Below, piece by piece: positions 1 through 64,000 of a stretch of DNA of 64,000 bases. Made by a program: the position numbers and the translations under genes. The notes beneath the pieces were generated by a model. The model saw only the letters and a program-made list of their open reading frames with translations. It had not been told where the DNA came from and searched no databases. The stretch comes from an uncultured Gammaproteobacteria bacterium (GTDB taxonomy: Bacteria; Patescibacteriota; Patescibacteriia; SG8-24; DYFX01): assembly GCA_964404275.1 (NCBI GenBank), contig CAYOJH010000004.1, positions 5,172-69,171 on the forward strand, read 5' to 3'. How positions within the stretch are numbered: position 1 is the first letter of the stretch; each line of letters begins with the position of its first letter.

Positions 1-284
1 GCGGCGGAAGCGCCCTGGCCGATTCCGGCAGCTCCGGCGGTTCCGACGGCGCGACCGGCGCGACAGATGCCGCGACGGATGCCGCGACGAGCGGCGTTCC
101 GAGCGACGCCGCCGATCCCTGCGACGGCACGCCACCTGACGGCGGCGACACCTGCGGATCCGGCAAAACGCTGCTCTGCCACTACCCGCCCGGCAATCCC
201 GGCAACCGCCACGACATCTGCGTCGGCACCCCGTCGGTGCCCGCGCATCAAGCGCACGGCGACACGCTCGGCGACTGCCACTGA
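1..284 (+). CDS. 3' end of partial ORF (frame 3) for a Gly/Ser/Asp/Cys-rich, probably secreted protein; stop TGA 282-284
   Basis: Open frame from window edge with high-GC3 codons (...PCDGTPPDGGDTCGSGKTLLCHYPPGNPGNRHDICVGTPSVPAHQAHGDTLGDCH*), followed by hairpin+T-run; preferred over track ORF 67..306 (Arg/Pro/Thr-rich, looks like a frame artefact). Confidence 0.4.
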   Translation, partial: GGSALADSGSSGGSDGATGATDAATDAATSGVPSDAADPCDGTPPDGGDTCGSGKTLLCHYPPGNPGNRHDICVGTPSVPAHQAHGDTLGDCH

Positions 285-291
285 GCCGGCG

Positions 292-323
292 ACCTCTCTC
301 TCATGAGAGGCCCTTTTTTTTCT
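292..323 (+). terminator. Rho-independent terminator (palindrome CTCTCTCATGAGAGAG + T8)
   Basis: perfect 16-nt palindrome followed by cccttttttttct. Confidence 0.6.
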
Positions 324-363
324 CGGCGTTTTCTGCTAGGCTGGACGCAATTCACTTTCTCTT

Positions 364-747
364 ATGAAGAAATACGCAGGATTGCTCATCACGCTCGCCG
401 CGATCGTTCTCGTAATCGGAGGCTTGGTCTATCTCTCCAACCGCCAGAATGCGACGCCCGGACAGTACGACAAGCTCGCCCAATGCCTCACGAAAAAGGG
501 CGTGAAGTTCTACGGCGCCTCCTGGTGCCCGCACTGCGCCGCGCAGAAAAAAGTCCTCGGCACCTCGATGAAGTACATCGACTACGTCGAATGCGCTAAG
601 CCGGACGGTTCGTCTGGCCAGACGCAAGCCTGTGACGACGCCAAGATCGACGGCTATCCGACCTGGGTCTTCCCCGACGGCACGCGCAAGACCGGCGAAC
701 AAGCGCCCGCCTCGCTCGCGGCCCAAGCCGGCTGCTCGATTCAGTAA
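364..747 (+). CDS. membrane-anchored thioredoxin-like protein (WCPHC active site), DsbA-like partner of VKOR
   Basis: N-terminal TM helix then thioredoxin-fold CxxC motif 'ASWCPHCAAQKK'; immediately upstream of a VKOR homolog. Confidence 0.7.
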   Translation: MKKYAGLLITLAAIVLVIGGLVYLSNRQNATPGQYDKLAQCLTKKGVKFYGASWCPHCAAQKKVLGTSMKYIDYVECAKPDGSSGQTQACDDAKIDGYPTWVFPDGTRKTGEQAPASLAAQAGCSIQ

Positions 748-779
748 TGTCATTCCTGCGAAAGCAGGAATCCAGATCC

Positions 780-1238
780 ATGATTAAAAATCACGCCGTC
801 CGCCTGCTTCTCTTCTTCGCCATCGCGGGCCTGCTCGTCTCCGCGTATTCGCTCCATCAACACTACGCGCCGCTCGGCACGAGCGTCTGCAACGTCGGTG
901 GCGCCTTCAATTGCGATCTGGTGAACCACGGACCATACGGCGAAATCGCCGGCTTTCCGGTCGCCGCGGTCGGCGTGATCGGCTACCTGATGATCCTAGT
1001 GGTCGCGATCCAATTCCTGCGCACGAAAGACCCGATCCTCGGCAAAGCGCTGCTTGTGCTGCTGGCCGGTGGCGTCGCCTTCTCGCTCTACCTCACCTCG
1101 CTCGAGGAATTCGTGATCCACGCCTGGTGCCTGATGTGTCTCGGCTCGCTCTCGAGCATCACCGGCGCGACGCTCTCGGGGATCCTGGTCTATCAGAAAC
1201 TGAAACCCGTCAGCACGGAAACGAAAATGCCGATGTAA
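780..1238 (+). CDS. vitamin K epoxide reductase (VKOR) family membrane protein; track ORF starts 747 but 748-775 is a REP-like repeat, ATG 780 preferred
   Basis: Multi-TM protein with loop cysteines (CNVGGAFNCD) and TM CxxC 'AWCLMCLGS' typical of VKOR/DsbB-like oxidoreductases. Confidence 0.7.
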   Translation: MIKNHAVRLLLFFAIAGLLVSAYSLHQHYAPLGTSVCNVGGAFNCDLVNHGPYGEIAGFPVAAVGVIGYLMILVVAIQFLRTKDPILGKALLVLLAGGVAFSLYLTSLEEFVIHAWCLMCLGSLSSITGATLSGILVYQKLKPVSTETKMPM

Positions 1239-1245
1239 GAAAAAC

Positions 1246-1272
1246 GACCCGCAGGGGTCGTTTTTGATATGC
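1246..1272 (+). terminator. Rho-independent terminator
   Basis: aaaaacgacccgcaggggtcgttttt hairpin + T-run after VKOR stop. Confidence 0.6.
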
Positions 1273-1285
1273 TACACTTCGCCAT

Positions 1286-3022
1286 ATGAAACGTCTGACG
1301 AACGAGGATCTCGCCGAGAAAATTGAGGAGACCGGGCAGCTCTACGAGATGCAGGGCGTTCAATTCAAGCCGCGAGCTTACGCGCGAGCGGCGGAGCAGA
1401 TCGCCTCGTTTGGACAGAGCATCGCCGATCTCTACAAAGAAAAGGGCGAGAGAGGTTTGCGCGAAATTCCCGGCGTCGGCCCCGGCATTGCCGGACATAT
1501 CGCCGAAATGCTTGAGACCGGAACGTTTTCGGAATTGAAGAAGCTGAAAAAGGCGACGCCCATCGACGTGCATGGTTTGCAGCGCGTCGAACACGTCGGG
1601 CCGAAGACAGCGCTCGCGCTCTATAAGAAACTCGGCGTGAAAAACGTCGCCGATCTGCGCAAAGCCGCCGAAGCCGGCAAGCTCATCAACGTCGTCAACG
1701 CGAAATTGGCGGAAAAAATCACGAAGGGTCTCGAATTTTTGAAAACCTCAGGCACGCGCCAAGTGCTCGGTCACATTTTGCCGCTGGCCGGACGGATCGA
1801 AGCCGATCTCCGCGACGTGTCCGGCGTTTCGCATGCCGCCGTGGCCGGTTCGGTGCGCCGCAAGCAGGAAACGATCGGCGATTTGGATTTCATCGTCGTC
1901 GCGAACGATCCCGAAGCCGTGATGGAACGCTTCATGAAATTTCCGCACGTCGTCGAAACGATCGAGCACGGCCCGACCATGACGATCGTGCGCCTCAAGA
2001 ACGGCATGCACGCCGACGTGCGCATCGTCTCTGGCGACGCCTACGGCGCGGTGCTCCAGCATTTCACCGGTTCCAAGGAACACAACATCGCACTGCGCAC
2101 GCTGGCCGTGAAGCGCGGATTGAAACTGAACGAGTACGGTTTGTGGAAAGGCAAGAAGCGCCTGGCCGCTCGGACGGAAGAAGACGTCTACAAAGCGCTC
2201 GGGCTTCCGTACATCGAACCGGAACTCCGCACGAATACGGGAGAGATCGAGGCGGCCAAAGCCGGCACATTGCCGAAGCTGATCCCCTACGGATCGGTGC
2301 GCGGCGATCTGCAAGTGCAAACCTCCTGGACCGACGGCGCGGCCACGATCGAAAAGATGGCGGCCGAAGCCAAGACGCGCGGCATGGAGTACATCGCCAT
2401 CACCGATCACACCAAGGCGCTGGCGATGACGGGCGGCCTGGATGAAAAGCGTTTGGCGCAACAAGGCAAAGAGATCGACAAGCTGAACAAGACGCAAAAA
2501 AACTTCACGATCCTGAAAGGGACGGAGTGCGACATCTTGAAGGACGGTCGCATGGATCTGAACGACGAAGCGCTGGCGAAACTCGATTTTGTCGGCGGCT
2601 CGATCCATTCGTACTTCCGCTTGCCGAAGGAAGAACAGACCGCGCGCATGATCACCGCGATGAAAAATCCGCACGTCGACTGCATCTTCCATCCGACCGG
2701 ACGCATCCTGAACCGCCGTCCGCCGTATGAGATCGACATGCTCGCGGTCCTCAAAGCCGCCAAAGCGACCGGCACCGCCATGGAGATCGACGCCTATCCC
2801 GACCGCAGCGACCTGCGCGACGAACACGTCCGCATGGCCGTCGGGCTCGGCGTGAAGCTCCTGATCGACACCGATGCGCATCATCCATCGCACCTCGGCT
2901 ACCTCGACCTCGGCGTCGCCATCGCCCGCCGCGGCTGGGCCTCGAAGAGCGACGTGCTCAACACGCGCCCCGTCGGAGAACTGCTGAAGTGGCTCAAGAC
3001 GCCGAAACACAAACGCCGCTGA
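1286..3022 (+). CDS. polX: DNA polymerase X family protein with C-terminal PHP phosphoesterase domain
   Basis: Pol-beta-like N-terminus with HhH (GVGPGIAGHI), nucleotidyltransferase region (GDLDFIVV), C-terminal PHP motifs (ITDHTKA..., IDTDAHH). Confidence 0.85.
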   Translation: MKRLTNEDLAEKIEETGQLYEMQGVQFKPRAYARAAEQIASFGQSIADLYKEKGERGLREIPGVGPGIAGHIAEMLETGTFSELKKLKKATPIDVHGLQRVEHVGPKTALALYKKLGVKNVADLRKAAEAGKLINVVNAKLAEKITKGLEFLKTSGTRQVLGHILPLAGRIEADLRDVSGVSHAAVAGSVRRKQETIGDLDFIVVANDPEAVMERFMKFPHVVETIEHGPTMTIVRLKNGMHADVRIVSGDAYGAVLQHFTGSKEHNIALRTLAVKRGLKLNEYGLWKGKKRLAARTEEDVYKALGLPYIEPELRTNTGEIEAAKAGTLPKLIPYGSVRGDLQVQTSWTDGAATIEKMAAEAKTRGMEYIAITDHTKALAMTGGLDEKRLAQQGKEIDKLNKTQKNFTILKGTECDILKDGRMDLNDEALAKLDFVGGSIHSYFRLPKEEQTARMITAMKNPHVDCIFHPTGRILNRRPPYEIDMLAVLKAAKATGTAMEIDAYPDRSDLRDEHVRMAVGLGVKLLIDTDAHHPSHLGYLDLGVAIARRGWASKSDVLNTRPVGELLKWLKTPKHKRR

Positions 3023-3042
3023 TGGACAGCGGCGTTCGCGCT

Positions 3043-3835
3043 TCAACCTTGCTTGGAAGAAGCGTCGATCGATATTTCGACGCCTTGACCGGCGCCCGTT
3101 CCTTTCTCGGCTCCTTGAGCGGGCTTCTCTTCTTCCGATTTTTCCTCCGTCGTTTTCTCTTTCTTTTCTTTTTCTTCGACTCCGGCGCGCTCTTCTTCCA
3201 GCTTCTTATCGACGCGTTCTTCGGCCTCTTTCGTCAAACTCTTGTCGAATTCTTTCATGAGTTCCGGAAGCTGCTTCAGAATCGCCGGCAAGGCCTTTAT
3301 GCCTTCTTTGAAGGCTGCGGCCAAGCCCTTCGCGGTTTCAGGGCTGAGACCGGAGCCTCCGCCTTCCAATGAGCGGCCGTCGCCGCGCTTTCCGCCTTTC
3401 AACATGCTTGCGAAATCTTTCGAATCCATCGATTCGAATTCCTTGAAAATCTCGTCGATCTTTTCTTGAAGAATTTTTTCTTTCTCTTCTTCGATCAAGC
3501 GTTCTTTCTCCTGGTGGCTGACGAGTTCTTTCTTTTCTTTTTCCAATTCTTCTTGGCGTTCCTCGAGCGCCTCCAGATTTTCCTGGTCCGTTGAAAGGCT
3601 CGGCGGATTTTCCTTGAGCGGCGGCAAGCCCAGCGACTCCCGCGTCTTGTTCAATTCCTTCGAGGTTTCGTCGATGGACTCTCTCAAGTTTTTCGCCTGC
3701 TCCTGCCCGCTTTCAAGCTCGCTTTCCAACCGTTCTTGTTTCCCGCCCGACGATTCAGCCGCCTGCTCTGATCGATGCTCGCTTGGATTCGGCTGGGTTT
3801 CTTGCGCCTTGGGCGCGCCTTCGTATTTGGACATA
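3043..3835 (-). CDS. Glu/Lys-rich coiled-coil hypothetical protein (low complexity); listed ORF extends to 4887 but the upstream part overlaps the tRNA and + strand genes
   Basis: ORF from MSKYEGAPK...; highly charged E/K repeats, locally lower GC from gaa/aag codons. Confidence 0.45.
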
Positions 3836-3902
3836 AACCGTAAAACATTTAGCTTCCCCAGGATAGCAGCAGGGCGACAAAAGGTAAAAAGAGCGCCCGC
3901 TG

Positions 3903-3937
3903 ACCCTGCACCGTCTGGTGCAGGGCGGCGTTTTTTG
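3903..3937. terminator. hairpin CCCTGCACC-gtct-GGTGCAGGG + T6 (member of a recurring hairpin family), bidirectional-looking
   Basis: A-run before and T-run after a perfect 9-bp stem. Confidence 0.55.
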
Positions 3938-3954
3938 TTAGCGTGTGCCGGTGA

Positions 3955-4040
3955 GCCCGGGTGGCGGAATGGTATACGCTCGCCACTTAAAATGGCGCGC
4001 CCGCAAGGGCATGAGGGTTCGAGTCCCTCCCCGGGTACCA
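3955..4040 (+). tRNA. tRNA-Leu (anticodon TAA), type II with long variable arm
   Basis: acceptor GCCCGGG/CCCGGGT, anticodon loop CTTAAAA, T-arm GGTTCGAGTCC, ends ACCA. Confidence 0.85.
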
Positions 4041-4137
4041 GCAAAAAAACTTCTCTTGGAGGAGTTTTTTTGCCCGTAAGAATCGCGATCCGTTTACGTT
4101 GTGGGTTGCGTGGGGATCGAAAAAAGGAGGTGCACCC

Positions 4138-4731
4138 ATGCCGAACCGAGCTGTCGTGAAGCTTCCCATGAGGCTTCCGAGAGATCAGATCCAGGAACTG
4201 CACGCCGAGCTGGAACGCCATGCCGAGCTGGCGGCCGAAGTCGCCAGGAAACGGCAGAAGACGGAAGCGCTCCACGAGCAGTATGTGCGCGCCGCCATGC
4301 GCGCTCGGGACTATGATCCGGAACATGAAGCATTGGCGCTGTCCGAAGGCTTGATCGATTGGGTCCATGCTTTCGAAGAGAGCGCCCTCCGCACGAAGCT
4401 TCAAGGACAGTTCGGAACCGGCGAGATGCCGATCGCCTTCGCGGAGATTTCGCTCACCGCGGGAAGCGCCTCGCTCGCCTTGCGCGGGGAACTCTGCGTG
4501 TACATCCACCCGAATGCCACGCTTGACGGCATCTATCACTACGTCGAATTCGCCGACGGCTTCATCGTGCGCCAAGGCCAGGATCTCAAGACCGCGCAGG
4601 ACCTTCTTCATCAAATCCACCTTCAGATGCTTCGCCCGTTGCATCGGGAAGTCATCGAGGATGCCGTGTGCTACCGACACATCCAGAAGTGGATGAAAGC
4701 GCAAAGCCAGCGCGTGCTCAGCGACGGCTGA
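4138..4731 (+). CDS. hypothetical protein, member 1 of a tandem three-paralog family
   Basis: RBS AAGGAGGT 6 nt before ATG; shares motifs LIDWVxxFExSxLRTxLQ, IHPxxxxxGIYxYxE, HxQMLRxxHREV with the next two genes. Confidence 0.55.
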   Translation: MPNRAVVKLPMRLPRDQIQELHAELERHAELAAEVARKRQKTEALHEQYVRAAMRARDYDPEHEALALSEGLIDWVHAFEESALRTKLQGQFGTGEMPIAFAEISLTAGSASLALRGELCVYIHPNATLDGIYHYVEFADGFIVRQGQDLKTAQDLLHQIHLQMLRPLHREVIEDAVCYRHIQKWMKAQSQRVLSDG

Positions 4732-4846
4732 CGACGACTTGACGCCCCGAAACACCCGTGCTATTTTCTCTCGTTCCGCCGCGAACCGCAGCGGAAATAC
4801 CCTTGCTTTAAAACGTGAGAGAAACGAGAAAGGACGGGTGGAGACC

Positions 4847-5437
4847 ATGTCGGAGGCCAGGTTCCGCATCCCTTCTGCGATCATCAAAGCTTTGAAGAAG
4901 CACGAACAGGCTTCGGAGAAGCGGCGGAAACAGGCTACGGAAGCCGAGAGGCTCTACGAGCAGTACGTGCGTCCCTGCAGTTGCGCGGAGATCGATCAGA
5001 CATCGATACCGTACGCCAGGGATTTGATCGACTGGGTCAACGAATTCGAGGGCAGCTGCCTGCGCACGACGCTGCAGTACCAGCTCGGCGAAGCGGACGT
5101 GCCGATCTGCCGCAAGTCGGCCTCGCTCGAAGCGGAGGCCGACGGCAGCCGCATCGTGATCGAGATCGGCGGCGAGCTGCGGATCCGCATCCATCCGGAG
5201 GGCGGAAGGAACGGGATATATCGGTACGCCGAGATCTGCAACGGCGTGCTCATCCATCAGAATCTCAACCGCAACAACATCGATACCCCGTTCGTCCTGG
5301 CGATGCGCGTGCCGCCCGTGATTCTCAAGCAGATCCATCGGGAGGTCGTCGTGAATCAAGACGTCTGGCCCAGGATCGAGAGATGGGTGAAGACGAAAAG
5401 CGCGAAAATCCTCAGGAACACTCTGACCGGCGGCTGA
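4847..5437 (+). CDS. hypothetical protein, member 2 of the tandem paralog family
   Basis: clear similarity to 4138..4731 over most of its length. Confidence 0.55.
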   Translation: MSEARFRIPSAIIKALKKHEQASEKRRKQATEAERLYEQYVRPCSCAEIDQTSIPYARDLIDWVNEFEGSCLRTTLQYQLGEADVPICRKSASLEAEADGSRIVIEIGGELRIRIHPEGGRNGIYRYAEICNGVLIHQNLNRNNIDTPFVLAMRVPPVILKQIHREVVVNQDVWPRIERWVKTKSAKILRNTLTGG

Positions 5438-5460
5438 CGAAGCCGCCTTTTTCTTTTCCA

Positions 5461-5489
5461 TTGACAAAACCGCCTGAAGCTGGTACGTT
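5461..5489 (+). promoter_or_regulatory. sigma70-like promoter TTGACAaaacc-N17-TACGTT
   Basis: matches the recurring TTGACAAAACC -35 motif of this genome; upstream of 5535 gene. Confidence 0.4.
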
Positions 5490-5534
5490 CGCTCGTCGCT
5501 CTTTGCCCACCCCCAGCCCAACGTGAGGTCCGCC

Positions 5535-6104
5535 ATGATCCGTGATCTGCCCAAGCAAGTTCCCACCATCGTCCTCGCCGTCGCCGACCGCGTCATCAAG
5601 GAAAGGGAGCGGTTCGAAAACAACCGCTCCGTCGCCATCAGCGCCTTCCGTGCGCACGAGCTGCTGGACCGCGATCTGAGCGCGGAAACCACCGCCGAAC
5701 TCGAAACCCGGGCCGAAGCGATCTGTGACTGGGGCGTGAACGTCCGCGAGGCGCTGCCGATCGTGCGGCTCTACCGCTGGTTCAAAACGGACGCTCCGCC
5801 CGCGCTGACGGTCGTGAACCACCAGATCACGCTCAAGCCCGTCGGGTCGGCCCCCGGCGGCACGCTCAAGATGCGCTTGGATCTCGAGCTCGATCCCGAC
5901 CGCGACGTGCTCTTCCGCCACCACGAGTGGTTCGACGGATATCGCGTGGCGGGCGGCGGCGTCATGAACACCGGCACCTCGCTGCTCATGTCGCTGCACT
6001 CCGAGATGCTCCGTCAGGTCCACGACCTGATCGCCGAGAACCAGATCTGGGAACGCGCCACCAACGACTTCACGAGGCTCCTCGAGAGCTTCAAGGACAG
6101 GTAA
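5535..6104 (+). CDS. hypothetical protein, divergent member 3 of the tandem paralog family
   Basis: C-terminal region HSEMLRQVHDLIAENQIWER resembles HLQMLRPLHREVIEDAVCYRHIQKW of member 1. Confidence 0.45.
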   Translation: MIRDLPKQVPTIVLAVADRVIKERERFENNRSVAISAFRAHELLDRDLSAETTAELETRAEAICDWGVNVREALPIVRLYRWFKTDAPPALTVVNHQITLKPVGSAPGGTLKMRLDLELDPDRDVLFRHHEWFDGYRVAGGGVMNTGTSLLMSLHSEMLRQVHDLIAENQIWERATNDFTRLLESFKDR

Positions 6105-6121
6105 CGCCTGTCTTTTTTTGT

Positions 6122-6157
6122 TGACGCAAAAACTGACGGCCGTCAGTTTTTGCGTCA
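6122..6157. repeat. perfect 36-bp palindromic repeat TGACGCAAAAACTGACGGCCGTCAGTTTTTGCGTCA (copy 1 of 4)
   Basis: perfect inverted repeat; related copies at 13309, 40359, 40895. Confidence 0.8.
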
Positions 6158-6197
6158 GTTGCGCCGTTCGCCGTTTCTCCCCTACGATAGAACTACT

Positions 6198-7253
6198 ATG
6201 GAAGAAATCGTCGCCAAAGCGCCGCCCCGACCCGCACCGGCTGGTGCAGGTCCCCGCGACGTCGCGCCGACCGCCCAGCCGGCCGAACAGGCTTTCGACG
6301 CGCGCCTGCGCCCGAAACGGCTTTCGGAATTCGTCGGCCAGCAGAAGCTGAAGGATCATTTGGCCGTCTTCCTCGGCGCCGCCCAGAAGCGCGGCGAGCC
6401 GATCGAGCACACGCTGCTCTACGGCAACCCCGGTCTCGGCAAGACGACGCTCGCGCACATCATCGGCAACGAGATGGGCGTGAACGTCCGCACGACCTCC
6501 GGTCCGGCGCTCGAACGCGTCGGCGACCTGGCGGCGATCCTGACGAACCTCGAAGAAGGCGACATCCTGTTCATCGACGAAATCCACCGGCTCAACAAAT
6601 TGATCGAAGAGGTGCTCTATCCCGCCATGGAGGATTTCGCGCTCGATCTCGTGATCGGCAAAGGCCCGTCGGCGCGCACGCTGCGCATGGATCTCCCCCG
6701 CTTCACCATGATCGGCGCCACCACGCGCCTCTCGCTCCTGTCCGCGCCGCTGCGCGATCGCTTTGGCGTCACGTATCATCTCGATTTCTACGGCGCGGAC
6801 GATCTTCGGCTGATCGTCGAACGCAACGCCGGCGTGCTGGGCTGCGCGGTCCGTCCCGACGCGGCGCTGCGCATCGCCGAGCGCGCCCGCCGCACGCCGC
6901 GCGTCGCCAACCGCCTCCTGAAACGCGTGCGCGACTACGCGGACTTTCACGGGAATGGTACGATGACCGTGGATATCGTCGATCGCGCCCTCACCATGCT
7001 TGAGATCGACGCCGTCGGCCTCGATCAAGTCGACCGCCTGATCCTCGAAACGGTCATCTCGAAATTCGCCGGCGGACCGGTCGGCCTGAACGCGCTCGCC
7101 GCCGCCACTTCGGAAGAGATGGAAACGATCGAGACGATCTACGAACCGTATCTCATCCAGCTCGGCCTGCTGCATCGCACGCCACGCGGCCGCATGGCCA
7201 CCGACGCCGCCTACGTCCACCTCGGACTGACGGCGCCGCAGAAACTCCTATGA
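6198..7253 (+). CDS. ruvB: Holliday junction branch-migration helicase RuvB (with Ala/Pro-rich N-terminal extension)
   Basis: Walker [15 protein letters not shown], Walker [11 protein letters not shown], RuvB C-terminal winged helix. Confidence 0.9.
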
Positions 7254-7501
7254 TCTCGTTCCCTCCTTTTTTCCTGCTGATCCCGTACGGACTGCTCCTG
7301 GCGGTCATGGCGTTTTTCGCGCTGGTCGACATCGTCAGCTTGGCGCGCTTCGGCGCCCGCAATTGGGTCGGGCTGCTCGCGAGCTTCATCTTCATCGCCG
7401 GCGCGGCCTTCATCCTGTACGTGACCTGGAATCTGCTGGCCGACGTTTCCTGGACGACGCCGATGCCGCTCATGTCGATTCCTTCCGTCCCCGCGCTCTG
7501 A
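7250..7501 (+). CDS. small membrane protein (2 TM), start overlaps ruvB stop (ATGA)
   Basis: hydrophobic ORF translationally coupled to ruvB. Confidence 0.4.
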
Positions 7502-7502
7502 T

Positions 7503-8117
7503 ATGTCGATCTACCAGCTGTTCACTCCGCTCCAAGGCGAAAAAGTCGAGTTCTCGCTGCGACGCCATCCGATCGTCTTCGTGGGCCCGGTCTTCACGTT
7601 CCTGGTCATGACCGCGGTGCCCTTCGTGGCGCGCCAAGTGCTCTTGGCCGGCAAACCGCTCTCGCAGACGATCGTGAATCCGTTCGCGCAGATCGGCATG
7701 ATCCTGCTCGTGTCCATCTACTACCTCGGCATCTGGACGTTCTTTTTCAGCGAATTCATGGATTACTACCTGGACATCGATATCGTCACCAACGACCGCA
7801 TTCTTGACATCAATCAGCACGGGCTCTTCGGCCGGACGATCTCGGAACTCGACCTGACCCGCGTCCAGGACGTGCTCTCGGAAACCAAGGGCATCATCCC
7901 GACGCTCTTGAGCTACGGCCGCGTCGAAATCCAAACCGCCGCCAAGGAAGAGAACTTCATCTTCGAGCAGGTGCCCGATCCGCACGGCGTCCGCCAACGT
8001 ATCCTCGAACTCGCCGCGCTCGATCGCAAGAAAGAAGCGCGCGACATCATGAACGGCGCGACGCCCGGCCAAGCGGCCGCCGCCGAGAATGAGATGAAAC
8101 GTCAGCAAGGGTTGTAA
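7503..8117 (+). CDS. hypothetical membrane protein (two N-terminal TM helices + soluble domain)
   Basis: ORF with TM segments; no confident family. Confidence 0.5.
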   Translation: MSIYQLFTPLQGEKVEFSLRRHPIVFVGPVFTFLVMTAVPFVARQVLLAGKPLSQTIVNPFAQIGMILLVSIYYLGIWTFFFSEFMDYYLDIDIVTNDRILDINQHGLFGRTISELDLTRVQDVLSETKGIIPTLLSYGRVEIQTAAKEENFIFEQVPDPHGVRQRILELAALDRKKEARDIMNGATPGQAAAAENEMKRQQGL

Positions 8118-8118
8118 A

Positions 8119-8152
8119 AAGAAAAAGATCCCGATTGATCGGGATCTTTTCA
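8119..8152. terminator. bidirectional terminator between convergent genes
   Basis: aaaaag-GATCCCGATTGATCGGGATC-tttt. Confidence 0.6.
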
Positions 8153-9364
8153 GTTGGCGAACGCGGTCGCGCCGCCGAGCCAGGTTTTTTCGGCCAGGAT
8201 CTTGGCTTCGCGGAAGGCTTGAGACCAGCTGTCGCAGCCGAGGACGGCCACGATCAGCGGGCGTTCGCCGTCGCGCTTGATCCTTGTCACGAAACTGTAG
8301 CCCGCTTCGTACGTGAAGCCCGTCTTGCCGCCCGAGACTTCGATCGTGTCGTCCTTCATCAATTGATTGGTGTTCTTGATGAGGTGCGGGCCGGCGGCCG
8401 TGGCGACTTCGTAGGTCGGATCGGCGTCGAATTCGGCGACCCAGGAATCGTCGAAGGCCGTCTTGGCAAGCAAGGCGACTTCTTTGGCCGTCGAAACGTT
8501 GCCGGCCTGGATACCGGTCGGCTCGACGAACGAGGTCGAGGTCAGGCCGAGCGCTTTGGCTTTGTCGTCCATGCGCTGCACGAACTCGTCCTTGGAAAGT
8601 CCGGTCGCGCGCGCGACGGCATTGGCGGCGTTGTTGGCGGAAGCGATCAGCGTGCTGGCGATGAGATCGCGGACGGACAGGACGGTCCCGTCGCGGACGC
8701 GCAGGCGCCCTCCGCCGACTTCGTCATCGCGCGAGATCGCGAGCGACGCTTCGGGATCCACGCCGGCGTCGTGCGCGACCAGCATCGTCATGAGCTTGGT
8801 GATCGAAGCGATGCTCCGAACTTGATCGGCGTTCTGCTGCGCCAGCACTTCCCCGCTGTCCGCGTCCAAGACGGCGTACGACGGCGCGCGGACCGGCGTC
8901 GCTTCGGTCACCTTGAGCGGATCCACCGTGATCGTGAAGCGCGCGGTCGAACCGTAGATCCAAGCGGCGTGCTCGACGGCCAGCTGGAACGTTTCTTTAT
9001 AGGTGCCCGCGTTTTCGGGTGCATGGAGCGTGAACATCACGCTTCCGGTCTTTCCGGGCGAGACCGTGGCCTGGCCGAGCTTGGCCGCTTGATAGGCCGT
9101 CGGCCATTTTGCATCTCGAAAAACGCTTTTCCGTTTGTAGGGTCCGGTCGCATACAGCGAAACGTAATTCCTGCCGCCGCCTTTCCAGGAATAGCTGCCG
9201 GTGTTTTTGAATTTCAGCGTGATCTGCATGACGGATCCCGCTTCCATTTCGATCGTCCTATCCCCTTGCGCCGCGCCGGAGGCATACAGGCGCGAAGCCG
9301 CGAAGACCGGCACGGCCGCGAGGAGCGCGACGGATGCGATGACGATGGCGCACAAGCGTTTCAT
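8150..9364 (-). CDS. secreted D-alanyl-D-alanine carboxypeptidase (peptidase S11) with N-terminal Ig-like domain
   Basis: signal peptide MKRLCAIVIASVALLAAVPVFA; SxxK motif SITKLMT; listed ORF extends to 9919 without support. Confidence 0.8.
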   Translation of the reverse strand: MKRLCAIVIASVALLAAVPVFAASRLYASGAAQGDRTIEMEAGSVMQITLKFKNTGSYSWKGGGRNYVSLYATGPYKRKSVFRDAKWPTAYQAAKLGQATVSPGKTGSVMFTLHAPENAGTYKETFQLAVEHAAWIYGSTARFTITVDPLKVTEATPVRAPSYAVLDADSGEVLAQQNADQVRSIASITKLMTMLVAHDAGVDPEASLAISRDDEVGGGRLRVRDGTVLSVRDLIASTLIASANNAANAVARATGLSKDEFVQRMDDKAKALGLTSTSFVEPTGIQAGNVSTAKEVALLAKTAFDDSWVAEFDADPTYEVATAAGPHLIKNTNQLMKDDTIEVSGGKTGFTYEAGYSFVTRIKRDGERPLIVAVLGCDSWSQAFREAKILAEKTWLGGATAFAN

Positions 9365-9414
9365 GCTCCCCAGTATACCAAAATCCTCCGGCGTACGTCG
9401 GAGGATTAACGCGT

Positions 9415-9705
9415 TTATGCGCTCATTTGCTGTAAGGTTGGCGCTTGGAACGACCGGACCCGCGAGGGTTCGGACGAGGCGGGTGCGGCGAAACGGCGGT
9501 CGATCGCGCGCAATCCGTACGCAAAGCCGGTGATAAGGAGCAGGGCAAGGGCCAGCGAGGGGAGAATTCCCGCTTCCCGGGGCTTCGCGCGTGAAAGAAC
9601 GATCTGACGCCGCTCGACGCTGTAAGGATGGAGTCCTCCGGCGACAAGCATGGCCTGAATGCGATTCAATGCATAAATGATACCAAAAAATCGGGCTTTC
9701 GTCAA
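9415..9705 (-). CDS. possible small membrane protein in the dacC-like/flippase intergenic region
   Basis: ORF with one TM segment; weak. Confidence 0.2.
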   Translation of the reverse strand: MTKARFFGIIYALNRIQAMLVAGGLHPYSVERRQIVLSRAKPREAGILPSLALALLLITGFAYGLRAIDRRFAAPASSEPSRVRSFQAPTLQQMSA

Positions 9706-9752
9706 ACGCGCGGGTTGAAAGACGGCGATGAAACGCGTACGCTGGAGCCGTT

Positions 9753-11201
9753 ATGTCGCGCACACGAGCCATCGCCAAAAATACGGTCATCCAGATCGCG
9801 GGCCGCGCCGTCGGCACCGTGCTCGGGCTGATCACGCTCGGCACCATGACGCGCGCGCTCGGAGCGGCCGGGTACGGCGCGTTCACGACCGTCACGAGCT
9901 TCCTGCAGTTTTTCGGCATCTTGGTCGACTTCGGACTTTCGCTTACGACCGTCGCGATGCTGTCCGAGCACGGCGCGGATCAAGATCGGATCGCCTCCAA
10001 CATCTTCACGCTGCGCATCGTCTCGGCCGCGATCTTTTTCGCGCTCGCGCCCTTGGCCGTACTGCTGTTTCCGTATTCGCATGAGATCAAGTCCGGCGTC
10101 TCGGTGGCGGCCGCTTCGTTTTTCCTGATCGCGGTCAACCAAGTGCTGACGAGCGTCCTGCAAAAAGAATTGCGGATGGCCCGCGCCGCGGTTGCGGAAG
10201 TGCTCGGCCGCCTCGGGCTCCTGGCGGGCACGCTCGCCGCCGCGTATTGGCATCTCGGTCTCCACTGGCTGCTCGCTTCGCTTGTGATCGGCAACGCGCT
10301 AACGGCGCTCTGCAACTGGCAGCTCGTCCGCACGCTCGTACGAACCTCGTGGCGTTTCGATTGGCCTGTTTGGAAAGACATCATCGATCGCTCCTGGCCG
10401 ATCGCGCTCTCGATCACCTTCAACTTGGTGTATCTCAAAGGCGACGTGATCGCGCTCTCGCTCACGCGCTCGCAAGCGGAAGTCGGCGTCTACGGCGCCG
10501 CCTACAAAATCCTCGACGTGCTGACCGTCATTCCGATCATGTTCATGGGCCTCGTGCTGCCATTGCTCGTGAAAGCGCGGCATGAAAAGAACGAGCACGA
10601 CTGGAAGCGCATCATGCAGAAAGCCTTTGATTTCATGGCACTTTTGGCGATGCCGCTCGTGGCCGGCACGATCGTGGTCGGTCCCGCCATGATGCGGCTC
10701 TTCGCCGGAGGCGACTTCGGCGACTCAGGACGGCTGCTGCAAATCCTGATCCTGGCCTGCGCCGCCGTCTTCTTCGGTTCGTTCTTCGGACACGCCATCA
10801 TCGCCGCGCGGAAACAGCGCTCGATGGTCTGGGGCTACGCGATCGACGCGATCCTGGCGACCGCGCTGTATGCGCTGACGGTCCCGACCCACGGGCCGAT
10901 CGCCGCCGCCTGGGTGACGGTCGCATCCGAAGTCTTCATCGCCTGCGCGACCTTCTTCGTCGTCTGGCGCGCCACGAAATTCGCCCCGTCGCTGCGCGCC
11001 GCCTTCCGCGCCGCCGTTGCCGCGATCCTCATGGCCGCCGTGATCGCCGGCCTGCCGCCCGCCATGCACGTGCTTTTCAAAATTATCATCGGCGCAGGTC
11101 TTTATGCCGGTCTCGCGCTGCTCCTGCGCGCTGTTTCGATTTCCACGTTGAAAGAATTGCTTGGTCGCGGCCAGCCCGAAATTCCGCCGGCGCTCGGTTG
11201 A
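9753..11201 (+). CDS. polysaccharide biosynthesis protein / oligosaccharide flippase (Wzx-like, MOP superfamily)
   Basis: ~12-14 TM helices, typical Wzx N-terminus. Confidence 0.7.
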   Translation: MSRTRAIAKNTVIQIAGRAVGTVLGLITLGTMTRALGAAGYGAFTTVTSFLQFFGILVDFGLSLTTVAMLSEHGADQDRIASNIFTLRIVSAAIFFALAPLAVLLFPYSHEIKSGVSVAAASFFLIAVNQVLTSVLQKELRMARAAVAEVLGRLGLLAGTLAAAYWHLGLHWLLASLVIGNALTALCNWQLVRTLVRTSWRFDWPVWKDIIDRSWPIALSITFNLVYLKGDVIALSLTRSQAEVGVYGAAYKILDVLTVIPIMFMGLVLPLLVKARHEKNEHDWKRIMQKAFDFMALLAMPLVAGTIVVGPAMMRLFAGGDFGDSGRLLQILILACAAVFFGSFFGHAIIAARKQRSMVWGYAIDAILATALYALTVPTHGPIAAAWVTVASEVFIACATFFVVWRATKFAPSLRAAFRAAVAAILMAAVIAGLPPAMHVLFKIIIGAGLYAGLALLLRAVSISTLKELLGRGQPEIPPALG

Positions 11202-11244
11202 CGCGAACGCGTTTTCGTGCCAGGCTCCCGCCAGGAGGTGCGAC

Positions 11245-11604
11245 ATGGCCGCAGAAAACATCGAGGAGGAGATGCGCACGCTTACGGCTCAGCGCAAGAA
11301 ACGGGAAGAGCAGTGCAAGCAGCTCTTCCAGGACGGACGGTCGCCGCGCGAACGGCTCTCGCTGCTGGGCGACGTGCTGAACAGCCTGATCGACGAGCAC
11401 AACGCGACCACCGAGGTGTACGCCATGATTCCGGCGACCCGACATATCCAGGTCTCTCTCAAGGATCTGGCAGCGGTCGATGCCTGGTGGAACGGCGGCG
11501 ACATCGAGGAGCTGCTCAAGCACTTCTCCCCGCGCACGCCCTACGATCCGGGAATGATCTGCGGCTGCTTGCCGCGCCGTCCCGAAACTCCGACCGCCGC
11601 CTGA
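11245..11604 (+). CDS. hypothetical small protein
   Basis: RBS GGAGGT before ATG 11245. Confidence 0.4.
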   Translation: MAAENIEEEMRTLTAQRKKREEQCKQLFQDGRSPRERLSLLGDVLNSLIDEHNATTEVYAMIPATRHIQVSLKDLAAVDAWWNGGDIEELLKHFSPRTPYDPGMICGCLPRRPETPTAA

Positions 11605-11660
11605 TGCCGGCGGTTTTTTCTTTCCTTGAAGCCGAGGACCGATGCAGGTACCGTGATGCC

Positions 11661-12758
11661 ATGCCGTCCATCTTGTTTTTCTCGTTCCCCTACGCCTCTT
11701 CCCGCGGCGGCGGCGAGCGCTATACCGAGCAAACCGTCGAAGGACTTTTGCGCGCCGGAGGCGACGTGACGCTCGTCTCCTCTTCCGAGGCGCTGCTCTC
11801 CGCCTTCGTGTCCAAAAAATGGAAGGTTGTGCCGCTCTGGCTCGGCGTCGAGCCCGTCACGGCTTGGTCGGCGGCGATCTTTCCGCTCTTCGCCATCGTC
11901 GCCTGGCCGATTCTTTTTTTCCTGCTGGCCTGGTTCCGCTGGGCGAAAGGCGTGCGCACGATCGTCTGCCTTTCGATGATCGATAAGCTGCTCGCGACGC
12001 CGATCGCGCGACTCTTCGGCCTGCGCGTCGTCTGGATGGAGCATCTCGTGGCCGGGCGTTCGCTGCGTTTGAATCCGTTTCGTGGATTGTATGTTGCGCT
12101 GTCGAAACGCGTGCGCATCGTGACGGTCTCGGAAGCCGCCGCCGCTTCCTACGCCCAGCTCGGCGTGCCGCGCGATCGTATCGCCGTCATTTCTCCCGGC
12201 GTAGCATCGCTCGCCGCGCAGCCGCCGCGCCGCGCAGGACACGTCATCGGCGCGATCTCGCGTTTCAGCCGCGAAAAGAATGTCGCCTTGCTCCTCAAAG
12301 CCTTCGCGGAAGTTTTGAAATCCATCCCCGACGCGACGCTTGAAATCTACGGCGACGGTCCGGAACGCGCAGCCCTAAAAAAGCTGGCGCAGGATCTCGG
12401 AATCACCGAACAAGCGCATTTCCATGGATATGTAGAACGCATCGGCGATCGTTGCGCCTTCGATGTGCTGGCCGTGCCTTCCTCGCGCGAATCGTTCGGC
12501 ATGGCGGCACTCGAAACGATGCGCTGCGGAATCCCCGTCGTCGCCACGCGCGCGGGTGGGTTGCCGGAAGTCATCGCCGACGGCGAAACGGGAATCGTGG
12601 TTCCGCCTGATGACGCGGCGGCGATGTCGGAAGCGCTCGTCGCGCTCATGAAAGATCCCGCGCGCGCGGCGCACCTGGGCGCGGCCGGGCGCGAACGCGC
12701 GGCGCGCATGTTCAGCGAAGAAAAAATGCAACAGGCATGGACAACGCTCTTGTCGTAG
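11661..12758 (+). CDS. glycosyltransferase family 4 (GT-B, RfaG-like)
   Basis: C-terminal GT4 motifs (SxxESFGMAALETMRCGIPVVATRAGGLPEVI..GETG). Confidence 0.8.
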   Translation: MPSILFFSFPYASSRGGGERYTEQTVEGLLRAGGDVTLVSSSEALLSAFVSKKWKVVPLWLGVEPVTAWSAAIFPLFAIVAWPILFFLLAWFRWAKGVRTIVCLSMIDKLLATPIARLFGLRVVWMEHLVAGRSLRLNPFRGLYVALSKRVRIVTVSEAAAASYAQLGVPRDRIAVISPGVASLAAQPPRRAGHVIGAISRFSREKNVALLLKAFAEVLKSIPDATLEIYGDGPERAALKKLAQDLGITEQAHFHGYVERIGDRCAFDVLAVPSSRESFGMAALETMRCGIPVVATRAGGLPEVIADGETGIVVPPDDAAAMSEALVALMKDPARAAHLGAAGRERAARMFSEEKMQQAWTTLLS

Positions 12759-14014
12759 CGGTCATCGCCAGCGCGGCGCTCCTGCCATTCGAACGCCTCG
12801 GCGCCTTCACGCTCGCCGGCGTCAACATCCGGCCGAGCCAGATCGCGCTCGCGATCGCTTGGCTGCTTTGGATCAGGCTCTGGCTCCTCGGCCGGACGAA
12901 ACTCGCTTGGCGCCGTCCCTCCCTCCTCGCGCTGGCCGGTTTTTTCGCGGTCGCGGGCCTTTCGCTGTTGAACGCGGAAAATCTTCCGCGCTCCCTCGTC
13001 GTGCTCGGCTTCACGCTCTTCACCGCCTCGCTCGCGCTCTTGCTTCCCAACGTCATCAAAGACGAGCGCGCCTTCAAGCGCATCCGCGTCGCCATTGTGC
13101 TCTCCGCCGCGCTCGTCTCCTTGCTCGGCCTCTGGCAATTCGTGGCCGACATGCTCGGCGCGCCGCTTTGGATGACCGGATTGCGCGAGACCTATTCGCG
13201 CGCGATCCTCGGCTTCACGCGCGTGCAAGGCGCCTCGGCCGAGCCGCTCTATTTCGCCGACTACCTGCTGCTGCCCATCTCCTTGGTCGTCACCTGGTTG
13301 TTGCGCCATGACGCAAAAACTGACGGCCGTCGGTTTTTGCGCCCCGTGCAAATCCTGCTCGTCGCCATGTTGATTGACGTTTTCCTCACCGCTTCGCGCG
13401 GCGGCTGGCTCGGCCTCGGCGTGACACTCGTCGTGCTGTTGTGGTGCGAACGGAAGCGCTTGAAGGATTGGCGGCCGATCGCGCGGGCGGGCGGAATCGC
13501 CGTCGCGGCGCTCTCGCTTGGCGTGCTTCTGCTCGGAAGTTTCTTTTCTCCGACGCGCGAAACGGTGACGGATATTTTCTTCACCCACGTCACCAACATC
13601 ACGGGCGGCGCGGCGTATGACGACCGCGCGCAAACGATCTCCGCCGCGCTCGACGCCTGGCGCGCGCATCCTTGGATCGGCGTCGGCTTCGGCGGCTACG
13701 GCCCGTTCGTCTCGACCTTCGCCTTCGCCAAACCGGATGCAGGCTGGCCGATCGTGAATAATGAAACGTTGGAACTGCTCGCCGAAACGGGAGTATTTGG
13801 ACTTGTTGCCTTTCTGATCTTCCTCGTCACGCTTATGCATGAAACCAGCGGGCGGCGCAGGCGATATCCGCAGGAGGCAACACGCATCGCTTGCCTCGCG
13901 GCGCTGGCAGGCATGTTGGCGCAGTACCAGACCTTCTCAACCTTGTATATCATGCATGTGTGGTTTACGATCGGCCTGCTTTTAGCCGCGTCTGAGGCTG
14001 GAAAACCGGCTTGA
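12737..14014 (+). CDS. O-antigen ligase / Wzy_C-family membrane protein; carries an in-frame copy of the 36-bp palindromic repeat
   Basis: multi-TM, periplasmic loop with RGGWLGLG; repeat encodes HDAKTDGRRFLRP. Confidence 0.6.
   Translation: MDNALVVAVIASAALLPFERLGAFTLAGVNIRPSQIALAIAWLLWIRLWLLGRTKLAWRRPSLLALAGFFAVAGLSLLNAENLPRSLVVLGFTLFTASLALLLPNVIKDERAFKRIRVAIVLSAALVSLLGLWQFVADMLGAPLWMTGLRETYSRAILGFTRVQGASAEPLYFADYLLLPISLVVTWLLRHDAKTDGRRFLRPVQILLVAMLIDVFLTASRGGWLGLGVTLVVLLWCERKRLKDWRPIARAGGIAVAALSLGVLLLGSFFSPTRETVTDIFFTHVTNITGGAAYDDRAQTISAALDAWRAHPWIGVGFGGYGPFVSTFAFAKPDAGWPIVNNETLELLAETGVFGLVAFLIFLVTLMHETSGRRRRYPQEATRIACLAALAGMLAQYQTFSTLYIMHVWFTIGLLLAASEAGKPA
13309..13342. repeat. copy 2 of the palindromic repeat (slightly degenerate) located inside a CDS, in frame
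   Basis: TGACGCAAAAACTGACGGCCGTCGGTTTTTGCGC. Confidence 0.75.
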
Positions 14015-14059
14015 CAAAAGATGTAACATTTGTTACATTAAATGTAACACTTGTTACAT
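14011..14059 (+). promoter_or_regulatory. promoter (TTGACA-N17-TACATT) overlapped by two tandem 18-bp palindromic operators ATGTAACAnnTGTTACAT spaced 21 bp apart
   Basis: perfect 8-bp inverted arms repeated twice, AT-rich, directly upstream of the HTH gene. Confidence 0.6.
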
Positions 14060-14308
14060 ATGTCCAAAAAACTCCTCTCACCCACCGAAGTTGCAAGCAT
14101 GCTGGGGATCAGCCGGGTGCACGTCTGGCGGAAGATCCAATCAGGCGAAATTCAAGCCGAGAAAGTCGGCAGTCGTTATGTCGTGCCTGCCGATCAGTTC
14201 AAAACGCTTCAACCTTCCGATCCGGTAAGCGAGAATGAAATCGCAAAGGCCGTGAAGAGGGTCGTAAAGGAATACGGCACCACGCTGAAGAAGCTCGGGG
14301 CCGAGTGA
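14060..14308 (+). CDS. helix-turn-helix DNA-binding protein (excisionase/MerR-like HTH_17), putative antitoxin/autoregulator
   Basis: LSPTEVASMLGISRVHVWRKIQSGEI HTH; 2 nt upstream of a Doc-type toxin gene; low GC. Confidence 0.6.
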   Translation: MSKKLLSPTEVASMLGISRVHVWRKIQSGEIQAEKVGSRYVVPADQFKTLQPSDPVSENEIAKAVKRVVKEYGTTLKKLGAE

Positions 14309-14309
14309 T

Positions 14310-14732
14310 ATGACCCGCAGGCTCAATATTGATCATGTCCGTTTCTTGGCGCACGAGCTCGCGCAACGGCTCATGGAGTGGGGTGAACCCATTCCGCCGT
14401 TTGAAACACGTTATCCGGAAAAGCTGGAATCCTGCCTAACGACGCCGTTCGCGACATATGACAAGAAGGAACTCTACCCGACGCTTGAAGAAAAATCCGC
14501 GATCCTGTTCTATTTGATGATCAAAAATCACCCTTTCAAAAACGGGAATAAAAGGGTGGCAGTGACAACTCTTCTTGTTTTTCTCTCCGCCAACGGAAAA
14601 TGGATGAAAGTCGATGAGCAGCAGCTCTATTCTTTCGCCAAGTGGGTGGCGGAGAGCTTGCCGAGTTTGAAAGACGCGACAGTCTTCGCCGTTATTGACT
14701 TCTTAAAAAAACAGATCGTAAACGCTGCATGA
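14310..14732 (+). CDS. Doc/Fic-family toxin (death-on-curing-like)
   Basis: Doc-type motif HPFKNGNKRVAVT; ~140 aa; low GC relative to flanks. Confidence 0.7.
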   Translation: MTRRLNIDHVRFLAHELAQRLMEWGEPIPPFETRYPEKLESCLTTPFATYDKKELYPTLEEKSAILFYLMIKNHPFKNGNKRVAVTTLLVFLSANGKWMKVDEQQLYSFAKWVAESLPSLKDATVFAVIDFLKKQIVNAA

Positions 14733-15940
14733 CCCTCCTCACCGTCGCCTTCATCGCTTTCGCGCTCCTCGCCTGGAAAAATCTCCGCGCGGCTTTTTTG
14801 CTGTTCGTGGCCGCGCTGCCCACCTACGTGATTCGTTTCCAGGTCGGCCCCTTGCCGACGACGGCGCTCGAAATCCTGTTCGCGATCCTCTTCGCCGCCT
14901 GGATGCTGAAGCGCGAGAAACGCCTGATCGACATCAAAGGCTGGGGCTGGCTGCTGCTCGCCTGGATCGCCGTCGCGACGGTTTCGCTCTTCGTCTCCCC
15001 CGATTTTCGCGCGGCGGCCGGCGTCTGGAAAGCCTATTTCATCGAGCCTATCCTCTTCTTCCTGATCGCCAACGACCTGCTACGCACGCAAGCGGACCGC
15101 GAGGCGGCCGTGCATTCGCTGGCCTGGTCGGCGATCGCGATTTCGATTCCAGCCATCCTCCAGCATTGGACGAACTGGGGCGTGCCGCCTCCCTGGAACC
15201 TGCCGGGACAGGAGCGTTCGACCTCGATCTACGGCTATCCGAACGCGACGGGTTTGTTCCTGGCGCCGATCGTTCCGCTGTTTTTCAAAAAGAAACCGCT
15301 GCACCTTATCGCGCTCGCCTGCTCGCTGGCCGCGATCGTGTTGGTGCAATCCGAAGGCGCGATCGTCGGCCTGATCGCCGCGACCGGCGTCTTCCTGCTG
15401 TGCTTCAAAGAGACGCGCAAGCGCGCGCTCGCCGTCGGCGCGATCCTGGCCGTCGTGATTTTTGCCGTTCCCGCTACCCGCGCGGTCGCGATCGAAAAAC
15501 TCACGCTGAACGATTGGTCCGGCCGCGTGCGCAAAGAGATGTGGGGCGAAACCATGAACATGCTGAAAGATCACGCCGTGTTCGGCGCGGGCCTCTCCGG
15601 CTACCCGATCGTCTTCAACCCCTATCACAAAGCGCGGCACATCGAGATCTTCCAATATCCGCATGACATTCTCTTGAACTTCTGGGTCGAGACCGGCTTA
15701 GCCGGCGTGCTCGTGTTCTTCCTTCTGGTCGGACAGGATCTTCAAACCATCCGCAGTCTCATGAAGCGCGATCCTCGCCTGCGCGCCTGGTGCGCGATGC
15801 TCTTCGCTTCGATGACGGCGCTGCTCGTCCACGGCCTGGTCGACGTCCCCTATTTCAAAAACGATCTCTCGATGCTGTTCTGGCTCTTGCTCGCCTTCGC
15901 CGCCTCGAGCTTGGCCGAAACGAAAACGCCGCCCCGTTAG
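14729..15940 (+). CDS. O-antigen ligase / polymerase-family (Wzy_C-like) membrane protein
   Basis: multi-TM with large periplasmic loop; second paralog in the locus. Confidence 0.6.
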   Translation: MTLLTVAFIAFALLAWKNLRAAFLLFVAALPTYVIRFQVGPLPTTALEILFAILFAAWMLKREKRLIDIKGWGWLLLAWIAVATVSLFVSPDFRAAAGVWKAYFIEPILFFLIANDLLRTQADREAAVHSLAWSAIAISIPAILQHWTNWGVPPPWNLPGQERSTSIYGYPNATGLFLAPIVPLFFKKKPLHLIALACSLAAIVLVQSEGAIVGLIAATGVFLLCFKETRKRALAVGAILAVVIFAVPATRAVAIEKLTLNDWSGRVRKEMWGETMNMLKDHAVFGAGLSGYPIVFNPYHKARHIEIFQYPHDILLNFWVETGLAGVLVFFLLVGQDLQTIRSLMKRDPRLRAWCAMLFASMTALLVHGLVDVPYFKNDLSMLFWLLLAFAASSLAETKTPPR

Positions 15941-16116
15941 GAGGCGGCGTTTTTTTGCAGGCAGGACGTGCACCACATGTTGTCCATCGGCTGGGCGTGC
16001 CCGCAGTCTTCGCATTTGCAGGTTCCTTCCGCGCACGTCATCGGCATTTTGCAGTCCTTGCACTTCGCGGCGTCGGCGGGAAAATCCATCCCGCAGGCCG
16101 CGCACTTCATGGTCAT
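15937..16116 (-). CDS. small Cys-rich (multiple CxxC) metal-binding/zinc-ribbon-like protein
   Basis: MTMKCAACGMDF...CKDCKMPMTCAEGTCKCEDCGH...CTSC; 12 Cys in 59 aa. Confidence 0.4.
   Translation of the reverse strand: MTMKCAACGMDFPADAAKCKDCKMPMTCAEGTCKCEDCGHAQPMDNMWCTSCLQKNAAS
15941..15962. terminator. bidirectional terminator
   Basis: cgccgcc-ccgttagga-ggcggcg + T7. Confidence 0.55.
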
Positions 16117-16224
16117 AAGTCGTTGATACATTCTTGCCCACAGCATAGCCAAAGCTTGACGCAAGGGCAAATGCGGGATCTTTACGATTCCGTCGCCGCG
16201 TGCTAGATTGCGGCAGTCAACCGT

Positions 16225-16315
16225 GGAGAGATGGCTGAGCGGTTGAAGGCGACGGTCTCGAAAACCGTTAGACCTCAAAAGGGTCTCGTGAGTTCGAATC
16301 TCACTCTCTCCGCCA
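16225..16315 (+). tRNA. tRNA-Ser (anticodon CGA), type II
   Basis: acceptor GGAGAGA/TCTCTCC, anticodon loop CTCGAAA, long variable arm, GCCA end. Confidence 0.85.
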
Positions 16316-16391
16316 AAAGGCGCCGGGCAGATCCCGGCGTTTTTTGCATGAAAAAACCCGCGTGGCGCATGCCCCGAGCGGAGTCGAGGGG

Positions 16392-17129
16392 TCAGCGCGC
16401 GCGGGTTTTGAGGAAAATCGCCTTTTCCCGGTCGACGGCGATCGGAACGGCGCAGAGCAAGTAATCCTGCAGCGCCTGGCCGTAGAGATCGATCGTCGCC
16501 TTGTCGTCTCCGATGAAGCCGGCCGCCAGATACTCCAGCGTGCGGAAGAACGTGTCGACGACCAAGCCGTCGAAGATCTTCTCGCCTTCGAGGCTCGTTC
16601 CGCGCGCGAACCGGACGTTCAACAGCTTGGGCAGCGTCTCGAGCAGCGGTTTGCGCAGCGGATCGAGTTGCTCGCGCAGAGCCTTGTGCGTTTTGTTCGT
16701 GAGGTGCCGATCTGGCGCGGAGACCATCTGTCCGGCGAAGGTCGGAAGCACGCCCGAATCATGCGGGCAGCGCTCCTGCAGCATCCGCATGATGTCCGGC
16801 AGGAACGCATAGCTGCGATAGCTGTCGTACGTCTCTTGCAACATCCAGTCCGGACATTCGAACGGCTTGGCCGGATCGATGAAGAGCACGCGCGGCCGGA
16901 AGATGCCGGTCAATCGATAGGCCAGATGCGCCAGCTCGATATCGTTCTTGCGACCGTAGTCGGCGCGCACGCGCAGCGATCCGTCCTCGTCGGCATTATC
17001 GATCAGCGCGATGAACTCGCGGAAATAATGCGGCACGCTGTAACGCGCACGCACGCCCGGATCCTTGGCCTGCCGGCCGACCCACTCGCCGAACGCGCGC
17101 AGACCTTCGTTGAGACCGTTGACATACAT
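16392..17129 (-). CDS. hypothetical protein
   Basis: RBS AAAGGAG 8 nt before ATG (MYVNGL...); track's + strand ORF 16344..18074 is its antisense shadow. Confidence 0.45.
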   Translation of the reverse strand: MYVNGLNEGLRAFGEWVGRQAKDPGVRARYSVPHYFREFIALIDNADEDGSLRVRADYGRKNDIELAHLAYRLTGIFRPRVLFIDPAKPFECPDWMLQETYDSYRSYAFLPDIMRMLQERCPHDSGVLPTFAGQMVSAPDRHLTNKTHKALREQLDPLRKPLLETLPKLLNVRFARGTSLEGEKIFDGLVVDTFFRTLEYLAAGFIGDDKATIDLYGQALQDYLLCAVPIAVDREKAIFLKTRAR

Positions 17130-17196
17130 GCAAAGAGCTCCTTTCGCGATCGAGCGCATCCCAACACGCGGAAGCCGCCGCGTCAAGGTGTGGGCC

Positions 17197-17268
17197 GTCA
17201 TTCCGACCGAGCGAAGCGAGCGGAGGAAACCCTCCGGAGGGATCCCTCGGCTGCGCTCGGGATGACAA
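17197..17268. repeat. REP-like element (GTCATTCC...GGGATGACA variant)
   Basis: shares GTCATTCC / CGGGATGACAAAAAA ends with the REP family at 748, 34989, 42264. Confidence 0.5.
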
Positions 17269-17283
17269 AAAATCCCGGCGAGG
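17255..17283 (-). terminator. Rho-independent terminator for 17289..17984
   Basis: minus-strand hairpin aatcccgcctcgccgggatt + T6. Confidence 0.55.
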
Positions 17284-17288
17284 CGGGA

Positions 17289-17984
17289 TTAGTTCGGACG
17301 GCGCTCGAGCTCTTGCTCGAAGTCCTGCCGGAAGCGCTTGATGTCTTCGGGCGAGAGCGTGGCGAGCTGCTGGCGATCGATGATCTTCCAGCGCGTGCAG
17401 ACGCGCATCATGGCCGCGTGCCGGCGCTTGACCTCCTCGAGATGCGCGAGCCGGCAGAGGTACGTGTAGCCGAAGCCGTCCACGAACGGCACGAGCTTGG
17501 CCGGATGATCGAACTGCGCGCGGATCACGAGCAGCATCGCGGGCTGGCGGATCGGCATCAGCGCGTCGGGGCTCGGAAACGTCGCCTCGACCGAACGCGT
17601 GAACAGCTTCTCGGACAGCTCGTAGTCGATCCGGTCGCGCTCACCGCCGACGAAGGCCTGCGGATCGGCCGCGCGGACTCTGGCGTCCGTCGCGGCGATG
17701 AAGGCCTTAGCGTCCTCGACGGACACCTGCGCGTCCCAGAGAAGCGATCCGTTCCGACCGAGCGGAATGAGGTACGGATCGGCGTGCACGACCTCGTCGT
17801 GCCGCGCCATGACGTGCATCTGCCTGGCGCCGAAAATGGCGGAAACGCAGACGAACATCGTCTTCGGTTCGGTCGCGGCGATGAACAGGATCGGCCCTTC
17901 CGGAACCGTCCGGCCGAAGCAGCGCGTCAGGTCGAACAGATCGTCGATCAGCGCATCGGTCAAATCCGGCAGTTCTTGGCGCAT
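17289..17984 (-). CDS. hypothetical protein
   Basis: ORF from MRQELPDLTD...; no recognisable domain. Confidence 0.45.
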   Translation of the reverse strand: MRQELPDLTDALIDDLFDLTRCFGRTVPEGPILFIAATEPKTMFVCVSAIFGARQMHVMARHDEVVHADPYLIPLGRNGSLLWDAQVSVEDAKAFIAATDARVRAADPQAFVGGERDRIDYELSEKLFTRSVEATFPSPDALMPIRQPAMLLVIRAQFDHPAKLVPFVDGFGYTYLCRLAHLEEVKRRHAAMMRVCTRWKIIDRQQLATLSPEDIKRFRQDFEQELERRPN

Positions 17985-18070
17985 GGGCTTCCTCCTTGGA
18001 AGGTCCTGCTCCACCTGTACGTTTTTTCCCGCAAAAAGTCAATTCTGTTATACTTTCCCATATCCCGCCT

Positions 18071-18943
18071 ATGAAGATCCGCAAAGCCATCCTGCCCGTC
18101 GCCGGCATGGGAACCCGCTTCCTGCCCGCCACCAAGGCCCAGCCGAAAGAGATGCTCACGATCGTGGACAAGCCCGTGATCCAGTACGTCGTGGAAGAAG
18201 CCGTCGCGTCCGGCATCGAGGAGATCATCTTCGTGACCTCGCTCACCAAGCGCGCGATCGAGGATCATTTCGACCGCAACTTCGAGCTCGAAATGCGCCT
18301 CAAGGAAAAGGACCGCAAGAACGATCTGGCGGAACTCAAGAAGATTTCGAATCTCGCCAAGTTCGCCTTCGTCCGCCAACAAGCGCCGCTCGGCGACGGC
18401 CACGCCATCCTGGCCGCCCTGCCGTTCGTCGATCCGAAAGAGCCGGTCGCGATCCTGTTCGGCGACGACATCTTCGACGCGCGGATTCCCGTCACGGCCC
18501 AGCTGATCGACGCCTACGACAAATACCACGATCCGATCATCGCGCTCTGCGACGTCGGCAGGAAGAACGTCTCGAGTTACGGCATCGCCAGCGGCACAAT
18601 GACCTCGAAGTCGATCATGGAACTCAACGGCTTCGTCGAGAAGCCGCGAGCCGAAGAAGCGCCTTCGACGCTGGCCGCGGTCGGCCGGTACATCATCACG
18701 CCGGAGATCATGGAGATCCTGAAGACCCAGAAGCCCGGCAAAGACGGCGAGATCCGGCTGGCCGACGCTTTCATCACCCATCTCTCGAGAGGCGCCGCCA
18801 TGTACGGCCGCCTCGCCGACGCCGTCCGTTACGACTGCGGCAACAAATCCCAATTCCTCCTGGCCAACGTCGCCTACGGCCTCCGCCACGCCCAGGTCGC
18901 TCCCGACTTCAAGAAAGGCCTCAAGAAACTTCTTTCGCACTGA
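18071..18943 (+). CDS. galU: UTP--glucose-1-phosphate uridylyltransferase
   Basis: N-terminal AILPVAGMGTRFLPATKAQPKEML nucleotidyltransferase signature. Confidence 0.85.
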   Translation: MKIRKAILPVAGMGTRFLPATKAQPKEMLTIVDKPVIQYVVEEAVASGIEEIIFVTSLTKRAIEDHFDRNFELEMRLKEKDRKNDLAELKKISNLAKFAFVRQQAPLGDGHAILAALPFVDPKEPVAILFGDDIFDARIPVTAQLIDAYDKYHDPIIALCDVGRKNVSSYGIASGTMTSKSIMELNGFVEKPRAEEAPSTLAAVGRYIITPEIMEILKTQKPGKDGEIRLADAFITHLSRGAAMYGRLADAVRYDCGNKSQFLLANVAYGLRHAQVAPDFKKGLKKLLSH

Positions 18944-18948
18944 GCCCT

Positions 18949-20343
18949 ATGAACCTTCGCACGCGCTTCGCCGCCGCCGTCCTCCTGGCCGCTTTGGTCG
19001 TGAGCGGCGCCGGCTGCTTCTCGGCCAGCGTCACCGCGCCGCCAGCTTCGTCAAAACCGATCACGCTCACCTATTGGCGCGTGCTTGATGACGGCGACGC
19101 GTTCGACGAGATCATCAGCGCCTATCGCGCGCTGCATCCGAACGTGACGATCAATTACCGCAAGCTGCGGCTCGACGAATACGAGAACGCGCTGGTCAAC
19201 GCGCTGGCGGAAGACCGCGGCCCGGACATTCTCTCGGTGCATAACGACTGGATGCGCGCCTATCAGCCCAAGCTCCTGCCCGCGCCCGCCTCGGTCAAAC
19301 TCGCCTTCCGCGAAGTCCAGGGCATCCAGAAAAATCAGGTCTGGGTCGAAAAGACGCTGCCGATGATCACGCCCGCGCAGGTCAAAGACCAGTTCGTCGA
19401 CCAGGTCGGGCACGACGTCGTCATCAAAGGCCCGGCGAGCGATCCGAAGAAAGGCATCGTCGACCAGCTCTGGGGCTTGCCGATGGCGCTCGACACGATG
19501 GTGCTCTATTACAACAAGGACGTCCTGAACGCCGCCGGCATCCCGACGCCAGCCACGACCTGGGCCGAATTCCAGGATCACGTGAAGCGCCTGACGAAAT
19601 ACGACAGCCAAGGCAAGCTGGTCAAGCCGGCCGCCGGCATCGGCACCTCGCAGAACGTCGAGCGCTCGTTCGATCTTCTCTCGCTTCTCATGATGCAGAA
19701 CGGCGCGCAGATGGCGGACGGGAACGGCCTGCCGACCTTCAACCGCACGCCGGCGGACATGACCCGCGACACCCCGCCGGGCGACGAAGCCCTGATCTTC
19801 TACACGGACTTCGCCAACCCTTCCAAGGAAGTCTTCACCTGGGACGACACCCAGCCGAATTCCTACGACGCCTTCGTGTCCGGCAAAACCGCCTACTTCT
19901 TCGGCTACGCCTACCACCTGCCGATGATCCGCGCCCAGGCGCCGAAACTGAATTTCGGCATCGCCAACATCCCGCAGATCGATCCGGCCAACAAAGTGAA
20001 CTTCGCCAACTACTGGGTCGAAGCGGTCTCGAAGAAGACGAAGTATCCCGATGTGGCCTGGGACTTCCTCCAGTTCGCCGCCAAGGCCGACCAAGCCAAG
20101 ACGTATCTGGCCAAAACGGGTCGGCCGACGGCCCTCCGCAGCCTGGTCAACACCCAGCTGTCCGATCCCGATCTCGGCGTCTTCGCCTCGCAGGTCCTGA
20201 CCGCCAAGAGCTGGTACCAGGGCGCGAACATCAAGGCGACTGAATCCGCCTTCGACGAGATGATCGACACGACCCTGGCCGGCACCCCGCCCGAACGCGC
20301 CACCGACCTGGCGGCCCAGACGATCGCGCAGACGGTGCACTGA
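18949..20343 (+). CDS. ABC transporter solute-binding lipoprotein (family 1, carbohydrate-type)
   Basis: lipobox LVVSGAGC; SBP_bac_1-like length and motifs; listed ORF from 17698 is an upstream extension. Confidence 0.7.
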   Translation: MNLRTRFAAAVLLAALVVSGAGCFSASVTAPPASSKPITLTYWRVLDDGDAFDEIISAYRALHPNVTINYRKLRLDEYENALVNALAEDRGPDILSVHNDWMRAYQPKLLPAPASVKLAFREVQGIQKNQVWVEKTLPMITPAQVKDQFVDQVGHDVVIKGPASDPKKGIVDQLWGLPMALDTMVLYYNKDVLNAAGIPTPATTWAEFQDHVKRLTKYDSQGKLVKPAAGIGTSQNVERSFDLLSLLMMQNGAQMADGNGLPTFNRTPADMTRDTPPGDEALIFYTDFANPSKEVFTWDDTQPNSYDAFVSGKTAYFFGYAYHLPMIRAQAPKLNFGIANIPQIDPANKVNFANYWVEAVSKKTKYPDVAWDFLQFAAKADQAKTYLAKTGRPTALRSLVNTQLSDPDLGVFASQVLTAKSWYQGANIKATESAFDEMIDTTLAGTPPERATDLAAQTIAQTVH

Positions 20344-20359
20344 CAACTCTCCGCATCCA

Positions 20360-20456
20360 CAACTCCCCCTGCCCCCTCTTTAGCAAAGAGGGGGTTTTGG
20401 TTAAAAAATGTCCTCCCCTTTGCTAAAGGGGAGGTGCCGAAGGCGGAGGGGTTGTG
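20360..20456. repeat. ~100-bp double-hairpin repeat element, copy 1 (upstream flank of pilin array)
   Basis: CAACTCCCCCTGCCCCCTCTTTAGCAAAGAGGGGG...CCTCCCCTTTGCTAAAGGGGAGGTGCCGAAGGCGGAGGGGTTGTG; near-identical to 25732..25830. Confidence 0.85.
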
Positions 20457-20472
20457 TTACACTATTTTCACT

Positions 20473-21105
20473 ATGAAGCGTTTTCTCCGCGTCGCCTTGC
20501 CCGTCGCGCTCGTGCTCGTTCCGGTGGCCGTTTCGGCCATCACGATCCTGCCTCCTTGCACGGCCACGGGCGATTGCGGCGTGACGGATATCCTGGCCGT
20601 GCTGGTCAACGTGGCCGAATACCTGCTGGGCATTTCGGGCGCGGTCGCGCTGGCGATGTTCGTCTACGGCGGCTTCACCTTCGTGCTCGCGGCCGGCGAT
20701 AAAACGAAAGTCGGCAAGGCGATCGGCATCCTGAAGAGCGCGGTCATCGGCATCGCCATCATTTTCCTCTCCGGCGTGATCGTGCGCTTCGCGACGAAAG
20801 CGCTGACCGGCGGCAGCTCGGCCATCCCGACCGTCGGCGAGAACTGCGACCCCATCTCGAAAAAGAGCGCGTCGGGAGGAGCCGGCCTCTGGATTTCCGT
20901 GCCGCCCGGCGTCGACGACAACGGCAAGCTCTTGCCGGAACAGTTGATGTGCATCCACAAGAAAGGCGGCTGCGCGGAACTTCAAGGCGTGCTGACCAGC
21001 CGGCATCGATTGGAAAAATATTCTTGCAAAGCGATCAACACCGCCGCGAGCTGCGTGCGCAGCCTATGCCCAGAGCAAGGCGCCGACTACGCCTGCTGCC
21101 TCTGA
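20473..21105 (+). CDS. VirB2/TrbC-like ('T4SS pilin'-like) secreted membrane protein, paralog 1, with C-terminal Cys-rich extension
   Basis: signal peptide; hydrophobic helix-charged loop-helix core ...FVYGGFTFVLAAGDKTKVGKAIGILKSAVIGIAIIFLSGVIV. Confidence 0.65.
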   Translation: MKRFLRVALPVALVLVPVAVSAITILPPCTATGDCGVTDILAVLVNVAEYLLGISGAVALAMFVYGGFTFVLAAGDKTKVGKAIGILKSAVIGIAIIFLSGVIVRFATKALTGGSSAIPTVGENCDPISKKSASGGAGLWISVPPGVDDNGKLLPEQLMCIHKKGGCAELQGVLTSRHRLEKYSCKAINTAASCVRSLCPEQGADYACCL

Positions 21106-21106
21106 T

Positions 21107-22117
21107 ATGAAACGCCTTTCCGTATGTATCGCCGCGATCGTCTTCGGACTTTCTTTGGCGCCGGCGGCCTTCGCCCTCACTCTCCCTTGCTATTGCAAAT
21201 ACGGGGCGAGCAAGGCCGGCTGGGATTCGGATTCGGCGCGTTTCTGCCCGAATGAAACGTATTTCTCGGGTACCGTCGATGCCGGCACGTTCCCGCTCTC
21301 CTATGGCAGCACGGCTGACGACAACTGCCAGGCGCGTTGCGCCTCGGAGGGATCCGCCTTTGTCGATATTACGACCGTTTCTCCGAGTCAGTGGGCTTCC
21401 TTCGGGAGTTCAGACAACCTGGTGCTGGCGGAAAAAAGCTACTGCGTGCTCCGCTCGGACAGCGCCGCGACGGTCCAAGGCTGGTCTTCCAGCTACTTGA
21501 GCTGCAAAAAACCGCTCAACAGCATCGTCTATAAGGACAATCCGACCGGCCAGGTTCCGGACAGCTGCTCGTATTGCTTCTGCAAGTTCAAGACGGGCGG
21601 CTCGACGCCCTCGAGCTGCAGCGGAAAAACGACGATGGTCCACATCACCGGCGACGCGAGCACGTGTTCGAACATCTGCACGAGCTTCGGCCTCGACAAC
21701 GGCGACAGCACGAAAGACTACGGCAGCCATTGCGATTTCCAGCTTTCCGACCAGTGCGCGAAGCCGCTTAACCCCGACGGGAGCGGCTGCCAGTCCGAGC
21801 TCGGGGCCATTTCCGATCAGAAGAAAGCCGACGCCTTCCAGGCCAGCCATGGCACCGCGCTCGGTTTGACGCTGCCGCTCGGCGACATCACCTTTCCGCA
21901 GCTGATCGGCCGCGTCATCAAGCAGCTGCTCGGCATCGTCGGCGCCTTGGCGCTCGTCTTCTTCATCTGGGGCGGCCTCAAATACATGACGGCCCAAGGC
22001 GACGACAAGAAAATCAAAGAGGCGCGCGACATGATCGTCGCCGCCATTTCCGGCTTGGCCGCGATCTTCCTGTCCTACGCGCTCCTGACACTGCTCATCA
22101 ATACGCTGTCGAAATAG
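21107..22117 (+). CDS. VirB2/TrbC-like pilin paralog 2 with large N-terminal Cys-rich domain
   Basis: signal peptide, ~20 Cys, C-terminal core LLGIVGALALVFFIWGGLKYMTAQGDDKKIKEARDMIVAAISGLAAIFLSYALL. Confidence 0.65.
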   Translation: MKRLSVCIAAIVFGLSLAPAAFALTLPCYCKYGASKAGWDSDSARFCPNETYFSGTVDAGTFPLSYGSTADDNCQARCASEGSAFVDITTVSPSQWASFGSSDNLVLAEKSYCVLRSDSAATVQGWSSSYLSCKKPLNSIVYKDNPTGQVPDSCSYCFCKFKTGGSTPSSCSGKTTMVHITGDASTCSNICTSFGLDNGDSTKDYGSHCDFQLSDQCAKPLNPDGSGCQSELGAISDQKKADAFQASHGTALGLTLPLGDITFPQLIGRVIKQLLGIVGALALVFFIWGGLKYMTAQGDDKKIKEARDMIVAAISGLAAIFLSYALLTLLINTLSK

Positions 22118-22118
22118 T

Positions 22119-22487
22119 ATGAAACGCAAGATTGCCCGCCTTCTCTCGACGCTCGTCATCTTCGCCGCAAGCGCGTCCGGAGCCTTGGCCGATACCGGTT
22201 CAAGTGCCACGAGTTCCTCCGACAAGACCGTCAGATTGGTGAATCCGCTTAACGTTTCGACGGTGCCCCAGCTCGTGGCCAACCTGCTCAAGGCCGCCAT
22301 GGGGATCATCGGCGCCTTGGCACTCTTGGTCTTCATCTACGGGGGATTCATTTGGTTGACCTCGGGAGGCGAGGCTGGTAAAATTCAGGCAGGCAAAGAC
22401 GCCATGAAGTGGGCGGCGATCGGACTCGTCGTGATCTTCACCAGTTACGCGCTCGTCAGTTTCGTGTTCAAAGCGATAACGGGCTAA
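22119..22487 (+). CDS. VirB2/TrbC-like pilin paralog 3
   Basis: signal peptide + core GIIGALALLVFIYGGFIWLTSGGEAGKIQAGKDAMKWAAIGLVVIFTSYALV. Confidence 0.65.
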   Translation: MKRKIARLLSTLVIFAASASGALADTGSSATSSSDKTVRLVNPLNVSTVPQLVANLLKAAMGIIGALALLVFIYGGFIWLTSGGEAGKIQAGKDAMKWAAIGLVVIFTSYALVSFVFKAITG

Positions 22488-22509
22488 CGCCTGAAAGGAG
22501 GTGAGTTGC

Positions 22510-22899
22510 ATGACGAAAAAAACGCTTATCAAGGGTCTGATCAGCACGGCAATGGTTGCGACAATGGCGCTCCCCATGGTCGCTTTGGCTCAAAACCCCG
22601 TGACGTCCAACGAACTTCTGCCCGGCCAGATCGCCACCGAGCTCGGCCAGCAGCAGCAGGACCTGCGCATCACCATCGCGAGAATCATCCGCACGGCCAT
22701 GAGCCTTCTGGGCATCGTCGCCGTTCTGATCATTCTGTACGGCGGCTTCAAGTGGATGACCTCCGGCGGATCCGACGAAGCCACGGGCGACGCGAAGAAG
22801 ATCATTACGGCCGGCGTGATCGGTCTCGTGATCATTCTGACCGCGTACGCGATCGCTTCCTTCGTGATCAACAGCCTCGTAACCGCGACCTCCCAGTAA
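22510..22899 (+). CDS. VirB2/TrbC-like pilin paralog 4
   Basis: RBS AAAGGAGGTGA 8 nt upstream; core LLGIVAVLIILYGGFKWMTSGGSDEATGDAKKIITAGVIGLVIILTAYAIA. Confidence 0.65.
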   Translation: MTKKTLIKGLISTAMVATMALPMVALAQNPVTSNELLPGQIATELGQQQQDLRITIARIIRTAMSLLGIVAVLIILYGGFKWMTSGGSDEATGDAKKIITAGVIGLVIILTAYAIASFVINSLVTATSQ

Positions 22900-22910
22900 C
22901 GCATCTTTAC

Positions 22911-22982
22911 GCGACCCTGCACCGTATGGTGCAGGGTCGTCGCAAGGACTCGGGAAATGCCCTGCACCGTACGGTGCAGGGC
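22911..22982 (+). repeat. two tandem hairpins CCCTGCACC-N4/5-GGTGCAGGG between pilin paralogs 4 and 5, no T-tract
   Basis: same hairpin family as 3903 and 44355. Confidence 0.6.
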
Positions 22983-23013
22983 GCCTCCGGACTCCTTGAA
23001 CCTCGAACCACGT

Positions 23014-23514
23014 ATGCGCTTGAAACGCATTCTCCTCCCCGCGCTCTGCCTGGCGGCGACCGCCCTGATGGCGATCCCGCTCGCCCACGCAGCCAGCGAC
23101 CATTTCGGACTCGACACCGCCGCCGGCGGCGCCGGCCTCAAGAATCTGGACTTGCCGACGACGATCGGCGTCCTGATCAAGAGCGTGCTCAGCTTCCTCG
23201 GCATCCTCTTCCTGGTACTCACGCTCTACGCCGGCTTCCTCTACATGACGGCCCAAGGCGACGAGAAGAAGGTCGCCAAGGCCAAGAGCATCGTGACCGG
23301 CGCGGTCATCGGCCTGGTCATCATCGCCGCCTCCTACGCGATCACGAGCTTCGTCCTCGGCGCGATCACCGGCACCGCGAGCACGTCCAACACCTCGAAC
23401 ACTTCCAATACGTCGACGATCGGCACGGTCCAGAAAGGCGGCGCGTGCACGAGCGGAAGCGATTGCGCCGCCGGCCTGATCTGCGACATCGGAGGATCCA
23501 ATACCTGCATCTGA
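23014..23514 (+). CDS. VirB2/TrbC-like pilin paralog 5 with C-terminal (TSN)n repeat and Cys-containing tail
   Basis: core FLGILFLVLTLYAGFLYMTAQGDEKKVAKAKSIVTGAVIGLVIIAASYAIT. Confidence 0.65.
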   Translation: MRLKRILLPALCLAATALMAIPLAHAASDHFGLDTAAGGAGLKNLDLPTTIGVLIKSVLSFLGILFLVLTLYAGFLYMTAQGDEKKVAKAKSIVTGAVIGLVIIAASYAITSFVLGAITGTASTSNTSNTSNTSTIGTVQKGGACTSGSDCAAGLICDIGGSNTCI

Positions 23515-23515
23515 T

Positions 23516-23854
23516 ATGCGCACTCTCCACAAACTCGCCCAGGACTTCGGAGCCGGAAATCTCAAAACCGTCGGCGATACGGCCAAGATCACCTCGAACG
23601 TCACGCTGCCCGTCCTGATCGGCAACCTGATCCGCACGTTCATCGGGCTCCTCGGCATCATCTTCCTCCTGCTCACGGTCTACGCCGGTTTCCTCTGGCT
23701 GACGGCCCAAGGCGACGAGAAGAAGGTCGAGCATGCCAAAGGCCTGCTCAAGAACGCCGTGATCGGCCTCGTGATCATCGCCGCCGCCTACGCCATCTCC
23801 GCCTTCGTCGTCAACGCGCTCGCCCACGTGGCCGGCGGCACGAATCCCACCTAA
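23516..23854 (+). CDS. VirB2/TrbC-like pilin paralog 6
   Basis: core FIGLLGIIFLLLTVYAGFLWLTAQGDEKKVEHAKGLLKNAVIGLVIIAAAYAIS. Confidence 0.65.
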   Translation: MRTLHKLAQDFGAGNLKTVGDTAKITSNVTLPVLIGNLIRTFIGLLGIIFLLLTVYAGFLWLTAQGDEKKVEHAKGLLKNAVIGLVIIAAAYAISAFVVNALAHVAGGTNPT

Positions 23855-23876
23855 CCTCGCTCATCATTTACCTTCT

Positions 23877-24299
23877 ATGGCGAAAAAAATCCTTCTGGGG
23901 CTGCTCTCGCTCCTGACCGTCGGCCAAATGGCCTTGGCCGCGCTGCCCGCCGGCGCGCAGGCTCCCTGCGATCCTTCGACCGGCAACTCGCTCGGCTGTC
24001 TCAGCGCCGCGAATCCCAGCAACACGCCGACCGACGCGGTCACGGCCGGCCAGCAGCTGCCGCTCCTGATCGGACGCCTCATCCGCACGATGCTCGGTCT
24101 CCTCGGCATCATCTTCCTGGTCCTGATGGTCTACGCCGGCTTCCTCTGGATGACGGCCCGCGGCGATGACGAACCCGTCACGAAAGCCAAAGACATCATC
24201 CGCCAGGCGATCATCGGCCTCATCATCGTCTTCGTCGCCTACGCCTTGACCGGCTTCATCATCAACGCGGTGCTCCGCGCCACCTCGGGAACGCCATAA
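23877..24299 (+). CDS. VirB2/TrbC-like pilin paralog 7
   Basis: signal peptide; core MLGLLGIIFLVLMVYAGFLWMTARGDDEPVTKAKDIIRQAIIGLIIVFVAYALT. Confidence 0.65.
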   Translation: MAKKILLGLLSLLTVGQMALAALPAGAQAPCDPSTGNSLGCLSAANPSNTPTDAVTAGQQLPLLIGRLIRTMLGLLGIIFLVLMVYAGFLWMTARGDDEPVTKAKDIIRQAIIGLIIVFVAYALTGFIINAVLRATSGTP

Positions 24300-24316
24300 A
24301 CGCTGAAAAAGAAGAA

Positions 24317-24350
24317 CGACCCGCTGTAGAGGCGGGTCGTTTTATTTCTG
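24317..24350. terminator. bidirectional terminator after pilin array
   Basis: gaacgacccgc-tgtagag-gcgggtcgtt + T-run. Confidence 0.55.
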
Positions 24351-24362
24351 AGAGCGTCGGTT

Positions 24363-24987
24363 CTAGGGGAAGTAGAGCTCGGTGACGGGGTTGTTCCACC
24401 ACGTCACGTTGCGATCCTCCATGTTGGCCGTCTGGGTGTAGGTCTTGTCCGGCGACGGATCGAGCTGAGGCCGTTGCCTGGTGCCGATGTTTCGATACGT
24501 CTCGGCGGTCACTTTGGGGTGACGTTCCCAGCCGGTCTCGACGTAGCAGACCTGGCCGGGTGCCAGGACCGATTCGCCGGTCGCGGGATGCCGGAGGCCG
24601 TTGTCGATGAGCACGGGGCGCCCATCGACCTGGAAGGCCAGGAACGTGTTCAGGTCCGCGCCGTGGCAGTTGCCGCCGCCATCGCGCGCGTTGTCGTCGC
24701 AGACCTCGTTGTCCAGCTTGAGCTTTCGCCCGAGCCGCACTTGGCGAGGATCGCCGCCGGCCACGCAGAGATAGGCCTGGACCTGGCCGCGCGCGACCGT
24801 GGTTGCGGTCACGACGTTGCCTCCCTCGTTCTGAATGGGCATGGCCACGGGCGGCGACGGATTCTGCATCGGCAGCGGCGAGCGGAGCTGCGCCATCTCG
24901 GAAGTCGGCGCGGTCGCTTGCTGCGGAGCTTGCGCATAGCAGGCGGCCGCGAACATCGCGATCAGGATGAGCGTGATCTTCTTCATG
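24363..24987 (-). CDS. secreted hypothetical protein
   Basis: signal peptide MKKITLILIAMFAAACYA; listed 444-aa ORF is an upstream artefactual extension. Confidence 0.5.
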
Positions 24988-24988
24988 G

Positions 24989-25603
24989 TCAGTCCTCCTT
25001 GGCGGGTGCGAGGGGCGCTTTCGCAGCGGTCTTCCTCAGCTCTTCGGTGCAGGATTGCACCTCGAGCGCGCGTTCCTTCTCGTTCTTGATGTCCTCCGGG
25101 TGGGCCAGCACCTGTTGGCACTGGACCTCGACGGACTTCTTCACGACCGGCACGAGCGTGTTCGTCTTCTTCTCGACTTGGGCGAGACGATCTTGCATCT
25201 CGCTGATGTCGACGGGCGGTCCGGACGCGGGCGCGTACGAACCGTTCGGCGGCGCGACGGGCGCGACGTACGAACCGATCGCGTTCGGTGCGTAGGCGGT
25301 CATGGTCTCGGGACCGGCGCAATGATCGGGGTTCAGGACGCATCCCGAGCCGCCGATGCCGCCGATGCCGCCGATCATGCCGTAACCGCCGTAGCCGTAT
25401 CCCGTCAGACCCGGATCGCCGATCACGAAGGGAATGCCGGCGCCGAACTGCTGACCGGAAGCATTGGTGGTCACCGTGCTGGTGACGTGGTTCCGGGACG
25501 GGTCGGCATCGTAGGAGAACGTCGTGGACGACGACGCGCGTCCGGCCCCGTAGAGGCAACCGGTCATGAACAGGGAGGCGAGAAACAGGCACACGTTGCG
25601 CAT
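24989..25603 (-). CDS. Gly-rich putative lipoprotein
   Basis: signal peptide with FMTGC lipobox-like motif; GYGYGGYGMIGGIGGIGG repeat. Confidence 0.5.
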   Translation of the reverse strand: MRNVCLFLASLFMTGCLYGAGRASSSTTFSYDADPSRNHVTSTVTTNASGQQFGAGIPFVIGDPGLTGYGYGGYGMIGGIGGIGGSGCVLNPDHCAGPETMTAYAPNAIGSYVAPVAPPNGSYAPASGPPVDISEMQDRLAQVEKKTNTLVPVVKKSVEVQCQQVLAHPEDIKNEKERALEVQSCTEELRKTAAKAPLAPAKED

Positions 25604-25666
25604 GACGGATCCTTTCGGGTGTTTTTCGACGCCCCAGCGAGGCCTTTTGCCTCATTCTGGAACGAG

Positions 25667-25701
25667 TCACTATAGCATAAAAAGGTGGTTTTGTCAATGA
25701 G
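25667..25701 (-). promoter_or_regulatory. strong sigma70-like promoter TTGACAaaacc-N17-TATAGT
   Basis: minus-strand consensus hexamers upstream of 25603 gene. Confidence 0.55.
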
Positions 25702-25731
25702 CTTGGACAGGCGGAACGTCTCCGCGGCCAA

Positions 25732-25830
25732 CAACTCCCCCTGCCCCCTCTTTAGCAAAGAGGGGGTTTTTAAATGTCCTCCCCTTTGCTAAAGGGGAGG
25801 TGCCCGAAGGGCGGAGGGGTTGTGGCCGCG
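25732..25830. repeat. ~100-bp double-hairpin repeat element, copy 2 (downstream flank of pilin array), direct orientation
   Basis: near-identical to 20360..20456. Confidence 0.85.
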
Positions 25831-25926
25831 GGGGGCACAGGGGGTGAGTCTTGAAAATAAGAACGCCTGCCGGGGTGAGCGGCAGGCGTGGATCTAAGAA
25901 AGGAGCGTAAGGAACGGCTGGAGGAA

Positions 25927-27222
25927 TCAGAGCTCGTCGAGCTTCTGCAGGCCTTGGCCTAGAGAATCGACGCGTTGCGGCGCGGGCGGCGGAGGCATCG
26001 GCTTGGTCTGGATGACCGGCCGGGGCGCCTCGTACGGCTTCGTCGCGACGCTGCTCGAGCTTGCGCTCGGCAGCGGCAGCGGCGTGCTTTGCGGCATCCC
26101 TCGCAGGGACGCGCCGCTTTCGATCGACGGACGGTTCTCTTTCTTCTTTCCGCCGATCGAATCGAACTTCTTCTCGATGTCTTCAAGCGTCTGGTCGCCG
26201 TCATGTCCCGTCAGTCCCTTCCACGACACCCCGCTGTCTGTCTTGTAGAGCAAGAAGACGACGAGGATGACGGAAAGGATGCCGACGATCTTGGCGGCTT
26301 GGAACCACGTGCCTTTCTTCTCTTTATCCTTCGTGAACGCGCCCTTGAGGAGCATCGCCGCGGGGATCAGGAGAATCAGACCGACGGCCCACTCGGCGTT
26401 GTTGCGCGCCGAGAACCACTCATCGAGGCGGCTGAAGCTTGCGCTCCCGAAGGAGTTGGGAAACAGCTCGCTGACGATGAAGACCGTGACGAAGGCCAGG
26501 AAGGCGATGATGCTCACCCACTTGACCTTTTCGATGATCGGACCGACTTCCGCGTTCTGGTGGATGACCGCCAGGATCGCCGGCATGGCGATGGCCGCCA
26601 TGATGACGATCAGGCCGAGCGATTTCCACGAGACGAAGAAGATGAACGGAAGGAAGGCGGCATTCATGAGCACGAGCAGAGCGAAGCTCGACTTGTACTT
26701 CTGATGCAGCGACTTCATTTCTTCCCGTTTCTCCGAAGCCTTGATCTCGATCTTCGATCCATCCGGCGACTTGAGCTTCAGGATCGCTTTGATCCGATCG
26801 GACTCGAGGACGGAGGTGAAGACGAAGGACAAGCGATCGCCGAGCGCGTAGAGACCGATGCAGAGCAGCGTCAGCATGAGTACGCCCGAGGCCGCCAGCA
26901 TCTGGCCGACGAACGGGTAGCCCATCTGCTGTTTCGCCAGGATCCCGGCGCACAGGAGCGCGAGGCTGAAGAGGAACCAGCGGCGGACGAAGCGGCGGAA
27001 GGCGGGCCAGTATTCGATCCACCATTCCGCGGCCATCCGATAGCCGTCCTCCGCCAGGGCGTAGCCGAGTTCGCCGAGCTTTTTGACCGCTTTCCAAAGG
27101 GCGGGAAGGCCCTTCTTGGCGATCTTCTGCTGCGGCAGCACCAGGAACAGGCCGATGATCACGATCAATTTCGCGACGTGATCGACGTACCTGTCGAGAA
27201 AACCGGTTTTCTTGTCAGCCAC
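25927..27222 (-). CDS. hypothetical polytopic membrane protein with Pro-rich C-terminus
   Basis: GTG start with GAAAGG RBS; ~8 TM helices; track's + strand ORF 25975..28530 is a shadow. Confidence 0.5.
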   Translation of the reverse strand: MADKKTGFLDRYVDHVAKLIVIIGLFLVLPQQKIAKKGLPALWKAVKKLGELGYALAEDGYRMAAEWWIEYWPAFRRFVRRWFLFSLALLCAGILAKQQMGYPFVGQMLAASGVLMLTLLCIGLYALGDRLSFVFTSVLESDRIKAILKLKSPDGSKIEIKASEKREEMKSLHQKYKSSFALLVLMNAAFLPFIFFVSWKSLGLIVIMAAIAMPAILAVIHQNAEVGPIIEKVKWVSIIAFLAFVTVFIVSELFPNSFGSASFSRLDEWFSARNNAEWAVGLILLIPAAMLLKGAFTKDKEKKGTWFQAAKIVGILSVILVVFLLYKTDSGVSWKGLTGHDGDQTLEDIEKKFDSIGGKKKENRPSIESGASLRGMPQSTPLPLPSASSSSVATKPYEAPRPVIQTKPMPPPPAPQRVDSLGQGLQKLDEL

Positions 27223-27234
27223 GGGAACCGCCTT

Positions 27235-28386
27235 TCAGTGGGGCAGAAGGTTGTAAGAGTGGAGCATCCAGCAGACCGCGACAATCGCCGCGAGTCCGAA
27301 GAACACGATCCGATTCCGCGAGCTGGCGCGGCGAGCGTTGTCCGCTTGCTGCGCTTTGCGCGCGGCGGTGCGATCCTTGCGGATCTTCGCATCGCGGCGC
27401 ACGCGCGCGGCGAGACCTCCGATCCAATCACCGGCCTTGTCGATCTGCTCGAACAGGCTGTCGATCATCTCTTCGGTCTCTTTCAGTTCGCGCTCGAGCA
27501 TCGACTTGGACGGCTCGGTCTTTCCGAGATAGTCGTCCAGCCAATCGTGCCATTCCGCGCACGGCTGACGCAGCACGTAGCGGAAGTCCTCGTAGTTGTC
27601 GCGACCGTGGAACGCCTCGTAGAATTTCATCTTGAGGCCGTGATCCTCGTCCGTCATGATCCGATACGGACCGGGGACGAAGCCGTCGCCGACGACGATC
27701 TTCTGGAACTGCGTCGGCTCCTCTTGATGGGACCGGCGCAGGTGCGCGTAGAGCGACGGGCCGCTCGGCTTCGGCGCGGGCGTTTCCGCCTTCGCTTCGG
27801 CCTTGGGCTCTCCCTTTCGGACGCTTGTCGCGACGGTCGCGGCAATCTCCGTGGCGGGATCGAGGCATCCGTTGCGACAGACGTTGTGGCCGCGTTTGAG
27901 CGCGTCCTCGAGCGTAATGTCGTCCGGACCTTTCTCGCCTTTTCCGAAGCGCGGCCGCTGCACATGCGTGCAGTTCGCGGGATACCAGATCCCGTTGACC
28001 ACGTATCCCTTGCGTTGGGACTGCTCATCGCCGACCGGCGGCTTCTCGTCAGACTTGGCTGCGGCCGCCTTCTTGGCGAGCGCTTCCTTGAGACCGCGGC
28101 CAACTTCGTCGAGCATGTCGTTCGCGTAGTTGCACATCTCGTCGCCGATCGCTCCATCCGGGAAGATCGAGCGGTCGACTTGGAAGATGCCGGCGGCGAT
28201 CTCAATGATGCTGCCGGGGATCTTCTCGAGCAGGCTCTTGAACGCTTTGACGATGCCGGCGGGCCACTTGAGACCCCGCTTTTCGAGCTCGGTCTCCAGG
28301 TTCTGGAGCAGGGCCGGTATCCGGCGCCCGAGTTCCTGCGAAAAGTCCTCGGCCTTGAGCTTGAAGGCTTGGGTGACGTCGATCAT
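27235..28386 (-). CDS. hypothetical protein with C-terminal TM anchor
   Basis: RBS GGAGGAA 6 nt before ATG (MIDVTQ...). Confidence 0.5.
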   Translation of the reverse strand: MIDVTQAFKLKAEDFSQELGRRIPALLQNLETELEKRGLKWPAGIVKAFKSLLEKIPGSIIEIAAGIFQVDRSIFPDGAIGDEMCNYANDMLDEVGRGLKEALAKKAAAAKSDEKPPVGDEQSQRKGYVVNGIWYPANCTHVQRPRFGKGEKGPDDITLEDALKRGHNVCRNGCLDPATEIAATVATSVRKGEPKAEAKAETPAPKPSGPSLYAHLRRSHQEEPTQFQKIVVGDGFVPGPYRIMTDEDHGLKMKFYEAFHGRDNYEDFRYVLRQPCAEWHDWLDDYLGKTEPSKSMLERELKETEEMIDSLFEQIDKAGDWIGGLAARVRRDAKIRKDRTAARKAQQADNARRASSRNRIVFFGLAAIVAVCWMLHSYNLLPH

Positions 28387-28489
28387 GGGAATTCCTCCAG
28401 TTGTCAAAGGCCGGATCCGGCCTTTTCCTTGCGGAAATGGGCCGAATGCCACGTCTCTGACAGGCGAAACGCCCGTCATCGTGGACCGA

Positions 28490-28522
28490 GCACTCTAGCA
28501 CAAAAAGGCTATTTTGTCAAGG
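28490..28522 (-). promoter_or_regulatory. sigma70-like promoter TTGACAaaatagcc-N-TAGAGT
   Basis: consensus hexamers on minus strand upstream of 28386 gene. Confidence 0.5.
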
Positions 28523-28623
28523 TTCTTTGACATTACTTTTGGCCCGTTTTGAGCTGAAAATTTCTTGCTCCCCGCCTGAAAAGGCGGTACAGTGGAGATG
28601 CCGATTATTCTTATCTCAAGGAT

Positions 28624-29025
28624 ATGGCCAAGCGTAAGGTCCAGGCGAGGAAGTCAGAACCGGTTAAGCTCGAGGAGCCGTGGCTGACGGACGAACTGGA
28701 AGGGCAATTATCGGTCGACGTCTATCAGAAAGGCGGTGCGATCGTCGTGAAATCCACGATCGCCGGCGTCGAACCCGAAGACCTTGAGATCTTCCTCAAT
28801 CGCGACATGCTGACCATCAAGGGCAAGCGCGAGCACGAGGGCCGCGTCGAGCAGGGCGACTACTTCATCCGCGAATGCTACTGGGGAAAATTCTCGCGGA
28901 CGATCATCCTGCCGAGCGACGTGAAAAGCGAAGAAGCCAAAGCCACGCTCAAAGACGGAGTGCTGACGATCGCGATGCCCAAGGCGCAGCACGCGCGCGC
29001 CATTCCGGTGAAATTGATTATTTGA
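28624..29025 (+). CDS. Hsp20/alpha-crystallin family small heat-shock protein
   Basis: alpha-crystallin domain with GVLTI motif. Confidence 0.85.
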   Translation: MAKRKVQARKSEPVKLEEPWLTDELEGQLSVDVYQKGGAIVVKSTIAGVEPEDLEIFLNRDMLTIKGKREHEGRVEQGDYFIRECYWGKFSRTIILPSDVKSEEAKATLKDGVLTIAMPKAQHARAIPVKLII

Positions 29026-29044
29026 ACTGGACCCCGATATCGGG

Positions 29045-30976
29045 GTGACAGGTACGATGTCCGACTCGACCAAAAAACGCCTGACGGGATCGCCCAGACA
29101 TCTGATTCTCGCCGGCGTTTTTTGTCTGCTGCTGCTTTCGGGCCTCTTGGCCGTGCAGATCGCGCGGGCCGACGGCCGCATCCTGCCGAACGTTTCGGTC
29201 GGCGGCGTCGACGTCGGCGGGCTCGCGCCGAACGAAGCGAAAGCGCGTCTGGAAGATGCGCTCCGCGCGCTCAACGTGGCGGGACTCGAGTTCCGCTACG
29301 GCGATCGCACGCTGACGGTCAAAGCGAACGAGAAAGGCGCGGCCTCGCCGTCGGAATCCCCCGTCACCTACGACATCGACGGCATGGTCGAGGCCGCCTT
29401 CGCCTTCGGGCACGACGCCGGCACGCTCTCGCTGCTCAAGGCCAACGTGCGCGCGCTCTTCGCCGACGTGCGTCAGCCCGCGCTCGTGATCGTCGACACG
29501 AAGGCGCTGCATGATCTGCTGGTCTTGCGCTTCGGCGAGCTCGAACAGCCGGCCAAGAACGCGACGCTCACGATCACGAGCGCGCTGATTCCGATCTCCC
29601 AGGATGCGGACGCCACCACGACGCCCGCCATGCGCACGGTCTGGAACGCTTCCGTCAATCCCGACTCGACCGGGCTAACATTCGATTACGACAAGGCCGT
29701 CGATCAGGCCGCCCTCGGTCTGGGACGCTGGCAAGGCGCCGCCGTCGCGCTGCGCGCCGCCACCATGCCTCCGACCATCGCGACAGCCGATGCCGAAGCC
29801 AAGATCGACGCGGTCACGAGCGCCCTGAACCGAGGCGACGCCACCTTGGCCTACGATACGTTGACCTGGACGATCCCCCAGAAAACCGTGGCAAAAGCCC
29901 TGGTTTTGAGGAAAAAAACGGACGGGACGGTCGGGGTGACGCTGAACCACGACGTGATCGAACCGTTCCTGAACCAGGCCGCGAGCGCGATCGAGAGCGA
30001 CCCTAAGCCGACGCATTTCACGGTCGATAAGAACGGCCGCGCGACGGACTTCATCGGTGGCGCGCTCGGAAAACGGATCGACCGCGAAGAGAGCTTGGCG
30101 CGTATCGACGCGCAGTTCGAAACCTCCGAGAACGGCGTGTTCCCGATCGCCGTCACGACGGTCTCCTCCTCGCAATCCGATCCGATCGCGCAGGAGCTCG
30201 GCGTCGCGGAACTGCTCGGCTACGGCACTTCGAGTTTTTCCGGCAGTCCGAAAAATCGCCGCGCCAACATCGCGAACGGCGCCGCGCGCTTGAACGGCTT
30301 GATCATCGATCCCGGCGCGGAAGCGGGCTTGCTCGATGAGCTGCGGCCGTTCGATCAATCCGGCGGCTATCTGCAAGAACTCGTCATCAAGGATAATCGC
30401 ACTGTGCCGGAATATGGCGGCGGCCTTTGTCAGATTGGCACGACGACGTTCCGCGCCGTGATGAACGCCGGCTTGCCGGTCACCGAGCGCCAAAATCATT
30501 CGTATCGCGTCGTCTATTACGAGCCCGCCGGCACCGATGCGACCATTTACGATCCCGCACCAGATTTCAAATTCGTGAACGACACGCAGAACCATGTCGT
30601 GCTAATCACCAAGATTACCGGCGACACGGCGCGCTTCGAACTCTGGGGCACGCGCGACGGCCGCGTCGAGAAGCAGAGCCCGGTCAAGATGACAAACGTC
30701 ACGCCGCCGCCGGATCCGAAGCTGATCGAAACGTCGGCGCTGGCCGACGGCCAGAAAAAATGTTTCGAATCCGCGCACGCCGGCGCGACCACCGACTTCA
30801 CTTACACCGTCACCTACCCGGACGGCACGGTGAAGACGAAGGGCTTCCATAGCGTCTACAAGCCTTGGCAGCAGCAATGCCTCGTCGGCAAAACCGGCGC
30901 GCCGCACATCTCGCTCCAGAAGGACGGCTCGCTGAAGGAAATACCGATCGCTTCCGCGACGACGACCGCGATCTAG
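29045..30976 (+). CDS. VanW-family protein (N-terminal TM anchor, PG-binding-like region, VanW domain)
   Basis: VanW signature GGGLCQIGTTTFRAVMNAGLPVTERQNHSYRV. Confidence 0.7.
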   Translation: MTGTMSDSTKKRLTGSPRHLILAGVFCLLLLSGLLAVQIARADGRILPNVSVGGVDVGGLAPNEAKARLEDALRALNVAGLEFRYGDRTLTVKANEKGAASPSESPVTYDIDGMVEAAFAFGHDAGTLSLLKANVRALFADVRQPALVIVDTKALHDLLVLRFGELEQPAKNATLTITSALIPISQDADATTTPAMRTVWNASVNPDSTGLTFDYDKAVDQAALGLGRWQGAAVALRAATMPPTIATADAEAKIDAVTSALNRGDATLAYDTLTWTIPQKTVAKALVLRKKTDGTVGVTLNHDVIEPFLNQAASAIESDPKPTHFTVDKNGRATDFIGGALGKRIDREESLARIDAQFETSENGVFPIAVTTVSSSQSDPIAQELGVAELLGYGTSSFSGSPKNRRANIANGAARLNGLIIDPGAEAGLLDELRPFDQSGGYLQELVIKDNRTVPEYGGGLCQIGTTTFRAVMNAGLPVTERQNHSYRVVYYEPAGTDATIYDPAPDFKFVNDTQNHVVLITKITGDTARFELWGTRDGRVEKQSPVKMTNVTPPPDPKLIETSALADGQKKCFESAHAGATTDFTYTVTYPDGTVKTKGFHSVYKPWQQQCLVGKTGAPHISLQKDGSLKEIPIASATTTAI

Positions 30977-30984
30977 AAACGAAA

Positions 30985-31016
30985 AACCCCGCGCCGGTTG
31001 GTGCGGGGTTTTTCTT
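30985..31016 (+). terminator. Rho-independent terminator
   Basis: aaaaaccccgcgccggttggtgcggggttttt. Confidence 0.65.
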
Positions 31017-31363
31017 CTCCATGCGTTTGCGGAGATGTTCTGCAGGAAATCGCGCTCAAGAAGATGTCTTATAGAAGCGTTCGAGCCGGGGCCCGAAGTA
31101 CCCTATGAGACATCTCCATGCTTGTCGTGAGCGCGAGTTTCTACAGACCAAGAATGTTTGGATCCGAAACGGTCGGCCGTGACAGGAATGCGGAGCGCGG
31201 TGCTCAAGCAACGCCGCACTCTACCACGGGGTCGAAAGGCTGTCAAGAAATTGAGCCGGTGTTTCACGTCATTGTTTCATGTTTTACTGACATTTTTAAG
31301 GCGGACTTGCTCAATTTAAGCTTGATTTTAAGGCTTTTATTTGTCTGTTACCATTGACAAAAC

Positions 31364-31392
31364 CGTCTTTTTGTGATATTCTGCGGTTGTTC
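31364..31392 (+). promoter_or_regulatory. sigma70-like promoter TTGACAaaacc-N17-TATTCT in AT-rich region
   Basis: near-consensus hexamers with 17-bp spacer. Confidence 0.5.
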
Positions 31393-31417
31393 GAACACTC
31401 TAAAGAAAGGCGCAACA

Positions 31418-31501
31418 TGACCCGCAGCGAATTGCGTCTGCTCACCCGCTGGAGCCTCGTGGCCCTGGCGATCGCCCTCGTCAACTGCATCTCGTCCTGA
31501 T
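31418..31501 (+). CDS. possible 27-aa hydrophobic peptide (MTRSELRLLTRWSLVALAIALVNCISS)
   Basis: short ORF directly downstream of the promoter; speculative. Confidence 0.2.
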
Positions 31502-31527
31502 CGTCCACCCTCACAGAAAGGAACCCC

Positions 31528-31842
31528 GTGCAGCACCTTCCCAGCGACGTCCATGACCTGATCAAAGAAGGCCGCCACCTCGAAGCCGCCGCTCTCGCGG
31601 CCAAGCTCGCGCCGAGCTATGACCGGCTGACCCTGATCGGTCAGATCGCCGTCATCATCGACGACGCCTTCCGGACCGGCCACGACGCGGCCGCCTGCAT
31701 CCTCCTCGAGGAGCACCTCGTCAGCCTCGACACGATCGAGAAGTGTGCGGCTCCGCGCGACCTCGACGACGCGCCGCTCTTCCTCGATGACTTGCTGGTC
31801 ATGGTGACCGACGACGACCGCTTCTTCTGGAGCGCGCAGTGA
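31528..31842 (+). CDS. hypothetical small acidic protein
   Basis: ORF only. Confidence 0.35.
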   Translation: MQHLPSDVHDLIKEGRHLEAAALAAKLAPSYDRLTLIGQIAVIIDDAFRTGHDAAACILLEEHLVSLDTIEKCAAPRDLDDAPLFLDDLLVMVTDDDRFFWSAQ

Positions 31843-32082
31843 AAGAGGACTTCTGGGCCGAGATCTGTCGGCATCTCAAGACCGACAAGACGGGCCTCGT
31901 GATCCGCGCGACGTTTCCCGTCGCTCTGATCGCCGGCCTGATCGCCAACTACCTCTAGTCCTTTCTCTCGTTTCCGGGGACCACTCGTCCCCTTCAGTCT
32001 CGGCTGCCGAACGGCTTACAATGCCGTCGGGCAGCGGAATCCTGAACCCAGCGTTCCTCACATTCAACCAGCGAGGTGACCG

Positions 32083-32868
32083 ATGATCTCCATCAAACGC
32101 GTTTCGTTTCTCTCCGCTCTCGGCTTCATCGCCGTGATGGCGATCGCCTGCGCCACCAGCGGTTGCGGCGATAACCTCCAAAAGGAGATGCCGGACGCCG
32201 GAAGCCCCGACGGAACGACCGTCGCACGGCCCGACGCCGCGCCGACGCCCGACGCGACGCCTGACGCCATGGACCCGACCGGTCCGTCGGTCTCGCAGGA
32301 CGCGCCGATCGTCAACGCGATCCCGCTGCCGGCGACGACGCTTTCCGATTTCGGCACGCCGATGATCCATCGCATGGTCATCACCGCGCCGGCCGGAGCG
32401 GACGCGCTCGTGAAAAAGCTGTCGTATGAGGTCGACCTCGCGACCGCGCATCCGGAATCGTTCTCGACGTACGTGCCGAGACTGCGCATCGTCGGATCGC
32501 CCGACGATCTGCCGGAGCGCACGAACGACGTGGACTGGATCGGCGGCGGCGATTGCGGATTCGTCAGCAATGCTTCCAAGCGCTGCGTGATGATCGTCCT
32601 CGATGCGCCGCTCGCGATCCCGGCCGGAACCTGCGTCACGCTCGACTTCTCTCTTCAAATCGCCGGCTTCTTCGCGAGCGGCGACACGGTCACGACGACG
32701 CCGGTCATCGACGCGGCGGACCGACAAGGTCCGATCCACGGCGCCGGTATCCAGACGAGCATCGGCGGCATCATGGACGGCGCGCTCTGGTCCAACGACG
32801 GCCTATGGTTTTACAATGGCCACTCGATCGTCTGGAACCAGCCGCTGGCCGAAACGCTGACGCGCTGA
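32083..32868 (+). CDS. putative lipoprotein (secreted, Asp/Pro-rich linker)
   Basis: signal peptide + lipobox-like IACATSGC. Confidence 0.5.
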   Translation: MISIKRVSFLSALGFIAVMAIACATSGCGDNLQKEMPDAGSPDGTTVARPDAAPTPDATPDAMDPTGPSVSQDAPIVNAIPLPATTLSDFGTPMIHRMVITAPAGADALVKKLSYEVDLATAHPESFSTYVPRLRIVGSPDDLPERTNDVDWIGGGDCGFVSNASKRCVMIVLDAPLAIPAGTCVTLDFSLQIAGFFASGDTVTTTPVIDAADRQGPIHGAGIQTSIGGIMDGALWSNDGLWFYNGHSIVWNQPLAETLTR

Positions 32869-32925
32869 ACCTTCAATCCTTTTACCTCGTTCTTCGACCA
32901 CCACCACAAGGAAGGCAGGTCTCTC

Positions 32926-33750
32926 ATGGCCGTGAACAAGCCGCTCGAGTTCCTCTTGAACGACATCGACCAGCTGATCGCCACCAAGATCGATCCCGCG
33001 ATCCTCGGCCGCGAGGACTTGAGCCAGAACCTTCACGTCCTGGCCTCGTACCGCCAGGGCTCCGACGCTCTCGCCGACACGATCCGCGAGATCTCGGCCG
33101 AGAAGGTCAGGAACGAGGCGCTCCTGGCCAAACGCGAGGCGTCCGCTTCCGAAGCCGCGTCGCGAATGCCCGAGGCCCGCAAGTCCGTCAGGAAGGCGAA
33201 GAACCTCGGACGCCGCATCAAGACGAATCGCGAAGCGATCAAGGAGACCGCTCGGCGGATCGCCAGGAAGCCGAAGGATCTCGCGCAGCTCGAGGCGTCC
33301 AACGCCGAGCGCGGTGCGCTGATCGGACAGCTCATGGATGAACTCAGCGCGATCGTCGGCGTCTTCCTGATCGCTCATGCGAACCTGAAGAAGGCCGAGA
33401 CGCTGCGCAAGCAGAGCGCGACCCGCGTCGCCAACCTGGCGAAGCGGCTCGAGAAGGCGGATCGCGCCTTCAACGAGCACGCCGCGTCGCGCGAAGCGAT
33501 GGTCGAGCTCGCGATGAAGACCTTCGATCATCTGCGCAACCGCCAGGCGAAGCACGATCGCAAGATCGCCGAGCGCCAGGCCAAGCAGCAGCCGATCGAG
33601 GTCGTCACGACCGCGCCGATCGAGGCCCCCAAGGCCCCGAGCGACCAGGACGTGATCGCCTGGGCAGCCGAGCACGGCCTGCCGATCGAAAGCGAGAACG
33701 ACCGCCTCGGCGCGATCGAGCTCTACCAGCAGCACGGCCGCGCCGCCTGA
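32926..33750 (+). CDS. coiled-coil hypothetical protein
   Basis: heptad-rich basic/acidic sequence. Confidence 0.5.
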   Translation: MAVNKPLEFLLNDIDQLIATKIDPAILGREDLSQNLHVLASYRQGSDALADTIREISAEKVRNEALLAKREASASEAASRMPEARKSVRKAKNLGRRIKTNREAIKETARRIARKPKDLAQLEASNAERGALIGQLMDELSAIVGVFLIAHANLKKAETLRKQSATRVANLAKRLEKADRAFNEHAASREAMVELAMKTFDHLRNRQAKHDRKIAERQAKQQPIEVVTTAPIEAPKAPSDQDVIAWAAEHGLPIESENDRLGAIELYQQHGRAA

Positions 33751-34046
33751 TCGTTCCTTCCGTCAACTCTTTCCCCAGGGACTTCGGTTCCTGGGCTCTC
33801 ACCCGGCACTTCTGTAGAATATCTGCAGGAGCCCCGAGCCGGAGCCCACACTTGCGAAAGGACAACGCCGTGAACCCCATCGTTCCTTCGAACAGCAATC
33901 TTCCCGACGGTCCGGAGATCTTCCGCAAGGACACGACGCACTCCGGCGTGCTCCACGCGCGCAAGCTCTACCGCGACTACCTCGAGCGCCTCGCCTCCGG
34001 CGAGATCCGCAACGAGAACGACGACGACGCGCAGGAGGCCGCTTAG

Positions 34047-34256
34047 ATGAAGCACTCCTTCAACACGTCGATCATCGTCGGCTTCTTCATGGGGCTGACC
34101 GGCCTCCTGACGATCGTCGCGACCTGCGCGCTCTACGAGGCCGGAGTGACCGTCTCGGACGGGCTCAGCTCCAGCGCGCCGAGCGTCGAGAAGAAATTTC
34201 CGGCGCACCCGCGCCACGAAGTCCAGCCCGCCCTGCCGGTCGCCCTCAACCCGTGA
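34047..34256 (+). CDS. small membrane protein
   Basis: one TM helix. Confidence 0.3.
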   Translation: MKHSFNTSIIVGFFMGLTGLLTIVATCALYEAGVTVSDGLSSSAPSVEKKFPAHPRHEVQPALPVALNP

Positions 34257-34309
34257 CGCATCTCGTCACGGAACAAAAACCCGCGCCTCTCAGCGCGGGT
34301 TTATGACAT

Positions 34310-34930
34310 TCAGGATTTCTTGATGATCTTGTCGATCAAGCCGTACTTCTTGGCTTCGTCGGCCGTCATGAAGTTGTCGCGATCCGTGTCTTTGTCGATC
34401 TTATTGAACGGCTGCCCGGTCGCCTTCGACAGGATCTGGTTGAGCGAGTCCTTCATCTTCAGGATGCGCTCCGCGCGGATCTTGATGTCGGAGGCTTGGC
34501 CTTCGGCGCCGCCGAGCACCTGGTGGATCATGATCTCGGAATTCTCGAGCGCGAAGCGCTTGCCTTTCTGGCCGCCGGCCAGAAGCACCGCGCCCATCGA
34601 AGCCGCCATGCCGACGCAGATCGTCGAAACGTCCGGCTTGATGTAGTTCATCGTGTCGAGAATCGCGAGGCCGGCCGTGACGGAACCGCCCGGCGAGTTG
34701 ACGTAGATCTTGATGTCGCGCTCCTTGTCCTGGCTTTCGAGGAACAAGAGCTGGGCGATCACGATGTTGGCGACGTGATCGTCGATGCCTTCGCCCAGGA
34801 AGATGATGCGGTCCTTGAGCAGGCGCGAATAAATATCATACGCGCGTTCGCCCTGCGGCGTCTTCTCGATGACGGTCGGGATCAAATAATTGTTCTGCGG
34901 AAACGAATTGATGGCGTAGGGATTTTTCAT
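34310..34930 (-). CDS. clpP: ATP-dependent Clp protease proteolytic subunit
   Basis: catalytic Ser motif GMAASMGA and His in IMIHQ; ~200 aa. Confidence 0.9.
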
Positions 34931-34988
34931 ACAGGTAAAGTATATCGCTAGGCCGTTCCTTTGACAAAGACGCACGAGGGCTTGGGTT

Positions 34989-35160
34989 ATGTCATCCCTG
35001 CGAAAGCAGGGATCCAGTACCGCCAGAAGTCGTTATTGAACTGGATTCCAGCTTGCGCTGGAATGACAAGGGGGCGTGCGTCGAGCCGTGCATGTCATCC
35101 CTGCGAAAGCAGGGGGCAGCACTTACACATGTCATCCCTGCGAAAGCAGGGATCCAGTAC
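34989..35160. repeat. cluster of four REP-like hairpin repeats (TGTCATCCCTGCGAAAGCAGGGATCCAGTAC and variant GGATTCCAGCTTGCGCTGGAATGACA)
   Basis: copies at 34989-35019, 35038-35070, 35093-35119, 35129-35160; family also at 748-775, 35451-35482, 42264-42289, 17197-17268. Confidence 0.75.
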
Positions 35161-35163
35161 CTA

Positions 35164-35448
35164 TCAAAAATTATAGGATAGATCCTTCCAATCCGGATTT
35201 TCCCTCTCGATCAATTGGATTTTCCAATCACGTTTCCAAGCCTTCAGCTGTTTCTCGCGCTGAATGGCAGAAAACACATCGCTTGTTTCTTCAAAATAAA
35301 CGAGTGTCTTTAAACCATACGTTCGCGTGAACCCCGCCACCACTCCGGCCCGATGTTCCGTGATCCGTCGCAAGAGATCGTTTGTCACACCAATGTACAG
35401 TGCTCCACCGAGCCGATTTGTCAGAATATACACGTAGTACGTGCGCAT
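35164..35448 (-). CDS. GIY-YIG nuclease-domain protein (~94 aa)
   Basis: YYVYILTNRLGGALYIGVTNDLLRRITEH...REKQLKAW; bracketed by REP-like repeats. Confidence 0.75.
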   Translation of the reverse strand: MRTYYVYILTNRLGGALYIGVTNDLLRRITEHRAGVVAGFTRTYGLKTLVYFEETSDVFSAIQREKQLKAWKRDWKIQLIERENPDWKDLSYNF

Positions 35449-35450
35449 AG

Positions 35451-35482
35451 GTACTGGATTCCAGCTTGCGCTGGAATGACAT
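35451..35482. repeat. REP-like repeat (CCAGCTTGCGCTGG variant) abutting the GIY-YIG start
   Basis: GTACTGGATTCCAGCTTGCGCTGGAATGACAT. Confidence 0.7.
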
Positions 35483-35509
35483 ACCTCTACGCTCGCACGC
35501 AAGCCTTCT

Positions 35510-36529
35510 TCAAAGCGCCGGCAGGTCGAATTGGGGGCCGAGGTCGGCGCGTTCGACGGTCCAGCCGTTCGGATGTTCGACGATCGCGCCGTCGACGGTG
35601 AAGCCCGCGGCTTTGCGATGACCTCCCCCGCCGTAGGTCTTGGCCATTTCGGCCACGTCGGCATCGGTCGCGCTGCGGTAACTGCCTTTGACCCGATGGC
35701 GGCCCAGCTCTTTCAGCACCAGCACCACGTCGGCTTGCAGCAGATGATTCAAAAAGTTCGAGAGGCCTTCCAGATATTCGTCGTCGACCGGATGATCGTT
35801 GAAGTCGCTGCGGAAGAGCGCGGTCGAAGCGAGTTTCTTTTCGGGATCGAAACGTAGACGCTCGAGCGCGCGGCCCCAGAGCTTGAGCGCGTCGACCGGC
35901 TTGTTGCGCATCAGGCGCTTGGTGATATCGCGAATCGAGACGCCTTTGAGCAAAAGCTCGGAAGCGATCTCCAAGCTCTTCACCGTCGTGGCGGGGTTAG
36001 AAAAATTCGACGTGTCGGTCAGGAGGCCGGTCATGAGGCAGACCGCCATCTCGCGCGAGACGTCCGCGCCGTTGTCGTCGAAAAATTCATGCACGACTTC
36101 GGCCGTCGAGGAGGCGTCGGTGATGACGAGGTTCGCGTCGCCGAAGAGCGCGTTGGTGACGTGATGATCGAAGTTCGCGATGAACGGTTTCTTCGGCATG
36201 GCGGCCACGAGCGCGTCGATACCGGCGTAGGCCAAGTCGCCCGCGTCGAACACGCACAGCGCGTCGACGGCTTCGTCCTTGAAAATCGCCGTGACATTCG
36301 TCACCTCCTTGAAACGCGGAAAGTACGCGTAGGCCGAGGCCGGCTCGTCGATGCAGAACGCATGGGCTTCGCGGCCCTGATCGCGCAGCCAATTGTAGAC
36401 CGCCATCATGCCGCCGAGCGTGTCGCCGTCGGGCTTGCGGTGCGAAACCAGAATCGGCTTCCGCGCGTGGGAAAGCTTTTCGAAGATGCGTTTTGACGTC
36501 GCGAGATGCGGCATAAGGTCAAAGTCCAT
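35510..36529 (-). CDS. DHH-family phosphoesterase (NrnA-like oligoribonuclease/pAp phosphatase), canonical motifs
   Basis: DxD (HRKPDGDTLGG) and DHH (NFDHHVTN) motifs, DHHA1-like C-terminus with GGGH. Confidence 0.75.
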   Translation of the reverse strand: MDFDLMPHLATSKRIFEKLSHARKPILVSHRKPDGDTLGGMMAVYNWLRDQGREAHAFCIDEPASAYAYFPRFKEVTNVTAIFKDEAVDALCVFDAGDLAYAGIDALVAAMPKKPFIANFDHHVTNALFGDANLVITDASSTAEVVHEFFDDNGADVSREMAVCLMTGLLTDTSNFSNPATTVKSLEIASELLLKGVSIRDITKRLMRNKPVDALKLWGRALERLRFDPEKKLASTALFRSDFNDHPVDDEYLEGLSNFLNHLLQADVVLVLKELGRHRVKGSYRSATDADVAEMAKTYGGGGHRKAAGFTVDGAIVEHPNGWTVERADLGPQFDLPAL

Positions 36530-36571
36530 CACCGTACGGAAAAAGAAAAACCCCGTCAAGAGACGACGGGG

Positions 36572-37255
36572 TTACGAATCGACGACGCGGATGCGGACGG
36601 GGCCGCGGCCGGCGCCGAAGATGTCATGCGGAAAGCGCGCGCTGATCTGCATCGGCCTGACCCGCAGCGTGACGCCGCAGTCGAAGAAGCGCTGCCACAC
36701 GCGGCTGACGAAGGCGATGTCGACCTCCGTCAGCGTCATGACGTCGCGGGCGCTTTTCTTCGGCATCGACGGAACGCCGTTCGCGATCGCATCCGCCAAG
36801 GCATAGGCGATGTCCGACGGGCGGCCTTGCGCGTCGAGCAGGCTGCGCGTGACGGTGAGCTCGGGCGTCGGGTCGAGCTCGCGAAGATCCGTCCCGTCGG
36901 TCGTGCGATAGCCTTCGACCGTCTTCATGAGCGACAGGTCGCCGAAGGGATGGAAGCTGATCGCGTACGGCCAGGCTTCCAGCACGCACCAATGATCCGC
37001 CACGTCGATCTGCGATTTGAGATCGACCATGGCCGTCTTCAGCACGAGCTCGGCGTCGGCGTCGAAAAACGGCAGACGCACGTCCTCGCACGGCAGGCTG
37101 GAGGCCAGGCGCGCGTCAGGATGCGCGCGGCGGATCGCGTCGGCCGCCGCGCGCAGCATCCGGAAACCGGTGTCGAGCACGTCGTGGAACTGGAACTGCG
37201 GCCCGTCGCCCACGACGACGTCGGGCAGCTTCGTCGGAGTGATGAAGCGGATCAT
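36572..37255 (-). CDS. hypothetical protein, tandem paralog B1
   Basis: similar to 37252..37893 (DLDPTPE, RFPHxxFGxGxGP motifs). Confidence 0.5.
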   Translation of the reverse strand: MIRFITPTKLPDVVVGDGPQFQFHDVLDTGFRMLRAAADAIRRAHPDARLASSLPCEDVRLPFFDADAELVLKTAMVDLKSQIDVADHWCVLEAWPYAISFHPFGDLSLMKTVEGYRTTDGTDLRELDPTPELTVTRSLLDAQGRPSDIAYALADAIANGVPSMPKKSARDVMTLTEVDIAFVSRVWQRFFDCGVTLRVRPMQISARFPHDIFGAGRGPVRIRVVDS

Positions 37256-37893
37256 GGCTCCCCCTCGCCGTCCCGAAGGATCTTGTGTAGGTATCGGCAG
37301 ATGCGCATGGGGCCCGCGCCGAGGCCGAAGGCCGCGTGCGGAAAGCGCACCTGGATCGCCAGGTCGTCGACGCCGGAATCGTAGAGATCCCAGGTGATGC
37401 CCTGCGGCAGGAATCCGTCGAGCGCCTTGCTCAGGAATTCGTGGTGCGTCTCTTCGATCGGATCGATCATGCCGCGGCGCATCATCACGATCATGACCGG
37501 CGTCGGGTCGAGATCGCTCCAGTCGAGGTCGTGATCCGTCAGGCAGTTCTTGACCGAACCGTGCAGGCAGTCGAAGCCGAGCAGGTAGAGGTCCGCCATG
37601 AACGGCCCGAAGCGCACTTCGCAGCTGAAGAGCGTCACGTCGTATTTCGTGAGCTTGCATTCGTCGAAGACGTAGGCGATCTGGGCGTAGCTCTCCTCGT
37701 CGAAGGCCCGCTCCGCGTCATCGAAGGCGAAGGAAAACGTGGGCGGGTCGGACTTGGGGAAGCGCATCATGGCGCGACCGAGCAGCGTCCGGAGGATCCC
37801 CAGCGCCGTCTCGGTCACCTTGGTCAGGTCGAATTTCGGCCCGTCCGCGATGAGCGTGTCGTCGTCGAGTTCTCGGAGCTTGGTCAGCGTCAC
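37252..37893 (-). CDS. hypothetical protein, tandem paralog B2 (GTG start, RBS AAGGAGG), translationally coupled to B1 (ATGA overlap)
   Basis: paralogy across full length; listed 980-aa ORF is an extension antisense to smc. Confidence 0.5.
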   Translation of the reverse strand: MTLTKLRELDDDTLIADGPKFDLTKVTETALGILRTLLGRAMMRFPKSDPPTFSFAFDDAERAFDEESYAQIAYVFDECKLTKYDVTLFSCEVRFGPFMADLYLLGFDCLHGSVKNCLTDHDLDWSDLDPTPVMIVMMRRGMIDPIEETHHEFLSKALDGFLPQGITWDLYDSGVDDLAIQVRFPHAAFGLGAGPMRICRYLHKILRDGEGEP

Positions 37894-37992
37894 GGTCTCC
37901 TCCTTGAAAGGAACCGTTTCCAGCTTCCCCTCCGCCGCTTGAAACGTCAAGCGTTCCCAGGTACTTTGTTGAGGTAATAGCCGACGTTCCAC

Positions 37993-40302
37993 ATGTATCT
38001 CCAGCGCATCGAAATGCAGGGTTTCAAGTCGTTCGCCAACCGCACCGTCTTGGAATTCCTTCCACCGAAAGACGGCAACCGCGGCACGACCGCGATCGTC
38101 GGCCCGAATGGCTCGGGCAAGTCCAACATCGCCGACGCGGTCCGCTGGGTGCTCGGCGAGCAATCGCTCAAGCTCCTGCGCGGCAAGAAATCGGAAGACG
38201 TGATCTTCAGCGGCTCGGAAAAGCGCTCGCGCTCCGGCTTCGCCGAAGTCTCCCTCTCGCTGAACAACGAAGCGGGCGGCAACGACATCGAATATCCGGA
38301 AGTCGTGATCACGCGCCGCATCTACCGCGACGGCGAATCGGAATACCTGATCAACAAGAACAAGGTCCGGCTCCAGGAGGTCCTCTTGCTGCTCGCCCGC
38401 GCCAACTTCGGCCAGCGCACCTACTCGGTGATCGGCCAAGGCATGATCGACGCGATCCTGGTCGCCTCGCCGAAAGAGCGTAAAGAATTTTTCGACGAAG
38501 CCGCCGGCGTCAAACAGTATCAGCTCAAGCGCGAATCCGCCGTCCGCAAGCTCGACGCCTCCGAAGAAAATTTGAAACAGGCCGAACTCATCCTCGCCGA
38601 GATCGAACCGCGCATGCGTTCGCTCTCGCGCCAGGTGCGCCGCTTGGAGGAACGCGCCAATCTGGAAAAAGAATTGCAGGAGCTTTCCGTTTTGTATTTC
38701 AGCACGCAGTGGAAGCAGATCAAGCAAGAAATGGCCGCGATCGACGTGAAAACGAAAACGGTTGAAGAGAGCCGCAAAGCCAAGGAAAAGGAGATCGAAG
38801 CCGTGCGCGCCCAGCTCGCGGGGCTCGAAACGGAAGAAACGAAATCCGACGGCCTGATCGCGCTCCAGAAGGAGTACGAAAAGGAAATGGAGAAGCGCAA
38901 CGCGCTGCGCGAAAAAGAGATCCAGCTCAAGAACCAGATCCGGATGGAGCAGATGAAAGCCCAGGCGGCGGGCGCGCCGGCCTTGCCCCTGCCGCTCCCC
39001 CGCATCGTCGAAGAGGTCTCGGCGATTTCCGAGCGCCACGACGAGCTGGTCGCTTCGATCTTGAACGCGGAAACGCTCGAACAGGCGCAGCAGGCCGCGC
39101 AGGAACTCGAAAAGCTCGGCAAGCAGATCAACGAACTGCTTTCGGAACTCAAAGAGCCCGGCCATAAAGACCGGCACCAGAAAAAAGAGCCGTCCGTTCC
39201 GCCCGCGATGCAGAAAGAACTCGAGGAAACGCTCGTCGCCATCGCCTCGATGGGCAAAGCGCTGACCGAGCTCCAAGGCCGGATGCAGCGCTGGGGCCAG
39301 GAAGAATCCAAGAAACGCGGCGCTTTCTTCGAGATCCAGCGCAAGATGCAGGCGCTCCAAAGCGAGCTTTTCGAGCTCGACCGCCATCTCTCCGACCACC
39401 GCGTCGAGCGCGCCCGCATCGAAACGCGCCGCGAAACCGTCGAACGCGAAGCCAAGGAAATGATGGGCGAGGCCGCCATGGCCGCGCTGTCGGCCGAACC
39501 GAAAGAGAAGGTCGACGCGCTCGCGCTCTCTCCCCGCCTCCACCAGCTGCGCACGCAAGTCGCCGCGATCGGCTCGATCGACCAAGCCGTCGTCAACGAA
39601 TACAAGGAGATCAAGGAACGCTTCGATTTCCTCTCGAACCAGGTCGAGGATCTGCACAAGACGAAGACTTCGCTCGTGCAGATGATCGAAGAACTCGACG
39701 GGCTGATCAAGAAGCAATCGGACGTCTCCTTCCGCCGCATCAACCAGCACTTCGGAGAATTCTTCAAGCAGCTGTTCGACGGCGGCAGCGCTTCGCTCCA
39801 GAAGATCGAGCGCGAAGAGGAAGAAGACGAAGCCGCCGAAGCGGAAAAGGCCGCGGCCAATGAAGCCGCCGGCATCGAGGAAGAAGAAAAGAAAGAAGAC
39901 GTTTCCGCCGCGCCGAAAGAAACCTGGCTCGGACTCGAAATCTTCGCGAATCCTCCGGGCAAGCGCGTGAAGTCGATTCACACGCTCTCGGGCGGCGAGC
40001 GCGCCATGACCTCGATCGCGCTCATCTGCGCCATCATGACGACCAACCCGTCGCCCTTCGTGGTCCTCGACGAAGTCGACGCCGCCCTCGACGAATCCAA
40101 CGCCTCGCGCTTCGCCAAAATCATCGACGAACTCTCCCACAAGACGCAGTTCCTGGTGATCACGCACAACCGCTACACGATGCAGAAGTCGCAAGTCCTC
40201 TACGGCGTGACGATGGGCGAAGATTCCACCTCCAGCATCCTCTCGCTCCAGCTCGAAGACGCGGAAAACCTGAAAGGCAACACGAAAAAAATCGCGGTAT
40301 AA
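37993..40302 (+). CDS. smc: SMC-family chromosome segregation ATPase, unusually short (769 aa), apparently hinge-less
   Basis: N-terminal MYLQRIEMQGFKSF...GPNGSGKSN Walker A, C-terminal signature LSGGERAMTSIAL and Walker B VVLDEVDAALD; long coiled coil between. Confidence 0.8.
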   Translation: MYLQRIEMQGFKSFANRTVLEFLPPKDGNRGTTAIVGPNGSGKSNIADAVRWVLGEQSLKLLRGKKSEDVIFSGSEKRSRSGFAEVSLSLNNEAGGNDIEYPEVVITRRIYRDGESEYLINKNKVRLQEVLLLLARANFGQRTYSVIGQGMIDAILVASPKERKEFFDEAAGVKQYQLKRESAVRKLDASEENLKQAELILAEIEPRMRSLSRQVRRLEERANLEKELQELSVLYFSTQWKQIKQEMAAIDVKTKTVEESRKAKEKEIEAVRAQLAGLETEETKSDGLIALQKEYEKEMEKRNALREKEIQLKNQIRMEQMKAQAAGAPALPLPLPRIVEEVSAISERHDELVASILNAETLEQAQQAAQELEKLGKQINELLSELKEPGHKDRHQKKEPSVPPAMQKELEETLVAIASMGKALTELQGRMQRWGQEESKKRGAFFEIQRKMQALQSELFELDRHLSDHRVERARIETRRETVEREAKEMMGEAAMAALSAEPKEKVDALALSPRLHQLRTQVAAIGSIDQAVVNEYKEIKERFDFLSNQVEDLHKTKTSLVQMIEELDGLIKKQSDVSFRRINQHFGEFFKQLFDGGSASLQKIEREEEEDEAAEAEKAAANEAAGIEEEEKKEDVSAAPKETWLGLEIFANPPGKRVKSIHTLSGGERAMTSIALICAIMTTNPSPFVVLDEVDAALDESNASRFAKIIDELSHKTQFLVITHNRYTMQKSQVLYGVTMGEDSTSSILSLQLEDAENLKGNTKKIAV

Positions 40303-40303
40303 A

Positions 40304-40338
40304 AAGAGACGGCCCTACGGGGGTCGTCTTTTCGTTTC
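40304..40338 (+). terminator. Rho-independent terminator after smc
   Basis: agacggccctacgggggtcgtct + T-run. Confidence 0.6.
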
Positions 40339-40358
40339 ATGTCTTGGTCAAAAACACG

Positions 40359-40394
40359 TGACGTAAATTCTGACGGCCGTCAGTTTTTGCGTCA
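40359..40394. repeat. palindromic repeat copy 3 (TGACGTAAATTCTGACGGCCGTCAGTTTTTGCGTCA)
   Basis: right arm identical to copy 1, left arm variant. Confidence 0.75.
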
Positions 40395-40790
40395 GGGTTC
40401 CCGGATCGAAAAAATCCGAATCCAGCCATCGAGCTTCGATCGACGGGTCCAGAGATGGAGTTTCTCGGCGATGCATTTGTCGGATATCCAGACGCTTCCC
40501 TGAAGGCGGCGGCAACCGATCGCGCGCAGCAAATCGCGGAAGGCGGCGCGGACATGCCGTTGCGACTCCGGAATGTCGAAAGCGACCAGCGTGCGGAAAC
40601 CGTCCGTCCGAAGGGGCGAGGTCTTCAGTGCGTGTCGCAAGCGCGCCGCTTCTCCTTGCGCCGTGCACACCAAAAGCAGCCGACCGCCGCGCCGTCTGGC
40701 CTCCAAAAGGCCTCTTCGCTTCAGATCGCGGATGCGACGCCGTAGCTTGCGGAAACGTTCTTCCTCGGCAATCCGCCGCAATCCCTCCAT
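40392..40790 (-). CDS. small regulator-like protein (basic wHTH-like N-terminus, C-terminal segment weakly Cas2/VapD-like), start uncertain (track ORF to 40940 runs into repeat)
   Basis: ...LVAFDIPESQRHVRAAFRDLLRAIGCRRLQGSVWIS...; flanked by direct copies of the palindromic repeat. Confidence 0.35.
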   Translation of the reverse strand: MEGLRRIAEEERFRKLRRRIRDLKRRGLLEARRRGGRLLLVCTAQGEAARLRHALKTSPLRTDGFRTLVAFDIPESQRHVRAAFRDLLRAIGCRRLQGSVWISDKCIAEKLHLWTRRSKLDGWIRIFSIREP

Positions 40791-40894
40791 CCCTTGCGAA
40801 ATGGCGACTCTGGGATATCGCCGCGTGCCATAGAGGAACAGCTTTCCGTCCGAGGCCGCCTGCAGCAAAGCCCCGGTCAGCCATTTGGCGACGG

Positions 40895-40930
40895 GGCGCG
40901 AATTCTGACGGCCGTCAGTTTTTGCGTCAC
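40895..40930. repeat. palindromic repeat copy 4 (GCGCGAATTCTGACGGCCGTCAGTTTTTGCGTCA), direct with copy 3
   Basis: identical 29-bp core to copy 3. Confidence 0.75.
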
Positions 40931-40987
40931 GGGCGCGCATATGCCACCGCCTACGCGAAGTCGTGCTTCGCTGTCAATAAAAAACGA

Positions 40988-41020
40988 CGACCTCAAGGGG
41001 TCGTCTTTTCGTTCTGAGAT
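40988..41020. terminator. bidirectional terminator
   Basis: aaaaacgacgacctcaaggggtcgtcttttcg. Confidence 0.55.
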
Positions 41021-41727
41021 TCGAGCGGGGTGCCGCGGAAGGGATCGAGGTCCGTGCGCGGATAGAGTTCCGCATGCAAACGGTTCATCTCGTCGGCGAT
41101 CTTCACCGTCAGAGGTTGAAGGCGAGCGTACTGCTCGCTCAGCATCCGCCAGCGGATTTCCTTCAGCTTGCGGCTGTCGTTAGCAAACGCCTCCAGCAAC
41201 ATGTCAAAACGTCTCAGCTGATGAGGCATCATACTGCAGTTGCTGGGGAACTTTCTTGTCAGAGAGTCCTCGCCCTCGTATTCCAAGCCACATGCTTCGC
41301 AATAGACGCCGACCTTCGCTCGCTCGACCAGCCCCATGTCTCTCGCGGTGCCGGGCGGAGTCTTGTGCAGGATCTGATCGATCTTGACGAGGCGACCACT
41401 GCAGTAGTGGCAGCTGTGGCCGAAGCTGAAATCGGCCAGGAAACATCCGAGCAGCTGCGGATCGATCTCGCGTTTCGGATCGGCGTTGTACTCGCGGCCG
41501 TCTTTCTCCACGAAGGTCCAGTCGCCCATCCGATCTTCGTGCTGAACGATCAGGATGCCGGCGAGCTCGTAGAGCGACGGGGTGCGCGAGGGCGGTTCCG
41601 GAGCCGGCGTTGCCGACGGTACCGGTGCGGGCAGGATCTGCCGGTCGGTTTCCCGTTTCCGGGAGATGATGACCGTGAAACCGATGAGGAAGAGGATGAA
41701 CAGAAAGACGCCGGTGACGGGATCCAT
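40993..41727 (-). CDS. membrane-anchored protein with two zinc-ribbon-like Cys pairs
   Basis: N-terminal TM; CHYC...CEAC motifs. Confidence 0.5.
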   Translation of the reverse strand: MDPVTGVFLFILFLIGFTVIISRKRETDRQILPAPVPSATPAPEPPSRTPSLYELAGILIVQHEDRMGDWTFVEKDGREYNADPKREIDPQLLGCFLADFSFGHSCHYCSGRLVKIDQILHKTPPGTARDMGLVERAKVGVYCEACGLEYEGEDSLTRKFPSNCSMMPHQLRRFDMLLEAFANDSRKLKEIRWRMLSEQYARLQPLTVKIADEMNRLHAELYPRTDLDPFRGTPLESQNEKTTP

Positions 41728-41728
41728 C

Positions 41729-41875
41729 TCACGACTCCTTGTCGTTCCGAGGTTTCTTGTCGTCTTCCGAACGCGGGCGGCGATCGCTGCGCGCGACGAC
41801 GACGAGCAGGCCGATGATGAGGGCGAAGCCGACGAGGATGCCGATCGAGATTTGCACGATCGCGTCCTCGTTCAT
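41729..41875 (-). CDS. small single-TM protein (48 aa)
   Basis: MNEDAIVQISIGILVGFALIIGLLVVVA...; overlapping start/stop with neighbours. Confidence 0.3.
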   Translation of the reverse strand: MNEDAIVQISIGILVGFALIIGLLVVVARSDRRPRSEDDKKPRNDKES

Positions 41876-42153
41876 CGCGCTCTCCGTTTCGTGAGCTCGA
41901 CCTGGCCTTCGCGACGCCATGCCTCTTCGAGGCGCGCGTGCTCGTACCGTTGCTTCGAAGCTTCCATCTCGGCGCGGCACGCTTCGATGGCGGGATGATC
42001 GGGCCTACCCAGCGTGATCGACGGCACGTCCGTGAAGCGCTTCTGCCGCTCTTTTTCCCGGCGCTTCCGCGCGCGGGCGCGGTGCCTGAGGATCAAGGCG
42101 AGACCGAAAAGGGCCAGAGCCGCAAAAACCGTGCTGAAGATGAAAAGATCCAT
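41872..42153 (-). CDS. small single-TM protein with basic coiled-coil tail
   Basis: MDLFIFSTVFAALALFGLALIL...; listed ORF to 42564 overlaps rpsP antisense. Confidence 0.35.
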   Translation of the reverse strand: MDLFIFSTVFAALALFGLALILRHRARARKRREKERQKRFTDVPSITLGRPDHPAIEACRAEMEASKQRYEHARLEEAWRREGQVELTKRRAR

Positions 42154-42263
42154 GAGGCCGATATACGCCACCTTGACGCTTTTGTCAATCTCCTTTATAG
42201 TGGCCCCGTTCGCGCTGCAGAACCGCGGGAAGCTCTCACCTCGCGCTTCTACACATACGTAAT

Positions 42264-42289
42264 GGATCCCTGCGTTCGCAGGGATGACA
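42264..42289. repeat. REP-like repeat (GGATCCCTGCGTTCGCAGGGATGACA) just upstream of rpsP
   Basis: inverted orientation of the TGTCATCCCTGCG family. Confidence 0.65.
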
Positions 42290-42294
42290 AAAAA

Positions 42295-42588
42295 ATGTTG
42301 TCCATCCGCCTGTCCCGCGTCGGCAAGAAGAAGATGCCGTCCTACCGCCTGATCGTCACCGAAAAGACCCGCGACCCGTGGGGCAAGGTGCTCGAACAGC
42401 TCGGCACGTACGACCCGCTCTCCAAGCCGCGCAAGACCGAATTCAACTTCGATCGCATCAACTACTGGATGTCCAAGGGCGCGCAGCCCTCGGCCACCGT
42501 CCGCAACATGCTCATCGATCTCAAAGCGATCGAGGGCGAAAAAGTGAAGGCGCATCCGACCCACAAGGCGAGCGCCGAAGAAAAATAA
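42295..42588 (+). CDS. rpsP: 30S ribosomal protein S16
   Basis: MLSIRLSRVGKKKMPSYRLIV... canonical S16. Confidence 0.9.
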   Translation: MLSIRLSRVGKKKMPSYRLIVTEKTRDPWGKVLEQLGTYDPLSKPRKTEFNFDRINYWMSKGAQPSATVRNMLIDLKAIEGEKVKAHPTHKASAEEK

Positions 42589-42656
42589 CGATGAGCCCTC
42601 GCCAACGGCGGGGGTTTTCGTTTAAGGTGTGGGGGTTCTTTCAAAGGAGACGACCG

Positions 42657-43256
42657 ATGACCTTCAAGCCCCTGCAGATGCTGTATGCCGGCGACGTGCC
42701 GAAGGCGGGCGGCGAAGAGCTCATCGCCTACCGAAACGACGTCCGTGCGCTCCGCAACAACGTCTATCTCTTCGCCGGAATTTTCGTCCTTTTCCTGGGC
42801 TGCATGCTCGTCTTTCCGTTGCCGGATGTCCTCGCGTTCATCTACGGCTGCGCGGCGACCGCGGCGGGCATCAAGGGCGCCGCCGATTTCACGACTTTGT
42901 CGCGCCGCAACGTCTATCGCGCGCTGCCCGATGGCGCGACGATCGCGACGGCGCAGCTCGAAAACGCGACGGCGAAAGCGGTGCGCGTCTGGGACACGGA
43001 TGCGTCAGATTGGAATCGCCGCGCAAGCGACTGGAACGCGCGCCTCGAACATTGGACGCGTCTCCAGCGATCTCCCGGCGAAGAAGATTTCGAATGGGAC
43101 GCGGAGGGCATCGACATGCGCGGGCGCTCGCTCGTTCACGAACGCGAATCCTTGACGCTCGAGCGTCAGGAACTGCTTCGCGCGCGGCAAGAACTCGAAG
43201 CGCAGCTCGAAGAGCTCGCCTCGGCGCTGCCCATCCCCGACCCCGTCGAAGACTGA
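42657..43256 (+). CDS. hypothetical membrane protein
   Basis: RBS AAGGAGA; two TM helices. Confidence 0.5.
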   Translation: MTFKPLQMLYAGDVPKAGGEELIAYRNDVRALRNNVYLFAGIFVLFLGCMLVFPLPDVLAFIYGCAATAAGIKGAADFTTLSRRNVYRALPDGATIATAQLENATAKAVRVWDTDASDWNRRASDWNARLEHWTRLQRSPGEEDFEWDAEGIDMRGRSLVHERESLTLERQELLRARQELEAQLEELASALPIPDPVED

Positions 43257-43274
43257 CGGGGTCTTTTCATACCG

Positions 43275-43303
43275 TTGACAAAACCGCCGGAATCGGCTTC
43301 ACT
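43275..43303 (+). promoter_or_regulatory. sigma70-like promoter TTGACAaaacc-N17-TTCACT
   Basis: matches genome-specific -35 extended motif. Confidence 0.4.
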
Positions 43304-43329
43304 GCCTGCACCCCTCCAAGGAGGTTCCC

Positions 43330-43887
43330 GTGGAATCCAAGGCTCTTTCCAGGCTTCCCAAGCTCCAGGCCCTTTCGACCAAGAACGTCCCGTTCCGCAA
43401 ACAGGCGCAATTGCATTGCCTGAAACGCGACCGGCGCGCGGCGATCGAGCGGTCGCGCACGTCCAGCGTCGCTGCCGTCAGCGGCATCATGGTGACAGGC
43501 TTCTTATGCCGGCTGCTGTTCCAGTGGGGCAGCGTACCGATCTTTTTCGGCGCGCTGCTGCTGCTCGGCATCAGCGTTTTGCTTCTCGCCATCCTCACGG
43601 GCATGGCGCTGAAGTCCTGCTGGCGGGACGCGCGCGCATTCATGCGCATCAAGATCCCGCCGCGGCTCGTGGCCGAGGCGGAAGACGAGCGCGCGCTCTC
43701 GCAAGCGGTCTGGACGCTGAACGCCCACATCATGAGCTGGAACGAGGCGGTGGCATTCGCCGAACGCGAAGACGTCGAGCCGAGCATTCTCGCCAACCTG
43801 AAGGTGCAGCGCGGCGTGCTCGAAGCCAAGCGCAAAAAAGCGCAGGCGATCCTCGAAGCCCCGAAGCCTCTCGGCACGGACCCTTGA
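43330..43887 (+). CDS. hypothetical membrane protein (GTG start)
   Basis: RBS AAGGAGG; two TM helices. Confidence 0.5.
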   Translation: MESKALSRLPKLQALSTKNVPFRKQAQLHCLKRDRRAAIERSRTSSVAAVSGIMVTGFLCRLLFQWGSVPIFFGALLLLGISVLLLAILTGMALKSCWRDARAFMRIKIPPRLVAEAEDERALSQAVWTLNAHIMSWNEAVAFAEREDVEPSILANLKVQRGVLEAKRKKAQAILEAPKPLGTDP

Positions 43888-44015
43888 ACGGGCCTGCCCC
43901 GTAAGCGCAACGCGCTTTACGGGGTTTTTTTCTTTTGTTATGCTGAAAACGGAGACTGATGGAGGTCGGCAGTCGCCAACTGAACCTGTTAATCACCGCG
44001 TAGAGTAGAGAAGAT

Positions 44016-44348
44016 ATGGCAAGAGAAACGGACCAGGAGTTCGTGGAGTACATCGTCAAAGGCATCGTCGGGCATCCCGAGGACGTCGAAACGGAACGCA
44101 CGATCGACGAGCGCGGCGTGCTCATCACGCTCAAGGTCAACCCGGCGGACATGGGCTACGTCATCGGCCGCCAAGGCCAGACGGCGCGCTCGATCCGCAC
44201 GCTGCTCAAAATCGTCGGCGCGAAGAACAACGCGCGCGTCAATCTGAAGATCTACGAGCCGGAAGGTTCCCGCCGCGCCCGCGGCCTGGAAACCGGCACC
44301 ATCGCCCGCGAGGACATCGACACCTCCGCCGTCGACCTCCAACTGTAA
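44016..44348 (+). CDS. KH-domain RNA-binding protein (KhpA/YlqC-like)
   Basis: KH GxxG loop VIGRQGQTARSIRTLL. Confidence 0.8.
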   Translation: MARETDQEFVEYIVKGIVGHPEDVETERTIDERGVLITLKVNPADMGYVIGRQGQTARSIRTLLKIVGAKNNARVNLKIYEPEGSRRARGLETGTIAREDIDTSAVDLQL

Positions 44349-44352
44349 GAAA

Positions 44353-44385
44353 AAGACCCTGCACCATTATGGTGCAGGGTTTTCG
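44353..44385 (+). terminator. terminator hairpin CCCTGCACC-atta-tGGTGCAGGG + T-run
   Basis: same hairpin family as 3903 and 22911. Confidence 0.6.
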
Positions 44386-44386
44386 T

Positions 44387-45556
44387 TTACTTTCGATTAA
44401 AGCGGACCGTGATGGCGTCGTGATCCGACAGGTTGGTCGTGACCGTGTTGCCTTGCAGGTCCGTCAGCGTGACGGGCTGATCCATCGCCCGCGCGGCGCA
44501 GACCGGCGCGAACGCGTCATTGCCGCGCGTCAGCACGTGATCGATCAGGTACCGGCCGGTCGTCGGCGAGATCAGGTTGTCGTCGCAGCGGCTGCAGGTC
44601 GGCGGTACGGTCTCCGCCGCCGGGCTCGTGAAGCCTTGCGCGGCGATCTCGTTCCAAACCTCCTGGCCGTCCGGCACCATATCGCCGGTATACTTCGGCC
44701 CGTTGTTGAGGTCGCCCAGAAAGAACTGCGGACCTCCGCGCGCCCGTTCAGCCAGGCGCTTGGAGATGAGATCGATCTGGGTTTTCATCTCGTCGTACCA
44801 GGTCGGGAACTGATGGTTGCTGGGCGGGATGATGTCGACGTTGCCGGTCAGGTGCGTGCAGGCGACTTCGACGGGCGTGCCGTGCACGTCGACCGTGGCG
44901 AACAGGCCGACGCGGTTGGCGTCGCTCGACGGCAGCGGGATCCACTCGGCGTTGCTGATCGGCAAGCGCGAAGCGAGGATGACGCCGTTGCGTCCACCGT
45001 ACATGCGCGAAGCGCCGGCGCCGTTGCAGGTCTGCGCGATCGCGTTTGCGCTCAGTCCGGCCGAGGCGATCACGCACTGGAAGCAGTGCGGAGCGTTGAC
45101 GTAGAGCTCGAAGCCTTCGGTCTGGCACTGGTCCTTGGCGCACATCGTCACGTCTTCGTCGGGCACGCCGCCGCATTTGCTGCGCATGCACGCGAGCCCG
45201 TTATCGAGCTCGCCGGACAGGCAGCGGTCGGCCGGATCTTCGTTCTGGCCGCGCGTGTCGCCCGTCACGATCTGATCCGCCGGCAGGTTGAGCGCCGCCA
45301 GGACCGCGTCGTGATCGACATCGAGCCAGGTCTCGTCGAGACACAGGATGTCCCACGGCGCGGCCGCGACCGCCTGAGCGACGAGCGGAATGCGCGGCGT
45401 GGGATACTTCACGTCCAGTCCCGGACCGAGGCCCGTGTTGAAGGTGAGCGCGGTCAACGCCGCGGCAGGCGGATTCGCCGGGCAGACCGGGATCGTGACC
45501 GGATCCGACGAGCAGGCCCAGAAAACAGGGAGAAAAAAGAGCAACCGGGTTCGCAT
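44387..45556 (-). CDS. secreted endonuclease/exonuclease/phosphatase (EEP) family protein, Cys-rich
   Basis: signal peptide; EEP terminal motif SDHDAITVRF; LCLDETW N-terminal motif. Confidence 0.65.
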   Translation of the reverse strand: MRTRLLFFLPVFWACSSDPVTIPVCPANPPAAALTALTFNTGLGPGLDVKYPTPRIPLVAQAVAAAPWDILCLDETWLDVDHDAVLAALNLPADQIVTGDTRGQNEDPADRCLSGELDNGLACMRSKCGGVPDEDVTMCAKDQCQTEGFELYVNAPHCFQCVIASAGLSANAIAQTCNGAGASRMYGGRNGVILASRLPISNAEWIPLPSSDANRVGLFATVDVHGTPVEVACTHLTGNVDIIPPSNHQFPTWYDEMKTQIDLISKRLAERARGGPQFFLGDLNNGPKYTGDMVPDGQEVWNEIAAQGFTSPAAETVPPTCSRCDDNLISPTTGRYLIDHVLTRGNDAFAPVCAARAMDQPVTLTDLQGNTVTTNLSDHDAITVRFNRK

Positions 45557-45731
45557 ACATCCCCCTTTTGCATCGAAAACATGCGGGTAATGCTCATTGT
45601 ACCTGCCGCGCTACCTGGGGTAAAAGTATCAGGTACTTGAATAAAAGTGTCAGGCACTTGACACATTTTAGCGGCTTTTGCTAGGACCAGCGCGCTGGCA
45701 ATTTCGCCAGTGTTCTTTCCAGGAGCGTCAC

Positions 45732-46487
45732 GTGAAGAAACCGCCTTGTCCCGATCCGTTCATCCAGCTCTTTCTCTCCGCCATCGTGCTCGCCTGCTTC
45801 GCGATCATGCTGTCTTTCCTCGGCGGCTGCGCCGAAGAAGACGGAGCGCTGCCGCAGGAGCGCAGCGAAACCGAACTCGTGCCCGACCAAGACGTCTCGA
45901 GCGCGCGCACGATCGAATTCGCGGCGAGCGCCGGCTTCGACCGCGCCAAGGCCCGAAGCTATGTCGAACGCTACGCCAAGAGTCCGAACCCGAATCTCGC
46001 CTACTGCGCGCAGTGGGCGCATGAGGGCGCGCGCGTCTACAAAGAAGCGGCCGACTGCACGAACTTCGCTTCGCAAGTCCTGTGGTATGCCGGAGTATCG
46101 ATGCGCTACGGTTCGGCCGAAGACGGCTGGTGGTACGCGAAAAGCTGCGGCGATTCCGGCAGCAGCAAAAGCTGGCGTCAGGTCAATCGCCTGCTCGAGT
46201 ATCTCGTGGTCGAAAGCGGCCTCGGCGAGTTCAAGAAAAGCGAGCGCGATCTCAAAGTCGGCGACCTGATCTTCTACCGCCTGCGCCGCGAGGATGAAAG
46301 CTATCGCTGCGACGCCGAGAATCTCTTCAATCACACGGCGGTCGTGTCGGGATTCGATGCGCGCGGAGAACCGCTCGTCTCCTATCATTCGAACGACGCG
46401 CTCGACGTGCCTTGGGACGCGAAGAACGGCACGATGAAAGCGCTCGGCGAAGCCTGCGCGACCGCCTTCGTGCATATCAAGGACTGA
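45732..46487 (+). CDS. lipoprotein with putative amidase/CHAP-like cysteine hydrolase domain
   Basis: GTG start after AGGAGCG; lipobox FLGGC; candidate nucleophile in CTNFASQVLWYAG. Confidence 0.45.
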   Translation: MKKPPCPDPFIQLFLSAIVLACFAIMLSFLGGCAEEDGALPQERSETELVPDQDVSSARTIEFAASAGFDRAKARSYVERYAKSPNPNLAYCAQWAHEGARVYKEAADCTNFASQVLWYAGVSMRYGSAEDGWWYAKSCGDSGSSKSWRQVNRLLEYLVVESGLGEFKKSERDLKVGDLIFYRLRREDESYRCDAENLFNHTAVVSGFDARGEPLVSYHSNDALDVPWDAKNGTMKALGEACATAFVHIKD

Positions 46488-46562
46488 CCGGTTCGGCCTG
46501 CGGGCCGGTCAGTCCTCCTTTATTGACAGCCTCACGCAAGACTTGCTACAGCTATGCCCACT

Positions 46563-46733
46563 ATGAAACACCTCCGCTTGATCATCGCGCTGTCCGTGGC
46601 GCTGCTCGTCGCCGTCGGCGTTTTCGCCTATGTCGCGTATGGGAAAAACCTGGTCGCTCAAGGCGTCTCGACGGATCTTCGTCCCGGACAGCCCTGCGAT
46701 CGCACCTCCCCGAACCCCTGCCCCGCGCCTTGA
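46563..46733 (+). CDS. possible small single-TM protein (56 aa)
   Basis: MKHLRLIIALSVALLVAVGVFAYVAYG... Confidence 0.25.
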   Translation: MKHLRLIIALSVALLVAVGVFAYVAYGKNLVAQGVSTDLRPGQPCDRTSPNPCPAP

Positions 46734-46776
46734 CCAAGGCGCGGTTTTCGTGATAGAAGTTGGGCAGGAGGCATGA

Positions 46777-47445
46777 ATGGTCGCTGAACACGCTGCTGCC
46801 CAGACTTCTCTTTCGAAACACATCTTCAGTTGGATCGAAGGCTGCGGGCGCGCGATCGCTCGCTGTGAAAATCGCGCGCAGCGCCTGGAAGCCTTCTGGA
46901 ACGGCCTGCTCGACTACGTGACGCCGCTCGAGCCGTCCACGCGCGACGAACTGCGCCGCGAAAAGATCGGCTTGCCATGGGACGGGCGTCTGGAGATCTC
47001 GCTCTACTGGCGCATCATGTATGCCGCACTGGCGGAAGCGCGCCGAACGGCGGACGCGCTCGACGTGCCCGCCTGGCGAAACGCCGCAAGCGCGCGATTG
47101 CTCGCCGAAGCGCCGTTCAGGGCTGCCGGCCGATTCTTCTTCCAGGACGAGCTTTCGTCCGGCGTGTATGAAGACGTCGTCCGACGCGCCCAGAAGGAAA
47201 TCCGTCTGCGCAGCGGCGGGCTGGTCTCGCCGGAGCCGCTCGAGCTCGGCAGCATCGTCCGCACGTTCACGAAGGGCGCGATCCTCGAGGCCTATGGTTT
47301 CGACGGCCGACTGCTGCTCGATCGGGAAACCGAACCGGCCGGCAGTCCGCTGGAATGGACTTGCCTGGCCGGCCGGCGCGGCCCGCTCAAGGCCGGCCGC
47401 TGGCAAGCCTGGGCCGAGCCCAAGGACGTAACGCCGATGCGATGA
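46777..47445 (+). CDS. hypothetical protein
   Basis: ORF only. Confidence 0.45.
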   Translation: MVAEHAAAQTSLSKHIFSWIEGCGRAIARCENRAQRLEAFWNGLLDYVTPLEPSTRDELRREKIGLPWDGRLEISLYWRIMYAALAEARRTADALDVPAWRNAASARLLAEAPFRAAGRFFFQDELSSGVYEDVVRRAQKEIRLRSGGLVSPEPLELGSIVRTFTKGAILEAYGFDGRLLLDRETEPAGSPLEWTCLAGRRGPLKAGRWQAWAEPKDVTPMR

Positions 47446-47474
47446 CCGTTTCCCTTGCGGAAGCGGTTTTTTTC

Positions 47475-47530
47475 TGCCTCCCCTTTGCTAAAGGGGAGGT
47501 GCCCGCAGGGCGGAGGGGTTGTGGCCGCGA
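47475..47530. repeat. partial third copy of the ~100-bp element (second hairpin + GGCGGAGGGGTTGTGGCCGCG tail)
   Basis: TGCCTCCCCTTTGCTAAAGGGGAGGTGCCCGCAGGGCGGAGGGGTTGTGGCCGCG. Confidence 0.8.
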
Positions 47531-47587
47531 TTCTTGACGCACCCGGGTCCCCGCGTTAAGGTGGCCTCTTATCCCGAACGACCAGCA

Positions 47588-48733
47588 ATGGCCCTGACGG
47601 AACGGCAACAGGCGCTCGAACAGCTTCGGCACACCGAACGCCCCTTGATCGTTTTCCGCAAGGATTGGAATCCGGACGCGGCCGCTTCGGCCGTGGCCCT
47701 GGCCGCCGGCCTCGAGAGCCTCGGCAAGAAGTGCGAGATCGTCTGCGACGGTTTCGCGGCGCCCGAACACCTGAAGTTCCTGCCGCAGCTCGGCCGCATC
47801 CGCGCCGAAATGGCCGGACTCCGGACCTTCGTGATTTCCGTCGACACGCAGAAGAGCCGCATCGGCGAATTGTCGTACGAGGCCAAGGACGGTTTCCTGC
47901 ACATCTATCTCACGCCGAAAAACGGCAGCCTCGAAGCGGAACACGTGAAGACGAGCGCCACCGATTATCGCCATGACCTGATCATCACGATCGACACGCC
48001 GGACCTGCCGTCGCTCGGCGCCGTGCGCGACGTGGCCGCGGATTTTTTCTTCCGCACGCCGATCCTGAACATCGACCACTCCTCCGCCAACGAGCGTTAC
48101 GGCCAGATCAACAGCGTCGATGCGACCGCCGCCTCGACGAGCGAGCTGGTCTACGGCTTGCTCCGCGAGCTCGAGCGCCCGATCGACGCCGAACTGGCGA
48201 CCGCGCTTCTGACCGGCATCGTTTCCAAAACGCGCAGCTTCAAATCCGGCGCGATCACGCCGCAGACGCTCGACGTCGCCTCGGATCTCGTGGCCGCCGG
48301 CGCCAAACGCGACCTGATCGTCTCGAGCCTCTATCGCACCAAAACGATTCCCGTCCTGCGCCTGTGGGGCCGCGCGCTCGCGCGCCTCAAGTTCGATCCG
48401 ACGCTGAAGCTCGTCTCGTCGGTGCTCACGCGCCAGGACTTCACGCTGGCCGGCGCGGGCGAAGCCGCCCTGCCAGACGTGATCGACGAGCTGATCCTCT
48501 CTTCGCCCGACGCGGAAACCGTCGTCTTGATCCACGAGCGCGAAGGCGGCGAGATCTGCTGCCTGATCCGCAGCGAAGCGCGGCGCGACGCCGACAAGCT
48601 CGCCTCCCGCTGGAACGGCGAAGGCGGCCACACCCAAGCGCGCTGCTTCCTGAAAGGCAAAACGCCAGGCGACGCCGAACAAGAAATCCTGGCGCATCTC
48701 CGATCGGAAATGCAAAAAACGCGAGCCCTGTGA
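47588..48733 (+). CDS. DHH-family (NrnA-like) paralog with degenerate catalytic motifs (DHS instead of DHH; DxD lost)
   Basis: overall NrnA-like architecture; motif NIDHSSANE and NPDAAAS at positions of DHH/DxD. Confidence 0.6.
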   Translation: MALTERQQALEQLRHTERPLIVFRKDWNPDAAASAVALAAGLESLGKKCEIVCDGFAAPEHLKFLPQLGRIRAEMAGLRTFVISVDTQKSRIGELSYEAKDGFLHIYLTPKNGSLEAEHVKTSATDYRHDLIITIDTPDLPSLGAVRDVAADFFFRTPILNIDHSSANERYGQINSVDATAASTSELVYGLLRELERPIDAELATALLTGIVSKTRSFKSGAITPQTLDVASDLVAAGAKRDLIVSSLYRTKTIPVLRLWGRALARLKFDPTLKLVSSVLTRQDFTLAGAGEAALPDVIDELILSSPDAETVVLIHEREGGEICCLIRSEARRDADKLASRWNGEGGHTQARCFLKGKTPGDAEQEILAHLRSEMQKTRAL

Positions 48734-48749
48734 GGCTCGCGTTTTCTTT

Positions 48750-49649
48750 TTATTCCGCCGTATCGATCGGCCGGACGATCCGCAACTCGTGGCTCTTGGT
48801 GTATTCGCCGCTCGCGGCAGTGCCGACCGCGTAGACGGTCCAGGCCTGAAAGCCTTTGGCGATCGGCAGCGTCCAGGTTTGTACGCCGTGGTCCGTCGAG
48901 GCGAGCGTCGCTTGTCCGATCGGGAACGGCGCTTCATCCGGATTCTGCGGGTAGCTCGTGGCCATGAACGCCACGCTCGCGAGACCGCGGCCTTTCACCA
49001 GGAAGACGGAGTTCGGATAATAATTGTAGGTATTGTATTCCCATTTCGAAGGCGTGACGTCGAGCAGGTCGATTTCCGCTTGCGCTTCCCAGTCTTGCGG
49101 CGAAGCGGACGCGATCTGTCCGGTCTGGACCGTCACGACGATCGGCGAGTGATCCTTGCAGGAGGCTTGCGCGCCGCAACGCACGTACTCCGACCAATAC
49201 GCGCGCTTGCCGCTCTCGTCGCCGACGCGCACGGCATAGACCCAATAGTCGCCGGGTTTGGCGGCGATGGCGTAGTCCGTGGTTCCGCCGGTCGTCTGCT
49301 GGCAGAACTCCTGATCGATATCTTTCAGACTGATGGCGCAGACGCGTTCGGCCGGAACGTTGGCGCCCGAAGGCGCCGAGAGCTTGCCCGAGATCGTGCC
49401 GGTTTGGGCGCTGCCGGCCACGCAGGCGATCTGCGTGCAATTCCAACCGCTCGCCCCGCAAGCGCAGACGTTGCAGCCGTCGTCAGCCGAACGCTGCTCG
49501 CCGGACTGGTACGTGCGGCCGTTGTAATCGCACGTCAGCACGCCGGCCTCCACATGGACGCCGCGCGCGGCCATGATCGCTTCTTTGACGGGACGATACC
49601 CGAGGAAGGCGACCAGGGCGAACAAGATGATCAGGAGATATTTGCGCAT
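48750..49649 (-). CDS. secreted Cys-rich hypothetical protein
   Basis: signal peptide MRKYLLIILFALVAFLG. Confidence 0.5.
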   Translation of the reverse strand: MRKYLLIILFALVAFLGYRPVKEAIMAARGVHVEAGVLTCDYNGRTYQSGEQRSADDGCNVCACGASGWNCTQIACVAGSAQTGTISGKLSAPSGANVPAERVCAISLKDIDQEFCQQTTGGTTDYAIAAKPGDYWVYAVRVGDESGKRAYWSEYVRCGAQASCKDHSPIVVTVQTGQIASASPQDWEAQAEIDLLDVTPSKWEYNTYNYYPNSVFLVKGRGLASVAFMATSYPQNPDEAPFPIGQATLASTDHGVQTWTLPIAKGFQAWTVYAVGTAASGEYTKSHELRIVRPIDTAE

Positions 49650-49671
49650 GACGTGTTTCGACTATTCTATC

Positions 49672-50823
49672 TCATTCGCGCGCGGCGCGGAAAACGGCCG
49701 AAGCGACGGCGGCCGTCGCGCGCGTATCGAGCGCGTCGGGAATGATGCGATCCGCCGTCGGCGCGGCGATCAGCGCGGCGAGCGCTTCGGCGGCGGCGAG
49801 CTTCATCTTCTCGGTGATCTTCACGGCCTTCGCGTCAAAGACGCCGCGGAAGACGCCGGGAAATGCCAGCAGGTTGTTGATCTGGTTCGGAAAATCGGAG
49901 CGTCCGGTCGCGACGACGGTCGCGCCGCCGGCTTTCGCTTCGTCCGGCATGATTTCCGGCGTCGGATTGGCCATGGCGAAGACGATCGAGCCCTTTTCCA
50001 TGGACGCCACCATCTCACGCGTGACGATCCCGCCCTTGGAAAGTCCGATGAAGACGTCGGCGCCGCGAAGGGCGTCGGACAGCGCGCCGGAAAGGCCTCG
50101 CGGGTTGGACCACTCGAGCAGCGCTCGCTTGGATGCGTCGAGGTCGGTCCTCTCGGGGCCGATCACGCCCTTCGAATCGCAGAGCGTGACGTCCTTCGCG
50201 CCATGCGCATGCAGCAGCTTGGCGACGGCGATGCCGGCCGCGCCCGCGCCCGAAAAAACGATCTTGGCGGAAGCGAGATCGCGCGACGTCGCCTTGCAGG
50301 CGTTGATCAATCCCGCCAAGACGACGATGGCCGTGCCGTGCTGGTCGTCATGAAAGACCGGGATGTCGAGCTCTTCGGTCAGGCGGCGCTCGATCTCGAA
50401 ACAACGCGGCGCGGAAATATCTTCCAAGTTGATCCCGCCAAAGCCTGGCGCGATCCTTTTGACCGTCTCGACGATCTCATCGACCTCTTTGGTCGCGAGC
50501 GCGATCGGAAAAGCGTTCAGGCCCGCGAATTCCTTGAACAGGATCGCCTTGCCTTCCATGACGGGCAGCGCGGCCAGCGGACCGATGTCGCCGAGACCGA
50601 GCACGGCCGTGCCGTCCGTCACGACGGCGACCGTGCGCCCTTTGACGGTGAGTTTCTTGGCGAGTGTTGGATCTTTCGCGATGGCCAAGCACGGCGCGGC
50701 CACGCCCGGCGTGTAGATCGTCGAAAGCGTTTCGCGATCCGAAACCGGCACGACGCTCACGACATCGAGCTTGCCTTGGTATTTTTCGTGCAATTCAAGC
50801 GAAGCGCTGTTGTAGTCTTTCAT
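49672..50823 (-). CDS. NAD(P)-dependent malic enzyme (short MaeB-type, no PTA domain)
   Basis: malic enzyme motifs VVTDGTAVLGLGDIG, Rossmann FSGAGAAGIA. Confidence 0.85.
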   Translation of the reverse strand: MKDYNSASLELHEKYQGKLDVVSVVPVSDRETLSTIYTPGVAAPCLAIAKDPTLAKKLTVKGRTVAVVTDGTAVLGLGDIGPLAALPVMEGKAILFKEFAGLNAFPIALATKEVDEIVETVKRIAPGFGGINLEDISAPRCFEIERRLTEELDIPVFHDDQHGTAIVVLAGLINACKATSRDLASAKIVFSGAGAAGIAVAKLLHAHGAKDVTLCDSKGVIGPERTDLDASKRALLEWSNPRGLSGALSDALRGADVFIGLSKGGIVTREMVASMEKGSIVFAMANPTPEIMPDEAKAGGATVVATGRSDFPNQINNLLAFPGVFRGVFDAKAVKITEKMKLAAAEALAALIAAPTADRIIPDALDTRATAAVASAVFRAARE

Positions 50824-51275
50824 GTCCGTGAAAGCTTGATGATAGCATCGAATTCGTTCTGCGTCACCGGCTGGACCGACAGACGCGAGCCGCGCTCCAA
50901 GAGCACCATGTCCTTCAACGCTTTGATGCCGCGAAGTTCTTCGAGAGAAAGCGGGCGCGGGAATTTTTTGACGAAACCGACGTCGACGCAAAACCAGATC
51001 GGTTTTTCTTTCGCGGCTTTGGGATCGAAGTACGAACTCTTCTTATCGAACTGCGTCGCGTCCGGATGCGCGGCCGCGACGATCTTGCCGAGGCCGACGA
51101 TGCCGGCCGGGTTGACGCTCGAGTGATGAAAGAGCATCAGATCGCCGACCCGCATCTCTTTCATGAAATTGCGCGCCTGATAATTGCGCACGCCGCTCCA
51201 GGCATCCTTCTTCAGGCGCTTGAGATCGTCGATCGAGAAACTTTCCGGTTCGGATTTCATCAGCCAATGGCGCAT
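50820..51275 (-). CDS. EVE-domain (PUA-like) protein
   Basis: MKSEPESFSIDDL...WSGVRNYQARN typical EVE N-terminus; ATGA overlap with malic enzyme gene. Confidence 0.7.
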   Translation of the reverse strand: MRHWLMKSEPESFSIDDLKRLKKDAWSGVRNYQARNFMKEMRVGDLMLFHHSSVNPAGIVGLGKIVAAAHPDATQFDKKSSYFDPKAAKEKPIWFCVDVGFVKKFPRPLSLEELRGIKALKDMVLLERGSRLSVQPVTQNEFDAIIKLSRT

Positions 51276-51323
51276 ATGAAAGCAGTATGGTAGATTCGTG
51301 CCGCTCGTGCAAAGGGGGAACGC

Positions 51324-51908
51324 ATGAAGTCCGCGCTCATTCCGCTTATCTGTCTCGCTCTCGCTTCCGAAACGGCCCACGCCGACGACGGCACGGGCAC
51401 GGTCAAGCTGGCCTCCCAGAACGATTTCGGATTCAATCTCGATTCCGATTCGCATTGGAGCCAGCGCTTCCATAGTCGCGTCTTCCTCAACGAGGCCGGC
51501 CGGGACAACACCTTCCTGATTGATTACGGTCTGACCTGGAAGCCGAGCCGTCGCTACAGCCTCGACCTGACGGCCGGTTACGAATACTCCGACGACAAGG
51601 ATGCGCATCATTGGCTGGTGGTCGTCACGTCGAAGCATATGCGCTTCTTCGATGACAAGCTGGTCGTCAGCCTGGAAGGCCTCCACCACTACGACGGACG
51701 TTACCGCTATGACGGCTATTACGCCGTCGACTGGTGGGTCGTCGGCGCGCACGCCTGGAACCGCGGCAGCCAAGCCGCCGCCGGCTTCCAGATCGGCTCG
51801 GGTCCCGGTCTCGACCCTTTCCGCTTCGAGATCCGCATCTCGTTCGCGATGACCGGCGGCCTGCCGGACCGGATCGGCTGCTTCGTCATGACCTTCGATC
51901 TCCGCTAG
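51324..51908 (+). CDS. secreted hypothetical protein (beta-rich, aromatic C-terminus)
   Basis: signal peptide MKSALIPLICLALASETAHA. Confidence 0.5.
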   Translation: MKSALIPLICLALASETAHADDGTGTVKLASQNDFGFNLDSDSHWSQRFHSRVFLNEAGRDNTFLIDYGLTWKPSRRYSLDLTAGYEYSDDKDAHHWLVVVTSKHMRFFDDKLVVSLEGLHHYDGRYRYDGYYAVDWWVVGAHAWNRGSQAAAGFQIGSGPGLDPFRFEIRISFAMTGGLPDRIGCFVMTFDLR

Positions 51909-51948
51909 GCGGAGATTTTCTTTACGAAAAAATCCGCAGTGAAGCGGA

Positions 51949-52344
51949 TCATGGCGTGCATTGATTTCCTTCGCTGCCTCCGCCGGTCGAGGTGGCGTAG
52001 GCGATGCGGACGACGGCCGTGCCATCCGTGGCTTCGACCGTGAACGCCGCGGCGAGGCTGAGTCCGAGGTCGCTCCAGGCGATGGCGATCGCGCCGTCTG
52101 GCAGGTCGAGTCGAATCGCTCTGCCCTCGTTGGTCCGAACCGTCGCGGCCTGGACGTCTTCGGACGACGTTTCGATCACCAGGTCGTCGGCATCGGTCCA
52201 GACGCCCACCCAGCCGTGCAGACTTCCGTCCGGCGCACGCAGCAAGGCCGCGCGGTCGCGGCAAGGCGGAGCGCCGCCTCCATGGTGATTGCAGGCGGGG
52301 AGGGGCAAGAGAAGAAGCATGAAAAGAACCAGCCGTACCGTCAC
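51949..52344 (-). CDS. putative lipoprotein
   Basis: lipobox LPLPAC. Confidence 0.45.
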   Translation of the reverse strand: MTVRLVLFMLLLLPLPACNHHGGGAPPCRDRAALLRAPDGSLHGWVGVWTDADDLVIETSSEDVQAATVRTNEGRAIRLDLPDGAIAIAWSDLGLSLAAAFTVEATDGTAVVRIAYATSTGGGSEGNQCTP

Positions 52345-52898
52345 GTTGACTCCTTTGGTTGTGCGTCAGAGATCTCCTTGAACCGGCGTTCGAGGTATTG
52401 CGCGACGGTCAAGCGCGGCATGAGCCGCAGGATCGTGTCGGGCTTCATGCCGATGCACAGGATCGCCCGCACGTCTTCGACGGCCCGTTGCGTCGCAGCT
52501 TTGAGCCGGCCATGCGTCCATTCTTCCAGCAGCTCGCCGGTCCTCGCGAGGATCGCGCCGGAGCGCTGCGCGTACAGCGTGAGCGCATGCGGATCGTCGC
52601 CGGGCCTCTTGGAACGATGCGGTTCCGGCGAGGGCGAAAAGAGCATGAGCGGACCGCCTTGAATCGACGTGCTGAGTCCCACGCGATGCTCGCCCAGATA
52701 GCGCTCGAGATGTTCGAGCAGGATCCGCGCGATGTCGAGCAGGTCCGTCTTGAGCGTTTCCGGCCGAGCGTCCGGCGGCAGGCCGTGCTCGACGAGCGAG
52801 ACGCAGCCGTGCCGTTCCAGCGCCTCGCCCAGGAGCCGATCGATTTCGAGCAGATCGCCTATCAGGCTGACGACGGGAACGTCTTCCGTGGATTCCAT
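52341..52898 (-). CDS. hypothetical protein
   Basis: ORF only; 4-nt overlap with downstream gene. Confidence 0.4.
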   Translation of the reverse strand: MESTEDVPVVSLIGDLLEIDRLLGEALERHGCVSLVEHGLPPDARPETLKTDLLDIARILLEHLERYLGEHRVGLSTSIQGGPLMLFSPSPEPHRSKRPGDDPHALTLYAQRSGAILARTGELLEEWTHGRLKAATQRAVEDVRAILCIGMKPDTILRLMPRLTVAQYLERRFKEISDAQPKEST

Positions 52899-52941
52899 GT
52901 GCTCCCCCAGACCGAGAGGAAACCAGAAAAGCGCGAGCGTG

Positions 52942-53577
52942 TCAACTCCGGCGGCGTTCGCGGATGAGGCCGATCACGGCCGGCAAGAGCGAGACAAGAA
53001 TGATGCTGAGCACGACGATTTCAAAATGCGCTTTGACGGCGGGGATGTTGCCGAAGAAATACCCGGCGAAGACGCAGACGCTCGTCCAAGCGGCCGCGCT
53101 GATCAGGTTGTAGACGGAAAAGACGGCGGCCGGCATGCGTCCGAGGCCGGCCACGAACGGCGCGAAGGTGCGGATGAACGGCATGAAGCGCGCAAGCACG
53201 ATCGTCTTCGCGCCGTAGCGATGATAATACCGCTGCGTCGCGTCGGCGTATTCTTGTTTGACCGGCAGTCCCGCGAACGATCCTTTTTCCAAAATGTGGG
53301 CACCGACCGTGAGACCGATGCGATAGTTCACGGCATCGCCGAGCGCGGCGGCGACGAAAAGCAGCAGCCAGACGACCGCGACGTTCAGGGCGCCGGCGGC
53401 GGCGAAGGCGCCGGCCGCGAAAAGCAGCGAGTCCCCCGGCAGGAACGGCGTGACAACCAGGCCTGTTTCGCAGAACACGACGACGAAAAGCACGGCGTAG
53501 ATCCAGAGCCCGTAGGCGGAAATCGCCCCGCCGAGCGCCGAATCGAGATGTAGAAAGAGGTTCAGAAACGCGTGCAT
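52942..53577 (-). CDS. DedA/SNARE-associated family membrane protein
   Basis: DedA motif VTPFLPGDSLLF. Confidence 0.75.
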   Translation of the reverse strand: MHAFLNLFLHLDSALGGAISAYGLWIYAVLFVVVFCETGLVVTPFLPGDSLLFAAGAFAAAGALNVAVVWLLLFVAAALGDAVNYRIGLTVGAHILEKGSFAGLPVKQEYADATQRYYHRYGAKTIVLARFMPFIRTFAPFVAGLGRMPAAVFSVYNLISAAAWTSVCVFAGYFFGNIPAVKAHFEIVVLSIILVSLLPAVIGLIRERRRS

Positions 53578-53686
53578 ACCGCCCCATGGTAACAGGCTTC
53601 TCCGCGCGGGAACAGGCGTTGACATGCCTCTCGAGAATTGGTATCCTCCCCCCGTTCATCCCGTCGGTATACAATGAACCCTGCCT

Positions 53687-53763
53687 GTCTCCGTAGCTCA
53701 ATTGGATAGAGCAGCGGGCTTCTATCCCGAAGGTTGCAGGTTCGATTCCTGCCGGGGACACCA
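53687..53763 (+). tRNA. tRNA-Arg (anticodon TCT)
   Basis: acceptor GTCTCCG/CGGGGAC, anticodon loop CTTCTAT, T-loop TTCGATT, ACCA end. Confidence 0.8.
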
Positions 53764-53766
53764 GCA

Positions 53767-53842
53767 TGGCGGCCATCGTTCAGTGGTAGGACAGTGGATT
53801 GTGGTTCCACGAATGAGGGTTCGATTCCCTCTGGCCGCCCCA
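53767..53842 (+). tRNA. tRNA-His (anticodon GTG) with encoded G-1
   Basis: G-1 + acceptor GCGGCCA/TGGCCGC, discriminator C, anticodon loop TTGTGGT. Confidence 0.8.
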
Positions 53843-53869
53843 AGAAGACATCTCGCAAGAGATGTTTTC

Positions 53870-54847
53870 TTATTTCTTGGTCCCTTTCCGCTTGTCGTGA
53901 AAGGCTTTGTAGACTTCCTGAAGATGCGCGTCGGTGATGTGCGTGTAGATTTGCGTGGTCGTGACGGAGGCGTGGCCGAGCAGCGATTGGACGGAGCGAA
54001 GATCGGCGCCGTTCATGAGAAGATCGGTGGCGAAAGAGTGACGGAGCGTGTGCGGCGAGATGCGCTTCACGATGCCGGCGATCTGCGCGTAGTGCTCGAC
54101 CAGGCGTTGGACGCTGCGCGGCGTCAGACCCGACATTTCATCCCGTCCTTTCGAAGCGCGGTCGTGGCTCACGAACAGCATCGGACTCATGTCCTTGCGC
54201 GCGTCGAGATATTTTTTCACCCAAGCTTTCGCGTCTTCGGAAAAAAACACGACGCGATATTTCGAGCCTTTGCCTTTGACCGAAAATTCGTTGCGATTGA
54301 AATTGATGTCTTCGAGTTTCAAATCGCAGAGTTCCGAAACGCGCAGACCCGTCGACCAGAGGAGTTCGAGGATCGCGCGATCGCGCAGACGCACCATGTC
54401 CGGTCCTTGCGCTTTCATCGGCGCGTCGAGCAGCTTCTGGACGTCCGCCGGCTCGAGGAATTCGACGTGGCGTTCCGGCTGCTTGGCGAGTTCGATCTTT
54501 TCCGGCGCGAGCGTCTCAATGTCGCGCTTCGACAAATATTTCAAGAAAGCGCGCAGGGCGATCAAATGGTAATTCTGCGTGTTTTTCTGAAGCGCTTCGC
54601 CATGATGATCTTCCAGGCGATTCAGCCAGAGGCGGAACTGGCGGACGGCATCGAGCGTGATGCCATTTGCCTTGGTGATTTTCCGCTCCAAGGCCCAGTC
54701 CGCGAAGCGTCCGAGGTAGAAGCCGTAGTTCTCCCGCGTCCGTTTGGAGCGGTTTTTTTCGATCTCCAAGTAGTCCCCGAAATCACGAATCAGCTCGTGA
54801 ATCTGGCTTTTTTTGGCTGTCGAATCGACTTTTTCCTTTAAGGCCAT
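53870..54847 (-). CDS. tyrosine recombinase XerC/XerD family
   Basis: N-terminal core-binding domain; C-terminal R..HxxR..Y catalytic motifs (HTLRHSFAT, LLGHASVTTTQIYTH). Confidence 0.8.
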   Translation of the reverse strand: MALKEKVDSTAKKSQIHELIRDFGDYLEIEKNRSKRTRENYGFYLGRFADWALERKITKANGITLDAVRQFRLWLNRLEDHHGEALQKNTQNYHLIALRAFLKYLSKRDIETLAPEKIELAKQPERHVEFLEPADVQKLLDAPMKAQGPDMVRLRDRAILELLWSTGLRVSELCDLKLEDINFNRNEFSVKGKGSKYRVVFFSEDAKAWVKKYLDARKDMSPMLFVSHDRASKGRDEMSGLTPRSVQRLVEHYAQIAGIVKRISPHTLRHSFATDLLMNGADLRSVQSLLGHASVTTTQIYTHITDAHLQEVYKAFHDKRKGTKK

Positions 54848-54863
54848 ATTTTGTCAAAAGGTA

Positions 54864-54892
54864 TTGACATATTCTTGAAATTCTGCTATTCT
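54864..54892 (+). promoter_or_regulatory. sigma70-like promoter TTGACA-N17-TATTCT
   Basis: consensus hexamers upstream of 54963 gene. Confidence 0.45.
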
Positions 54893-54962
54893 TGGCCGTT
54901 CCGGACGAGGTCATTATCTAGGGGGGGCGCCCGGAACCGCCTATAACCAAGGAGAATCCCGA

Positions 54963-55844
54963 GTGAAACAGCACTGGATGAACGGGTTCACGCTCTGCGT
55001 ATTCGGGTGCGTCTTCCTGACGTTCCTGCTCGATGGTCCTTTTACCCAAAGGAAGGAGGCCGCCTCCGCTCAGGCCGCGACGATCAAGCCGCACTGGCCG
55101 ACTTCGCCGCGGGTCAACGCGGAAATTGAGATGCCGGTAGAGCAGCTTGCGCCTTCGCTTTCGGGTGAAGCCGCCGCTGTCTGCGCCAGCTATGATCCCG
55201 TCGCGCATCCGGAGCAGGTCCTCGACATCCTCGTCTACGCGAGCAAAGAAACCGGAACGCCGGTGGACGTGCTCTTCGCGATTTGGATGAACGAGACCGG
55301 CGTGGTCTACGGCTCCGGCGGATCCGATCGCTGTCCGGTCGCGGAGCAGCTGATGATCCGCTGCAAAGTGGGGCGCTCCTGCAGTCATGCGGAAGCGCTC
55401 GACCAGATGGCCGCGCGTTTCCACTGGAATACGCAAGGCATGCTCTGCTCGTGCGGAACTTCCACCATGGGCGAAAATACCGGAAACTTCGGCGGCTGCT
55501 GCGGACCGTTCCAATTCTCCGCCGGAGAAATCGCTCAGGACGCGCTCTCGCGCAATCTTGATCCGATGACGTTCTGCGGCGGAGCGATCGTGGCCGGCGC
55601 GGAGCTGAAGCGGTATCACGACCAACTCGGTTCGTGGGAAGCCGCCATCAAGCGCTATTACGGACTTGATCGCGACGGCCGCTACTATCAGCACGCCTAC
55701 CAGCATTGGCAGGAGATCAAGCCGTACATCGACGCGCAGGATCCGGACAAGCTGCGGACGTTCCTCAAGAACACCGCCGCACCCCGGCTCGCCTGGTCGC
55801 GCCAGAATCGGCAGCAGACGTCGCCGCTGCTCTCCAGCAACTAG
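54963..55844 (+). CDS. membrane-anchored Cys-rich extracytoplasmic protein (possible lysozyme/transglycosylase-like)
   Basis: N-terminal TM; 8+ Cys; motif GGCCGPFQF. Confidence 0.4.
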   Translation: MKQHWMNGFTLCVFGCVFLTFLLDGPFTQRKEAASAQAATIKPHWPTSPRVNAEIEMPVEQLAPSLSGEAAAVCASYDPVAHPEQVLDILVYASKETGTPVDVLFAIWMNETGVVYGSGGSDRCPVAEQLMIRCKVGRSCSHAEALDQMAARFHWNTQGMLCSCGTSTMGENTGNFGGCCGPFQFSAGEIAQDALSRNLDPMTFCGGAIVAGAELKRYHDQLGSWEAAIKRYYGLDRDGRYYQHAYQHWQEIKPYIDAQDPDKLRTFLKNTAAPRLAWSRQNRQQTSPLLSSN

Positions 55845-55979
55845 TACCTTCTTAGCCTCTCTGAGAGAGGTCGACCTCGGTCGGCCTCTTTTTGTATTGT
55901 ACGACACTCGCGGCGTTTGCCGAATGCGGCGCGAATTGCTAGCGTCAAGACAGGACGTTCCACGGACAAGGAGGTACGC

Positions 55980-56750
55980 ATGTCCGAACCGAAGAACTCA
56001 GGATTGATGGTGCTGCTCGGCAGCTTCGGCGGAGCCGCGCTGGCCACCGCCATCTGTCTCGCGTCCTTTCTGATCGCCGGACGCGCGAACCAGACGGTCA
56101 TCGTCAAGAAAGCGGACGAGGCTGTGACCGAGCGCGCCCGCATCTCGCCGGATGATCAAGTGATCACGGCGCACCACGAGGCCGCGCACGCCGTCGTCAG
56201 CATGGCGCTGCTTCCGGAACGCGGAATCGCCAAGCTCGAGGTCTTCTCCAAAGTCAGCCAGGGCAAGTACCTGGGCCTGACGACCTGGAGCGATGACAAG
56301 TCCCGCGGCGACGAAGCGTACCGGCATCGCGCCAACGCGCTCGTCTCCTTGGCCGGCGGCGCCGCCGAAGACGCGCTCTTCAAGAAAACGCCGTCCGACA
56401 GCGATCCGGATTCCGACGCTTCGGCTTTCGAATCGATCGCCTACTGCGAAGTCGCGCATTGCGACTGCCCGCCGGAAAGCAAGGTCGGCGACGACTGTCT
56501 GCTGAACGGCCTGCTCAAGCCGGAGCGCGCGGAGTTCTACGCGCAGGCGAAAACCTGCGTCGAAGCGAATCGCGCCGCGATCATCGAGCTGGCCAAGGCC
56601 GTCATCCTGAAAAGGGAGGACGAAACGCAGGCCGTGCGAACGCTGTCGAGCGGCGAGCTCAAGACGTTCTTCGCCGCGCATCCGCTCGACGTCGAGGCCT
56701 GCACCGGCATCGTTTCCACGCCCGCCCCGCCCGAAGCCCTGCAACCTTGA
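55980..56750 (+). CDS. membrane-anchored M41 (FtsH-like) zinc-metallopeptidase domain protein lacking AAA ATPase module
   Basis: HEXXH in ITAHHEAAHAVVS as in FtsH protease domain; N-terminal TM. Confidence 0.5.
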   Translation: MSEPKNSGLMVLLGSFGGAALATAICLASFLIAGRANQTVIVKKADEAVTERARISPDDQVITAHHEAAHAVVSMALLPERGIAKLEVFSKVSQGKYLGLTTWSDDKSRGDEAYRHRANALVSLAGGAAEDALFKKTPSDSDPDSDASAFESIAYCEVAHCDCPPESKVGDDCLLNGLLKPERAEFYAQAKTCVEANRAAIIELAKAVILKREDETQAVRTLSSGELKTFFAAHPLDVEACTGIVSTPAPPEALQP

Positions 56751-56790
56751 CAGGGCGCTTTTTTTATTGTGAAATCCGCCCGGAGGAATC

Positions 56791-57513
56791 ATGGACATTT
56801 CAGCGAAGGATCGGATCATCGTGGCGCTCGACATGGCGTACGAAAGCGTGATCATGTCGGCAATCCATCACCTGCGCGAACACGTCGGCATGTTCAAGTT
56901 CGGCTTCGAATCGATCCACGCCTTCGGGACTCCGAGGGTCAAGCAGATGATCGAAGAGACTGGCGGCAGCGACTTCATCGACTGCAAGCTTCACGACATT
57001 CCCGAAACCGTCAGGAAGTCGGCCTTGCAGATCGTCGGCCCGCACGTGAAGTTCTTCAATGTCCACGCGACCGCCGGGGCCGAAGCCATTCGCGCCGCCG
57101 CCGAGGCCAAAGGGCCTTCCAAGCTCTTGGCCGTGACGCTGTTGACATCGCTGTCGCCCAAGGATGTCGATGAGATTTACAACGCCGACCACGTCGAGCG
57201 GAAGGTCTTGAGCCTGGCGGCGCTGGCAATGAGGAATGGCGCCGATGGCGTCATCTGTTCGCCCAAGGAGATCCCGACGCTCCGCGCGCATCCGGCCACC
57301 AAGGATGCGATCCTGGTCACGCCCGGCGTGCGTCCGGCCGGCGCCGATCACAACGATCAGAAGCGCGTCATGACCCCCGGCGAAGCGATCCTGGCCGGCG
57401 CCGATTACCTCGTGATCGGCCGACCGATCCTGGGCGAGCTCGATTCGGTCGGGGCCGCGAAGCGCATCGCCGAGGAGATCGAGATCGCGCTCGCCAGTCG
57501 AGGCGCCCCGTGA
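56791..57513 (+). CDS. pyrF: orotidine 5'-phosphate decarboxylase
   Basis: IIVALD and K-x-H-D-I-P (CKLHDIPETV) motifs. Confidence 0.85.
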   Translation: MDISAKDRIIVALDMAYESVIMSAIHHLREHVGMFKFGFESIHAFGTPRVKQMIEETGGSDFIDCKLHDIPETVRKSALQIVGPHVKFFNVHATAGAEAIRAAAEAKGPSKLLAVTLLTSLSPKDVDEIYNADHVERKVLSLAALAMRNGADGVICSPKEIPTLRAHPATKDAILVTPGVRPAGADHNDQKRVMTPGEAILAGADYLVIGRPILGELDSVGAAKRIAEEIEIALASRGAP

Positions 57514-58166
57514 AGCGCCTCTCGGAAACCGACGTCATCGCGCTCTTCGAGCGCTTCGGCGCCTATCGCAAAGACGACCACTTCGTCTACGCCAGCGGCA
57601 AGCACGGCCACGAGTACCTCGATAAGAAGGCGCTGCTGGCCGATCCCGCCGCTTCCGCCGCCCTTTCCCATGAGATGTACTGGCGCTGGATCGAGACATC
57701 CGACGACCCGATACCCGACGTGGTCGCCGGGCCGGAAGTCAGCGGCGCGGACCTGGCCAAGCTCGTGATGGCGGACTATAACCGCCTGCTGGCGCTGACC
57801 GGAGCCGAACCGATCACCTCGATCTCGATCGATAAAGACGGCGCGGGCGGCTTCCGGCTGACGGAGGAAGCTGCCAACACCGTTCGAGGGCGGACCGTCC
57901 TCTTGACGGAGGATATTCTGAACACCGCTGGCAGCCTCGTCTCGGCGGCTCAAGCGGTGAAGAACGCCCGACCTCTCGCCATCGTCGGCGCAACCGTGAT
58001 CTGGAATCGCGGCGGGATCACCTCTCTCCCCTGCCCATTCATCTCGCTGGTAACCCGCCAGCTCGAAGCCTACGCCGCGACCGACTGCCCGTTCTGCAAG
58101 CAGGGCCGGCCGATCAATACGAAGCTCGGCCACGGCGCCGAGTATCTCCGCAGCCTCCGCCCTTGA
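57510..58166 (+). CDS. pyrE: orotate phosphoribosyltransferase
   Basis: PRPP-binding motif VLLTEDILNTAGS. Confidence 0.8.
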   Translation: MKRLSETDVIALFERFGAYRKDDHFVYASGKHGHEYLDKKALLADPAASAALSHEMYWRWIETSDDPIPDVVAGPEVSGADLAKLVMADYNRLLALTGAEPITSISIDKDGAGGFRLTEEAANTVRGRTVLLTEDILNTAGSLVSAAQAVKNARPLAIVGATVIWNRGGITSLPCPFISLVTRQLEAYAATDCPFCKQGRPINTKLGHGAEYLRSLRP

Positions 58167-58215
58167 TCTAAGGGCGGTTTTTTGTTTAGCTAGGCGGGTG
58201 CGAAAGGAGTTCCGC

Positions 58216-58842
58216 ATGCGCAGCGCCTTCATCATCGTCGGCAGCGAGCTCGGATTCTGGGAACAGGCTTGCGCGCTCGAAACCTACCTCCGCGCGAATG
58301 CCGGGATCCGATACGTTAAAATCTGCGAGGCCTGGAATCGGAAGCCGTTCGATCTCAAATACGCGTTCGACAACCATGCCATCCGCGCCGGACGCCAGCC
58401 GTTTCTCTTGGCCTACATCGGCCACGGCTACAAGGACAAGAAGACCGGCGAAACCGGCTGGTCGTACGGCAAGGAGAACGCCCATCGGGAACTTCGGCTC
58501 CCGTACGAGACGCTCCTGACCTGGCTGATCGAATCGCGCGACGGCCCGACGCTGTTCCTGAACGATTGCTGCTACGCGGCCTCGTTCCTGACGCCGGCGG
58601 TGCGCGAAAATCCGAGGCTCAAGATCAGCATGATCGCCGCCTCGCACGCGCAAGGCTTCTGCTACGGGTATCTCATGAATTCCGTCATGAATGCCTGGAT
58701 GGGCCGCGAGGTCTACGTGCCGAAGATCCATCTCCGCGATCCGACGATCAAACGCCATCACCGCGTGCTCGAAGAACGCTTCGGCCCCGCGCTCGACCAT
58801 CACTTCTTCCCGAAGCCCCCAGCCGCCAACCAGGCTGCCTAG
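58216..58842 (+). CDS. caspase-like (peptidase C14/CHAT-like) minimal protein with His/Cys dyad
   Basis: FIIVGS strand, AYIGHGY (His), ~45 aa later LFLNDCCYAASF (Cys). Confidence 0.4.
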   Translation: MRSAFIIVGSELGFWEQACALETYLRANAGIRYVKICEAWNRKPFDLKYAFDNHAIRAGRQPFLLAYIGHGYKDKKTGETGWSYGKENAHRELRLPYETLLTWLIESRDGPTLFLNDCCYAASFLTPAVRENPRLKISMIAASHAQGFCYGYLMNSVMNAWMGREVYVPKIHLRDPTIKRHHRVLEERFGPALDHHFFPKPPAANQAA

Positions 58843-58853
58843 GGGTTTTTTCT

Positions 58854-59912
58854 TTACAGCTGATGGTGTTTCGCTCGTTCAACCATGAACTTCACCGCGT
58901 CATTGGCATTGACGTATTCGATGAGTAGGTCCGGGTGGCGTTTCTGAAATACCCGGAACACCTCGTCAGCAAATGCCTGACCGACAGAGGGTACGCGCTC
59001 GAAGTCTAGGACGATCTGCTTGAATTTATCGAGTCCCGTAAGGAGGCGTCGGGCTTGCGAACGAGAAATTTGTGCTGTGCCATAACGGTATAATTTCACG
59101 TGCACCACTGTTCTATCGAAGGCCGGCTCTTCAACATCGATGGAAAAAGGCCGGAATACGTCACGATCAAGGTGCCTATCGGAGTTGAGGGCGATCTCAA
59201 AGATAACCTTGGTGCCGGTATGCGCGGAGATCTCTTCTAGGAATGTATCGGGAATCCGATTATCCACGGTGAGCATGAGCGTTCCGCTTTCGAGCATGAA
59301 GAGATCGCCGGATTTCGAGGTGAAGAAGATGCCCTCACCACTATGTCGGTCGGGAACCGTCGTCGTTTTCCCTTTCAACACGTCAAGAGCAGCTTCATAT
59401 TGGCTCTCCAAGCGTCTTTTCCACATCACGTTTTCAAAAGCACCGATCCCCCTGTCTTCAACCTCGAACCTCAATTTGCCGTCTCCAATTTCTACCGTGG
59501 TCCTGATAGTGTCTGATTGCGAATGATCTATTGCATTATTTACCATTTCCGAAAATGCATAATCAAAAATACTGCGTACGTTTTCATGCAGTACGCCGAG
59601 TTTCGGTAAATCTCTGACCACCTCATCGTAAACGTCTGCTTCGCTCAAGTCCGTATTACGAAACGTTTTTTCCCATTTCGAAGCGGTGTGTAAAATTGCC
59701 GACGCATTTTTCTCTGTCGCGGCAACATAGTAGGCTCCGCGCGTTATACCAATCTTCAGAATCCTCTTTTGTCCCAATAGCTGGCCAATAATATGCCTGG
59801 CCAGCTTGGCATGGCCTGGAAAAAAAACGATAACTTCGCGTGCTTTGAACTCGCGGCGCTCATCGAGTAATTCTTCGATTTTCTGCCTAATTTTCGTTGA
59901 GATATCAGACAT
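58854..59912 (-). CDS. wHTH + GHKL (HATPase_c-like) + C-terminal STAS-like (DUF4325-type) protein; low-GC
   Basis: N box MVNNAIDHS, G1 VEDRGIGA, G2 GEGIFFT; C-term FERVPSVGQAFADEVFRVF; GC visibly lower than flanks. Confidence 0.5.
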   Translation of the reverse strand: MSDISTKIRQKIEELLDERREFKAREVIVFFPGHAKLARHIIGQLLGQKRILKIGITRGAYYVAATEKNASAILHTASKWEKTFRNTDLSEADVYDEVVRDLPKLGVLHENVRSIFDYAFSEMVNNAIDHSQSDTIRTTVEIGDGKLRFEVEDRGIGAFENVMWKRRLESQYEAALDVLKGKTTTVPDRHSGEGIFFTSKSGDLFMLESGTLMLTVDNRIPDTFLEEISAHTGTKVIFEIALNSDRHLDRDVFRPFSIDVEEPAFDRTVVHVKLYRYGTAQISRSQARRLLTGLDKFKQIVLDFERVPSVGQAFADEVFRVFQKRHPDLLIEYVNANDAVKFMVERAKHHQL

Positions 59913-60113
59913 GGACGTGGTATCTACTAATAATCTACCAATATATACTAATCTTGTCAAGACCTATTTACTAATATATATCAATTATCGGGTTAAGAAT
60001 ATTGACAGGTGGGGCGCCACTTGATATCTTTTGCCTGTATTTAACTCCGGCCGCGACGCTTGGTTTCAGCCTCGAGCGGGCTCCTACTCGGCACGACGGC
60101 ATATAAAAGACGT

Positions 60114-60374
60114 ATGCTCGACAAGAAAGCGAAAGAAAAAATCATCGAGAAGTACAAGACGCACGATCAGGATACGGGTTCCGCGCAGGTCCAGATCGCC
60201 ATCCTTACGGCGGAGATCAAGGACCTGACCGACCACCTGAAGATGCATAAGAAGGACTTCTCGTCCCGCCGCGGTTTGCTCCGCAAGGTCAACGAGCGCC
60301 GCAAGTTGCTCCGCTACCTCCAGCGCGAAATGCCGAAGGAGTTCGCGAAGCTGACCGAAAAGCTCAAGATGTAA
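60114..60374 (+). CDS. rpsO: 30S ribosomal protein S15
   Basis: canonical S15 (GSAQVQIAILTAEIKDLTDHLKMHKKD...). Confidence 0.9.
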   Translation: MLDKKAKEKIIEKYKTHDQDTGSAQVQIAILTAEIKDLTDHLKMHKKDFSSRRGLLRKVNERRKLLRYLQREMPKEFAKLTEKLKM

Positions 60375-60377
60375 TTT

Positions 60378-60430
60378 GATAAGCGCGTCGCGTACACGGC
60401 CTTGCGGCTCCACGCGACGCGCTTCCGATT
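60378..60430 (+). terminator. long hairpin (AGCGCGTCGCGT...ACGCGACGCGCT) + T-run after rpsO
   Basis: 12-bp perfect stem. Confidence 0.55.
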
Positions 60431-60462
60431 TTTGACCGGATTTTCAACTTCATTTCATTTGT

Positions 60463-61068
60463 ATGGCCGTGATCAAGCAGAAGAGCCAGCGCGTCGGCGT
60501 TTTCATCGACGTACAGAACATGTATTACTCGGCGAAGAACCTGTATAACTGCCGCGTCAACTTCGGCAACATCGTCGAAGACGCCGTGGCTGATCGCCAG
60601 CTCGTGCGCGCGATCGCCTACGTCGTCCGCGCCGGCGTGCCCGAAGAGCAATCCTTCTTCGACGCCCTGACCAAGCTCGGCATTGAAACCAAGGAACGCG
60701 AAGTCCAGGTCTTCCTGGGCGGCGCCAAGAAAGCGGATTGGGACGTCGGCATGGTCGTCGACGCGATCCGCCTCTCCCCCAAGCTCGACGTGGTCGTCCT
60801 CGTCTCGGGCGACGGCGACTTCATCCCGCTGGTCGAATATCTCCAAAACATGGGCGTCCAGACGGAAGTCATGGCCTTCCGCGAGACGTCCTCCTCCAAA
60901 CTGGTCGAAGAAGTCGATGATTACACCGATTTGTCCCGCGACCAGAAGCGCTACCTGATCCCCACGCGCTTCACCGGCCGGACGAGCGGCGCCCGCGCGC
61001 CGAAGCCCGCTCCGACCGCCGACGACGTCGATCCCAACATCAGCCAGATGCTCAAAGGCGAGGAGTAA
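60463..61068 (+). CDS. NYN-domain (LabA/DUF88-like, PIN-like) protein
   Basis: VFIDVQNMYYS and VLVSGDGDF acidic motifs. Confidence 0.75.
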   Translation: MAVIKQKSQRVGVFIDVQNMYYSAKNLYNCRVNFGNIVEDAVADRQLVRAIAYVVRAGVPEEQSFFDALTKLGIETKEREVQVFLGGAKKADWDVGMVVDAIRLSPKLDVVVLVSGDGDFIPLVEYLQNMGVQTEVMAFRETSSSKLVEEVDDYTDLSRDQKRYLIPTRFTGRTSGARAPKPAPTADDVDPNISQMLKGEE

Positions 61069-61229
61069 GAGGCGGTGAGGGGGGTTTCCGAAACCCCTCC
61101 TTCCCTCTCTTATTCAAGAGAGACTAAGCATAATTCCCGGAACGGTTGAGGACTCGTTCACAGTCCCGCGGAGCTCACGAGGTGAGCGGCGCAGGACTGT
61201 ATGCGGTCCCTTCCGTCGGGACACATCTC

Positions 61230-63398
61230 ATGACCAAGCAGTATTCGCTTGAATGGGGCGGTAAGACCCTCTCGGTTGAGATCGGCAAGATCGCCAAGCA
61301 GGCCAACGGTTCCTGCGTCGTGCGCTACGGCGACACGATGGTCCTCGTGACCGCGACGATGAGCGCCTCCGCGCGCGACGGCATCGACTTTTTGCCGCTG
61401 TCGGTCGAGAATGAAGAGCGCCTCTACGCTTCCGGCAAGATCAAGTCCTCGCGCTTCCTGAAGCGCGAAGGCCGCCCGACGGACGACGCGATCGTCGTCG
61501 GCCGCATGATCGACCGTTCGATCCGCCCGCTCTTCGAGCAGAAGATCCGAAACGAAATCCAAGTCGTCTTCACGACGCTCGCGTTCGACAAGGAAAACGA
61601 TTACGACGTCCCCGCCATGATGGGCGCCGCGATCGCGATCGGCATCTCCGACATTCCCTGGTTCGGTCCGATCGCCGGCATCCGCGTCGGCCGCGTCGGA
61701 GGCGAGTTGATCATCAACCCGACCTACGAAGCGCGCGACAAGGGCGATCTCGATCTCTTCATCGCCGGCACGCCGACGCTCACCACCATGGTGGAAGCGG
61801 AAAGCAACGAGGTCGCGGAAGAAGACATGATGAAGGCCGTGAAATTCGCCGAGAAGCATCTCGGCGAAGCGCAGGCGTTCGTCGAAAAAATTATCGCCGA
61901 GATCGGCAAGCCGAAACGCTCGGTCAGCGAGCTCACCAACACCGATCCGGAAACCGCGAAAGAAAAAGAAGCGCTGATCGCCAAGTCGCGCGAGTTCATC
62001 TTCCCAAAGATCCGCGAATATCTTTTCGCCACGCCGAAAGCCACGAAGGTCGAACGCGCGAAAGCCAAAGGCGCGCTCGCGCACACGCTCGACGACTATC
62101 TGAAGACCGAACAGATCGGCAAGGACAAGCGCAAATGGGCGATCGATGCGATGGGTAAGTGGGTCGAAGAAGTCGTCTCGCAGATCATCCTTGAAGAAGG
62201 CACGCGCTGCGATGGCCGCGGACTCGATGAGATCCGCGAGCTCTCCGCCGAAGTCGCCCTGCTCCCCCGCGTGCACGGTTCCGCCTTGTTTTCTCGGGGT
62301 GAAACGCAGATCCTCTCGTCCGTGACTCTCGGCGCGCCGTCCGATGTCCAGCTGGTCGACAGCATGGAATTCTCGGAGAAGCGCCGCTACTTCCACCACT
62401 ACAACTTCCCGCCGTACTCCGTCGGCGAAACCGGACGCTTCTTCGGTGGCGGTCGCCGAGAAATCGGCCACGGTGGCTTGGCCGAGCGCGCGCTCGTTCC
62501 GGTCCTGCCCACGAAAGAAGAATTCCCGTACACGATCCGCGTCGTCTCCGAGACGATGGGCTCGAACGGTTCTTCATCGCAGGGTTCGATCTGCGGCTCG
62601 ACGCTCGCGCTCATGGACGCCGGCGTTCCGATTCGCAAACCGGTAGCCGGCATCGCGATGGGCATCGCCACGGATCCGAACGACATCAACCGCTACAAGA
62701 TCATCACCGACCTCCAAGATTTGGAAGACGGCGCCGGCGGCATGGACTTCAAGATCGGCGGCACGCGCGACGGCATCACGTCGATCCAGATGGACACGAA
62801 GACGAAAGGCCTGACCTGGAAAATCGTCGAAGAGACGCTGACCAAGGCCAAGCAGGCGCGCCTGCAGATTCTCGACGTCATGGCGCAAGCGATCGCCGCG
62901 CCGCGTCCGGAACTTTCCCCGTACGCGCCGCGCATCGTCATCCTGAAGATCAATCCGGATCTGATCCGCAACGTCATCGGCCCCGGCGGCAAGATGATCA
63001 ACGCGATCATCGAAAAGACCGGCGTGCAGATCGACGTCGAGAACGACGGCACGATCACAATCACCTCCGCGAACCTCGAGCAGCTCGAAGTCGCGAAGAA
63101 GTGGGTCGAAGATCTGACGCGCGAACTCAAGGTCGGTGAATTTTTTGCGGGCGGTAAAGTTACGCGGATCCTCGATTTCGGCGCCTTCGTCGAAGTCCTG
63201 CCCGGCCAAGAAGGCATGGTCCACATCTCCGAGCTCTCGCCGCAGCGCGTCGAAAAGATCACCGACGTCCTTAAAGTCGGCGACATCATCCCGGTCGTCG
63301 TCATCAAGATTGACGAACTGGGCCGCGTCAACCTAAGCTTGAAGCGCGCTAAGGAGAAATTGCAGGTCAGTGGAAACCAAACTTCCAAAACTGCGTAG
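61230..63398 (+). CDS. pnp: polyribonucleotide nucleotidyltransferase (PNPase)
   Basis: two RNase PH domains, KH and S1 domains. Confidence 0.9.
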
Positions 63399-63453
63399 TT
63401 GCAAGCTTTCGAAGCTCCAAGCGCTCCTCCTTCTGGGAGGGGCGTTTGTGTTG

Positions 63454-64000
63454 ATGGCCGCTTTTTGGTGCGTGAACCTCAGGCTCGTCAGCGACGCTTC
63501 GGCTCAAGTTCCGCCCGACGCCATAGCTTCATTTACCCTGGTCCGCACCGATGCCGCTTTTCTTCGCTCTCCCGCCTGGACGCGTTTCCTCGATGCCGTT
63601 CCCTCGGAAGCCGCGCAAGCCTTGAAATACGCCGCTCCGGGACGCCCTCTGACGGTGTTTGCCGTTTCGGACGCGCAAGGCGTCCTGAATTGGCAGCTGC
63701 TTGAGACCATGAACGCCCAAGCGCCAAAATCCGCCAAGTGGCGCTGGATCCCCCGTTCCGCGCAAGCCTACGGCTTCATCGTCGTCGATCATCGACCGCA
63801 GCCCTTCACCGCAACTTTCCAAGCGAAAACCGCCATGTTTGAGGTCGGTTTGGGCTATCGCGGAGTGCTTTCCGATCCGCAACCCTTCAACGCCGGCCGC
63901 CGCCTGATCCAGCCGATGACAGAACAAATCGCCCACCTCGAAAAGCCCGCCGGCGTCGTTTGGAGCGGAGTTCCTGGCGTCTTGCGCCAGAGTCTTCAGC
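63454..64000 (+). CDS. 5' part of a hypothetical protein gene running off the window (not in ORF track)
   Basis: open frame with consistent high-GC3 codons to window end (MAAFWCVNLRLVSDASAQVPP...). Confidence 0.35.
   Translation, partial: MAAFWCVNLRLVSDASAQVPPDAIASFTLVRTDAAFLRSPAWTRFLDAVPSEAAQALKYAAPGRPLTVFAVSDAQGVLNWQLLETMNAQAPKSAKWRWIPRSAQAYGFIVVDHRPQPFTATFQAKTAMFEVGLGYRGVLSDPQPFNAGRRLIQPMTEQIAHLEKPAGVVWSGVPGVLRQSLQ

Follow-up and report, generated by a model that had tools for sequence, protein, structure and literature searches.

The window, by which we mean the whole 64-kb stretch of DNA that was analyzed, carries three forward-strand open reading frames between tRNA-Leu(UAA) (positions 3955 to 4040, forward strand, called with ARAGORN) and ruvB (6198 to 7253, forward strand; Pfam RuvB_N at 7.7e-77, AAA_lid_4, and RuvB_C), the conserved upstream and downstream landmarks of the slot. 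Gene A (4138 to 4731) encodes 197 amino acids (aa), gene B (4847 to 5437) encodes 196 aa, and gene C (5535 to 6104) encodes 189 aa. Each is preceded by a Shine-Dalgarno-like sequence (AAGGAGG for gene A), and their GC3 of 0.74 to 0.88 is typical of the genome and like that of their neighbors. Gene calling on two Logan contigs that match the window at 100% identity gave all three independently. A preliminary description of this DNA had delimited A, B, and C exactly as given here and had placed them between the tRNA gene and ruvB; the genes are real, and both boundaries and placement are correct.

The same description had read A, B, and C as tandem diverged paralogs. Pairwise BLASTP aligned A with B at 35% identity over 181 aa (E = 2e-30) and A with C at 26% identity over 124 aa (E = 6e-8), while the match between B and C was insignificant alone (E = 0.07). 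Profiles and intermediates nevertheless join C to A and B: gene A matched C-type orthologs from elsewhere with E values between 1e-7 and 4e-6, and a single HMM recovered all three proteins. The paralogy therefore stands, for B and C via profiles only. The conserved blocks that had been ascribed to all three are carried by A and B, but C has only parts of them (DW..., H.EMLRQ.H). A and B are both of an AB-type, and the closest relatives of A outside the window are L005_g3, P0014, and P0024. Since A matches B at 3e-29, while A and B match the AB-type genes of other genomes at 2e-19 to 8e-26, we consider B a lineage-specific duplicate of A. At 35% identity this duplication is old rather than a recent amplification. 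No further copies of the family were found elsewhere in the 64-kb window.

Transcription signals

Directly upstream of tRNA-Leu(UAA) lies a conserved promoter/terminator element, GCTGAC...CGGCGTTTTTTGTTAGCGTG, and the tRNA gene is followed by a terminator-like hairpin with a T-run (4036 to 4078, forward strand; inverted repeat I4, 20-nt arms, 85% complementary). Gene A has no terminator of its own. Upstream of B, a putative sigma-70-like promoter (TTGACG-17-TATTTT with a TG; 4739 to 4767, forward strand) is one of 2 sites returned by a consensus promoter scan, against 0.4 expected, and B ends in a predicted intrinsic terminator (GGCGGC TGA CGAA GCCGCC TTTTT; 5429 to 5457, forward strand) whose stem extends over the final codons and the stop. 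A promoter-like site upstream of C (TTGACA-17-TACGTT; 5461 to 5489, forward strand) was recognized by reading and is absent from the strict scan. C likewise ends in a predicted intrinsic terminator (AAGGACAGG TAAC GCCTGTCTT TTTTT; 6093 to 6122, forward strand), the 5' arm of which consists of the codons K-D-R-stop. Both terminators were found by scanning as GC-rich hairpins with a T-run, and in an alignment of 16 homologous 3' ends the C terminator forms a 7-pair stem with compensatory changes at 4 pairs. The C-terminal KDR was considered as a protein docking motif and rejected: AAGGACAGGTAA forms the terminator stem and covaries with its 3' arm, so the motif reflects, at least in part, a constraint at the RNA level.

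Between the C terminator and the ruvB promoter is a 36-nt perfect palindrome (6122 to 6157; inverted repeat I3, 100% complementary). It is a dispersed repeat, with 4 copies in the window against 0 expected, is missing at this position in other loci, and is not part of the family. The ruvB promoter (TTGCGC-18-TACGAT; 6159 to 6188, forward strand) ends 9 nt before the ATG and is nearly identical in the window and in the related loci L003, L005, L006, L008, L012, L020, and L016. Judging from these signals, B and C, or the D-to-C gene pairs of relatives, appear to be autonomous transcription units with a terminator overlapping the last codons, and ruvB appears to be a separate unit with its own conserved promoter.

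Distribution in related genomes

Flanking synteny over 20 kb is common to about 20 related metagenomic loci, with the conserved order Trx-VKOR-PolX ... ruvB-82aa-bPH_2-S11, and use of the ruvB promoter as a DNA search pattern recovered 12 further ruvB loci. Of 20 distinct clade loci, 19 carry the family upstream of ruvB, as one to three or more genes, and it occurs nowhere else; RuvB is 85 to 92% identical in the family-bearing relatives. tRNA-Leu(UAA) adjoins it in L006, L008, L009, L012, L015, L022, L025, L032, and L033. Because the arrangement of tRNA-Leu, family, and ruvB and the 20-kb synteny are common to these loci, we conclude that the family has been passed on vertically within a single clade; as judged from its sequence distribution, it arose in, and is confined to, one subclade of Minisyncoccota/Patescibacteria. 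An exhaustive HMMER search of 1.84 billion proteins yielded 32 representatives, and there were no matches to phages, plasmids, or viral contigs. A peptide-pattern search for related loci returned nothing in metagenome or viral contigs and one GTDB locus.

The tRNA-Leu/ruvB slot hosts five or more subtypes (C, AB, D, E, and a pair in L015). C is the core member, found in nearly all related loci, with orthologs directly upstream of ruvB in L003, L006, L008, L012, L020, L022, L025, L026, L028, L032, L035, and others, and some genomes (L008, L003/L033) have kept only this copy. An E-type copy directly follows PolX in L006, L012, L022, and L025, one subtype is placed just upstream of tRNA-Leu rather than between tRNA-Leu and ruvB, and D-to-C pairs of paralogs lie 11 to 22 nt apart, with a Shine-Dalgarno sequence, in a bicistron-like arrangement. 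The comparison of copy number among relatives that had been proposed as a check gives 0 to 3 or more copies, and the subtype makeup varies as well. The family is absent in L016/L031 and L017 despite the same ruvB, promoter, and downstream genes. Other contents of the slot include def and an M16 peptidase (L016), a 305-aa ORF (L017), an HNH endonuclease (L018), and a MazG-like gene (L006).

The tRNA-adjacent position had been taken as a typical site for islands, and the family could accordingly be cargo of a tRNA-linked genomic island or a decayed mobile element. As in such islands, it lies beside a tRNA gene, and the content of the slot differs between relatives (L016, L017, L018, L006); a 33-nt direct repeat of 76% identity (3892 to 3924 and 6218 to 6250) also brackets the block. 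However, this repeat is weak and its second copy falls in the ruvB coding sequence, and a repeat search of positions 3000 to 7400 found no direct repeat of the tRNA 3' end (att). Among the genes between PolX and ruvB, in the window and in about 20 related loci, none encodes an integrase domain; an integrase or transposase occupies the slot in zero loci, and the sole tyrosine recombinase of the window is 48 kb away (53870 to 54847). Furthermore, GC (0.60 to 0.65, compared to 0.61 for the window), GC3, and skews are native, and all but one of the 20 clade loci have the family at this site, to which it is confined. On composition, absence of integrase and att, and conserved synteny, we reject a recent island, and we regard an origin as cargo of an island or decayed element as highly improbable. 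Unlike tRNA-associated genomic islands, the family has neither integrase nor att repeat, is native in composition, and is vertically inherited.

Relationship to RuvA and RuvB

RuvA is the partner of RuvB and is normally encoded just upstream of ruvB. The family is like RuvA in size (~190 to 200 aa), strand, and position 5' of ruvB, and it might be a repair accessory linked to RuvB and PolX, that is, a stand-in for RuvA or a loader or regulator of the RuvB hexamer, encoded upstream as ruvA would be. A ~190-aa gene always precedes ruvB directly and in the same orientation, the E-type copy directly follows PolX in the four loci listed above, and RuvA and RuvC are undetectable in the 64-kb window. 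Probes based on approximate Escherichia coli RuvA and RuvC sequences matched only the HhH regions of PolX in the window and the related loci, and we found no papers on RuvA in CPR/Patescibacteria in the literature.

Several lines of evidence oppose a repair role. In all loci, a hairpin with a T-run closes the family gene and a predicted TTGCxC-18-TACGAT promoter lies 9 nt before the ruvB ATG, which argues against co-transcription in the style of ruvAB. The 4-nt overlap with ruvB in L003 is a start-codon miscall, as similarity to RuvB sets in only 60 nt past the stop. L016/L031 and L017 carry the same ruvB and promoter without the family and also without ruvA at that site. C is only 37 to 47% identical where RuvB is 92 to 97% identical, which fits poorly with a conserved interface to RuvB. 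Comparison of the family with a RuvA profile in hhalign was negative, and the OB-fold (RuvA_N), the two helix-hairpin-helix motifs, and the RuvB-binding domain III of RuvA are all lacking. The family further differs from RuvA in the order of its secondary structure, in its very fast evolution, and in its absence from sister lineages with the same ruvB. Given the miscalled overlap, the intervening terminator and promoter, the hhalign result, and the L016 and L017 loci, we reject replacement of RuvA or an operon partnership with ruvB, and a repair accessory in the broader sense is, in our view, quite improbable.

Orphan status and predicted fold

The preliminary description recognized no known domain by eye, and sequence and fold databases bear this out. 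Searches of Pfam, NCBIfam, PHROGs, and PADLOC produced zero family matches, singly or across 29 members, as did a search of PDB sequences; against the anti-phage defense HMMs of PADLOC-DB, A, B, and C had no match at an E value of ≤10. An AlphaFold model from a 3-sequence alignment reached a pLDDT of only 47, while a confident model of C (AF2; pLDDT 95.6, pTM 0.85) was obtained with 29 sequences. When this model was compared by Foldseek, a check that had also been proposed, PDB and BFVD held no fold match; novelty is thus relative to these two collections. Resemblances to UBC/RWD-like, V-ATPase-E/FliH-like, and MHC-platform-like folds, suggested by the succession of helices and strands and by weak Foldseek rows, had no significant scores and were rejected. 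The predicted order is a long N-terminal helix, a four-stranded antiparallel sheet, and three C-terminal helices, and the modeled fold appears to be without counterpart among solved structures (PDB, BFVD).

The family proteins are small (175 to 215 aa) and soluble. Their N-terminal helices are consistently basic in D (+2 to +5) and about neutral in C, a charge complementarity that is suggestive, not decisive. In the alignment, the only nearly invariant residues are P, W, and L. Since no polar residue is invariant, these proteins probably function in binding rather than catalysis.

Evolutionary rate of C and possible function

C is the fastest-evolving gene of the block. Between L012 and L025, amino acid identity is 97% for RuvB, 86% for bPH_2, 80% for E, 67% for D, and 37 to 40% for C, and a trough in nucleotide identity is restricted to C. 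By the NG86 method, which is crude at 80% GC3 and was applied to a variable region with alignment gaps, dN/dS of C is 0.63 to 1.3 (15 pairs), compared to 0.05 to 0.10 for RuvB, 0.06 to 0.45 for other nonfamily neighbors (PolX up to 0.43), and 0.34 to 0.55 for the paralog D. dS is similar across genes, and C changes 2 to 20 times faster than every nonfamily neighbor at equal dS. The excess is at the amino acid level, not at synonymous sites, and lies on helix alpha1 and the last helix; indels fall inside alpha1. In pooled estimates, which were accompanied by sliding windows, omega is 0.69 for the sheet and 1.52 for alpha1 (bootstrap, 0.97 to 2.17), an interval that touches 1 and a value driven largely by one pair (L025-L032, with dN of up to 1.5 versus dS of 0.46). 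Whole-gene omega of C is 0.87 (0.71 to 1.09) and close to 0.9 in the two pairs with the least divergence. Rates for A and B come from saturated comparisons only, as close orthologs are lacking. Omega around 1 is also compatible with weak constraint. The earlier suggestion of a diversifying function is upheld insofar as the family, and C in particular, shows a diversifying or near-neutral signature.

We favor, at a probability of roughly 0.4, an interpretation in which this is a clade-specific orphan family of noncatalytic binders that evolves by birth and death and whose variable helical face tracks a fast-changing partner. The proteins would act by binding, probably as putative homo- or hetero-oligomers of paralogs, with the variable helical face as the putative working surface. 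Gene birth and death at one slot would have given rise to the subtypes, of which the window holds C and two of the AB-type, and the role may be one of intracellular recognition or neutralization in genetic conflict (phage, toxin, or host-symbiont), not DNA repair. A narrower proposal, that of a clade-defining, chromosomally fixed, hypervariable intracellular recognition system with a new fold, in which the fast-evolving helical face of C, with D, E, or AB partners, would bind and neutralize a phage protein, an injected toxin, or a host factor of these episymbionts, seems to us unlikely. For the immunity, anti-defense, or effector role put forward earlier, neither a toxin nor an effector partner was found nearby, and the family matches nothing in PADLOC or PHROGs or on phages or plasmids. 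Against the favored interpretation, no toxin, nuclease, or phage partner was found beside the family in about 20 loci, and near-universal retention at a single locus with no horizontal spread makes it unlike typical immunity or defense genes.

Alternatively, the same proteins could serve a housekeeping purpose, as a scaffold or an oligomeric structural component such as a heterodimer of D and C joined through the long helices. The helical segments would then be weakly constrained spacers, and their rapid change would be near-neutral drift in small-population symbionts rather than an arms race. Near-universal retention at a fixed locus is consistent with this, as are the tight D-to-C bicistrons, a whole-gene omega that is not above 1, the fairly high omega of neighbors such as PolX, and the indels inside alpha1. 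It accounts less well for the excess rate of C over each nonfamily neighbor at equal dS, for the dN of alpha1 in L025-L032, and for genomes that retain C alone; moreover, AB, D, and E are gained and lost, a subtype turnover unusual for a fixed structural complex. We consider a scaffold somewhat unlikely.

Implications and comparison with known systems

Genomes of Patescibacteria/CPR are tiny, and despite this the clade devotes one to three or more gene copies to a protein that has no detectable relative in the curated families and no counterpart among solved folds. The core copy undergoes amino acid change about as fast as silent change, while the neighboring RuvB has hardly changed. A locus that is fixed in place and always present yet hypervariable is what one expects of molecules at an interface where conflict or partner recognition takes place, a side of these uncultivated symbionts that ranks among the least understood. 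With the ruvB promoter and tRNA-Leu as conserved landmarks, the locus is easy to find, which makes it a tractable marker of strain-level diversification and a well-defined object for structural and interaction studies. If the family is a recognition system, it would amount to a Patescibacteria-specific determinant, of a new kind, for innate immunity or for interaction with the host. If instead its rapid change is mere drift, it would still illustrate cleanly the recent birth of a fold and a gene, with birth and death shaping the family thereafter.

Poly-immunity arrays of polymorphic toxin systems, such as SUKH/SMI1-KNR4 and the Imm families, were reportedly described by Zhang and Aravind in 2011 to 2012. 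The present family likewise consists of tandem diverged paralogs, small noncatalytic alpha+beta proteins with rapid amino acid change (omega of C, 0.63 to 1.3; alpha1 pooled, 1.52 [0.97 to 2.17]). No toxin gene with a variable C-terminal domain is adjacent to it, its neighbors being PolX, tRNA-Leu, ruvB, small unknown ORFs, and rarely an HNH or MazG-like gene, and it matches no described immunity family or fold. Proteins that combine a coiled coil with an alpha-beta4-alpha domain, such as Spc24/Spc25 (UBC/RWD-type) and the V-ATPase E/FliH stalk proteins, also have, in this order, a long N-terminal helix, a four-stranded meander, and C-terminal helices, and they too are paralogous partners encoded side by side. 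Finally, like the synapomorphic, or clade-specific, novel families of uncultivated taxa compiled in the FESNov catalogue, this family is near-ubiquitous in one uncultivated clade, absent elsewhere, and conserved in context. Lower dN/dS is reported for synapomorphic families (Rodriguez del Rio et al., Nature 2023, PMC10849945), whereas that of the core gene C is 0.6 to 1.3, and the clade it marks lies below the order level used there.

An orphan protein family between tRNA-Leu and ruvB

The interval between tRNA-Leu(UAA) (3955-4040) and ruvB (6198-7253; domains RuvB_N, AAA_lid_4, and RuvB_C), here called the slot, holds three neighboring genes on the + strand, A (4138-4731; 197 aa), B (4847-5437; 196 aa), and C (5535-6104; 189 aa), with exactly the reading frames delimited in the preliminary description. 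Each is preceded by a Shine-Dalgarno-like sequence, their GC3 (0.74 to 0.88) is on par with that of neighboring genes, and gene calling on two Logan contigs that match the window exactly gave the three genes independently. They had been described as three paralogs sharing conserved blocks. Pairwise comparison identified A and B as clear paralogs (35% identity, E = 2e-30) and found significant similarity between A and C (26% identity, E = 6e-8), but B and C, compared directly, showed no similarity on their own (E = 0.07). The quoted blocks are specific to A and B. Since A and B resemble one another more closely than either resembles the AB-type genes of other loci, their duplication is an old one within the lineage of the window. 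No additional family copies were found in the window.

The absence of a recognizable domain was borne out, as A, B, and C had no match in Pfam, NCBIfam, PHROGs, or PADLOC. When 29 family members were scanned singly, no Pfam family was matched by more than one, and a profile search of PDB sequences returned only coiled-coil noise. When 1.84 billion cluster representatives were searched exhaustively with HMMER, only 32 proteins reached E ≤ 0.001, nearly all of 177 to 206 aa; in their alignment only one Pro, one Trp, and one Leu are nearly invariant. Family pI is mostly 5 to 7, and no conserved polar or catalytic residue, signal peptide, or membrane segment was found in the family. The AlphaFold model of C reached a pLDDT of 95.6 and a pTM of 0.85 from a 29-sequence alignment (three sequences gave a pLDDT of 47). 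In it, a long N-terminal helix, alpha1 (11-73), and a short helix precede four long strands in antiparallel arrangement (90-144), and three C-terminal helices follow. The family is thus real, orphan, clade restricted, and multigene, with a confidently predicted fold without a PDB match. Since it belongs to none of the families testable here, we rate it as a new protein family with a new predicted fold, the novelty of the fold being judged against the PDB.

A fixed locus with changing contents

All family members looked up lie in a Patescibacteria-type neighborhood, either upstream of ruvB or on a contig compatible with such a location (for P0029, the gene downstream carried no annotation). The single GTDB representative with the family is named 'Minisyncoccota bacterium'. 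A 20-kb block is syntenic between the window and related loci L012, L008, L015, L018, and others, in the order Trx-VKOR-PolX-...-tRNA-Leu(UAA)-family-ruvB-82aa-bPH_2-S11 peptidase-...-Polysacc_synt-GT4-Wzy. The window RuvB falls within a tight group of relatives at 74 to 91% identity, every other RuvB being at or below 72%. Searching metagenomes with a DNA pattern of the ruvB promoter retrieved 12 further ruvB loci, 11 of them with family genes directly upstream; the 23-nt pattern was specific enough to fish out ruvB loci of the clade (12 true matches of 18). The family is carried by 19 of 20 distinct clade loci. In the exception, L016 (same sequence as L031; RuvB 77%), the slot holds a peptide deformylase and an M16 peptidase, while an unrelated ORF occupies it in the Uhrbacteria outgroup L017; ruvA is absent from both slots. 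Downstream, ruvB is always followed by an 82- to 92-aa hydrophobic protein, whose start overlaps the ruvB stop, a bPH_2-domain protein, and a convergent S11 D-Ala-D-Ala carboxypeptidase (window 7250-8117); this synteny is found in all related loci, including L017, and reaches well past the family-bearing clade. Elsewhere in the window, a small Fic/DOC-domain gene (14310-14732) is flanked by a pair of Wzy_C (O-antigen ligase-like) genes, with a Fic-like gene at the equivalent position in L015, and a tandem array of at least six T4SS_pilin (PF18895) genes (20434-24299; at 20434, 21107, 22119, 23516, 23877, and others) comes after the gene for an 881-aa protein (17698-20343) that has a solute-binding domain.

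The location beside a tRNA gene had prompted the suggestion of an island. The composition of A, B, and C is native, neither an integrase nor an att-like repeat was found in the slot, and no match to the family was found in phage, plasmid, or viral-contig collections. Native composition, lack of integrase and att-like repeat, and the distribution among loci together indicate a vertically inherited, clade-specific locus rather than a recent island, and we consider a mobile island essentially excluded. A 33-nt direct repeat of 76% identity (3892-3924 and 6218-6250) brackets tRNA-Leu, A, B, and C; its second copy lies within the Pro/Ala-rich N-terminal extension of RuvB, and the repeat as a whole is probably due to chance. 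The window has a single integrase-like gene, for a XerC/D-like tyrosine recombinase (53870-54847, - strand; Phage_integrase and SAM_1); it directly adjoins tRNA-Arg and tRNA-His (53687-53842) and is unrelated to A, B, and C.

All-against-all comparison and iterated profiles resolved at least five subtypes. C-type proteins (start MxRDLPKxVP, end KDR) occur in every family-bearing locus with a sequenced slot except L015, whose pair forms a subtype of its own. The AB-type comprises window A and B, L005_g3, P0014, and P0024; D-type proteins start with MAVPS and have a basic N-terminal helix, and E-type genes lie in the stretch from PolX to the tRNA. The layout seen most often in the clade reads [E] tRNA-Leu [small 91- to 116-aa ORF] D->C / terminator / ruvB promoter / ruvB, with 11 to 22 nt between D and C and a Shine-Dalgarno sequence joining the two. 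The window is atypical, with two AB-type genes and C but neither D nor E. Copy number, flagged in the preliminary description as potentially variable among relatives, does vary in slots with both landmarks: one (L008, L003/L033), two (L015, L032), or three (window, L006, L012, L022, L025). The locus is fixed, with birth and death of paralogs. The small ORF (motif RVRLPDGRxGxVY ... DPxxLGLE; no Pfam match), which is well conserved, lies between tRNA-Leu and the D-type gene in many relatives (L012 9102-9377; L009 2093-2395; L020 210-494 and 1735-2085; also L025 and L032) and is missing from the window. Occasional array inserts typical of mobile or phage DNA encode an HNH endonuclease (L018 769-1272) and a MazG/PRA-PH-like pyrophosphohydrolase (L006 9027-9356). 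Where relatives have a + strand E-type gene, the window encodes a 263-aa Glu/Lys-rich low-complexity protein (3043-3834, - strand; GC3 0.61, lower) with no Pfam match, not seen at other loci.

Transcriptional separation from ruvB

Genes of the C-type, and most of those of the AB-type, close with AAG GAC AGG TAA (K-D-R-stop), codons that supply the 5' arm of the intrinsic terminator AAGGACAGG-TAAC-CCTGTCCTT-TTTTT, with a stem of seven pairs, four of which show compensatory changes. The 3' arm changes with the last codons in L003 (GGACGGA/TCCGTCC), L018 (GGACAGC/GCTGTCC), L020_AB (GACCAGC/GCTGGTC), and window B (GGCGGC/GCCGCC), so the C-terminal KDR reflects, at least in part, a constraint at the level of RNA. 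Beyond the terminator lies a conserved ruvB promoter, TTGCxC-18-TACGAT, whose end is 9 nt from the ATG at all loci, even in L016, which has no family gene. It is almost invariant (window 6159-6200; L003, L005, L006, L008, L012, L016, L020) and lacks a Shine-Dalgarno sequence; this and the short distance to the ATG suggest that the ruvB mRNA may be leaderless or have a very short leader. With a terminator after the family gene and a conserved promoter of its own for ruvB, the two constitute separate predicted transcription units, the family being autonomous. A 4-nt overlap between the family gene and ruvB in the L003 gene calls was a start-codon miscall. Just upstream of tRNA-Leu, a conserved element, GCTGACAAaCGCGGCGTTTTTTGTTAGCGTG (window 3892-3954; L006, L008, L009, L012, L022, L025, L032, L033), acts as a hairpin terminator for the gene before it, and the CTGACA-17-TAGCGT promoter of the tRNA overlaps this element; in the window, the element is a variant with a longer hairpin (3904-3925).

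Neither RuvA nor RuvC is encoded within the 64-kb window, and we considered a RuvA-like or repair role for the family. We find this improbable, given the terminator and promoter that separate the family from ruvB, negative profile and fold comparisons, sister lineages that have the same ruvB and lack the family, and the poor fit of a hypervariable partner with a frozen RuvB.

Between the C terminator and the -35 of the ruvB promoter, the window carries an inserted 36-nt perfect palindrome, TGACGCAAAAACTGACGG|CCGTCAGTTTTTGCGTCA (6122-6157), missing from this site in relatives. Further copies at about 13309-13344, 40359-40394, and 40894-40929 bring the count in 64 kb to four, versus none expected from shuffles; candidate identities are a REP/MITE-like repeat and an operator. 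A PaaX_M/Cas2-like gene (40392-40940) is flanked or entered by two of the copies, and both Logan contigs stop within the ruvB-proximal copy (window position 6150).

Rapid evolution and possible function

Window C shares 32 to 45% identity with its orthologs, versus 85 to 89% for RuvB, 70 to 86% for PolX, 65 to 70% for bPH_2, 58% for S11, and about 52% for the 82-aa protein of the same loci. Between L012 and L025, amino acid identity is 97% for RuvB, 88% for the small ORF, 86% for bPH_2, 80% for E, 67% for D, and 37 to 40% for C; nucleotide identity along these aligned loci is 78 to 100%, with a trough of 44 to 58% solely within C (codons about 25 to 113). Synonymous divergence of C (0.22 to 0.83) is similar to that of its neighbors, which indicates excess nonsynonymous change rather than import of ancient alleles. 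By the Nei-Gojobori method, crude for an 80%-GC3 genome, dN/dS (omega) was 0.63 to 1.3 for C (15 genome pairs), 0.05 to 0.10 for RuvB, 0.06 to 0.45 for PolX, the 82-aa protein, and bPH_2, 0.34 to 0.55 for D, 0.27 to 0.77 for E, and 0.37 for AB. Sliding windows placed omega at 1.3 to 1.4 on alpha1 and the last helix and at 0.6 to 0.7 on the sheet and HPEMLRQ helices. Pooled over five pairs, omega was 0.87 for the whole gene (bootstrap 0.71 to 1.09), 0.69 for the sheet region (0.50 to 0.96), and 1.52 for alpha1 (0.97 to 2.17), although one pair supplies much of the alpha1 excess and the variable segment contains gaps. C-type divergence only weakly tracks RuvB divergence (Spearman 0.30). The core member, C, thus undergoes exceptionally fast amino acid change focused on two helices.

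We infer that the family proteins would be binders rather than enzymes, probably working as homo- or hetero-oligomers of paralogs, with the variable helical face as the putative functional surface. We favor, with a probability of roughly 40%, a role in recognition or neutralization of the arms-race type. The main rival, which we consider somewhat unlikely, is a weakly constrained housekeeping scaffold, since omega around 1 does not in itself establish positive selection and the gene occurs almost throughout the clade.

Hypothetical proteins are abundant in CPR genomes. It is unusual for a locus to be fixed but hypervariable and to encode a new predicted fold next to a gene that ranks among the most conserved, and the case lends itself to direct testing. 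As tandem, diverged, small alpha+beta proteins, the family members resemble poly-immunity arrays in form, but the defining features of those arrays, an adjacent toxin and a known Imm fold, are absent here. Conceptually, the closest parallel is the 'synapomorphic novel family' described for uncultivated clades (PMC10849945); such families tend toward low dN/dS (PMC10849945), the opposite of the values observed here.

Follow-up and report, generated by a model that had tools for sequence, protein, structure and literature searches.

A probable Doc-family toxin-antitoxin cassette with a winged-helix antitoxin at the joint of two O-antigen-ligase-like genes in Patescibacteria

In the window (the whole 64-kb stretch of DNA that was analysed), a probable two-gene toxin-antitoxin (TA) cassette sits exactly at the joint of two cell-surface sugar genes of a member of the Patescibacteria. 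The features of the locus are listed below.

12737..14014, + strand: lig1, upstream Wzy_C / O-antigen-ligase-like gene, host context (PF04932, 2e-19)
14011..14728, + strand: putative inserted cassette, spanning the -35 box through the final sense codon of Doc (placed from the carrier alignment, the empty sites and GC)
14011..14039, + strand: sigma-70-like promoter (TTGACA, 17-nt spacer, TACATT, TGn extended -10)
14021..14038, no strand: palindrome 1, ATGTAACAttTGTTACAT (ATGTAACA tt TGTTACAT; perfect 8-2-8), putative operator
14042..14059, no strand: palindrome 2, ATGTAACAcTTGTTACAT (ATGTAACA ct TGTTACAT; perfect 8-2-8), putative operator
14060..14308, + strand: antitoxin and putative autorepressor gene, 82 aa (PF12728, TIGR01764)
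14310..14732, + strand: Doc-type toxin gene, 140 aa (PF02661, TIGR01550)
14729..15940, + strand: lig2, downstream Wzy_C / O-antigen-ligase-like gene, host context (PF04932, 2.6e-21)

Both flanking open reading frames (ORFs) match Wzy_C (PF04932), in agreement with an earlier reading of the letters alone (the sequence-only reading), which had placed the segment between two O-antigen-ligase-like genes. ORF reading of the 718-bp insert yielded two genes and no others. The antitoxin gene begins with the ATG at 14060; an HTH_17 ORF does follow the palindromes as had been claimed, with a length of 82 aa and not 83. Its stop codon and the Doc ATG are separated by one base (14309), and the 2-nt gap given earlier is thus corrected to 1 nt. 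The 140-aa ORF with HPFKNGNKR was found as described (14310-14732, motif H74 to R82), and so was the overlap of its stop with the downstream gene: the Doc TGA (14730-14732) and the lig2 ATG (14729-14731) share the sequence ATGA. At the opposite end, the lig1 stop TGA (14012-14014) falls inside the -35 hexamer of the cassette; therefore, the entire 45-bp intergenic space is made of predicted promoter and putative operators. No Shine-Dalgarno sequence was found before the ATG at 14060. The 64-kb window holds no further copies of the Doc gene, the HTH gene or the palindrome. On the + strand, no terminator-like site was found from 14011 to 15930, and one lies at 15934-15947. The 4-nt Doc/lig2 overlap also occurs in the related loci L002, L003, L165, and L021. 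Because the lig2 ATG overlaps the Doc stop, lig2 is probably co-transcribed and translationally coupled with Doc.

The segment of about 720 bp had been noted for its low GC content, and base composition bears this out. GC is 0.488 in 14011-14732 against 0.613 in the whole window, which places the segment in the lowest 1.2% of equal-sized stretches; values are 0.49 in the cassette versus 0.62-0.63 in the flanks. GC at third codon positions (GC3) is 0.65 in the HTH gene and 0.60 in the Doc gene, below the 0.79-0.83 of the flanking genes. In all four lineages that carry the cassette at this joint (the carriers, see below), cassette GC is 0.49-0.545 and flank GC 0.58-0.68. The median GC of HTH_17-Doc family loci is 0.41. 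The dip is partly intrinsic, because in the family as a whole the cassettes have a slightly lower GC than their hosts (median -2.7 points; 62 of 78 loci).

The assignment of the toxin to Fic/Doc was checked by Pfam and by fold, and it held. The protein matches PF02661 (1.5e-12; 48.6 bits, cut-off 24) and TIGR01550 DOC_P1 (1e-14; 54.7 bits, cut-off 38.65). The Doc-type motif HxFx(D/N)(A/G)NKR is present as H74-P-F-K-N-G-N-K-R82; in 30 homologues, H74, F76, N78, G79, N80, and R82 are invariant and K81 is retained in at least 90%. An AF2 model of Doc reached a pLDDT of 91.4. The top three Foldseek matches of this model were P1 Doc chains (3dd7/3k33; probability 1.0, TM 0.61-0.76), followed by Fic proteins. 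In phmmer alignments, H74 aligns with H66 and K81/R82 with K73/R74 of P1 Doc, and the E. faecalis Doc (9vzc) is matched at 2.8e-8. By profile, motif and modelled fold, the 140-aa protein is a member of the Doc family with the all-alpha Fic/Doc fold and an intact catalytic motif. The EF-Tu gene, sought for its target threonine, is absent from the 64-kb window.

The antitoxin had been read as an HTH protein rather than Phd, and profile searches point the same way. It matches HTH_17 (PF12728, 1.7e-9) and TIGR01764 (1.7e-9; 37.9 bits, cut-off 28.8), both above the curated cut-offs, and gave no match to Phd/YefM (PF02604). An hhalign comparison of the antitoxin alignment with a P1 Phd sequence entered by hand returned a probability of 0.2%. 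The AF2 model, built from an 11-sequence alignment and of moderate confidence (pLDDT 74), shows a beta-alpha-alpha-wing arrangement, a low-confidence linker and then a helix; the predicted parts are a winged helix at about 5-47, a linker at 48-57 and a C-terminal amphipathic helix at 58-81, which bears the family motif ..AVKRVVKEYGTTLKKLGAE. The nearest folds to the model in Foldseek were BldC, Pukovnik Xis (4j2n), and RacA. From these profile and model matches, the N-terminal domain is an excisionase/MerR-type winged helix. For the C-terminus, searches detected no sequence similarity with Phd or with any solved antitoxin or chain; matches to designed helical repeat proteins were taken as compositional and discarded. 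Docking of the antitoxin onto Doc by the C-terminal helix is proposed by analogy only.

Among known systems, P1 Phd-Doc (3k33, 3dd7) shares with the present module the toxin fold and HxFx(D/N)(A/G)NKR, a gene order in which a short antitoxin gene immediately precedes that of the toxin, a modular antitoxin whose N-terminal domain is of a DNA-binding type and whose C-terminus forms a helical tail (here predicted), and two adjacent palindromic promoter sites; recognition of the dual operator in P1 is summarised in PMC13034048. In contrast, the P1 antitoxin has the Phd/YefM fold, whereas the antitoxin here is an excisionase/MerR-type winged helix with no Phd sequence similarity. The toxin here shares only about 21% identity with P1 Doc, from which it also differs by an additional N-terminal helix region, and the present module lies on a patescibacterial chromosome within an operon joint. 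Among solved toxins, that of the E. faecalis chromosomal Phd-Doc (9VZC, 2.8e-8; PMC13034048) is nearest in sequence; in the antitoxin of that system, residues 1-55 form the DNA-binding domain and a C-terminal helix (52-79) inserts into Doc (PMC13034048). The same antitoxin layout is predicted here and both modules are chromosomal, but the E. faecalis antitoxin has an AbrB/MazE-like beta-sheet domain and a single palindrome in place of an HTH and two palindromes. Composite Doc modules with non-Phd antitoxins have been described, namely MazE-Doc (TasA-TasB; PMC1626090), AbrB-, Xre-, and YhfG-Fic/Doc modules (PMC2701414), and PanA(Phd-C)-Doc (PMC10440598). Their principle is that of the present pair: Doc is teamed with another DNA-binding or accessory domain, which bears a short linear neutralising element; however, none of their partners is HTH_17. 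In a 2009 census, truncated MerR-like antitoxins were paired with PIN toxins, not with Fic/Doc (PMC2701414).

Class I Fic pairs (FicT-FicA, VbhT-VbhA; Foldseek ranks 4-13) have the Fic/Doc superfamily fold and a small partner protein in common with this module. Their toxins carry GNGRxxR and their antitoxins an (S/T)xxxE(G/N) inhibitory motif, whereas the toxin here has the Doc type GNKR without the trailing xxR (GNKRVAV) and the 82-aa antitoxin contains no (S/T)xxxE(G/N); a class I Fic reading was rejected on these grounds. The expected toxin chemistry, judged from the motif, would be phosphorylation rather than AMPylation.

The proposed promoter was found at 14011-14039, with TTGACA at 14011-14016, TACATT at 14034-14039 and TG two bases upstream of TACATT. 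It matches 10 of 12 hexamer positions and is the sole such site in 12500-16500, but 0.9 would be expected by chance, and the match by itself is not significant. Support for it comes from conservation: CTTGAC is invariant in the four carriers, whose alignment is nearly invariant from CTTGAC to the ATG, and TTGAC(A/T) occurs in 42 of 77 family upstream regions, with a median distance of 39 nt to the ATG, versus 6% of shuffles. The two 18-bp palindromes overlapping the promoter were likewise confirmed, at 14021-14038 and 14042-14059, both perfect and 21 bp apart from start to start. Palindrome 1 overlaps the spacer and the -10 hexamer; palindrome 2 extends over the predicted transcription start (near 14046-14047) and reaches up to the ATG. 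With up to 3 mismatches allowed, the pattern occurs in the 64 kb at these two places only (0.01 expected). Palindrome 2 is kept in all four carriers, and palindrome 1 is kept in L002 and L003 and degenerate in L165. With the 21-bp phasing, the four half-sites would all lie on the same side of the helix.

A search with the toxin found 1613 Doc homologues, most of them without a source name; those that are named belong to Patescibacteria (Parcubacteria, Moranbacteria and similar), and a few are labelled only 'bacterium' or 'uncultured bacterium'. A word-indexed search returned only 11 antitoxin homologues, so the family picture was built on ORFs from the loci found through Doc. An upstream ORF with the same antitoxin architecture, about 85 aa in most cases, was present in 80 of 82 scorable loci, at spacings between an 8-nt overlap and a 15-nt gap. 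The pair was also seen in other contexts, such as beside uvrA/glycosyltransferases in L008, beside ROK/PBP in L169, and in many more. Searches of phage and plasmid collections for a vector found none, and gave distant Doc relatives only, all below 60% (30-42% among the 20 best records listed). A cluster look-up of the window's proteins yielded neither public names nor accessions. A paper describing an HTH_17-Doc pair was not found in the literature searched, the coverage of which was incomplete.

The family comparison bears on the question of autoregulation. Of the family upstream regions, 69% contain a palindrome whose arms match at 8 or more positions, versus 11% of shuffles, and differences in half-site sequence go together with differences at recognition-helix residues 20, 21, and 24. 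R24 was found in 10 of 10 loci with operators of the GTAACA class and in 1 of 48 of the TTAACA class (p = 2e-10); A21 in 41 of 48 of the TTAACA class and 0 of 10 of the GTAACA class; and Q20 in 4 of 4 of the GTCAAC/GACAAC class and 0 of 48 of the TTAACA class. On the Doc tree, loci of the GTAACA class fall in at least four separate places. In L021, which has a second, divergent Doc cassette at the same lig1/lig2 joint, the antitoxin is short and has no HTH domain, and the palindromes are missing as well. The sequence-only reading had spoken of an autoregulated TA pair; the conserved palindromes and the covariation of the recognition helix, both comparative lines of evidence, suggest that the antitoxin may regulate its own operon through the palindromes. 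Domains of the BldC/Xis type usually recognise directly repeated sites in a head-to-tail arrangement; hence, binding to inverted repeats would need a further, putative dimerisation mode.

The history of the site was compared among related loci, in which lig1 orthologues are 62-73% identical (L002-L022). Four lineages carry the cassette at this exact joint, and nine or ten equally close relatives are empty. At the empty joints (L011-L016, L018, L020, and L022), ..GC runs straight into ATGA, and the lig1 stop overlaps the lig2 start as ..GCATGA..; all nine, from three separate clades, have the common lig1 tail ..SKPxRA* and the ATGA overlap. In the carrier alignment, conservation begins exactly between C and TTGAC, and the lig1 tail upstream is unrelated. 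The module is therefore not a feature conserved in all relatives with native composition, since most close relatives are empty and GC is non-native in every carrier. On the evidence of these filled and empty alleles, the cassette is a presence/absence polymorphism.

Trees of the flanks and of the cassette disagree. On flank trees, the carriers were never monophyletic (0 of 200 bootstraps), and the window grouped with the empty L012, L013, L015, and L016 at 98-100%. The cassette lineage at the lig joint was separated from other family members with 100% bootstrap, and its internal tree was weakly resolved (52-58%). Between the window and L002, Doc is 89% and HTH 83% identical, with lig2 at 58%; between the window and L165, the values are 82%, 66%, and 72%. 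Because cassette and flank phylogenies disagree, spread among relatives is favoured over simple vertical descent. Horizontal acquisition, as originally claimed, thus stands in part: the horizontal component is supported, but a one-off recent event is not, since the same cassette lineage is found at this joint in at least four lineages among empty ones.

The flank trees were built by neighbour joining from two to four genes of the cluster and do not represent whole genomes, and for this reason one ancestral insertion followed by several losses is also compatible with them. Such a purely vertical history of the same TA cassette, with one ancient insertion, at least three independent precise deletions and no horizontal spread, is a lesser but real possibility. 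It would account for a single cassette lineage at a single site (100% bootstrap against other family members), and the microhomology ..GC/TTGAC....GC/ATGA could mediate precise deletion. A lasting GC deficit could mean constraint and not recent arrival. The flanks showed no clear recombination tract: when DNA identity of the window's lig1 and lig2 to 10 relatives was followed in sliding windows, the nearest neighbour did not switch convincingly beside the cassette, and the first ~225 nt of lig2 were marginally nearer L018/L002/L020, within noise. Nevertheless, nine empty sites with identical ..SKPxRA* tails and ATGA would not be expected from independent deletions, and cassette distances do not track flank distances. 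In addition, lig2 DNA of the carrier L165 is 94.4% identical to that of the apparently empty L017, whose 5' end shows the empty-site signature, a difference of only 5.6%.

A role in abortive infection or anti-phage defence, with Doc released on infection, is compatible with a TA cassette and is rather unlikely. In its favour are matches of the Doc domain to the C-terminal portion of PDC-S23, a candidate defence family of PADLOC (3.1e-21), and to PHROG 577 'Doc-like toxin'. Patchy presence and absence in close relatives is typical of defence genes, and the cassette lies in a surface-glycan cluster; such clusters are often phage-receptor regions. However, PDC-S23 is a candidate system only, with proteins of about 320 aa, and the match is confined to the Doc domain; no other defence genes were identified adjoining the cassette.

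It is quite improbable that the pair is a domesticated regulator, in which the HTH protein would mainly repress lig2 and the Doc-like protein would be a co-repressor or signalling enzyme and not a growth-arresting toxin. The ATGA overlap, with no terminator-like site between, fuses lig2 to the operon, the four carriers and L021 all retain the Doc-lig2 arrangement, and the TA proteins are better conserved than the flanking membrane proteins. These points are countered by the presence of the same pair and promoter architecture in unrelated contexts (L008, L169, and many others), by the fully intact catalytic motif, and by the fact that the cluster runs without the cassette in most close relatives.

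That the HTH protein is an excisionase (recombination directionality factor) in a mobile-element remnant with Doc as cargo was rejected as highly improbable: the winged-helix domain fits, with TIGR01764, PHROG 66/2907, and Pukovnik Xis 4j2n as the best N-terminal domain and fold matches, but no integrase, attachment-like or flanking repeats or other element genes were found beside the 718-bp insert, the nearest tyrosine recombinase lies about 40 kb off (53873-54847), the palindromes overlap the gene's own promoter, and the protein bears an additional, conserved helix at its C-terminus and is invariably paired with Doc.

The preferred explanation, to which we assign a probability of about 0.8, is that 14011-14728 is a self-contained Doc-family type II TA cassette with the following mechanism and insertion history. 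By analogy with the P1 and E. faecalis Phd-Doc systems, the antitoxin would bind the four half-sites, 10 bp apart within and 21 bp apart between palindromes, and in doing so would occlude the -10 hexamer and the transcription start and repress its own operon. Its C-terminal helix would dock onto Doc and neutralise it; upon depletion of the labile antitoxin, free Doc would phosphorylate EF-Tu and translation would stop. Toxicity, phosphorylation of EF-Tu and repression are all inferred from this analogy. In the ancestral polysaccharide cluster, lig1 and lig2 would have been joined via the ATGA stop/start overlap. The cassette would have inserted precisely there, its -35 box supplying the lig1 stop and the Doc stop recreating ATGA with lig2; as a result, transcription of lig2 would now follow that of the TA operon, with probable translational coupling between them. 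The cassette most likely spread among related Patescibacteria via homologous recombination through the conserved flanks, and its original source may have been a lower-GC member of the phylum.

The cassette would be of the ordinary type II TA kind and leaves the understanding of how such systems work unchanged. It belongs to a large Doc family that is apparently characteristic of Patescibacteria, with a winged-helix Doc partner that was not found in the literature searched, and the HTH_17-Doc pair would extend the combinatorial toxin-antitoxin network by one edge. On operator recognition, the comparative evidence from the family is unusually clean, with at least three half-site classes, each with its own recognition-helix signature and recurring in separate parts of the tree, so that a swap of specificities should be easy to set up. 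It is conceivable, though doubtful, that these classes form a simple, readable DNA-recognition code that insulates multiple paralogous cassettes from cross-talk. Filled and empty alleles at this joint, together with discordant trees, make a tidy natural example of gene flow in uncultured ultra-small bacteria, and suggest that a selfish cassette can insert without breaking the translational coupling of its neighbours. A bolder and doubtful idea is that the cassette is a recombination-spread 'operon-joint' element that repeatedly captures the lig1/lig2 junction and ties expression of the glycan ligase/polymerase to a TA switch. If so, Doc-lig2 coupling behind an autoregulated promoter would replace the lig1-lig2 translational coupling, and control of the surface glycan would become heritable and exchangeable, either on/off or stress-linked, with possible consequences such as phage or host-attachment variation.

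The cassette lies between two genes for Wzy_C/O-antigen-ligase-like membrane proteins, lig1 (12737-14014, +) and lig2 (14729-15940, +), in a cluster ordered flippase, GT4 glycosyltransferase, lig1, lig2. Its layout is as follows.

Features of the cassette locus (window positions)
14011-14016, +: -35 hexamer TTGACA (sequence reading of 13700-15000)
14012-14014, +: lig1 stop codon TGA, inside the -35 hexamer
14021-14038: palindrome 1, perfect 8-2-8, ATGTAACAnnTGTTACAT
14034-14039, +: -10 hexamer TACATT, preceded by TGn, 17-nt spacer after TTGACA
14042-14059: palindrome 2, perfect 8-2-8, ATGTAACAnnTGTTACAT, 21 bp from palindrome 1
14060-14308, +: HTH/antitoxin ORF, ATG at 14060, 82 codons
14310-14732, +: Doc ORF, 140 codons, one spacer base after the antitoxin ORF
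14729, +: lig2 start ATG, overlapped by the Doc TGA

Since the lig1 stop falls within the -35 hexamer, the 45-bp intergenic space consists of promoter and operators throughout. Direct reading confirmed what the sequence-only reading had described for the promoter (TTGACA-N17-TACATT), the two palindromes 21 bp apart, the 140-aa Doc and the overlap of its TGA with the ATG at 14729; the antitoxin is 82 rather than 83 aa and the spacer 1 nt rather than 2. No further copy of the palindrome was found in the 64-kb window with three mismatches allowed (0.01 expected). The promoter-like match is unique within its 4-kb neighbourhood, yet about one is expected by chance, and it carries weight only because of its conservation.

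For the 140-aa protein, TIGR01550 (death-on-curing family toxin, 1e-14) and PF02661 (1.5e-12) both score above their cut-offs, and HPFKNGNKR is the Doc-type form of the Fic motif. In an alignment of 30 homologues, H74, F76, N78, G79, N80 and R82 are invariant and K81 is nearly so (≥90%). The AlphaFold2 model (pLDDT 91.4) is closest to P1 Doc (3dd7 and 3k33; probability 1.0, TM 0.61-0.76), with Fic proteins next; among solved proteins, Enterococcus faecalis Doc is the closest in sequence (9VZC, 2.8e-8). The profile and model matches therefore leave the proposed Fic/Doc identity standing, and on all sequence and predicted-fold criteria tested the toxin is a Doc family member. Some sources apply the name death-on-curing to homologues of the toxin, not to this protein. 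A phage-defence role is possible, as the Doc domain matches the PADLOC candidate PDC-S23 (3e-21) and PHROG 577. The domain (14310-14729) aligns to the C-terminal ~110 residues of PDC-S23, a candidate defence family of ~320 aa, which suggests that candidate anti-phage systems include proteins with a Doc domain fused to another module in a single chain.

HTH_17 and an excisionase-family domain are both recognised in the 82-aa protein (1.7e-9 each). In its model, residues 5-47 form a strand-helix-helix-wing domain, 48-57 a linker of low confidence, and 58-81 a long helix at the C-terminus. The N-terminal fold resembles BldC, mycobacteriophage Pukovnik Xis and RacA, and the C-terminal helix has no detectable likeness to Phd or any solved chain. 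A Phd-like identity was rejected, as there was no Phd-like domain match or similarity. The Doc protein has 1613 detectable homologues; most are without a taxon name, and the named ones belong to Patescibacteria/CPR, save a few labelled 'bacterium' or 'uncultured bacterium'. The gene upstream of Doc was extracted from 84 loci, and an ORF of the same architecture, ~85 aa in most, precedes Doc in 80 of the 82 that could be scored. Every one of these antitoxins finishes with a conserved motif of the form ..KAVKKTVKEYGETLKLLGKE; their ORFs overlap Doc by up to 8 nt or lie up to 15 nt before it. The genomic settings vary, with uvrA and glycosyltransferases at L008, ROK and PBP genes at L169, and others elsewhere (L-numbers denote homologous loci from other genomes); hence the pair is a portable two-gene module, not part of a polysaccharide pathway. 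Doc abuts its downstream gene in about a quarter of family loci (14/62). Phage and plasmid collections of cultivated organisms yielded distant Doc relatives only, all below 60% identity, with the best 20 listed at 30-42%.

In the 90-nt region ahead of the antitoxin gene, 69% of the family have a palindrome with 8 or more matching arm positions, vs 11% of shuffled sequences. TTGAC[AT] occurs in 42/77 upstream regions, compared with 6% of shuffled ones, and its median distance to the ATG is 39 nt, which points to very short or absent leaders. Over the same 90 nt in loci L085-L164, the spacing points to mRNAs that are leaderless or nearly so in much of the family; the window antitoxin gene has a predicted leader of ~13 nt and no Shine-Dalgarno sequence. 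The half-site of most members is GTTAACA, usually as one full palindrome with extra half-sites adjoining the -35 box and the start codon. TGTAACA is found in the window's clade and several others, and TGCAAC and GTCAAC/GACAAC form minor groups. These classes track residues of the recognition helix, which is SRVHVWRKIQ (residues 18-27) in the window antitoxin.

Recognition-helix residues by half-site class
R24: 10/10 of the GTAACA class vs 1/48 of the TTAACA class, p = 2e-10
A21: 41/48 of the TTAACA class vs 0/10 of the GTAACA class, p = 4e-7
Q20: 4/4 of the GTCAAC/GACAAC class vs 0/48 of the TTAACA class, p = 4e-6

The GTAACA class arises at no fewer than four separate places on the neighbour-joining (NJ) tree of Doc proteins, with R24 every time. 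No palindromes lie upstream in L021, whose short antitoxin is without an HTH domain. Across the four lineages carrying the cassette, there is almost no variation between CTTGAC and ATG, while the sequence directly upstream is unrelated. This is good comparative evidence that the HTH domain reads the palindromes. In the window, the palindromes overlap the -10 hexamer and the predicted transcription start, and half-sites 10 bp apart within and 21 bp between palindromes would place all four on one DNA face; hence occupancy should repress the operon. The proposed autoregulation thus has comparative support from operator position and covariation, and repression itself is predicted. Some members of the TGTAACA class have their half-sites in reversed relative orientation (TGTTACA..GTAACA, not TGTAACA..TGTTACA; e.g. 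L089 and L106 vs L103 and L139), and a 'CTTAACA' sub-class has Q, N or Y in place of K at helix position 24, so the recognition rules may exceed the three tested classes.

A lig2 protein scan with one genome per species gave 74 loci, and the flippase-GT4-lig1-lig2 cluster is kept in ~15 close relatives. The joint is occupied as follows.

State of the lig1/lig2 joint
Window's cassette lineage: window (= L001), L002, L003 (= L004-7, L019), L165 (= L166, L167)
Empty: L011-L016, L018, L020, L022
Different Doc cassette: L021

In all nine relatives with an empty joint, lig1 ends in a common ..SKPxRA tail and its stop overlaps the lig2 start (..CGCGCATGACC..). The inferred insert between the two ligase-like genes is therefore bounded within a few bases, with TTGAC at its start (14011) and the final sense codon of Doc at its end (14728). 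The new lig1 stop is supplied by the -35 box or the bases directly after it, and the ATGA overlap with lig2 is recreated by the Doc stop. No terminator-like site was found between Doc and lig2 (one follows lig2 at 15934-15947), so lig2 is probably expressed both as third gene in the TA operon and by read-through.

At the joint of L021 (4397-5004; JBBTWH010000015.1), a 54-aa ORF ends in ..EAKEFAKRYGGVIKTLANE, like the antitoxin C-terminal motif, and overlaps a divergent 133-aa Doc-like gene with the motif HYRIDGNKR (R for F). The C-terminal half alone of the Doc-like protein aligns to the family (35% identity), its gene also ends in an ATGA overlap with lig2, and the sisters L020 and L022 are empty. 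This module is either a decaying cassette relative or a second independent capture of the site. In L023-L084 (lig2 ≤49% identical), the flippase lies directly upstream of the lig2 orthologue, usually without GT4 and lig1 between, so the GT4-lig1 pair looks like a clade-specific addition.

Low GC, as the sequence-only reading had noted, sets the cassette apart: 14011-14732 has a GC of 0.488 vs 0.613 for the window (lowest 1.2% of equal-sized windows), and GC3 is 0.60-0.65 in the cassette genes vs ~0.8 in adjoining genes. The cassette is 9-16 points below its flanks in all four carriers; with empty relatives as well, the module is clearly not conserved in all relatives with native composition. 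The dip is partly intrinsic: throughout the family, cassettes tend to be a little richer in AT than the host (median -2.7 GC points). The host genome of a typical family member has ~41% GC, consistent with a cassette that originated in a member of the phylum with lower GC and has ameliorated incompletely.

Host relationships were estimated from NJ trees of cluster genes (lig1+lig2, flippase+GT4, or all four). The window groups with the empty L012, L013, L015 and L016 (bootstrap 98-100%). L002 and L003 group with the empty L018 (82-100%) in trees including flippase and GT4; in the lig1+lig2 tree, L002 instead joins L020-L022 (81%). Carriers were monophyletic in 0/200 bootstraps, whereas the four cassettes cluster together, apart from all other family members (100%). 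L165 groups with the empty L014 (100%), and its lig2 DNA is 94.4% identical to that of L017, whose first bases carry the empty-site signature CACGCGCATGACC. Flank similarity does not predict cassette similarity.

Identity between carriers
Window and L002: Doc 89%, HTH 83%, lig2 58%
Window and L165: Doc 82%, HTH 66%, lig2 72%

An ancient single insertion followed by several losses may also explain this distribution: the flanks showed no clear recombination tract, branching among the cassettes is weakly resolved, and the host trees rest on cluster genes alone. One junction structure is shared by all empty sites, which span three clades. This argues for an empty ancestral state and favours the spread of one cassette lineage among relatives by recombination through conserved flanks. 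Horizontal acquisition, as originally suggested, is accordingly the favoured reading, from the interspersion of carriers and empty sites and the cassette-flank discordance.

In the cassette, a modular HTH protein is encoded directly upstream of a protein that has the Doc fold and a complete Doc motif, and the promoter palindromes covary with the HTH. By analogy with Phd-Doc, Doc would phosphorylate EF-Tu and arrest translation, the antitoxin C-terminal helix would fold onto Doc and neutralise it, and the N-terminal domain would repress its own operon. The working principle would be that of Phd-Doc. The window antitoxin is not of the Phd/YefM type. In P1, Doc serves as co-repressor. Two adjacent palindromic sites occur in both P1 phd-doc, as summarised in PMC13034048, and the window. 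The Phd-Doc mechanism follows Castro-Roa 2013 and Garcia-Pino 2008, as outlined in PMC10440598, and the account in PMC13034048. The C-terminal element of Phd acts as a portable linear neutraliser (PMC10440598); in E. faecalis, residues 52-79 of the antitoxin neutralise Doc likewise (PMC13034048). Known Doc partners include MazE/AbrB, Xre, YhfG and PanA antitoxins (PMC1626090, PMC2701414, PMC10440598), and truncated MerR-like antitoxins are on record as partners of PIN toxins (PMC2701414). The literature searched, coverage of which was incomplete, yielded no account of HTH_17 paired with Doc. The cassette is an ordinary class of element, with its HTH_17 partner a variant on the known Doc theme.

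Further features lie elsewhere in the window and in related loci. The lowest-GC kilobase of the window (0.46; 58857-59960, -) contains a 368-aa ORF combining a histidine-kinase-like ATPase domain (HATPase_c/HATPase_c_2) with a STAS-like DUF4325 domain at its C-terminus, and this ORF may be another acquired gene. A tyrosine recombinase (53873-54847, -; Phage_integrase 5e-45, N-terminal SAM-like domain) in a kilobase of reduced GC (0.55) could be XerC/D-like or a mobile-element gene; it lies 40 kb from the cassette, and no link to it is drawn. Convergent on the lig2 end, a 113-aa ORF (15937-16278, -) has a Cys-rich, zinc-ribbon-like C-terminal part (CxxC...CxxC...CxCxxC) and no Pfam match; at the corresponding position in L002 there is a small gene on the minus strand that is unannotated. 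In L002, a larger Fic-domain protein with a faint MarR-like match (11829-12423) lies ~5 kb downstream of the cassette; Fic/Doc-fold proteins may occur in more than one form in these genomes. The MAG records of L011-L014, L019, L020 and others are titled 'uncultured Gammaproteobacteria bacterium', which looks like a placeholder or mislabel in public records, as gene content and closest relatives are plainly Patescibacteria.

For comparative work, the attractions of the cassette are its operator/recognition-helix code and the base-precise filled/empty polymorphism at a translationally coupled joint, together with evidence of cassette exchange among uncultured Patescibacteria.

Follow-up and report, generated by a model that had tools for sequence, protein, structure and literature searches.

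A palindrome bracketing a PaaX_M/Cas2-like gene, and possibly its operator, recurs in frame within an O-antigen-ligase-like gene

Results

Four copies of one palindrome

In the window, by which we mean the whole 64-kb stretch of DNA analyzed here, from a candidate-phyla-radiation (CPR) bacterium, the 36-nt palindrome TGACGCAAAAACTGACGGCCGTCAGTTTTTGCGTCA occurs in four copies. Copy 1 (6122-6157, assigned to neither strand) is perfect and intergenic. It comes directly after the terminator that belongs to the upstream gene (6093-6115), with 40 nt between it and the ATG (6198) of ruvB (6198-7253, plus strand; Pfam RuvB_N, E 7.7e-77), which is a possible regulatory target via this copy. It pairs across all 36 nt save a 4-nt apex, with CGTC inside the stem only, and its DNA hairpin has a value of −17.6 kcal/mol (z = −6.95). 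Copy 2 (13309-13344, plus strand) is identical to copy 1 at 33 of 36 positions, with 3 mismatches, and lies in the gene for a Wzy_C/O-antigen-ligase-family membrane protein (12737-14014, plus strand). Copies 3 (40359-40394) and 4 (40894-40929), both on the minus strand, bracket a gene for a 182-aa PaaX_M/Cas2-like protein (40392-40940, minus strand), the proposed cognate binder of the palindrome. Copy 3, which has 3 mismatches, forms the 3′ bracket: read on the minus strand, its first 3 bases, TGA, are the stop codon of the gene, and CGTGTTTTTG comes after. Copy 4, the 5′ bracket, spans codons 4-16; its right (proximal) arm, 40912-40929, is perfect, while its left (distal) arm carries 5 mismatches and has lost the T-tract (GAATTC). 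The two bracket copies share a 29-nt exact direct match.

The initial annotation had proposed a palindromic repeat family with a perfect copy at 6122-6157, and this family is real: its four copies lie far above shuffle expectation. Full-length matches with at most 3 mismatches number 3 in the window and 0 in 100 dinucleotide shuffles, and the 7 half-site matches compare with a shuffle mean of 0.01. The coordinates given for copies 1 and 3 stand, whereas the ligase copy ends at 13344 rather than 13342 and the fourth copy occupies 40894-40929 rather than 40895-40930. The peptide signature reported in shadow ORFs is also present (LTQKLTAV.. and DGRQ.. in overlapping ORFs at ∼40337-41183), as a trivial consequence of shared DNA, these being non-coding frames over the real PaaX_M-like gene. 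The tie of the repeat family to that small regulator gene (40392-40940) had been overlooked.

Outside the window, the exact core CTGACGGCCGTCRGTTTTTGCG gave no match in scans of genome, metagenome and viral contig collections. A looser core, AAAAACNGACGNNCGTCNGTTTTT, returned 32 metagenome loci, most of them ordinary hairpins between the genes of unrelated organisms; only L088, L112, L105 (with L098) and L113 (with L114) were informative. Rfam at gathering thresholds matched only four tRNAs.

An intact ligase-like gene with a replaced loop

The protein encoded by the gene that hosts copy 2 matches Wzy_C (PF04932, E 2e-19, 70.3 bits against a cut-off of 31.7), has 373 homologs at E ≤ 1e-10, and shows the features of the Wzy_C/O-antigen ligase family, namely 12 hydrophobic segments, predicted to be transmembrane (TM), and a large extracytoplasmic loop at residues 274-344. 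It scores far under the cut-offs of the NCBIfam RfaL and IctB equivalogs. As the initial annotation held, the copy sits in frame: it encodes H191-DAKTDGRRFLRP-203, with no stop and no frameshift in the ORF. Residues 191-203 comprise the TM6-TM7 loop and the beginning of TM7, and the AlphaFold model (pTM 0.87) places a loop at 191-197 between helices 174-190 and 198-218, in agreement with the suggestion that the copy marks a loop region. A periplasmic position had been raised for this loop, but hydropathy and the K/R distribution, read by the positive-inside rule, place it probably on the cytoplasmic side. The alternative suggestion of a pseudogenizing insertion is not supported, since the coding sequence is full length, all 83 columns invariant across 48 orthologs are retained, and the model reaches this pTM of 0.87. 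The palindrome is tolerated without harm to an intact host gene; 2 of the 3 reading frames through it are open.

In all 47 orthologs compared, the loop is at least 4 aa shorter than in the window gene, and in none of the 47 is there palindromic DNA at the site. The initial annotation had asked whether a segment of 11-13 aa was inserted here; the ortholog alignment gives a net change of +4 aa (+12 nt), not +12 aa, which is a replacement rather than a simple insertion. Orthologs of the sister clade already encode xDAKTRRWLS at the loop, and the short loop is shared, with D-[RA]-K-T, by outgroup homologs at 46-54% identity. Among the orthologs, the DAKT codons differ freely at their third positions. 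In a neighbor-joining tree, the window ligase is nested among the orthologs, sister to P0002-P0011. Because it is nested among genes with shorter loops, the ligase copy is, as judged from these alignments, a derived and lineage-specific replacement of a look-alike loop. The flanks of the copy are colinear with the orthologs on both sides, and no target-site duplication is found there.

Read in the coding sense, the ligase copy comes closest to copy 4, the 5′ coding copy of the regulator: the two are identical at 32 of 36 positions and share a derived GCGCCC ending, a cgt flank and the reading frame. These features bear on convergence, which the initial annotation would have recognized by orthologs that carry the same peptide without the palindrome. 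Such a peptide does exist in the sister orthologs. Yet the 33/36 identity of the ligase copy to copy 1, together with the derived bases and frame in common with copy 4, indicates that the palindrome replaced a preexisting look-alike loop rather than arising by convergence. That the ligase copy is a chance convergence, or an assembly or chimeric-read artifact, is hardly conceivable. The source is a metagenome-assembled contig, but the copy has 3 substitutions of its own and so is not a collapsed duplicate, its colinear flanks and preserved frame fit a genuine locus, and its match to copy 1 is beyond chance.

The resemblance between the orthologs' DAKT..RRWL and the palindrome-encoded DAKTDGRRFL, and the match of L001 and L003 to TGACGCAAAAAC at 11 of 12 positions, could instead be explained by an ancient insertion. 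The palindrome would then have entered the loop before any of the ortholog clade diverged and stayed intact only in the window lineage, with DAKTRRWL as its decayed remnant elsewhere. We regard this history as very improbable. The outgroups share the short loop, the window gene is nested in the tree rather than basal, and, with the third codon positions of DAKT free to vary, shared amino acids are enough to account for the DNA match. Moreover, the ligase-containing loci of related Patescibacteria, 1.29 Mb in all, yielded no real-looking half-site with ≤4 mismatches.

The bracketed gene

The 182-aa protein matches the PaaX middle domain, PaaX_M, in Pfam (PF20803, E 1.8e-12, 47.6 bits against a cut-off of 24) and the NCBIfam cas2 model at 27.4 bits against 24.5. 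It gives no Pfam match to the PaaX N-terminal winged-helix domain (PF07848) or to PaaX_C, and at 182 aa it is too short to hold the latter. Its AlphaFold model (pLDDT 90.6) has N-terminal long helices and a beta-hairpin wing (79-92) followed by a Cas2-like domain, so that a winged-helix part is predicted; residues 1-14, which the palindrome encodes, are disordered. The best PDB match of the model is the E. coli repressor PaaX (8a39; 144 columns, E 2e-4, TM 0.37), with Cas2 structures next. The protein carries the conserved Cas2-type FDIPE motif, and its family comprises 3798 clusters at 50% identity.

Eight nucleotides upstream of the ATG, the sequence reads as a promoter-like TTGACA-N17-GTAGGC (40949-40977, minus strand), although a sigma-70 consensus scan gave no match at these positions. 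The pattern TTGAC[AG]-N17-[GAC]TAGG[CG] recurs 7-10 nt before the ATG in L081, L119, L117 and L118, with a variant in L116. With an element this close to the start codon, the mRNA would be leaderless or nearly so, and copy 4 would fall at about +10 to +45. We rejected an alternative start that would place copy 4 outside the coding sequence, since no ATG, GTG or TTG occurs in frame ahead of codon 25 and P0122 conserves residues 18-30.

A bracket conserved across the family

The arrangement of the window is repeated elsewhere. Of 11 homologous loci found through protein homology alone, 8 show a clear bracket of lineage-specific palindromes, which was significant at 0/300 shuffles in each (L081, L119, L120, L117, L121, L122, L123 and L124). 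The two ends match at 43/44 nt in L120 and over 43 identical nt in L122. The other three protein-found loci show weak or no 5′/3′ similarity by ungapped score (L118, at 22/300, L115 and L116). Four loci found by the DNA motif only (L088, L112, L105 and L113) likewise have a PaaX_M-like gene adjoining the palindrome. The bracket palindromes of the family members examined are 30-48 nt long, and their hosts span GC contents of 30-66%. In the paralogs L123 and L124, which belong to one genome, the center CACGATCGTG is common and the outer arms differ. Across the loci compared, the palindrome sequence covaries with the protein. We found nothing relevant on PaaX with Cas2-like proteins or with CPR bacteria, and the bracket is undescribed in the literature searched.

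Two other accounts of the bracket were set aside. A CRISPR array has at least 3 regularly spaced direct repeats, 25-40-nt spacers and an adjacent cas1; here, a mini-array with Cas2 would consist of only two repeats ∼535 nt apart with the gene itself between them and no array-like tandem structure. A mobile cassette excised between two direct repeats is unlikely because high-GC lineages have the 5′ copy downstream of the ATG, so that excision would part promoter and start codon from the gene body.

The palindromes could also act at the level of RNA or transcription only, as bidirectional intrinsic terminators or mRNA-stabilizing hairpins, with gene conversion keeping the copies similar and the ligase copy an accident, at most attenuating. 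Taking a terminator to be a GC-rich stem of at least 5-7 bp with a 3- to 8-nt loop and then a T-tract, at a gene end, the inner hairpin CTGACGGCCGTCAG followed by TTTTT looks terminator-like, and a lax scan flagged this 5-bp hairpin and T5 for copies 3 and 4; copy 2 is within a coding sequence. The 3′ copies lie exactly where a terminator is expected, in unrelated organisms the core pattern finds many ordinary intergenic hairpins where genes end, and the loss of the distal T-tract from the 5′ in-CDS copies of the window, L081 and L119 is as expected if premature termination is avoided. We nevertheless consider a purely RNA-level role improbable. The inner stem is only 5 bp, a separate canonical terminator precedes copy 1, and the palindromes of L122, L117 and L123 have no T-tract after the hairpin. 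Nor would termination lead one to expect lineage-specific sequence at both gene ends over so wide a GC range, or paralog-specific outer arms. The 5′ copies keep one arm and the center but not the hairpin potential, and this retention of sequence with loss of fold favors recognition by a protein over folding.

Discussion

We propose, with confidence only slightly above even and from sequence comparisons, that the palindrome is the own DNA site of the 182-aa regulator, used for autoregulation, and that the copies upstream of ruvB and in the ligase gene are secondary sites. Each family gene would be bracketed by two lineage-specific palindromes, one in the promoter or first codons and the other on the stop codon or just past it. 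As a dimer or tetramer, the protein might bind both sites and repress its own leaderless transcript, and the 3′ copy could double as a terminator hairpin in some lineages. In this genome the site would have spread to two further places, the ruvB promoter region and the Wzy_C gene. The ligase copy may have arisen when ∼45 nt from the 5′ coding copy of the regulator were copied non-reciprocally into the gene, by ectopic gene conversion or template switching, an event perhaps seeded by a preexisting match of 10-11/12 nt between the palindrome and an ancestral look-alike, TGAGGCAAAAACGCGCC, with the ancestral loop DAKT encoded as GAnGCnAAAACn. It would have survived because a short, positively charged cytoplasmic loop was replaced by a near-equivalent peptide and because two of the three palindrome frames are open.

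Several observations count against an operator. At 36-48 bp, the palindromes are long for the operator of a single dimer, and operators are seldom placed at the 3′ end of a gene. The protein sequence gives no Pfam match to the PaaX N-terminal winged-helix domain. With its A5-hairpin-T5 layout, the core resembles a bidirectional terminator, and most of its 32 metagenome matches are ordinary hairpins. Finally, three of the 11 protein-found loci have a weak bracket or none, and no solo copies were seen near the gene elsewhere.

The solo copies also bear on whether the palindrome is instead a selfish, REP/MITE-like repeat mobilized in trans, with the bracketed gene playing the part of the RAYT in a REPtron and the ligase and ruvB copies as transposition products. 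A 20-40-bp palindrome with copies flanking a gene and solo copies at two unrelated loci has the look of such an element, intragenic in-frame REPs and RPEs are documented (PMC3733652), and the PaaX cassette occupies different slots in L081 and the window within an otherwise shared neighborhood (DHH, a hypothetical-protein family and SMC). We think a selfish repeat doubtful, at a low probability. A REPtron has a RAYT, an HUH Y1 transposase, flanked by repeats, but the gene flanked here matches PaaX_M and Cas2 only and its product has a PaaX/Cas2 fold. A tagged REP is an imperfect stem-loop, with a stem of 5-13 bp and a loop of 2-20, that has GTAG or CGTC left unpaired as a tag at one end (PMC3733652); the present palindromes have no unpaired tag, their stems are perfect to the ends, and these are too long for membership among the CGTC-tagged REPs. 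REPs are numerous and mostly extragenic; the 64-kb window has only 4 copies, and the exact core is absent from the collections scanned. The ligase event was a net +12-nt replacement at a look-alike site without target-site duplication. In four other genomes (L081, L121, L122 and L123), no solo copies were seen within ∼10 kb on either side of the gene, so that this genome may be exceptional in the spread of the site to other loci.

A more adventurous possibility, to which we attach a very small probability, is that the PaaX_M/Cas2-like protein and the bracket palindrome form a self-propagating protein-site pair. FDIPE-based nicking or cleavage of look-alike sites, followed by repair from a true copy, would give a homing-like spread into promoters and coding loops (ruvB, the Wzy_C ligase, and a ComEC linker in L097/L109). 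If so, genes would be recruited into the regulator's control. A weaker version is that such a pair, a Cas2-fold protein bound to a 36-nt palindromic direct repeat, might be related to the pairing of Cas2 with the CRISPR repeat.

In-frame translated palindromic repeats are already known, and the ligase copy alone is a modest curiosity. The wider significance lies in the proposed regulator-operator pair. The bracketed gene belongs to a very large family of ∼180-aa proteins, mainly from CPR bacteria and routinely misnamed Cas2, and in most family members examined it is bracketed by its own lineage-specific palindrome. If the protein binds the palindrome, the family would offer ready-made regulator-operator pairs in organisms in which almost no regulation is understood. 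Small regulons would become predictable from sequence, here ruvB and the cell-envelope glycan cluster, and the ligase gene would document the copying of an operator into a coding loop through microhomology.

It is useful to contrast this system with those already described. Bidirectional intrinsic terminators share the succession of A-tract, GC-rich hairpin and T-tract, and the 3′ copy is at a gene end. They differ in that the 5′ and 3′ ends of one gene here keep a common sequence, the T-tract is missing from some lineages, copy 1 follows another terminator within a promoter region, and copy 2 is in a coding sequence. Rickettsia palindromic elements (RPEs), reportedly described by Ogata et al. 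in 2000, are inserted in frame in functional genes. Intragenic REPs likewise occur in frame in genes (Di Nocera et al. 2013; PMC3733652). With both, the ligase copy shares a short palindromic repeat translated in frame in a loop or linker of an apparently functional protein, with intergenic copies too. RPEs, though, are ∼100-150 bp long, absent from orthologs and present in tens of copies, whereas here a perfect 36-nt palindrome is at low copy number in the window, 12 nt are gained on balance, and orthologs already have part of the peptide. In tagged REPs, an 8-13-bp stem and a loop go with an unpaired GTAG/CGTC tag; the window palindrome lacks such a tag. From both groups the window repeat is further distinguished by its tie to a specific regulator-like gene and by an intragenic event that replaced a look-alike. 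REPtrons also consist of a small gene bracketed by palindrome copies that are found elsewhere in the genome, but the bracketed protein here has no HUH/Y1 domain, the copies are direct rather than inverted, and the 5′ copy overlaps the promoter or first codons.

The parS sequence within spo0J is an intragenic site of a chromosome-organizing protein; parS is 16 bp, conserved across phyla and bound by ParB. It resembles the present case as a palindromic protein-binding site tolerated in a coding sequence, within or next to the gene of its binder, here putative; it differs in that sites of the window type are lineage-specific and their binder is a candidate only. The predicted fold of the 182-aa protein, whose palindrome lies just downstream of its own promoter-like element, comes closest to that of PaaX, the repressor of phenylacetate catabolism (8a39). 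The differences are that this protein lacks PaaX_C and a Pfam match to the PaaX N-terminal winged helix, that its site is 36-48 bp compared with ∼15 bp for PaaX, and that a bracket around the whole gene is conserved family-wide in a family that is largely CPR and annotated as Cas2. Some autoregulated repressors also have auxiliary operators within or past their gene, as with lac O2 and gal OI. The bracket would be of this type, and a second site ∼540 bp away could allow looping.

Palindrome Copies and the Gene Between Them

The perfect palindrome TGACGCAAAAACTGACGGCCGTCAGTTTTTGCGTCA at 6122–6157 follows directly on the terminator of the upstream gene, and the ruvB ATG begins 40 nt further on. 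Scanning the window at up to three mismatches also returned 13309–13344 and 40359–40394, and none of 100 dinucleotide shuffles gave a match at that threshold. A scan for 18-nt half-sites found seven arms against 0.01 expected, including a perfect right arm at 40912–40929 that defines a fourth copy, 40894–40929, whose left arm carries five changes. Related copies at several sites had been noticed in the initial annotation, and the set of four bears this out, with the ligase copy now ending at 13344 rather than 13342 and the last copy moved from 40895–40930 to 40894–40929. Folded as single-stranded DNA, the four copies yield −17.6, −12.4, −9.1, and −7.7 kcal/mol. The source organism belongs to the Patescibacteria (also named CPR, for candidate phyla radiation) and has a GC content of ∼61%. 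A second, unrelated palindromic family, ATGTCATCCCTGCGAAAGCAGGGATCCAG, has at least five copies (716–775, 34958–35017, 35098–35157, 35447–35482, and 42255–42292), and a composite repeat, ACAACTCCCCCTGCCCCCTCTTTAGCAAAGAGGGGGTTTT followed by CCTCCCCTTTGCTAAAGGGGAGGTGCC..GGGCGGAGGGGTTGTGG, has three, each with small hairpins (20359–20464, 25731–25830, and 47477–47529). Five tandem paralogs with a T4SS_pilin domain (PF18895) occupy 21107–24299.

The copies at 40894–40929 and 40359–40394 bracket a minus-strand gene at 40392–40940: the former spans codons 4–16, and the first three minus-strand bases of the latter are the TGA stop. The encoded protein matches PaaX_M (E 1.8e-12), which Pfam describes as PaaX's central, Cas2-like domain. 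Its C-terminal domain scores 27.4 bits against the NCBIfam cas2 equivalog, above the cut-off of 24.5, so pipelines annotate its relatives as "CRISPR-associated endonuclease Cas2"; the window holds no CRISPR array. The AlphaFold model (pLDDT 90.6) has two long helices, a β-hairpin wing, and a ferredoxin-like C-terminal domain, and the first 14 residues, which the palindrome encodes, are disordered in it. Among PDB structures the Escherichia coli repressor PaaX matches best (8a39, E 2e-4); Cas2 and VapD entries come next, matching the C-terminal domain. The family is large, with 3798 clusters at E ≤ 1e-3 in a 50%-identity library.

Conservation of the Bracket

The closest homolog, P0122 (52% identity), is encoded at a compared locus, L081, where a perfect 40-nt palindrome, AAGCAAGCAAAAACCGACGATCGTCGGTTTTTGCTTGCTT, overlaps the stop codon and a one-armed copy lies in codons 3–9. 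The genes for a DHH phosphoesterase, a hypothetical-protein family, and SMC adjoin one another in both the window (35510–40940) and L081 (1201–7438). The bracketed cassette sits between the DHH and hypothetical genes in L081 and beyond SMC in the window, a difference in slot that indicates local movement. The SMC-like protein (37993–40302) is only 769 aa long, with an SMC_N match over residues 2–747 and no hinge-domain match; its L081 homolog has 774 aa.

For each locus we compared the start region with the stop region, against 300 shuffles; the bracket survey spans ∼15 lineages, of which four were picked up by the motif. Among loci ascertained through the protein, L081, L119, L120, L117, L121, L122, L123, and L124 share a motif between the two gene ends that 0 of 300 shuffles reproduced. 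The shared motif covers 43 of 44 nt in L120, is ATTCTCGCGGCCGCGAGAAT in L117, and consists of identical 43-nt palindromes in L122. Three protein-ascertained loci are weak: L118 is marginal (22/300 shuffles), and the resemblance in L115 and L116 is loose and judged by eye only. Searched for by itself in metagenomes, the degenerate core AAAAACNGACGNNCGTCNGTTTTT occurs at 32 loci, four of which (L088, L112, L105, and L113; GC 30–37%) have a PaaX_M-like gene directly beside the palindrome; where both gene ends are on the contig (L088, L112, and L113), a second copy stands at the other end.

Where the 5′ copy lies varies with GC content: it starts 1–16 nt into the coding sequence in high-GC lineages and lies 66–86 nt upstream at GC ≤ 0.51. 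High-GC members also conserve TTGAC[AG]-N17-[GAC]TAGG[CG] 7–10 nt before the ATG, which a consensus sigma-70 scan did not flag. This element suggests that transcripts may be leaderless, in which case the 5′ copy would span about +10 to +45. In the 5′ copies, one arm, the centre, and the outermost bases survive, and hairpin potential does not; this retention of sequence without the hairpin would be more in keeping with recognition of double-stranded DNA than with folding. Those within coding sequence (window 40894–40929, L081 5745–5790, and L119 about 317–352) have no distal T-tract and are purine-rich there instead (AATTC, AAGAGAAT, and AGAAAAAG, respectively), a loss that may keep the gene from carrying a terminator within its own coding sequence.

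One Sungbacteria genome (GCA_016196115.1) carries two PaaX_M paralogs, each with its own bracket palindrome (L123, 5152–5190 and 5768–5806; L124, about 5294–5337 and 5940–5985). The palindromes have a common centre, CACGATCGTG, and different outer arms, AGTATACAAATTG versus TATATCCCATTTC, which is what cognate protein–site pairs would look like. That the palindromes act purely as terminators or RNA elements is a weakened proposition, given these paralog-specific arms, the brackets without T-tracts, and the copy at 6122–6157 that follows another gene's terminator, although those at the 3′ end may serve as terminators as well.

Origin of the Ligase Copy

The copy at 13309–13344 lies in a plus-strand Wzy_C gene (12737–14014; Pfam E 2e-19) with 373 homologs at E ≤ 1e-10. 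A Fic/DOC-family gene (14310–14732) separates it from a Wzy_C paralog (14729–15940), downstream of a GT4 glycosyltransferase. Read as caT GAC GCA AAA ACT GAC GGC CGT CGG TTT TTG CGC CCC, the copy encodes H191-DAKTDGRRFLRP-203; it is in frame, as the initial annotation had it, and marks a loop, one of the two options raised there. The model (pTM 0.87) places these residues in a 7-residue connection between helices 174–190 and 198–218 and in the first turn of the latter. A pseudogenising insertion does not agree with this intact gene, which retains all 83 columns invariant among 48 orthologs. Hydropathy gives 12 hydrophobic segments, with the short K/R-rich loops all on the side of the palindrome-encoded loop and the large loop 274–344 opposite; by the positive-inside rule the palindrome-encoded loop is probably cytoplasmic, not periplasmic, the location that the initial annotation proposed to check.

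All 47 aligned orthologs (46–73% identity) are shorter by at least four residues at the loop. In the neighbor-joining tree the window ligase is nested, sister to the P0002–P0011 clade of homologs, with more distant short-loop sequences outside, so the long loop is a derived state of the window lineage. An ancient insertion in the ligase ancestor is contradicted by the same tree and outgroups. The sister clade has x-[DE]-A-K-T-[RK]-R-W-L-S at the exact same spot. Overall the window gene gained +12 nt there, where a plain insertion of the palindrome would have added +36. The sister clade's DNA is not palindromic (for example CCTGAGGCAAAAACGCGCCGCTGGCTTTCA in L003), and 1.29 Mb of related loci contain no convincing palindrome-like half-site. 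The sister clade's 10–11 of 12 matches to the palindrome's first 12 nt are what shared amino acids alone give, because DAKT third codon positions vary freely. Sister orthologs have a similar peptide without the palindrome, which in part fits the pattern that had been tied to convergence; convergence itself is excluded by the ligase copy's 33/36 identity to the copy at 6122–6157 and by the features, given below, that it shares with the 5′ copy of gene 40392–40940. The ligase copy carries substitutions of its own between colinear flanks, which makes an artefact unlikely.

In coding sense the ligase copy matches 32 of 36 nt of the 5′ copy in gene 40392–40940; both have the derived ending GCGCCC (not GCGTCA), then cgt, and the same reading frame, which pairs the ligase peptide HDAKTDGRRFLRPV with that gene's 14-residue peptide. 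The two substitutions in common, a short flanking stretch, and the frame suggest as the simplest history that ∼45 nt from the 5′ region of gene 40392–40940 were copied non-reciprocally into a look-alike site, replacing the old ligase loop. An A-to-G change, from the palindromic CAG (Q) to CGG (R), restores the ancestral RR and may be a later protein-level adjustment.

A Candidate Operator

Viewed as a putative site, the ligase copy equals or betters the 5′ copy proposed for autoregulation, and the copy near ruvB might serve as a secondary operator. No solo copies occur within ∼10 kb on either side of the gene in L081, L121, L122, and L123, so spread beyond the bracket may be special to the window genome. 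Another solo copy in frame is a palindrome of the same type, CTCCAAAAACAGACGGCCGTCTGTTTTTGGAG, in a ComEC-like gene (L097 8969–8992; L109 11748–11771), where it encodes SKNRRPSVFG in the linker between the DUF4131 and Competence domains. This region is identical at 60 of 60 nt between the two orthologs (78% protein identity); L109 ends close by.

As a mobile repeat of the REP/RAYT kind, the palindrome fails two defining tests, having neither a tag nor an HUH transposase. We lean, by a small degree, toward the palindrome being the DNA site of the predicted winged-helix/Cas2-like protein, which would repress its own gene through both bracketing sites.
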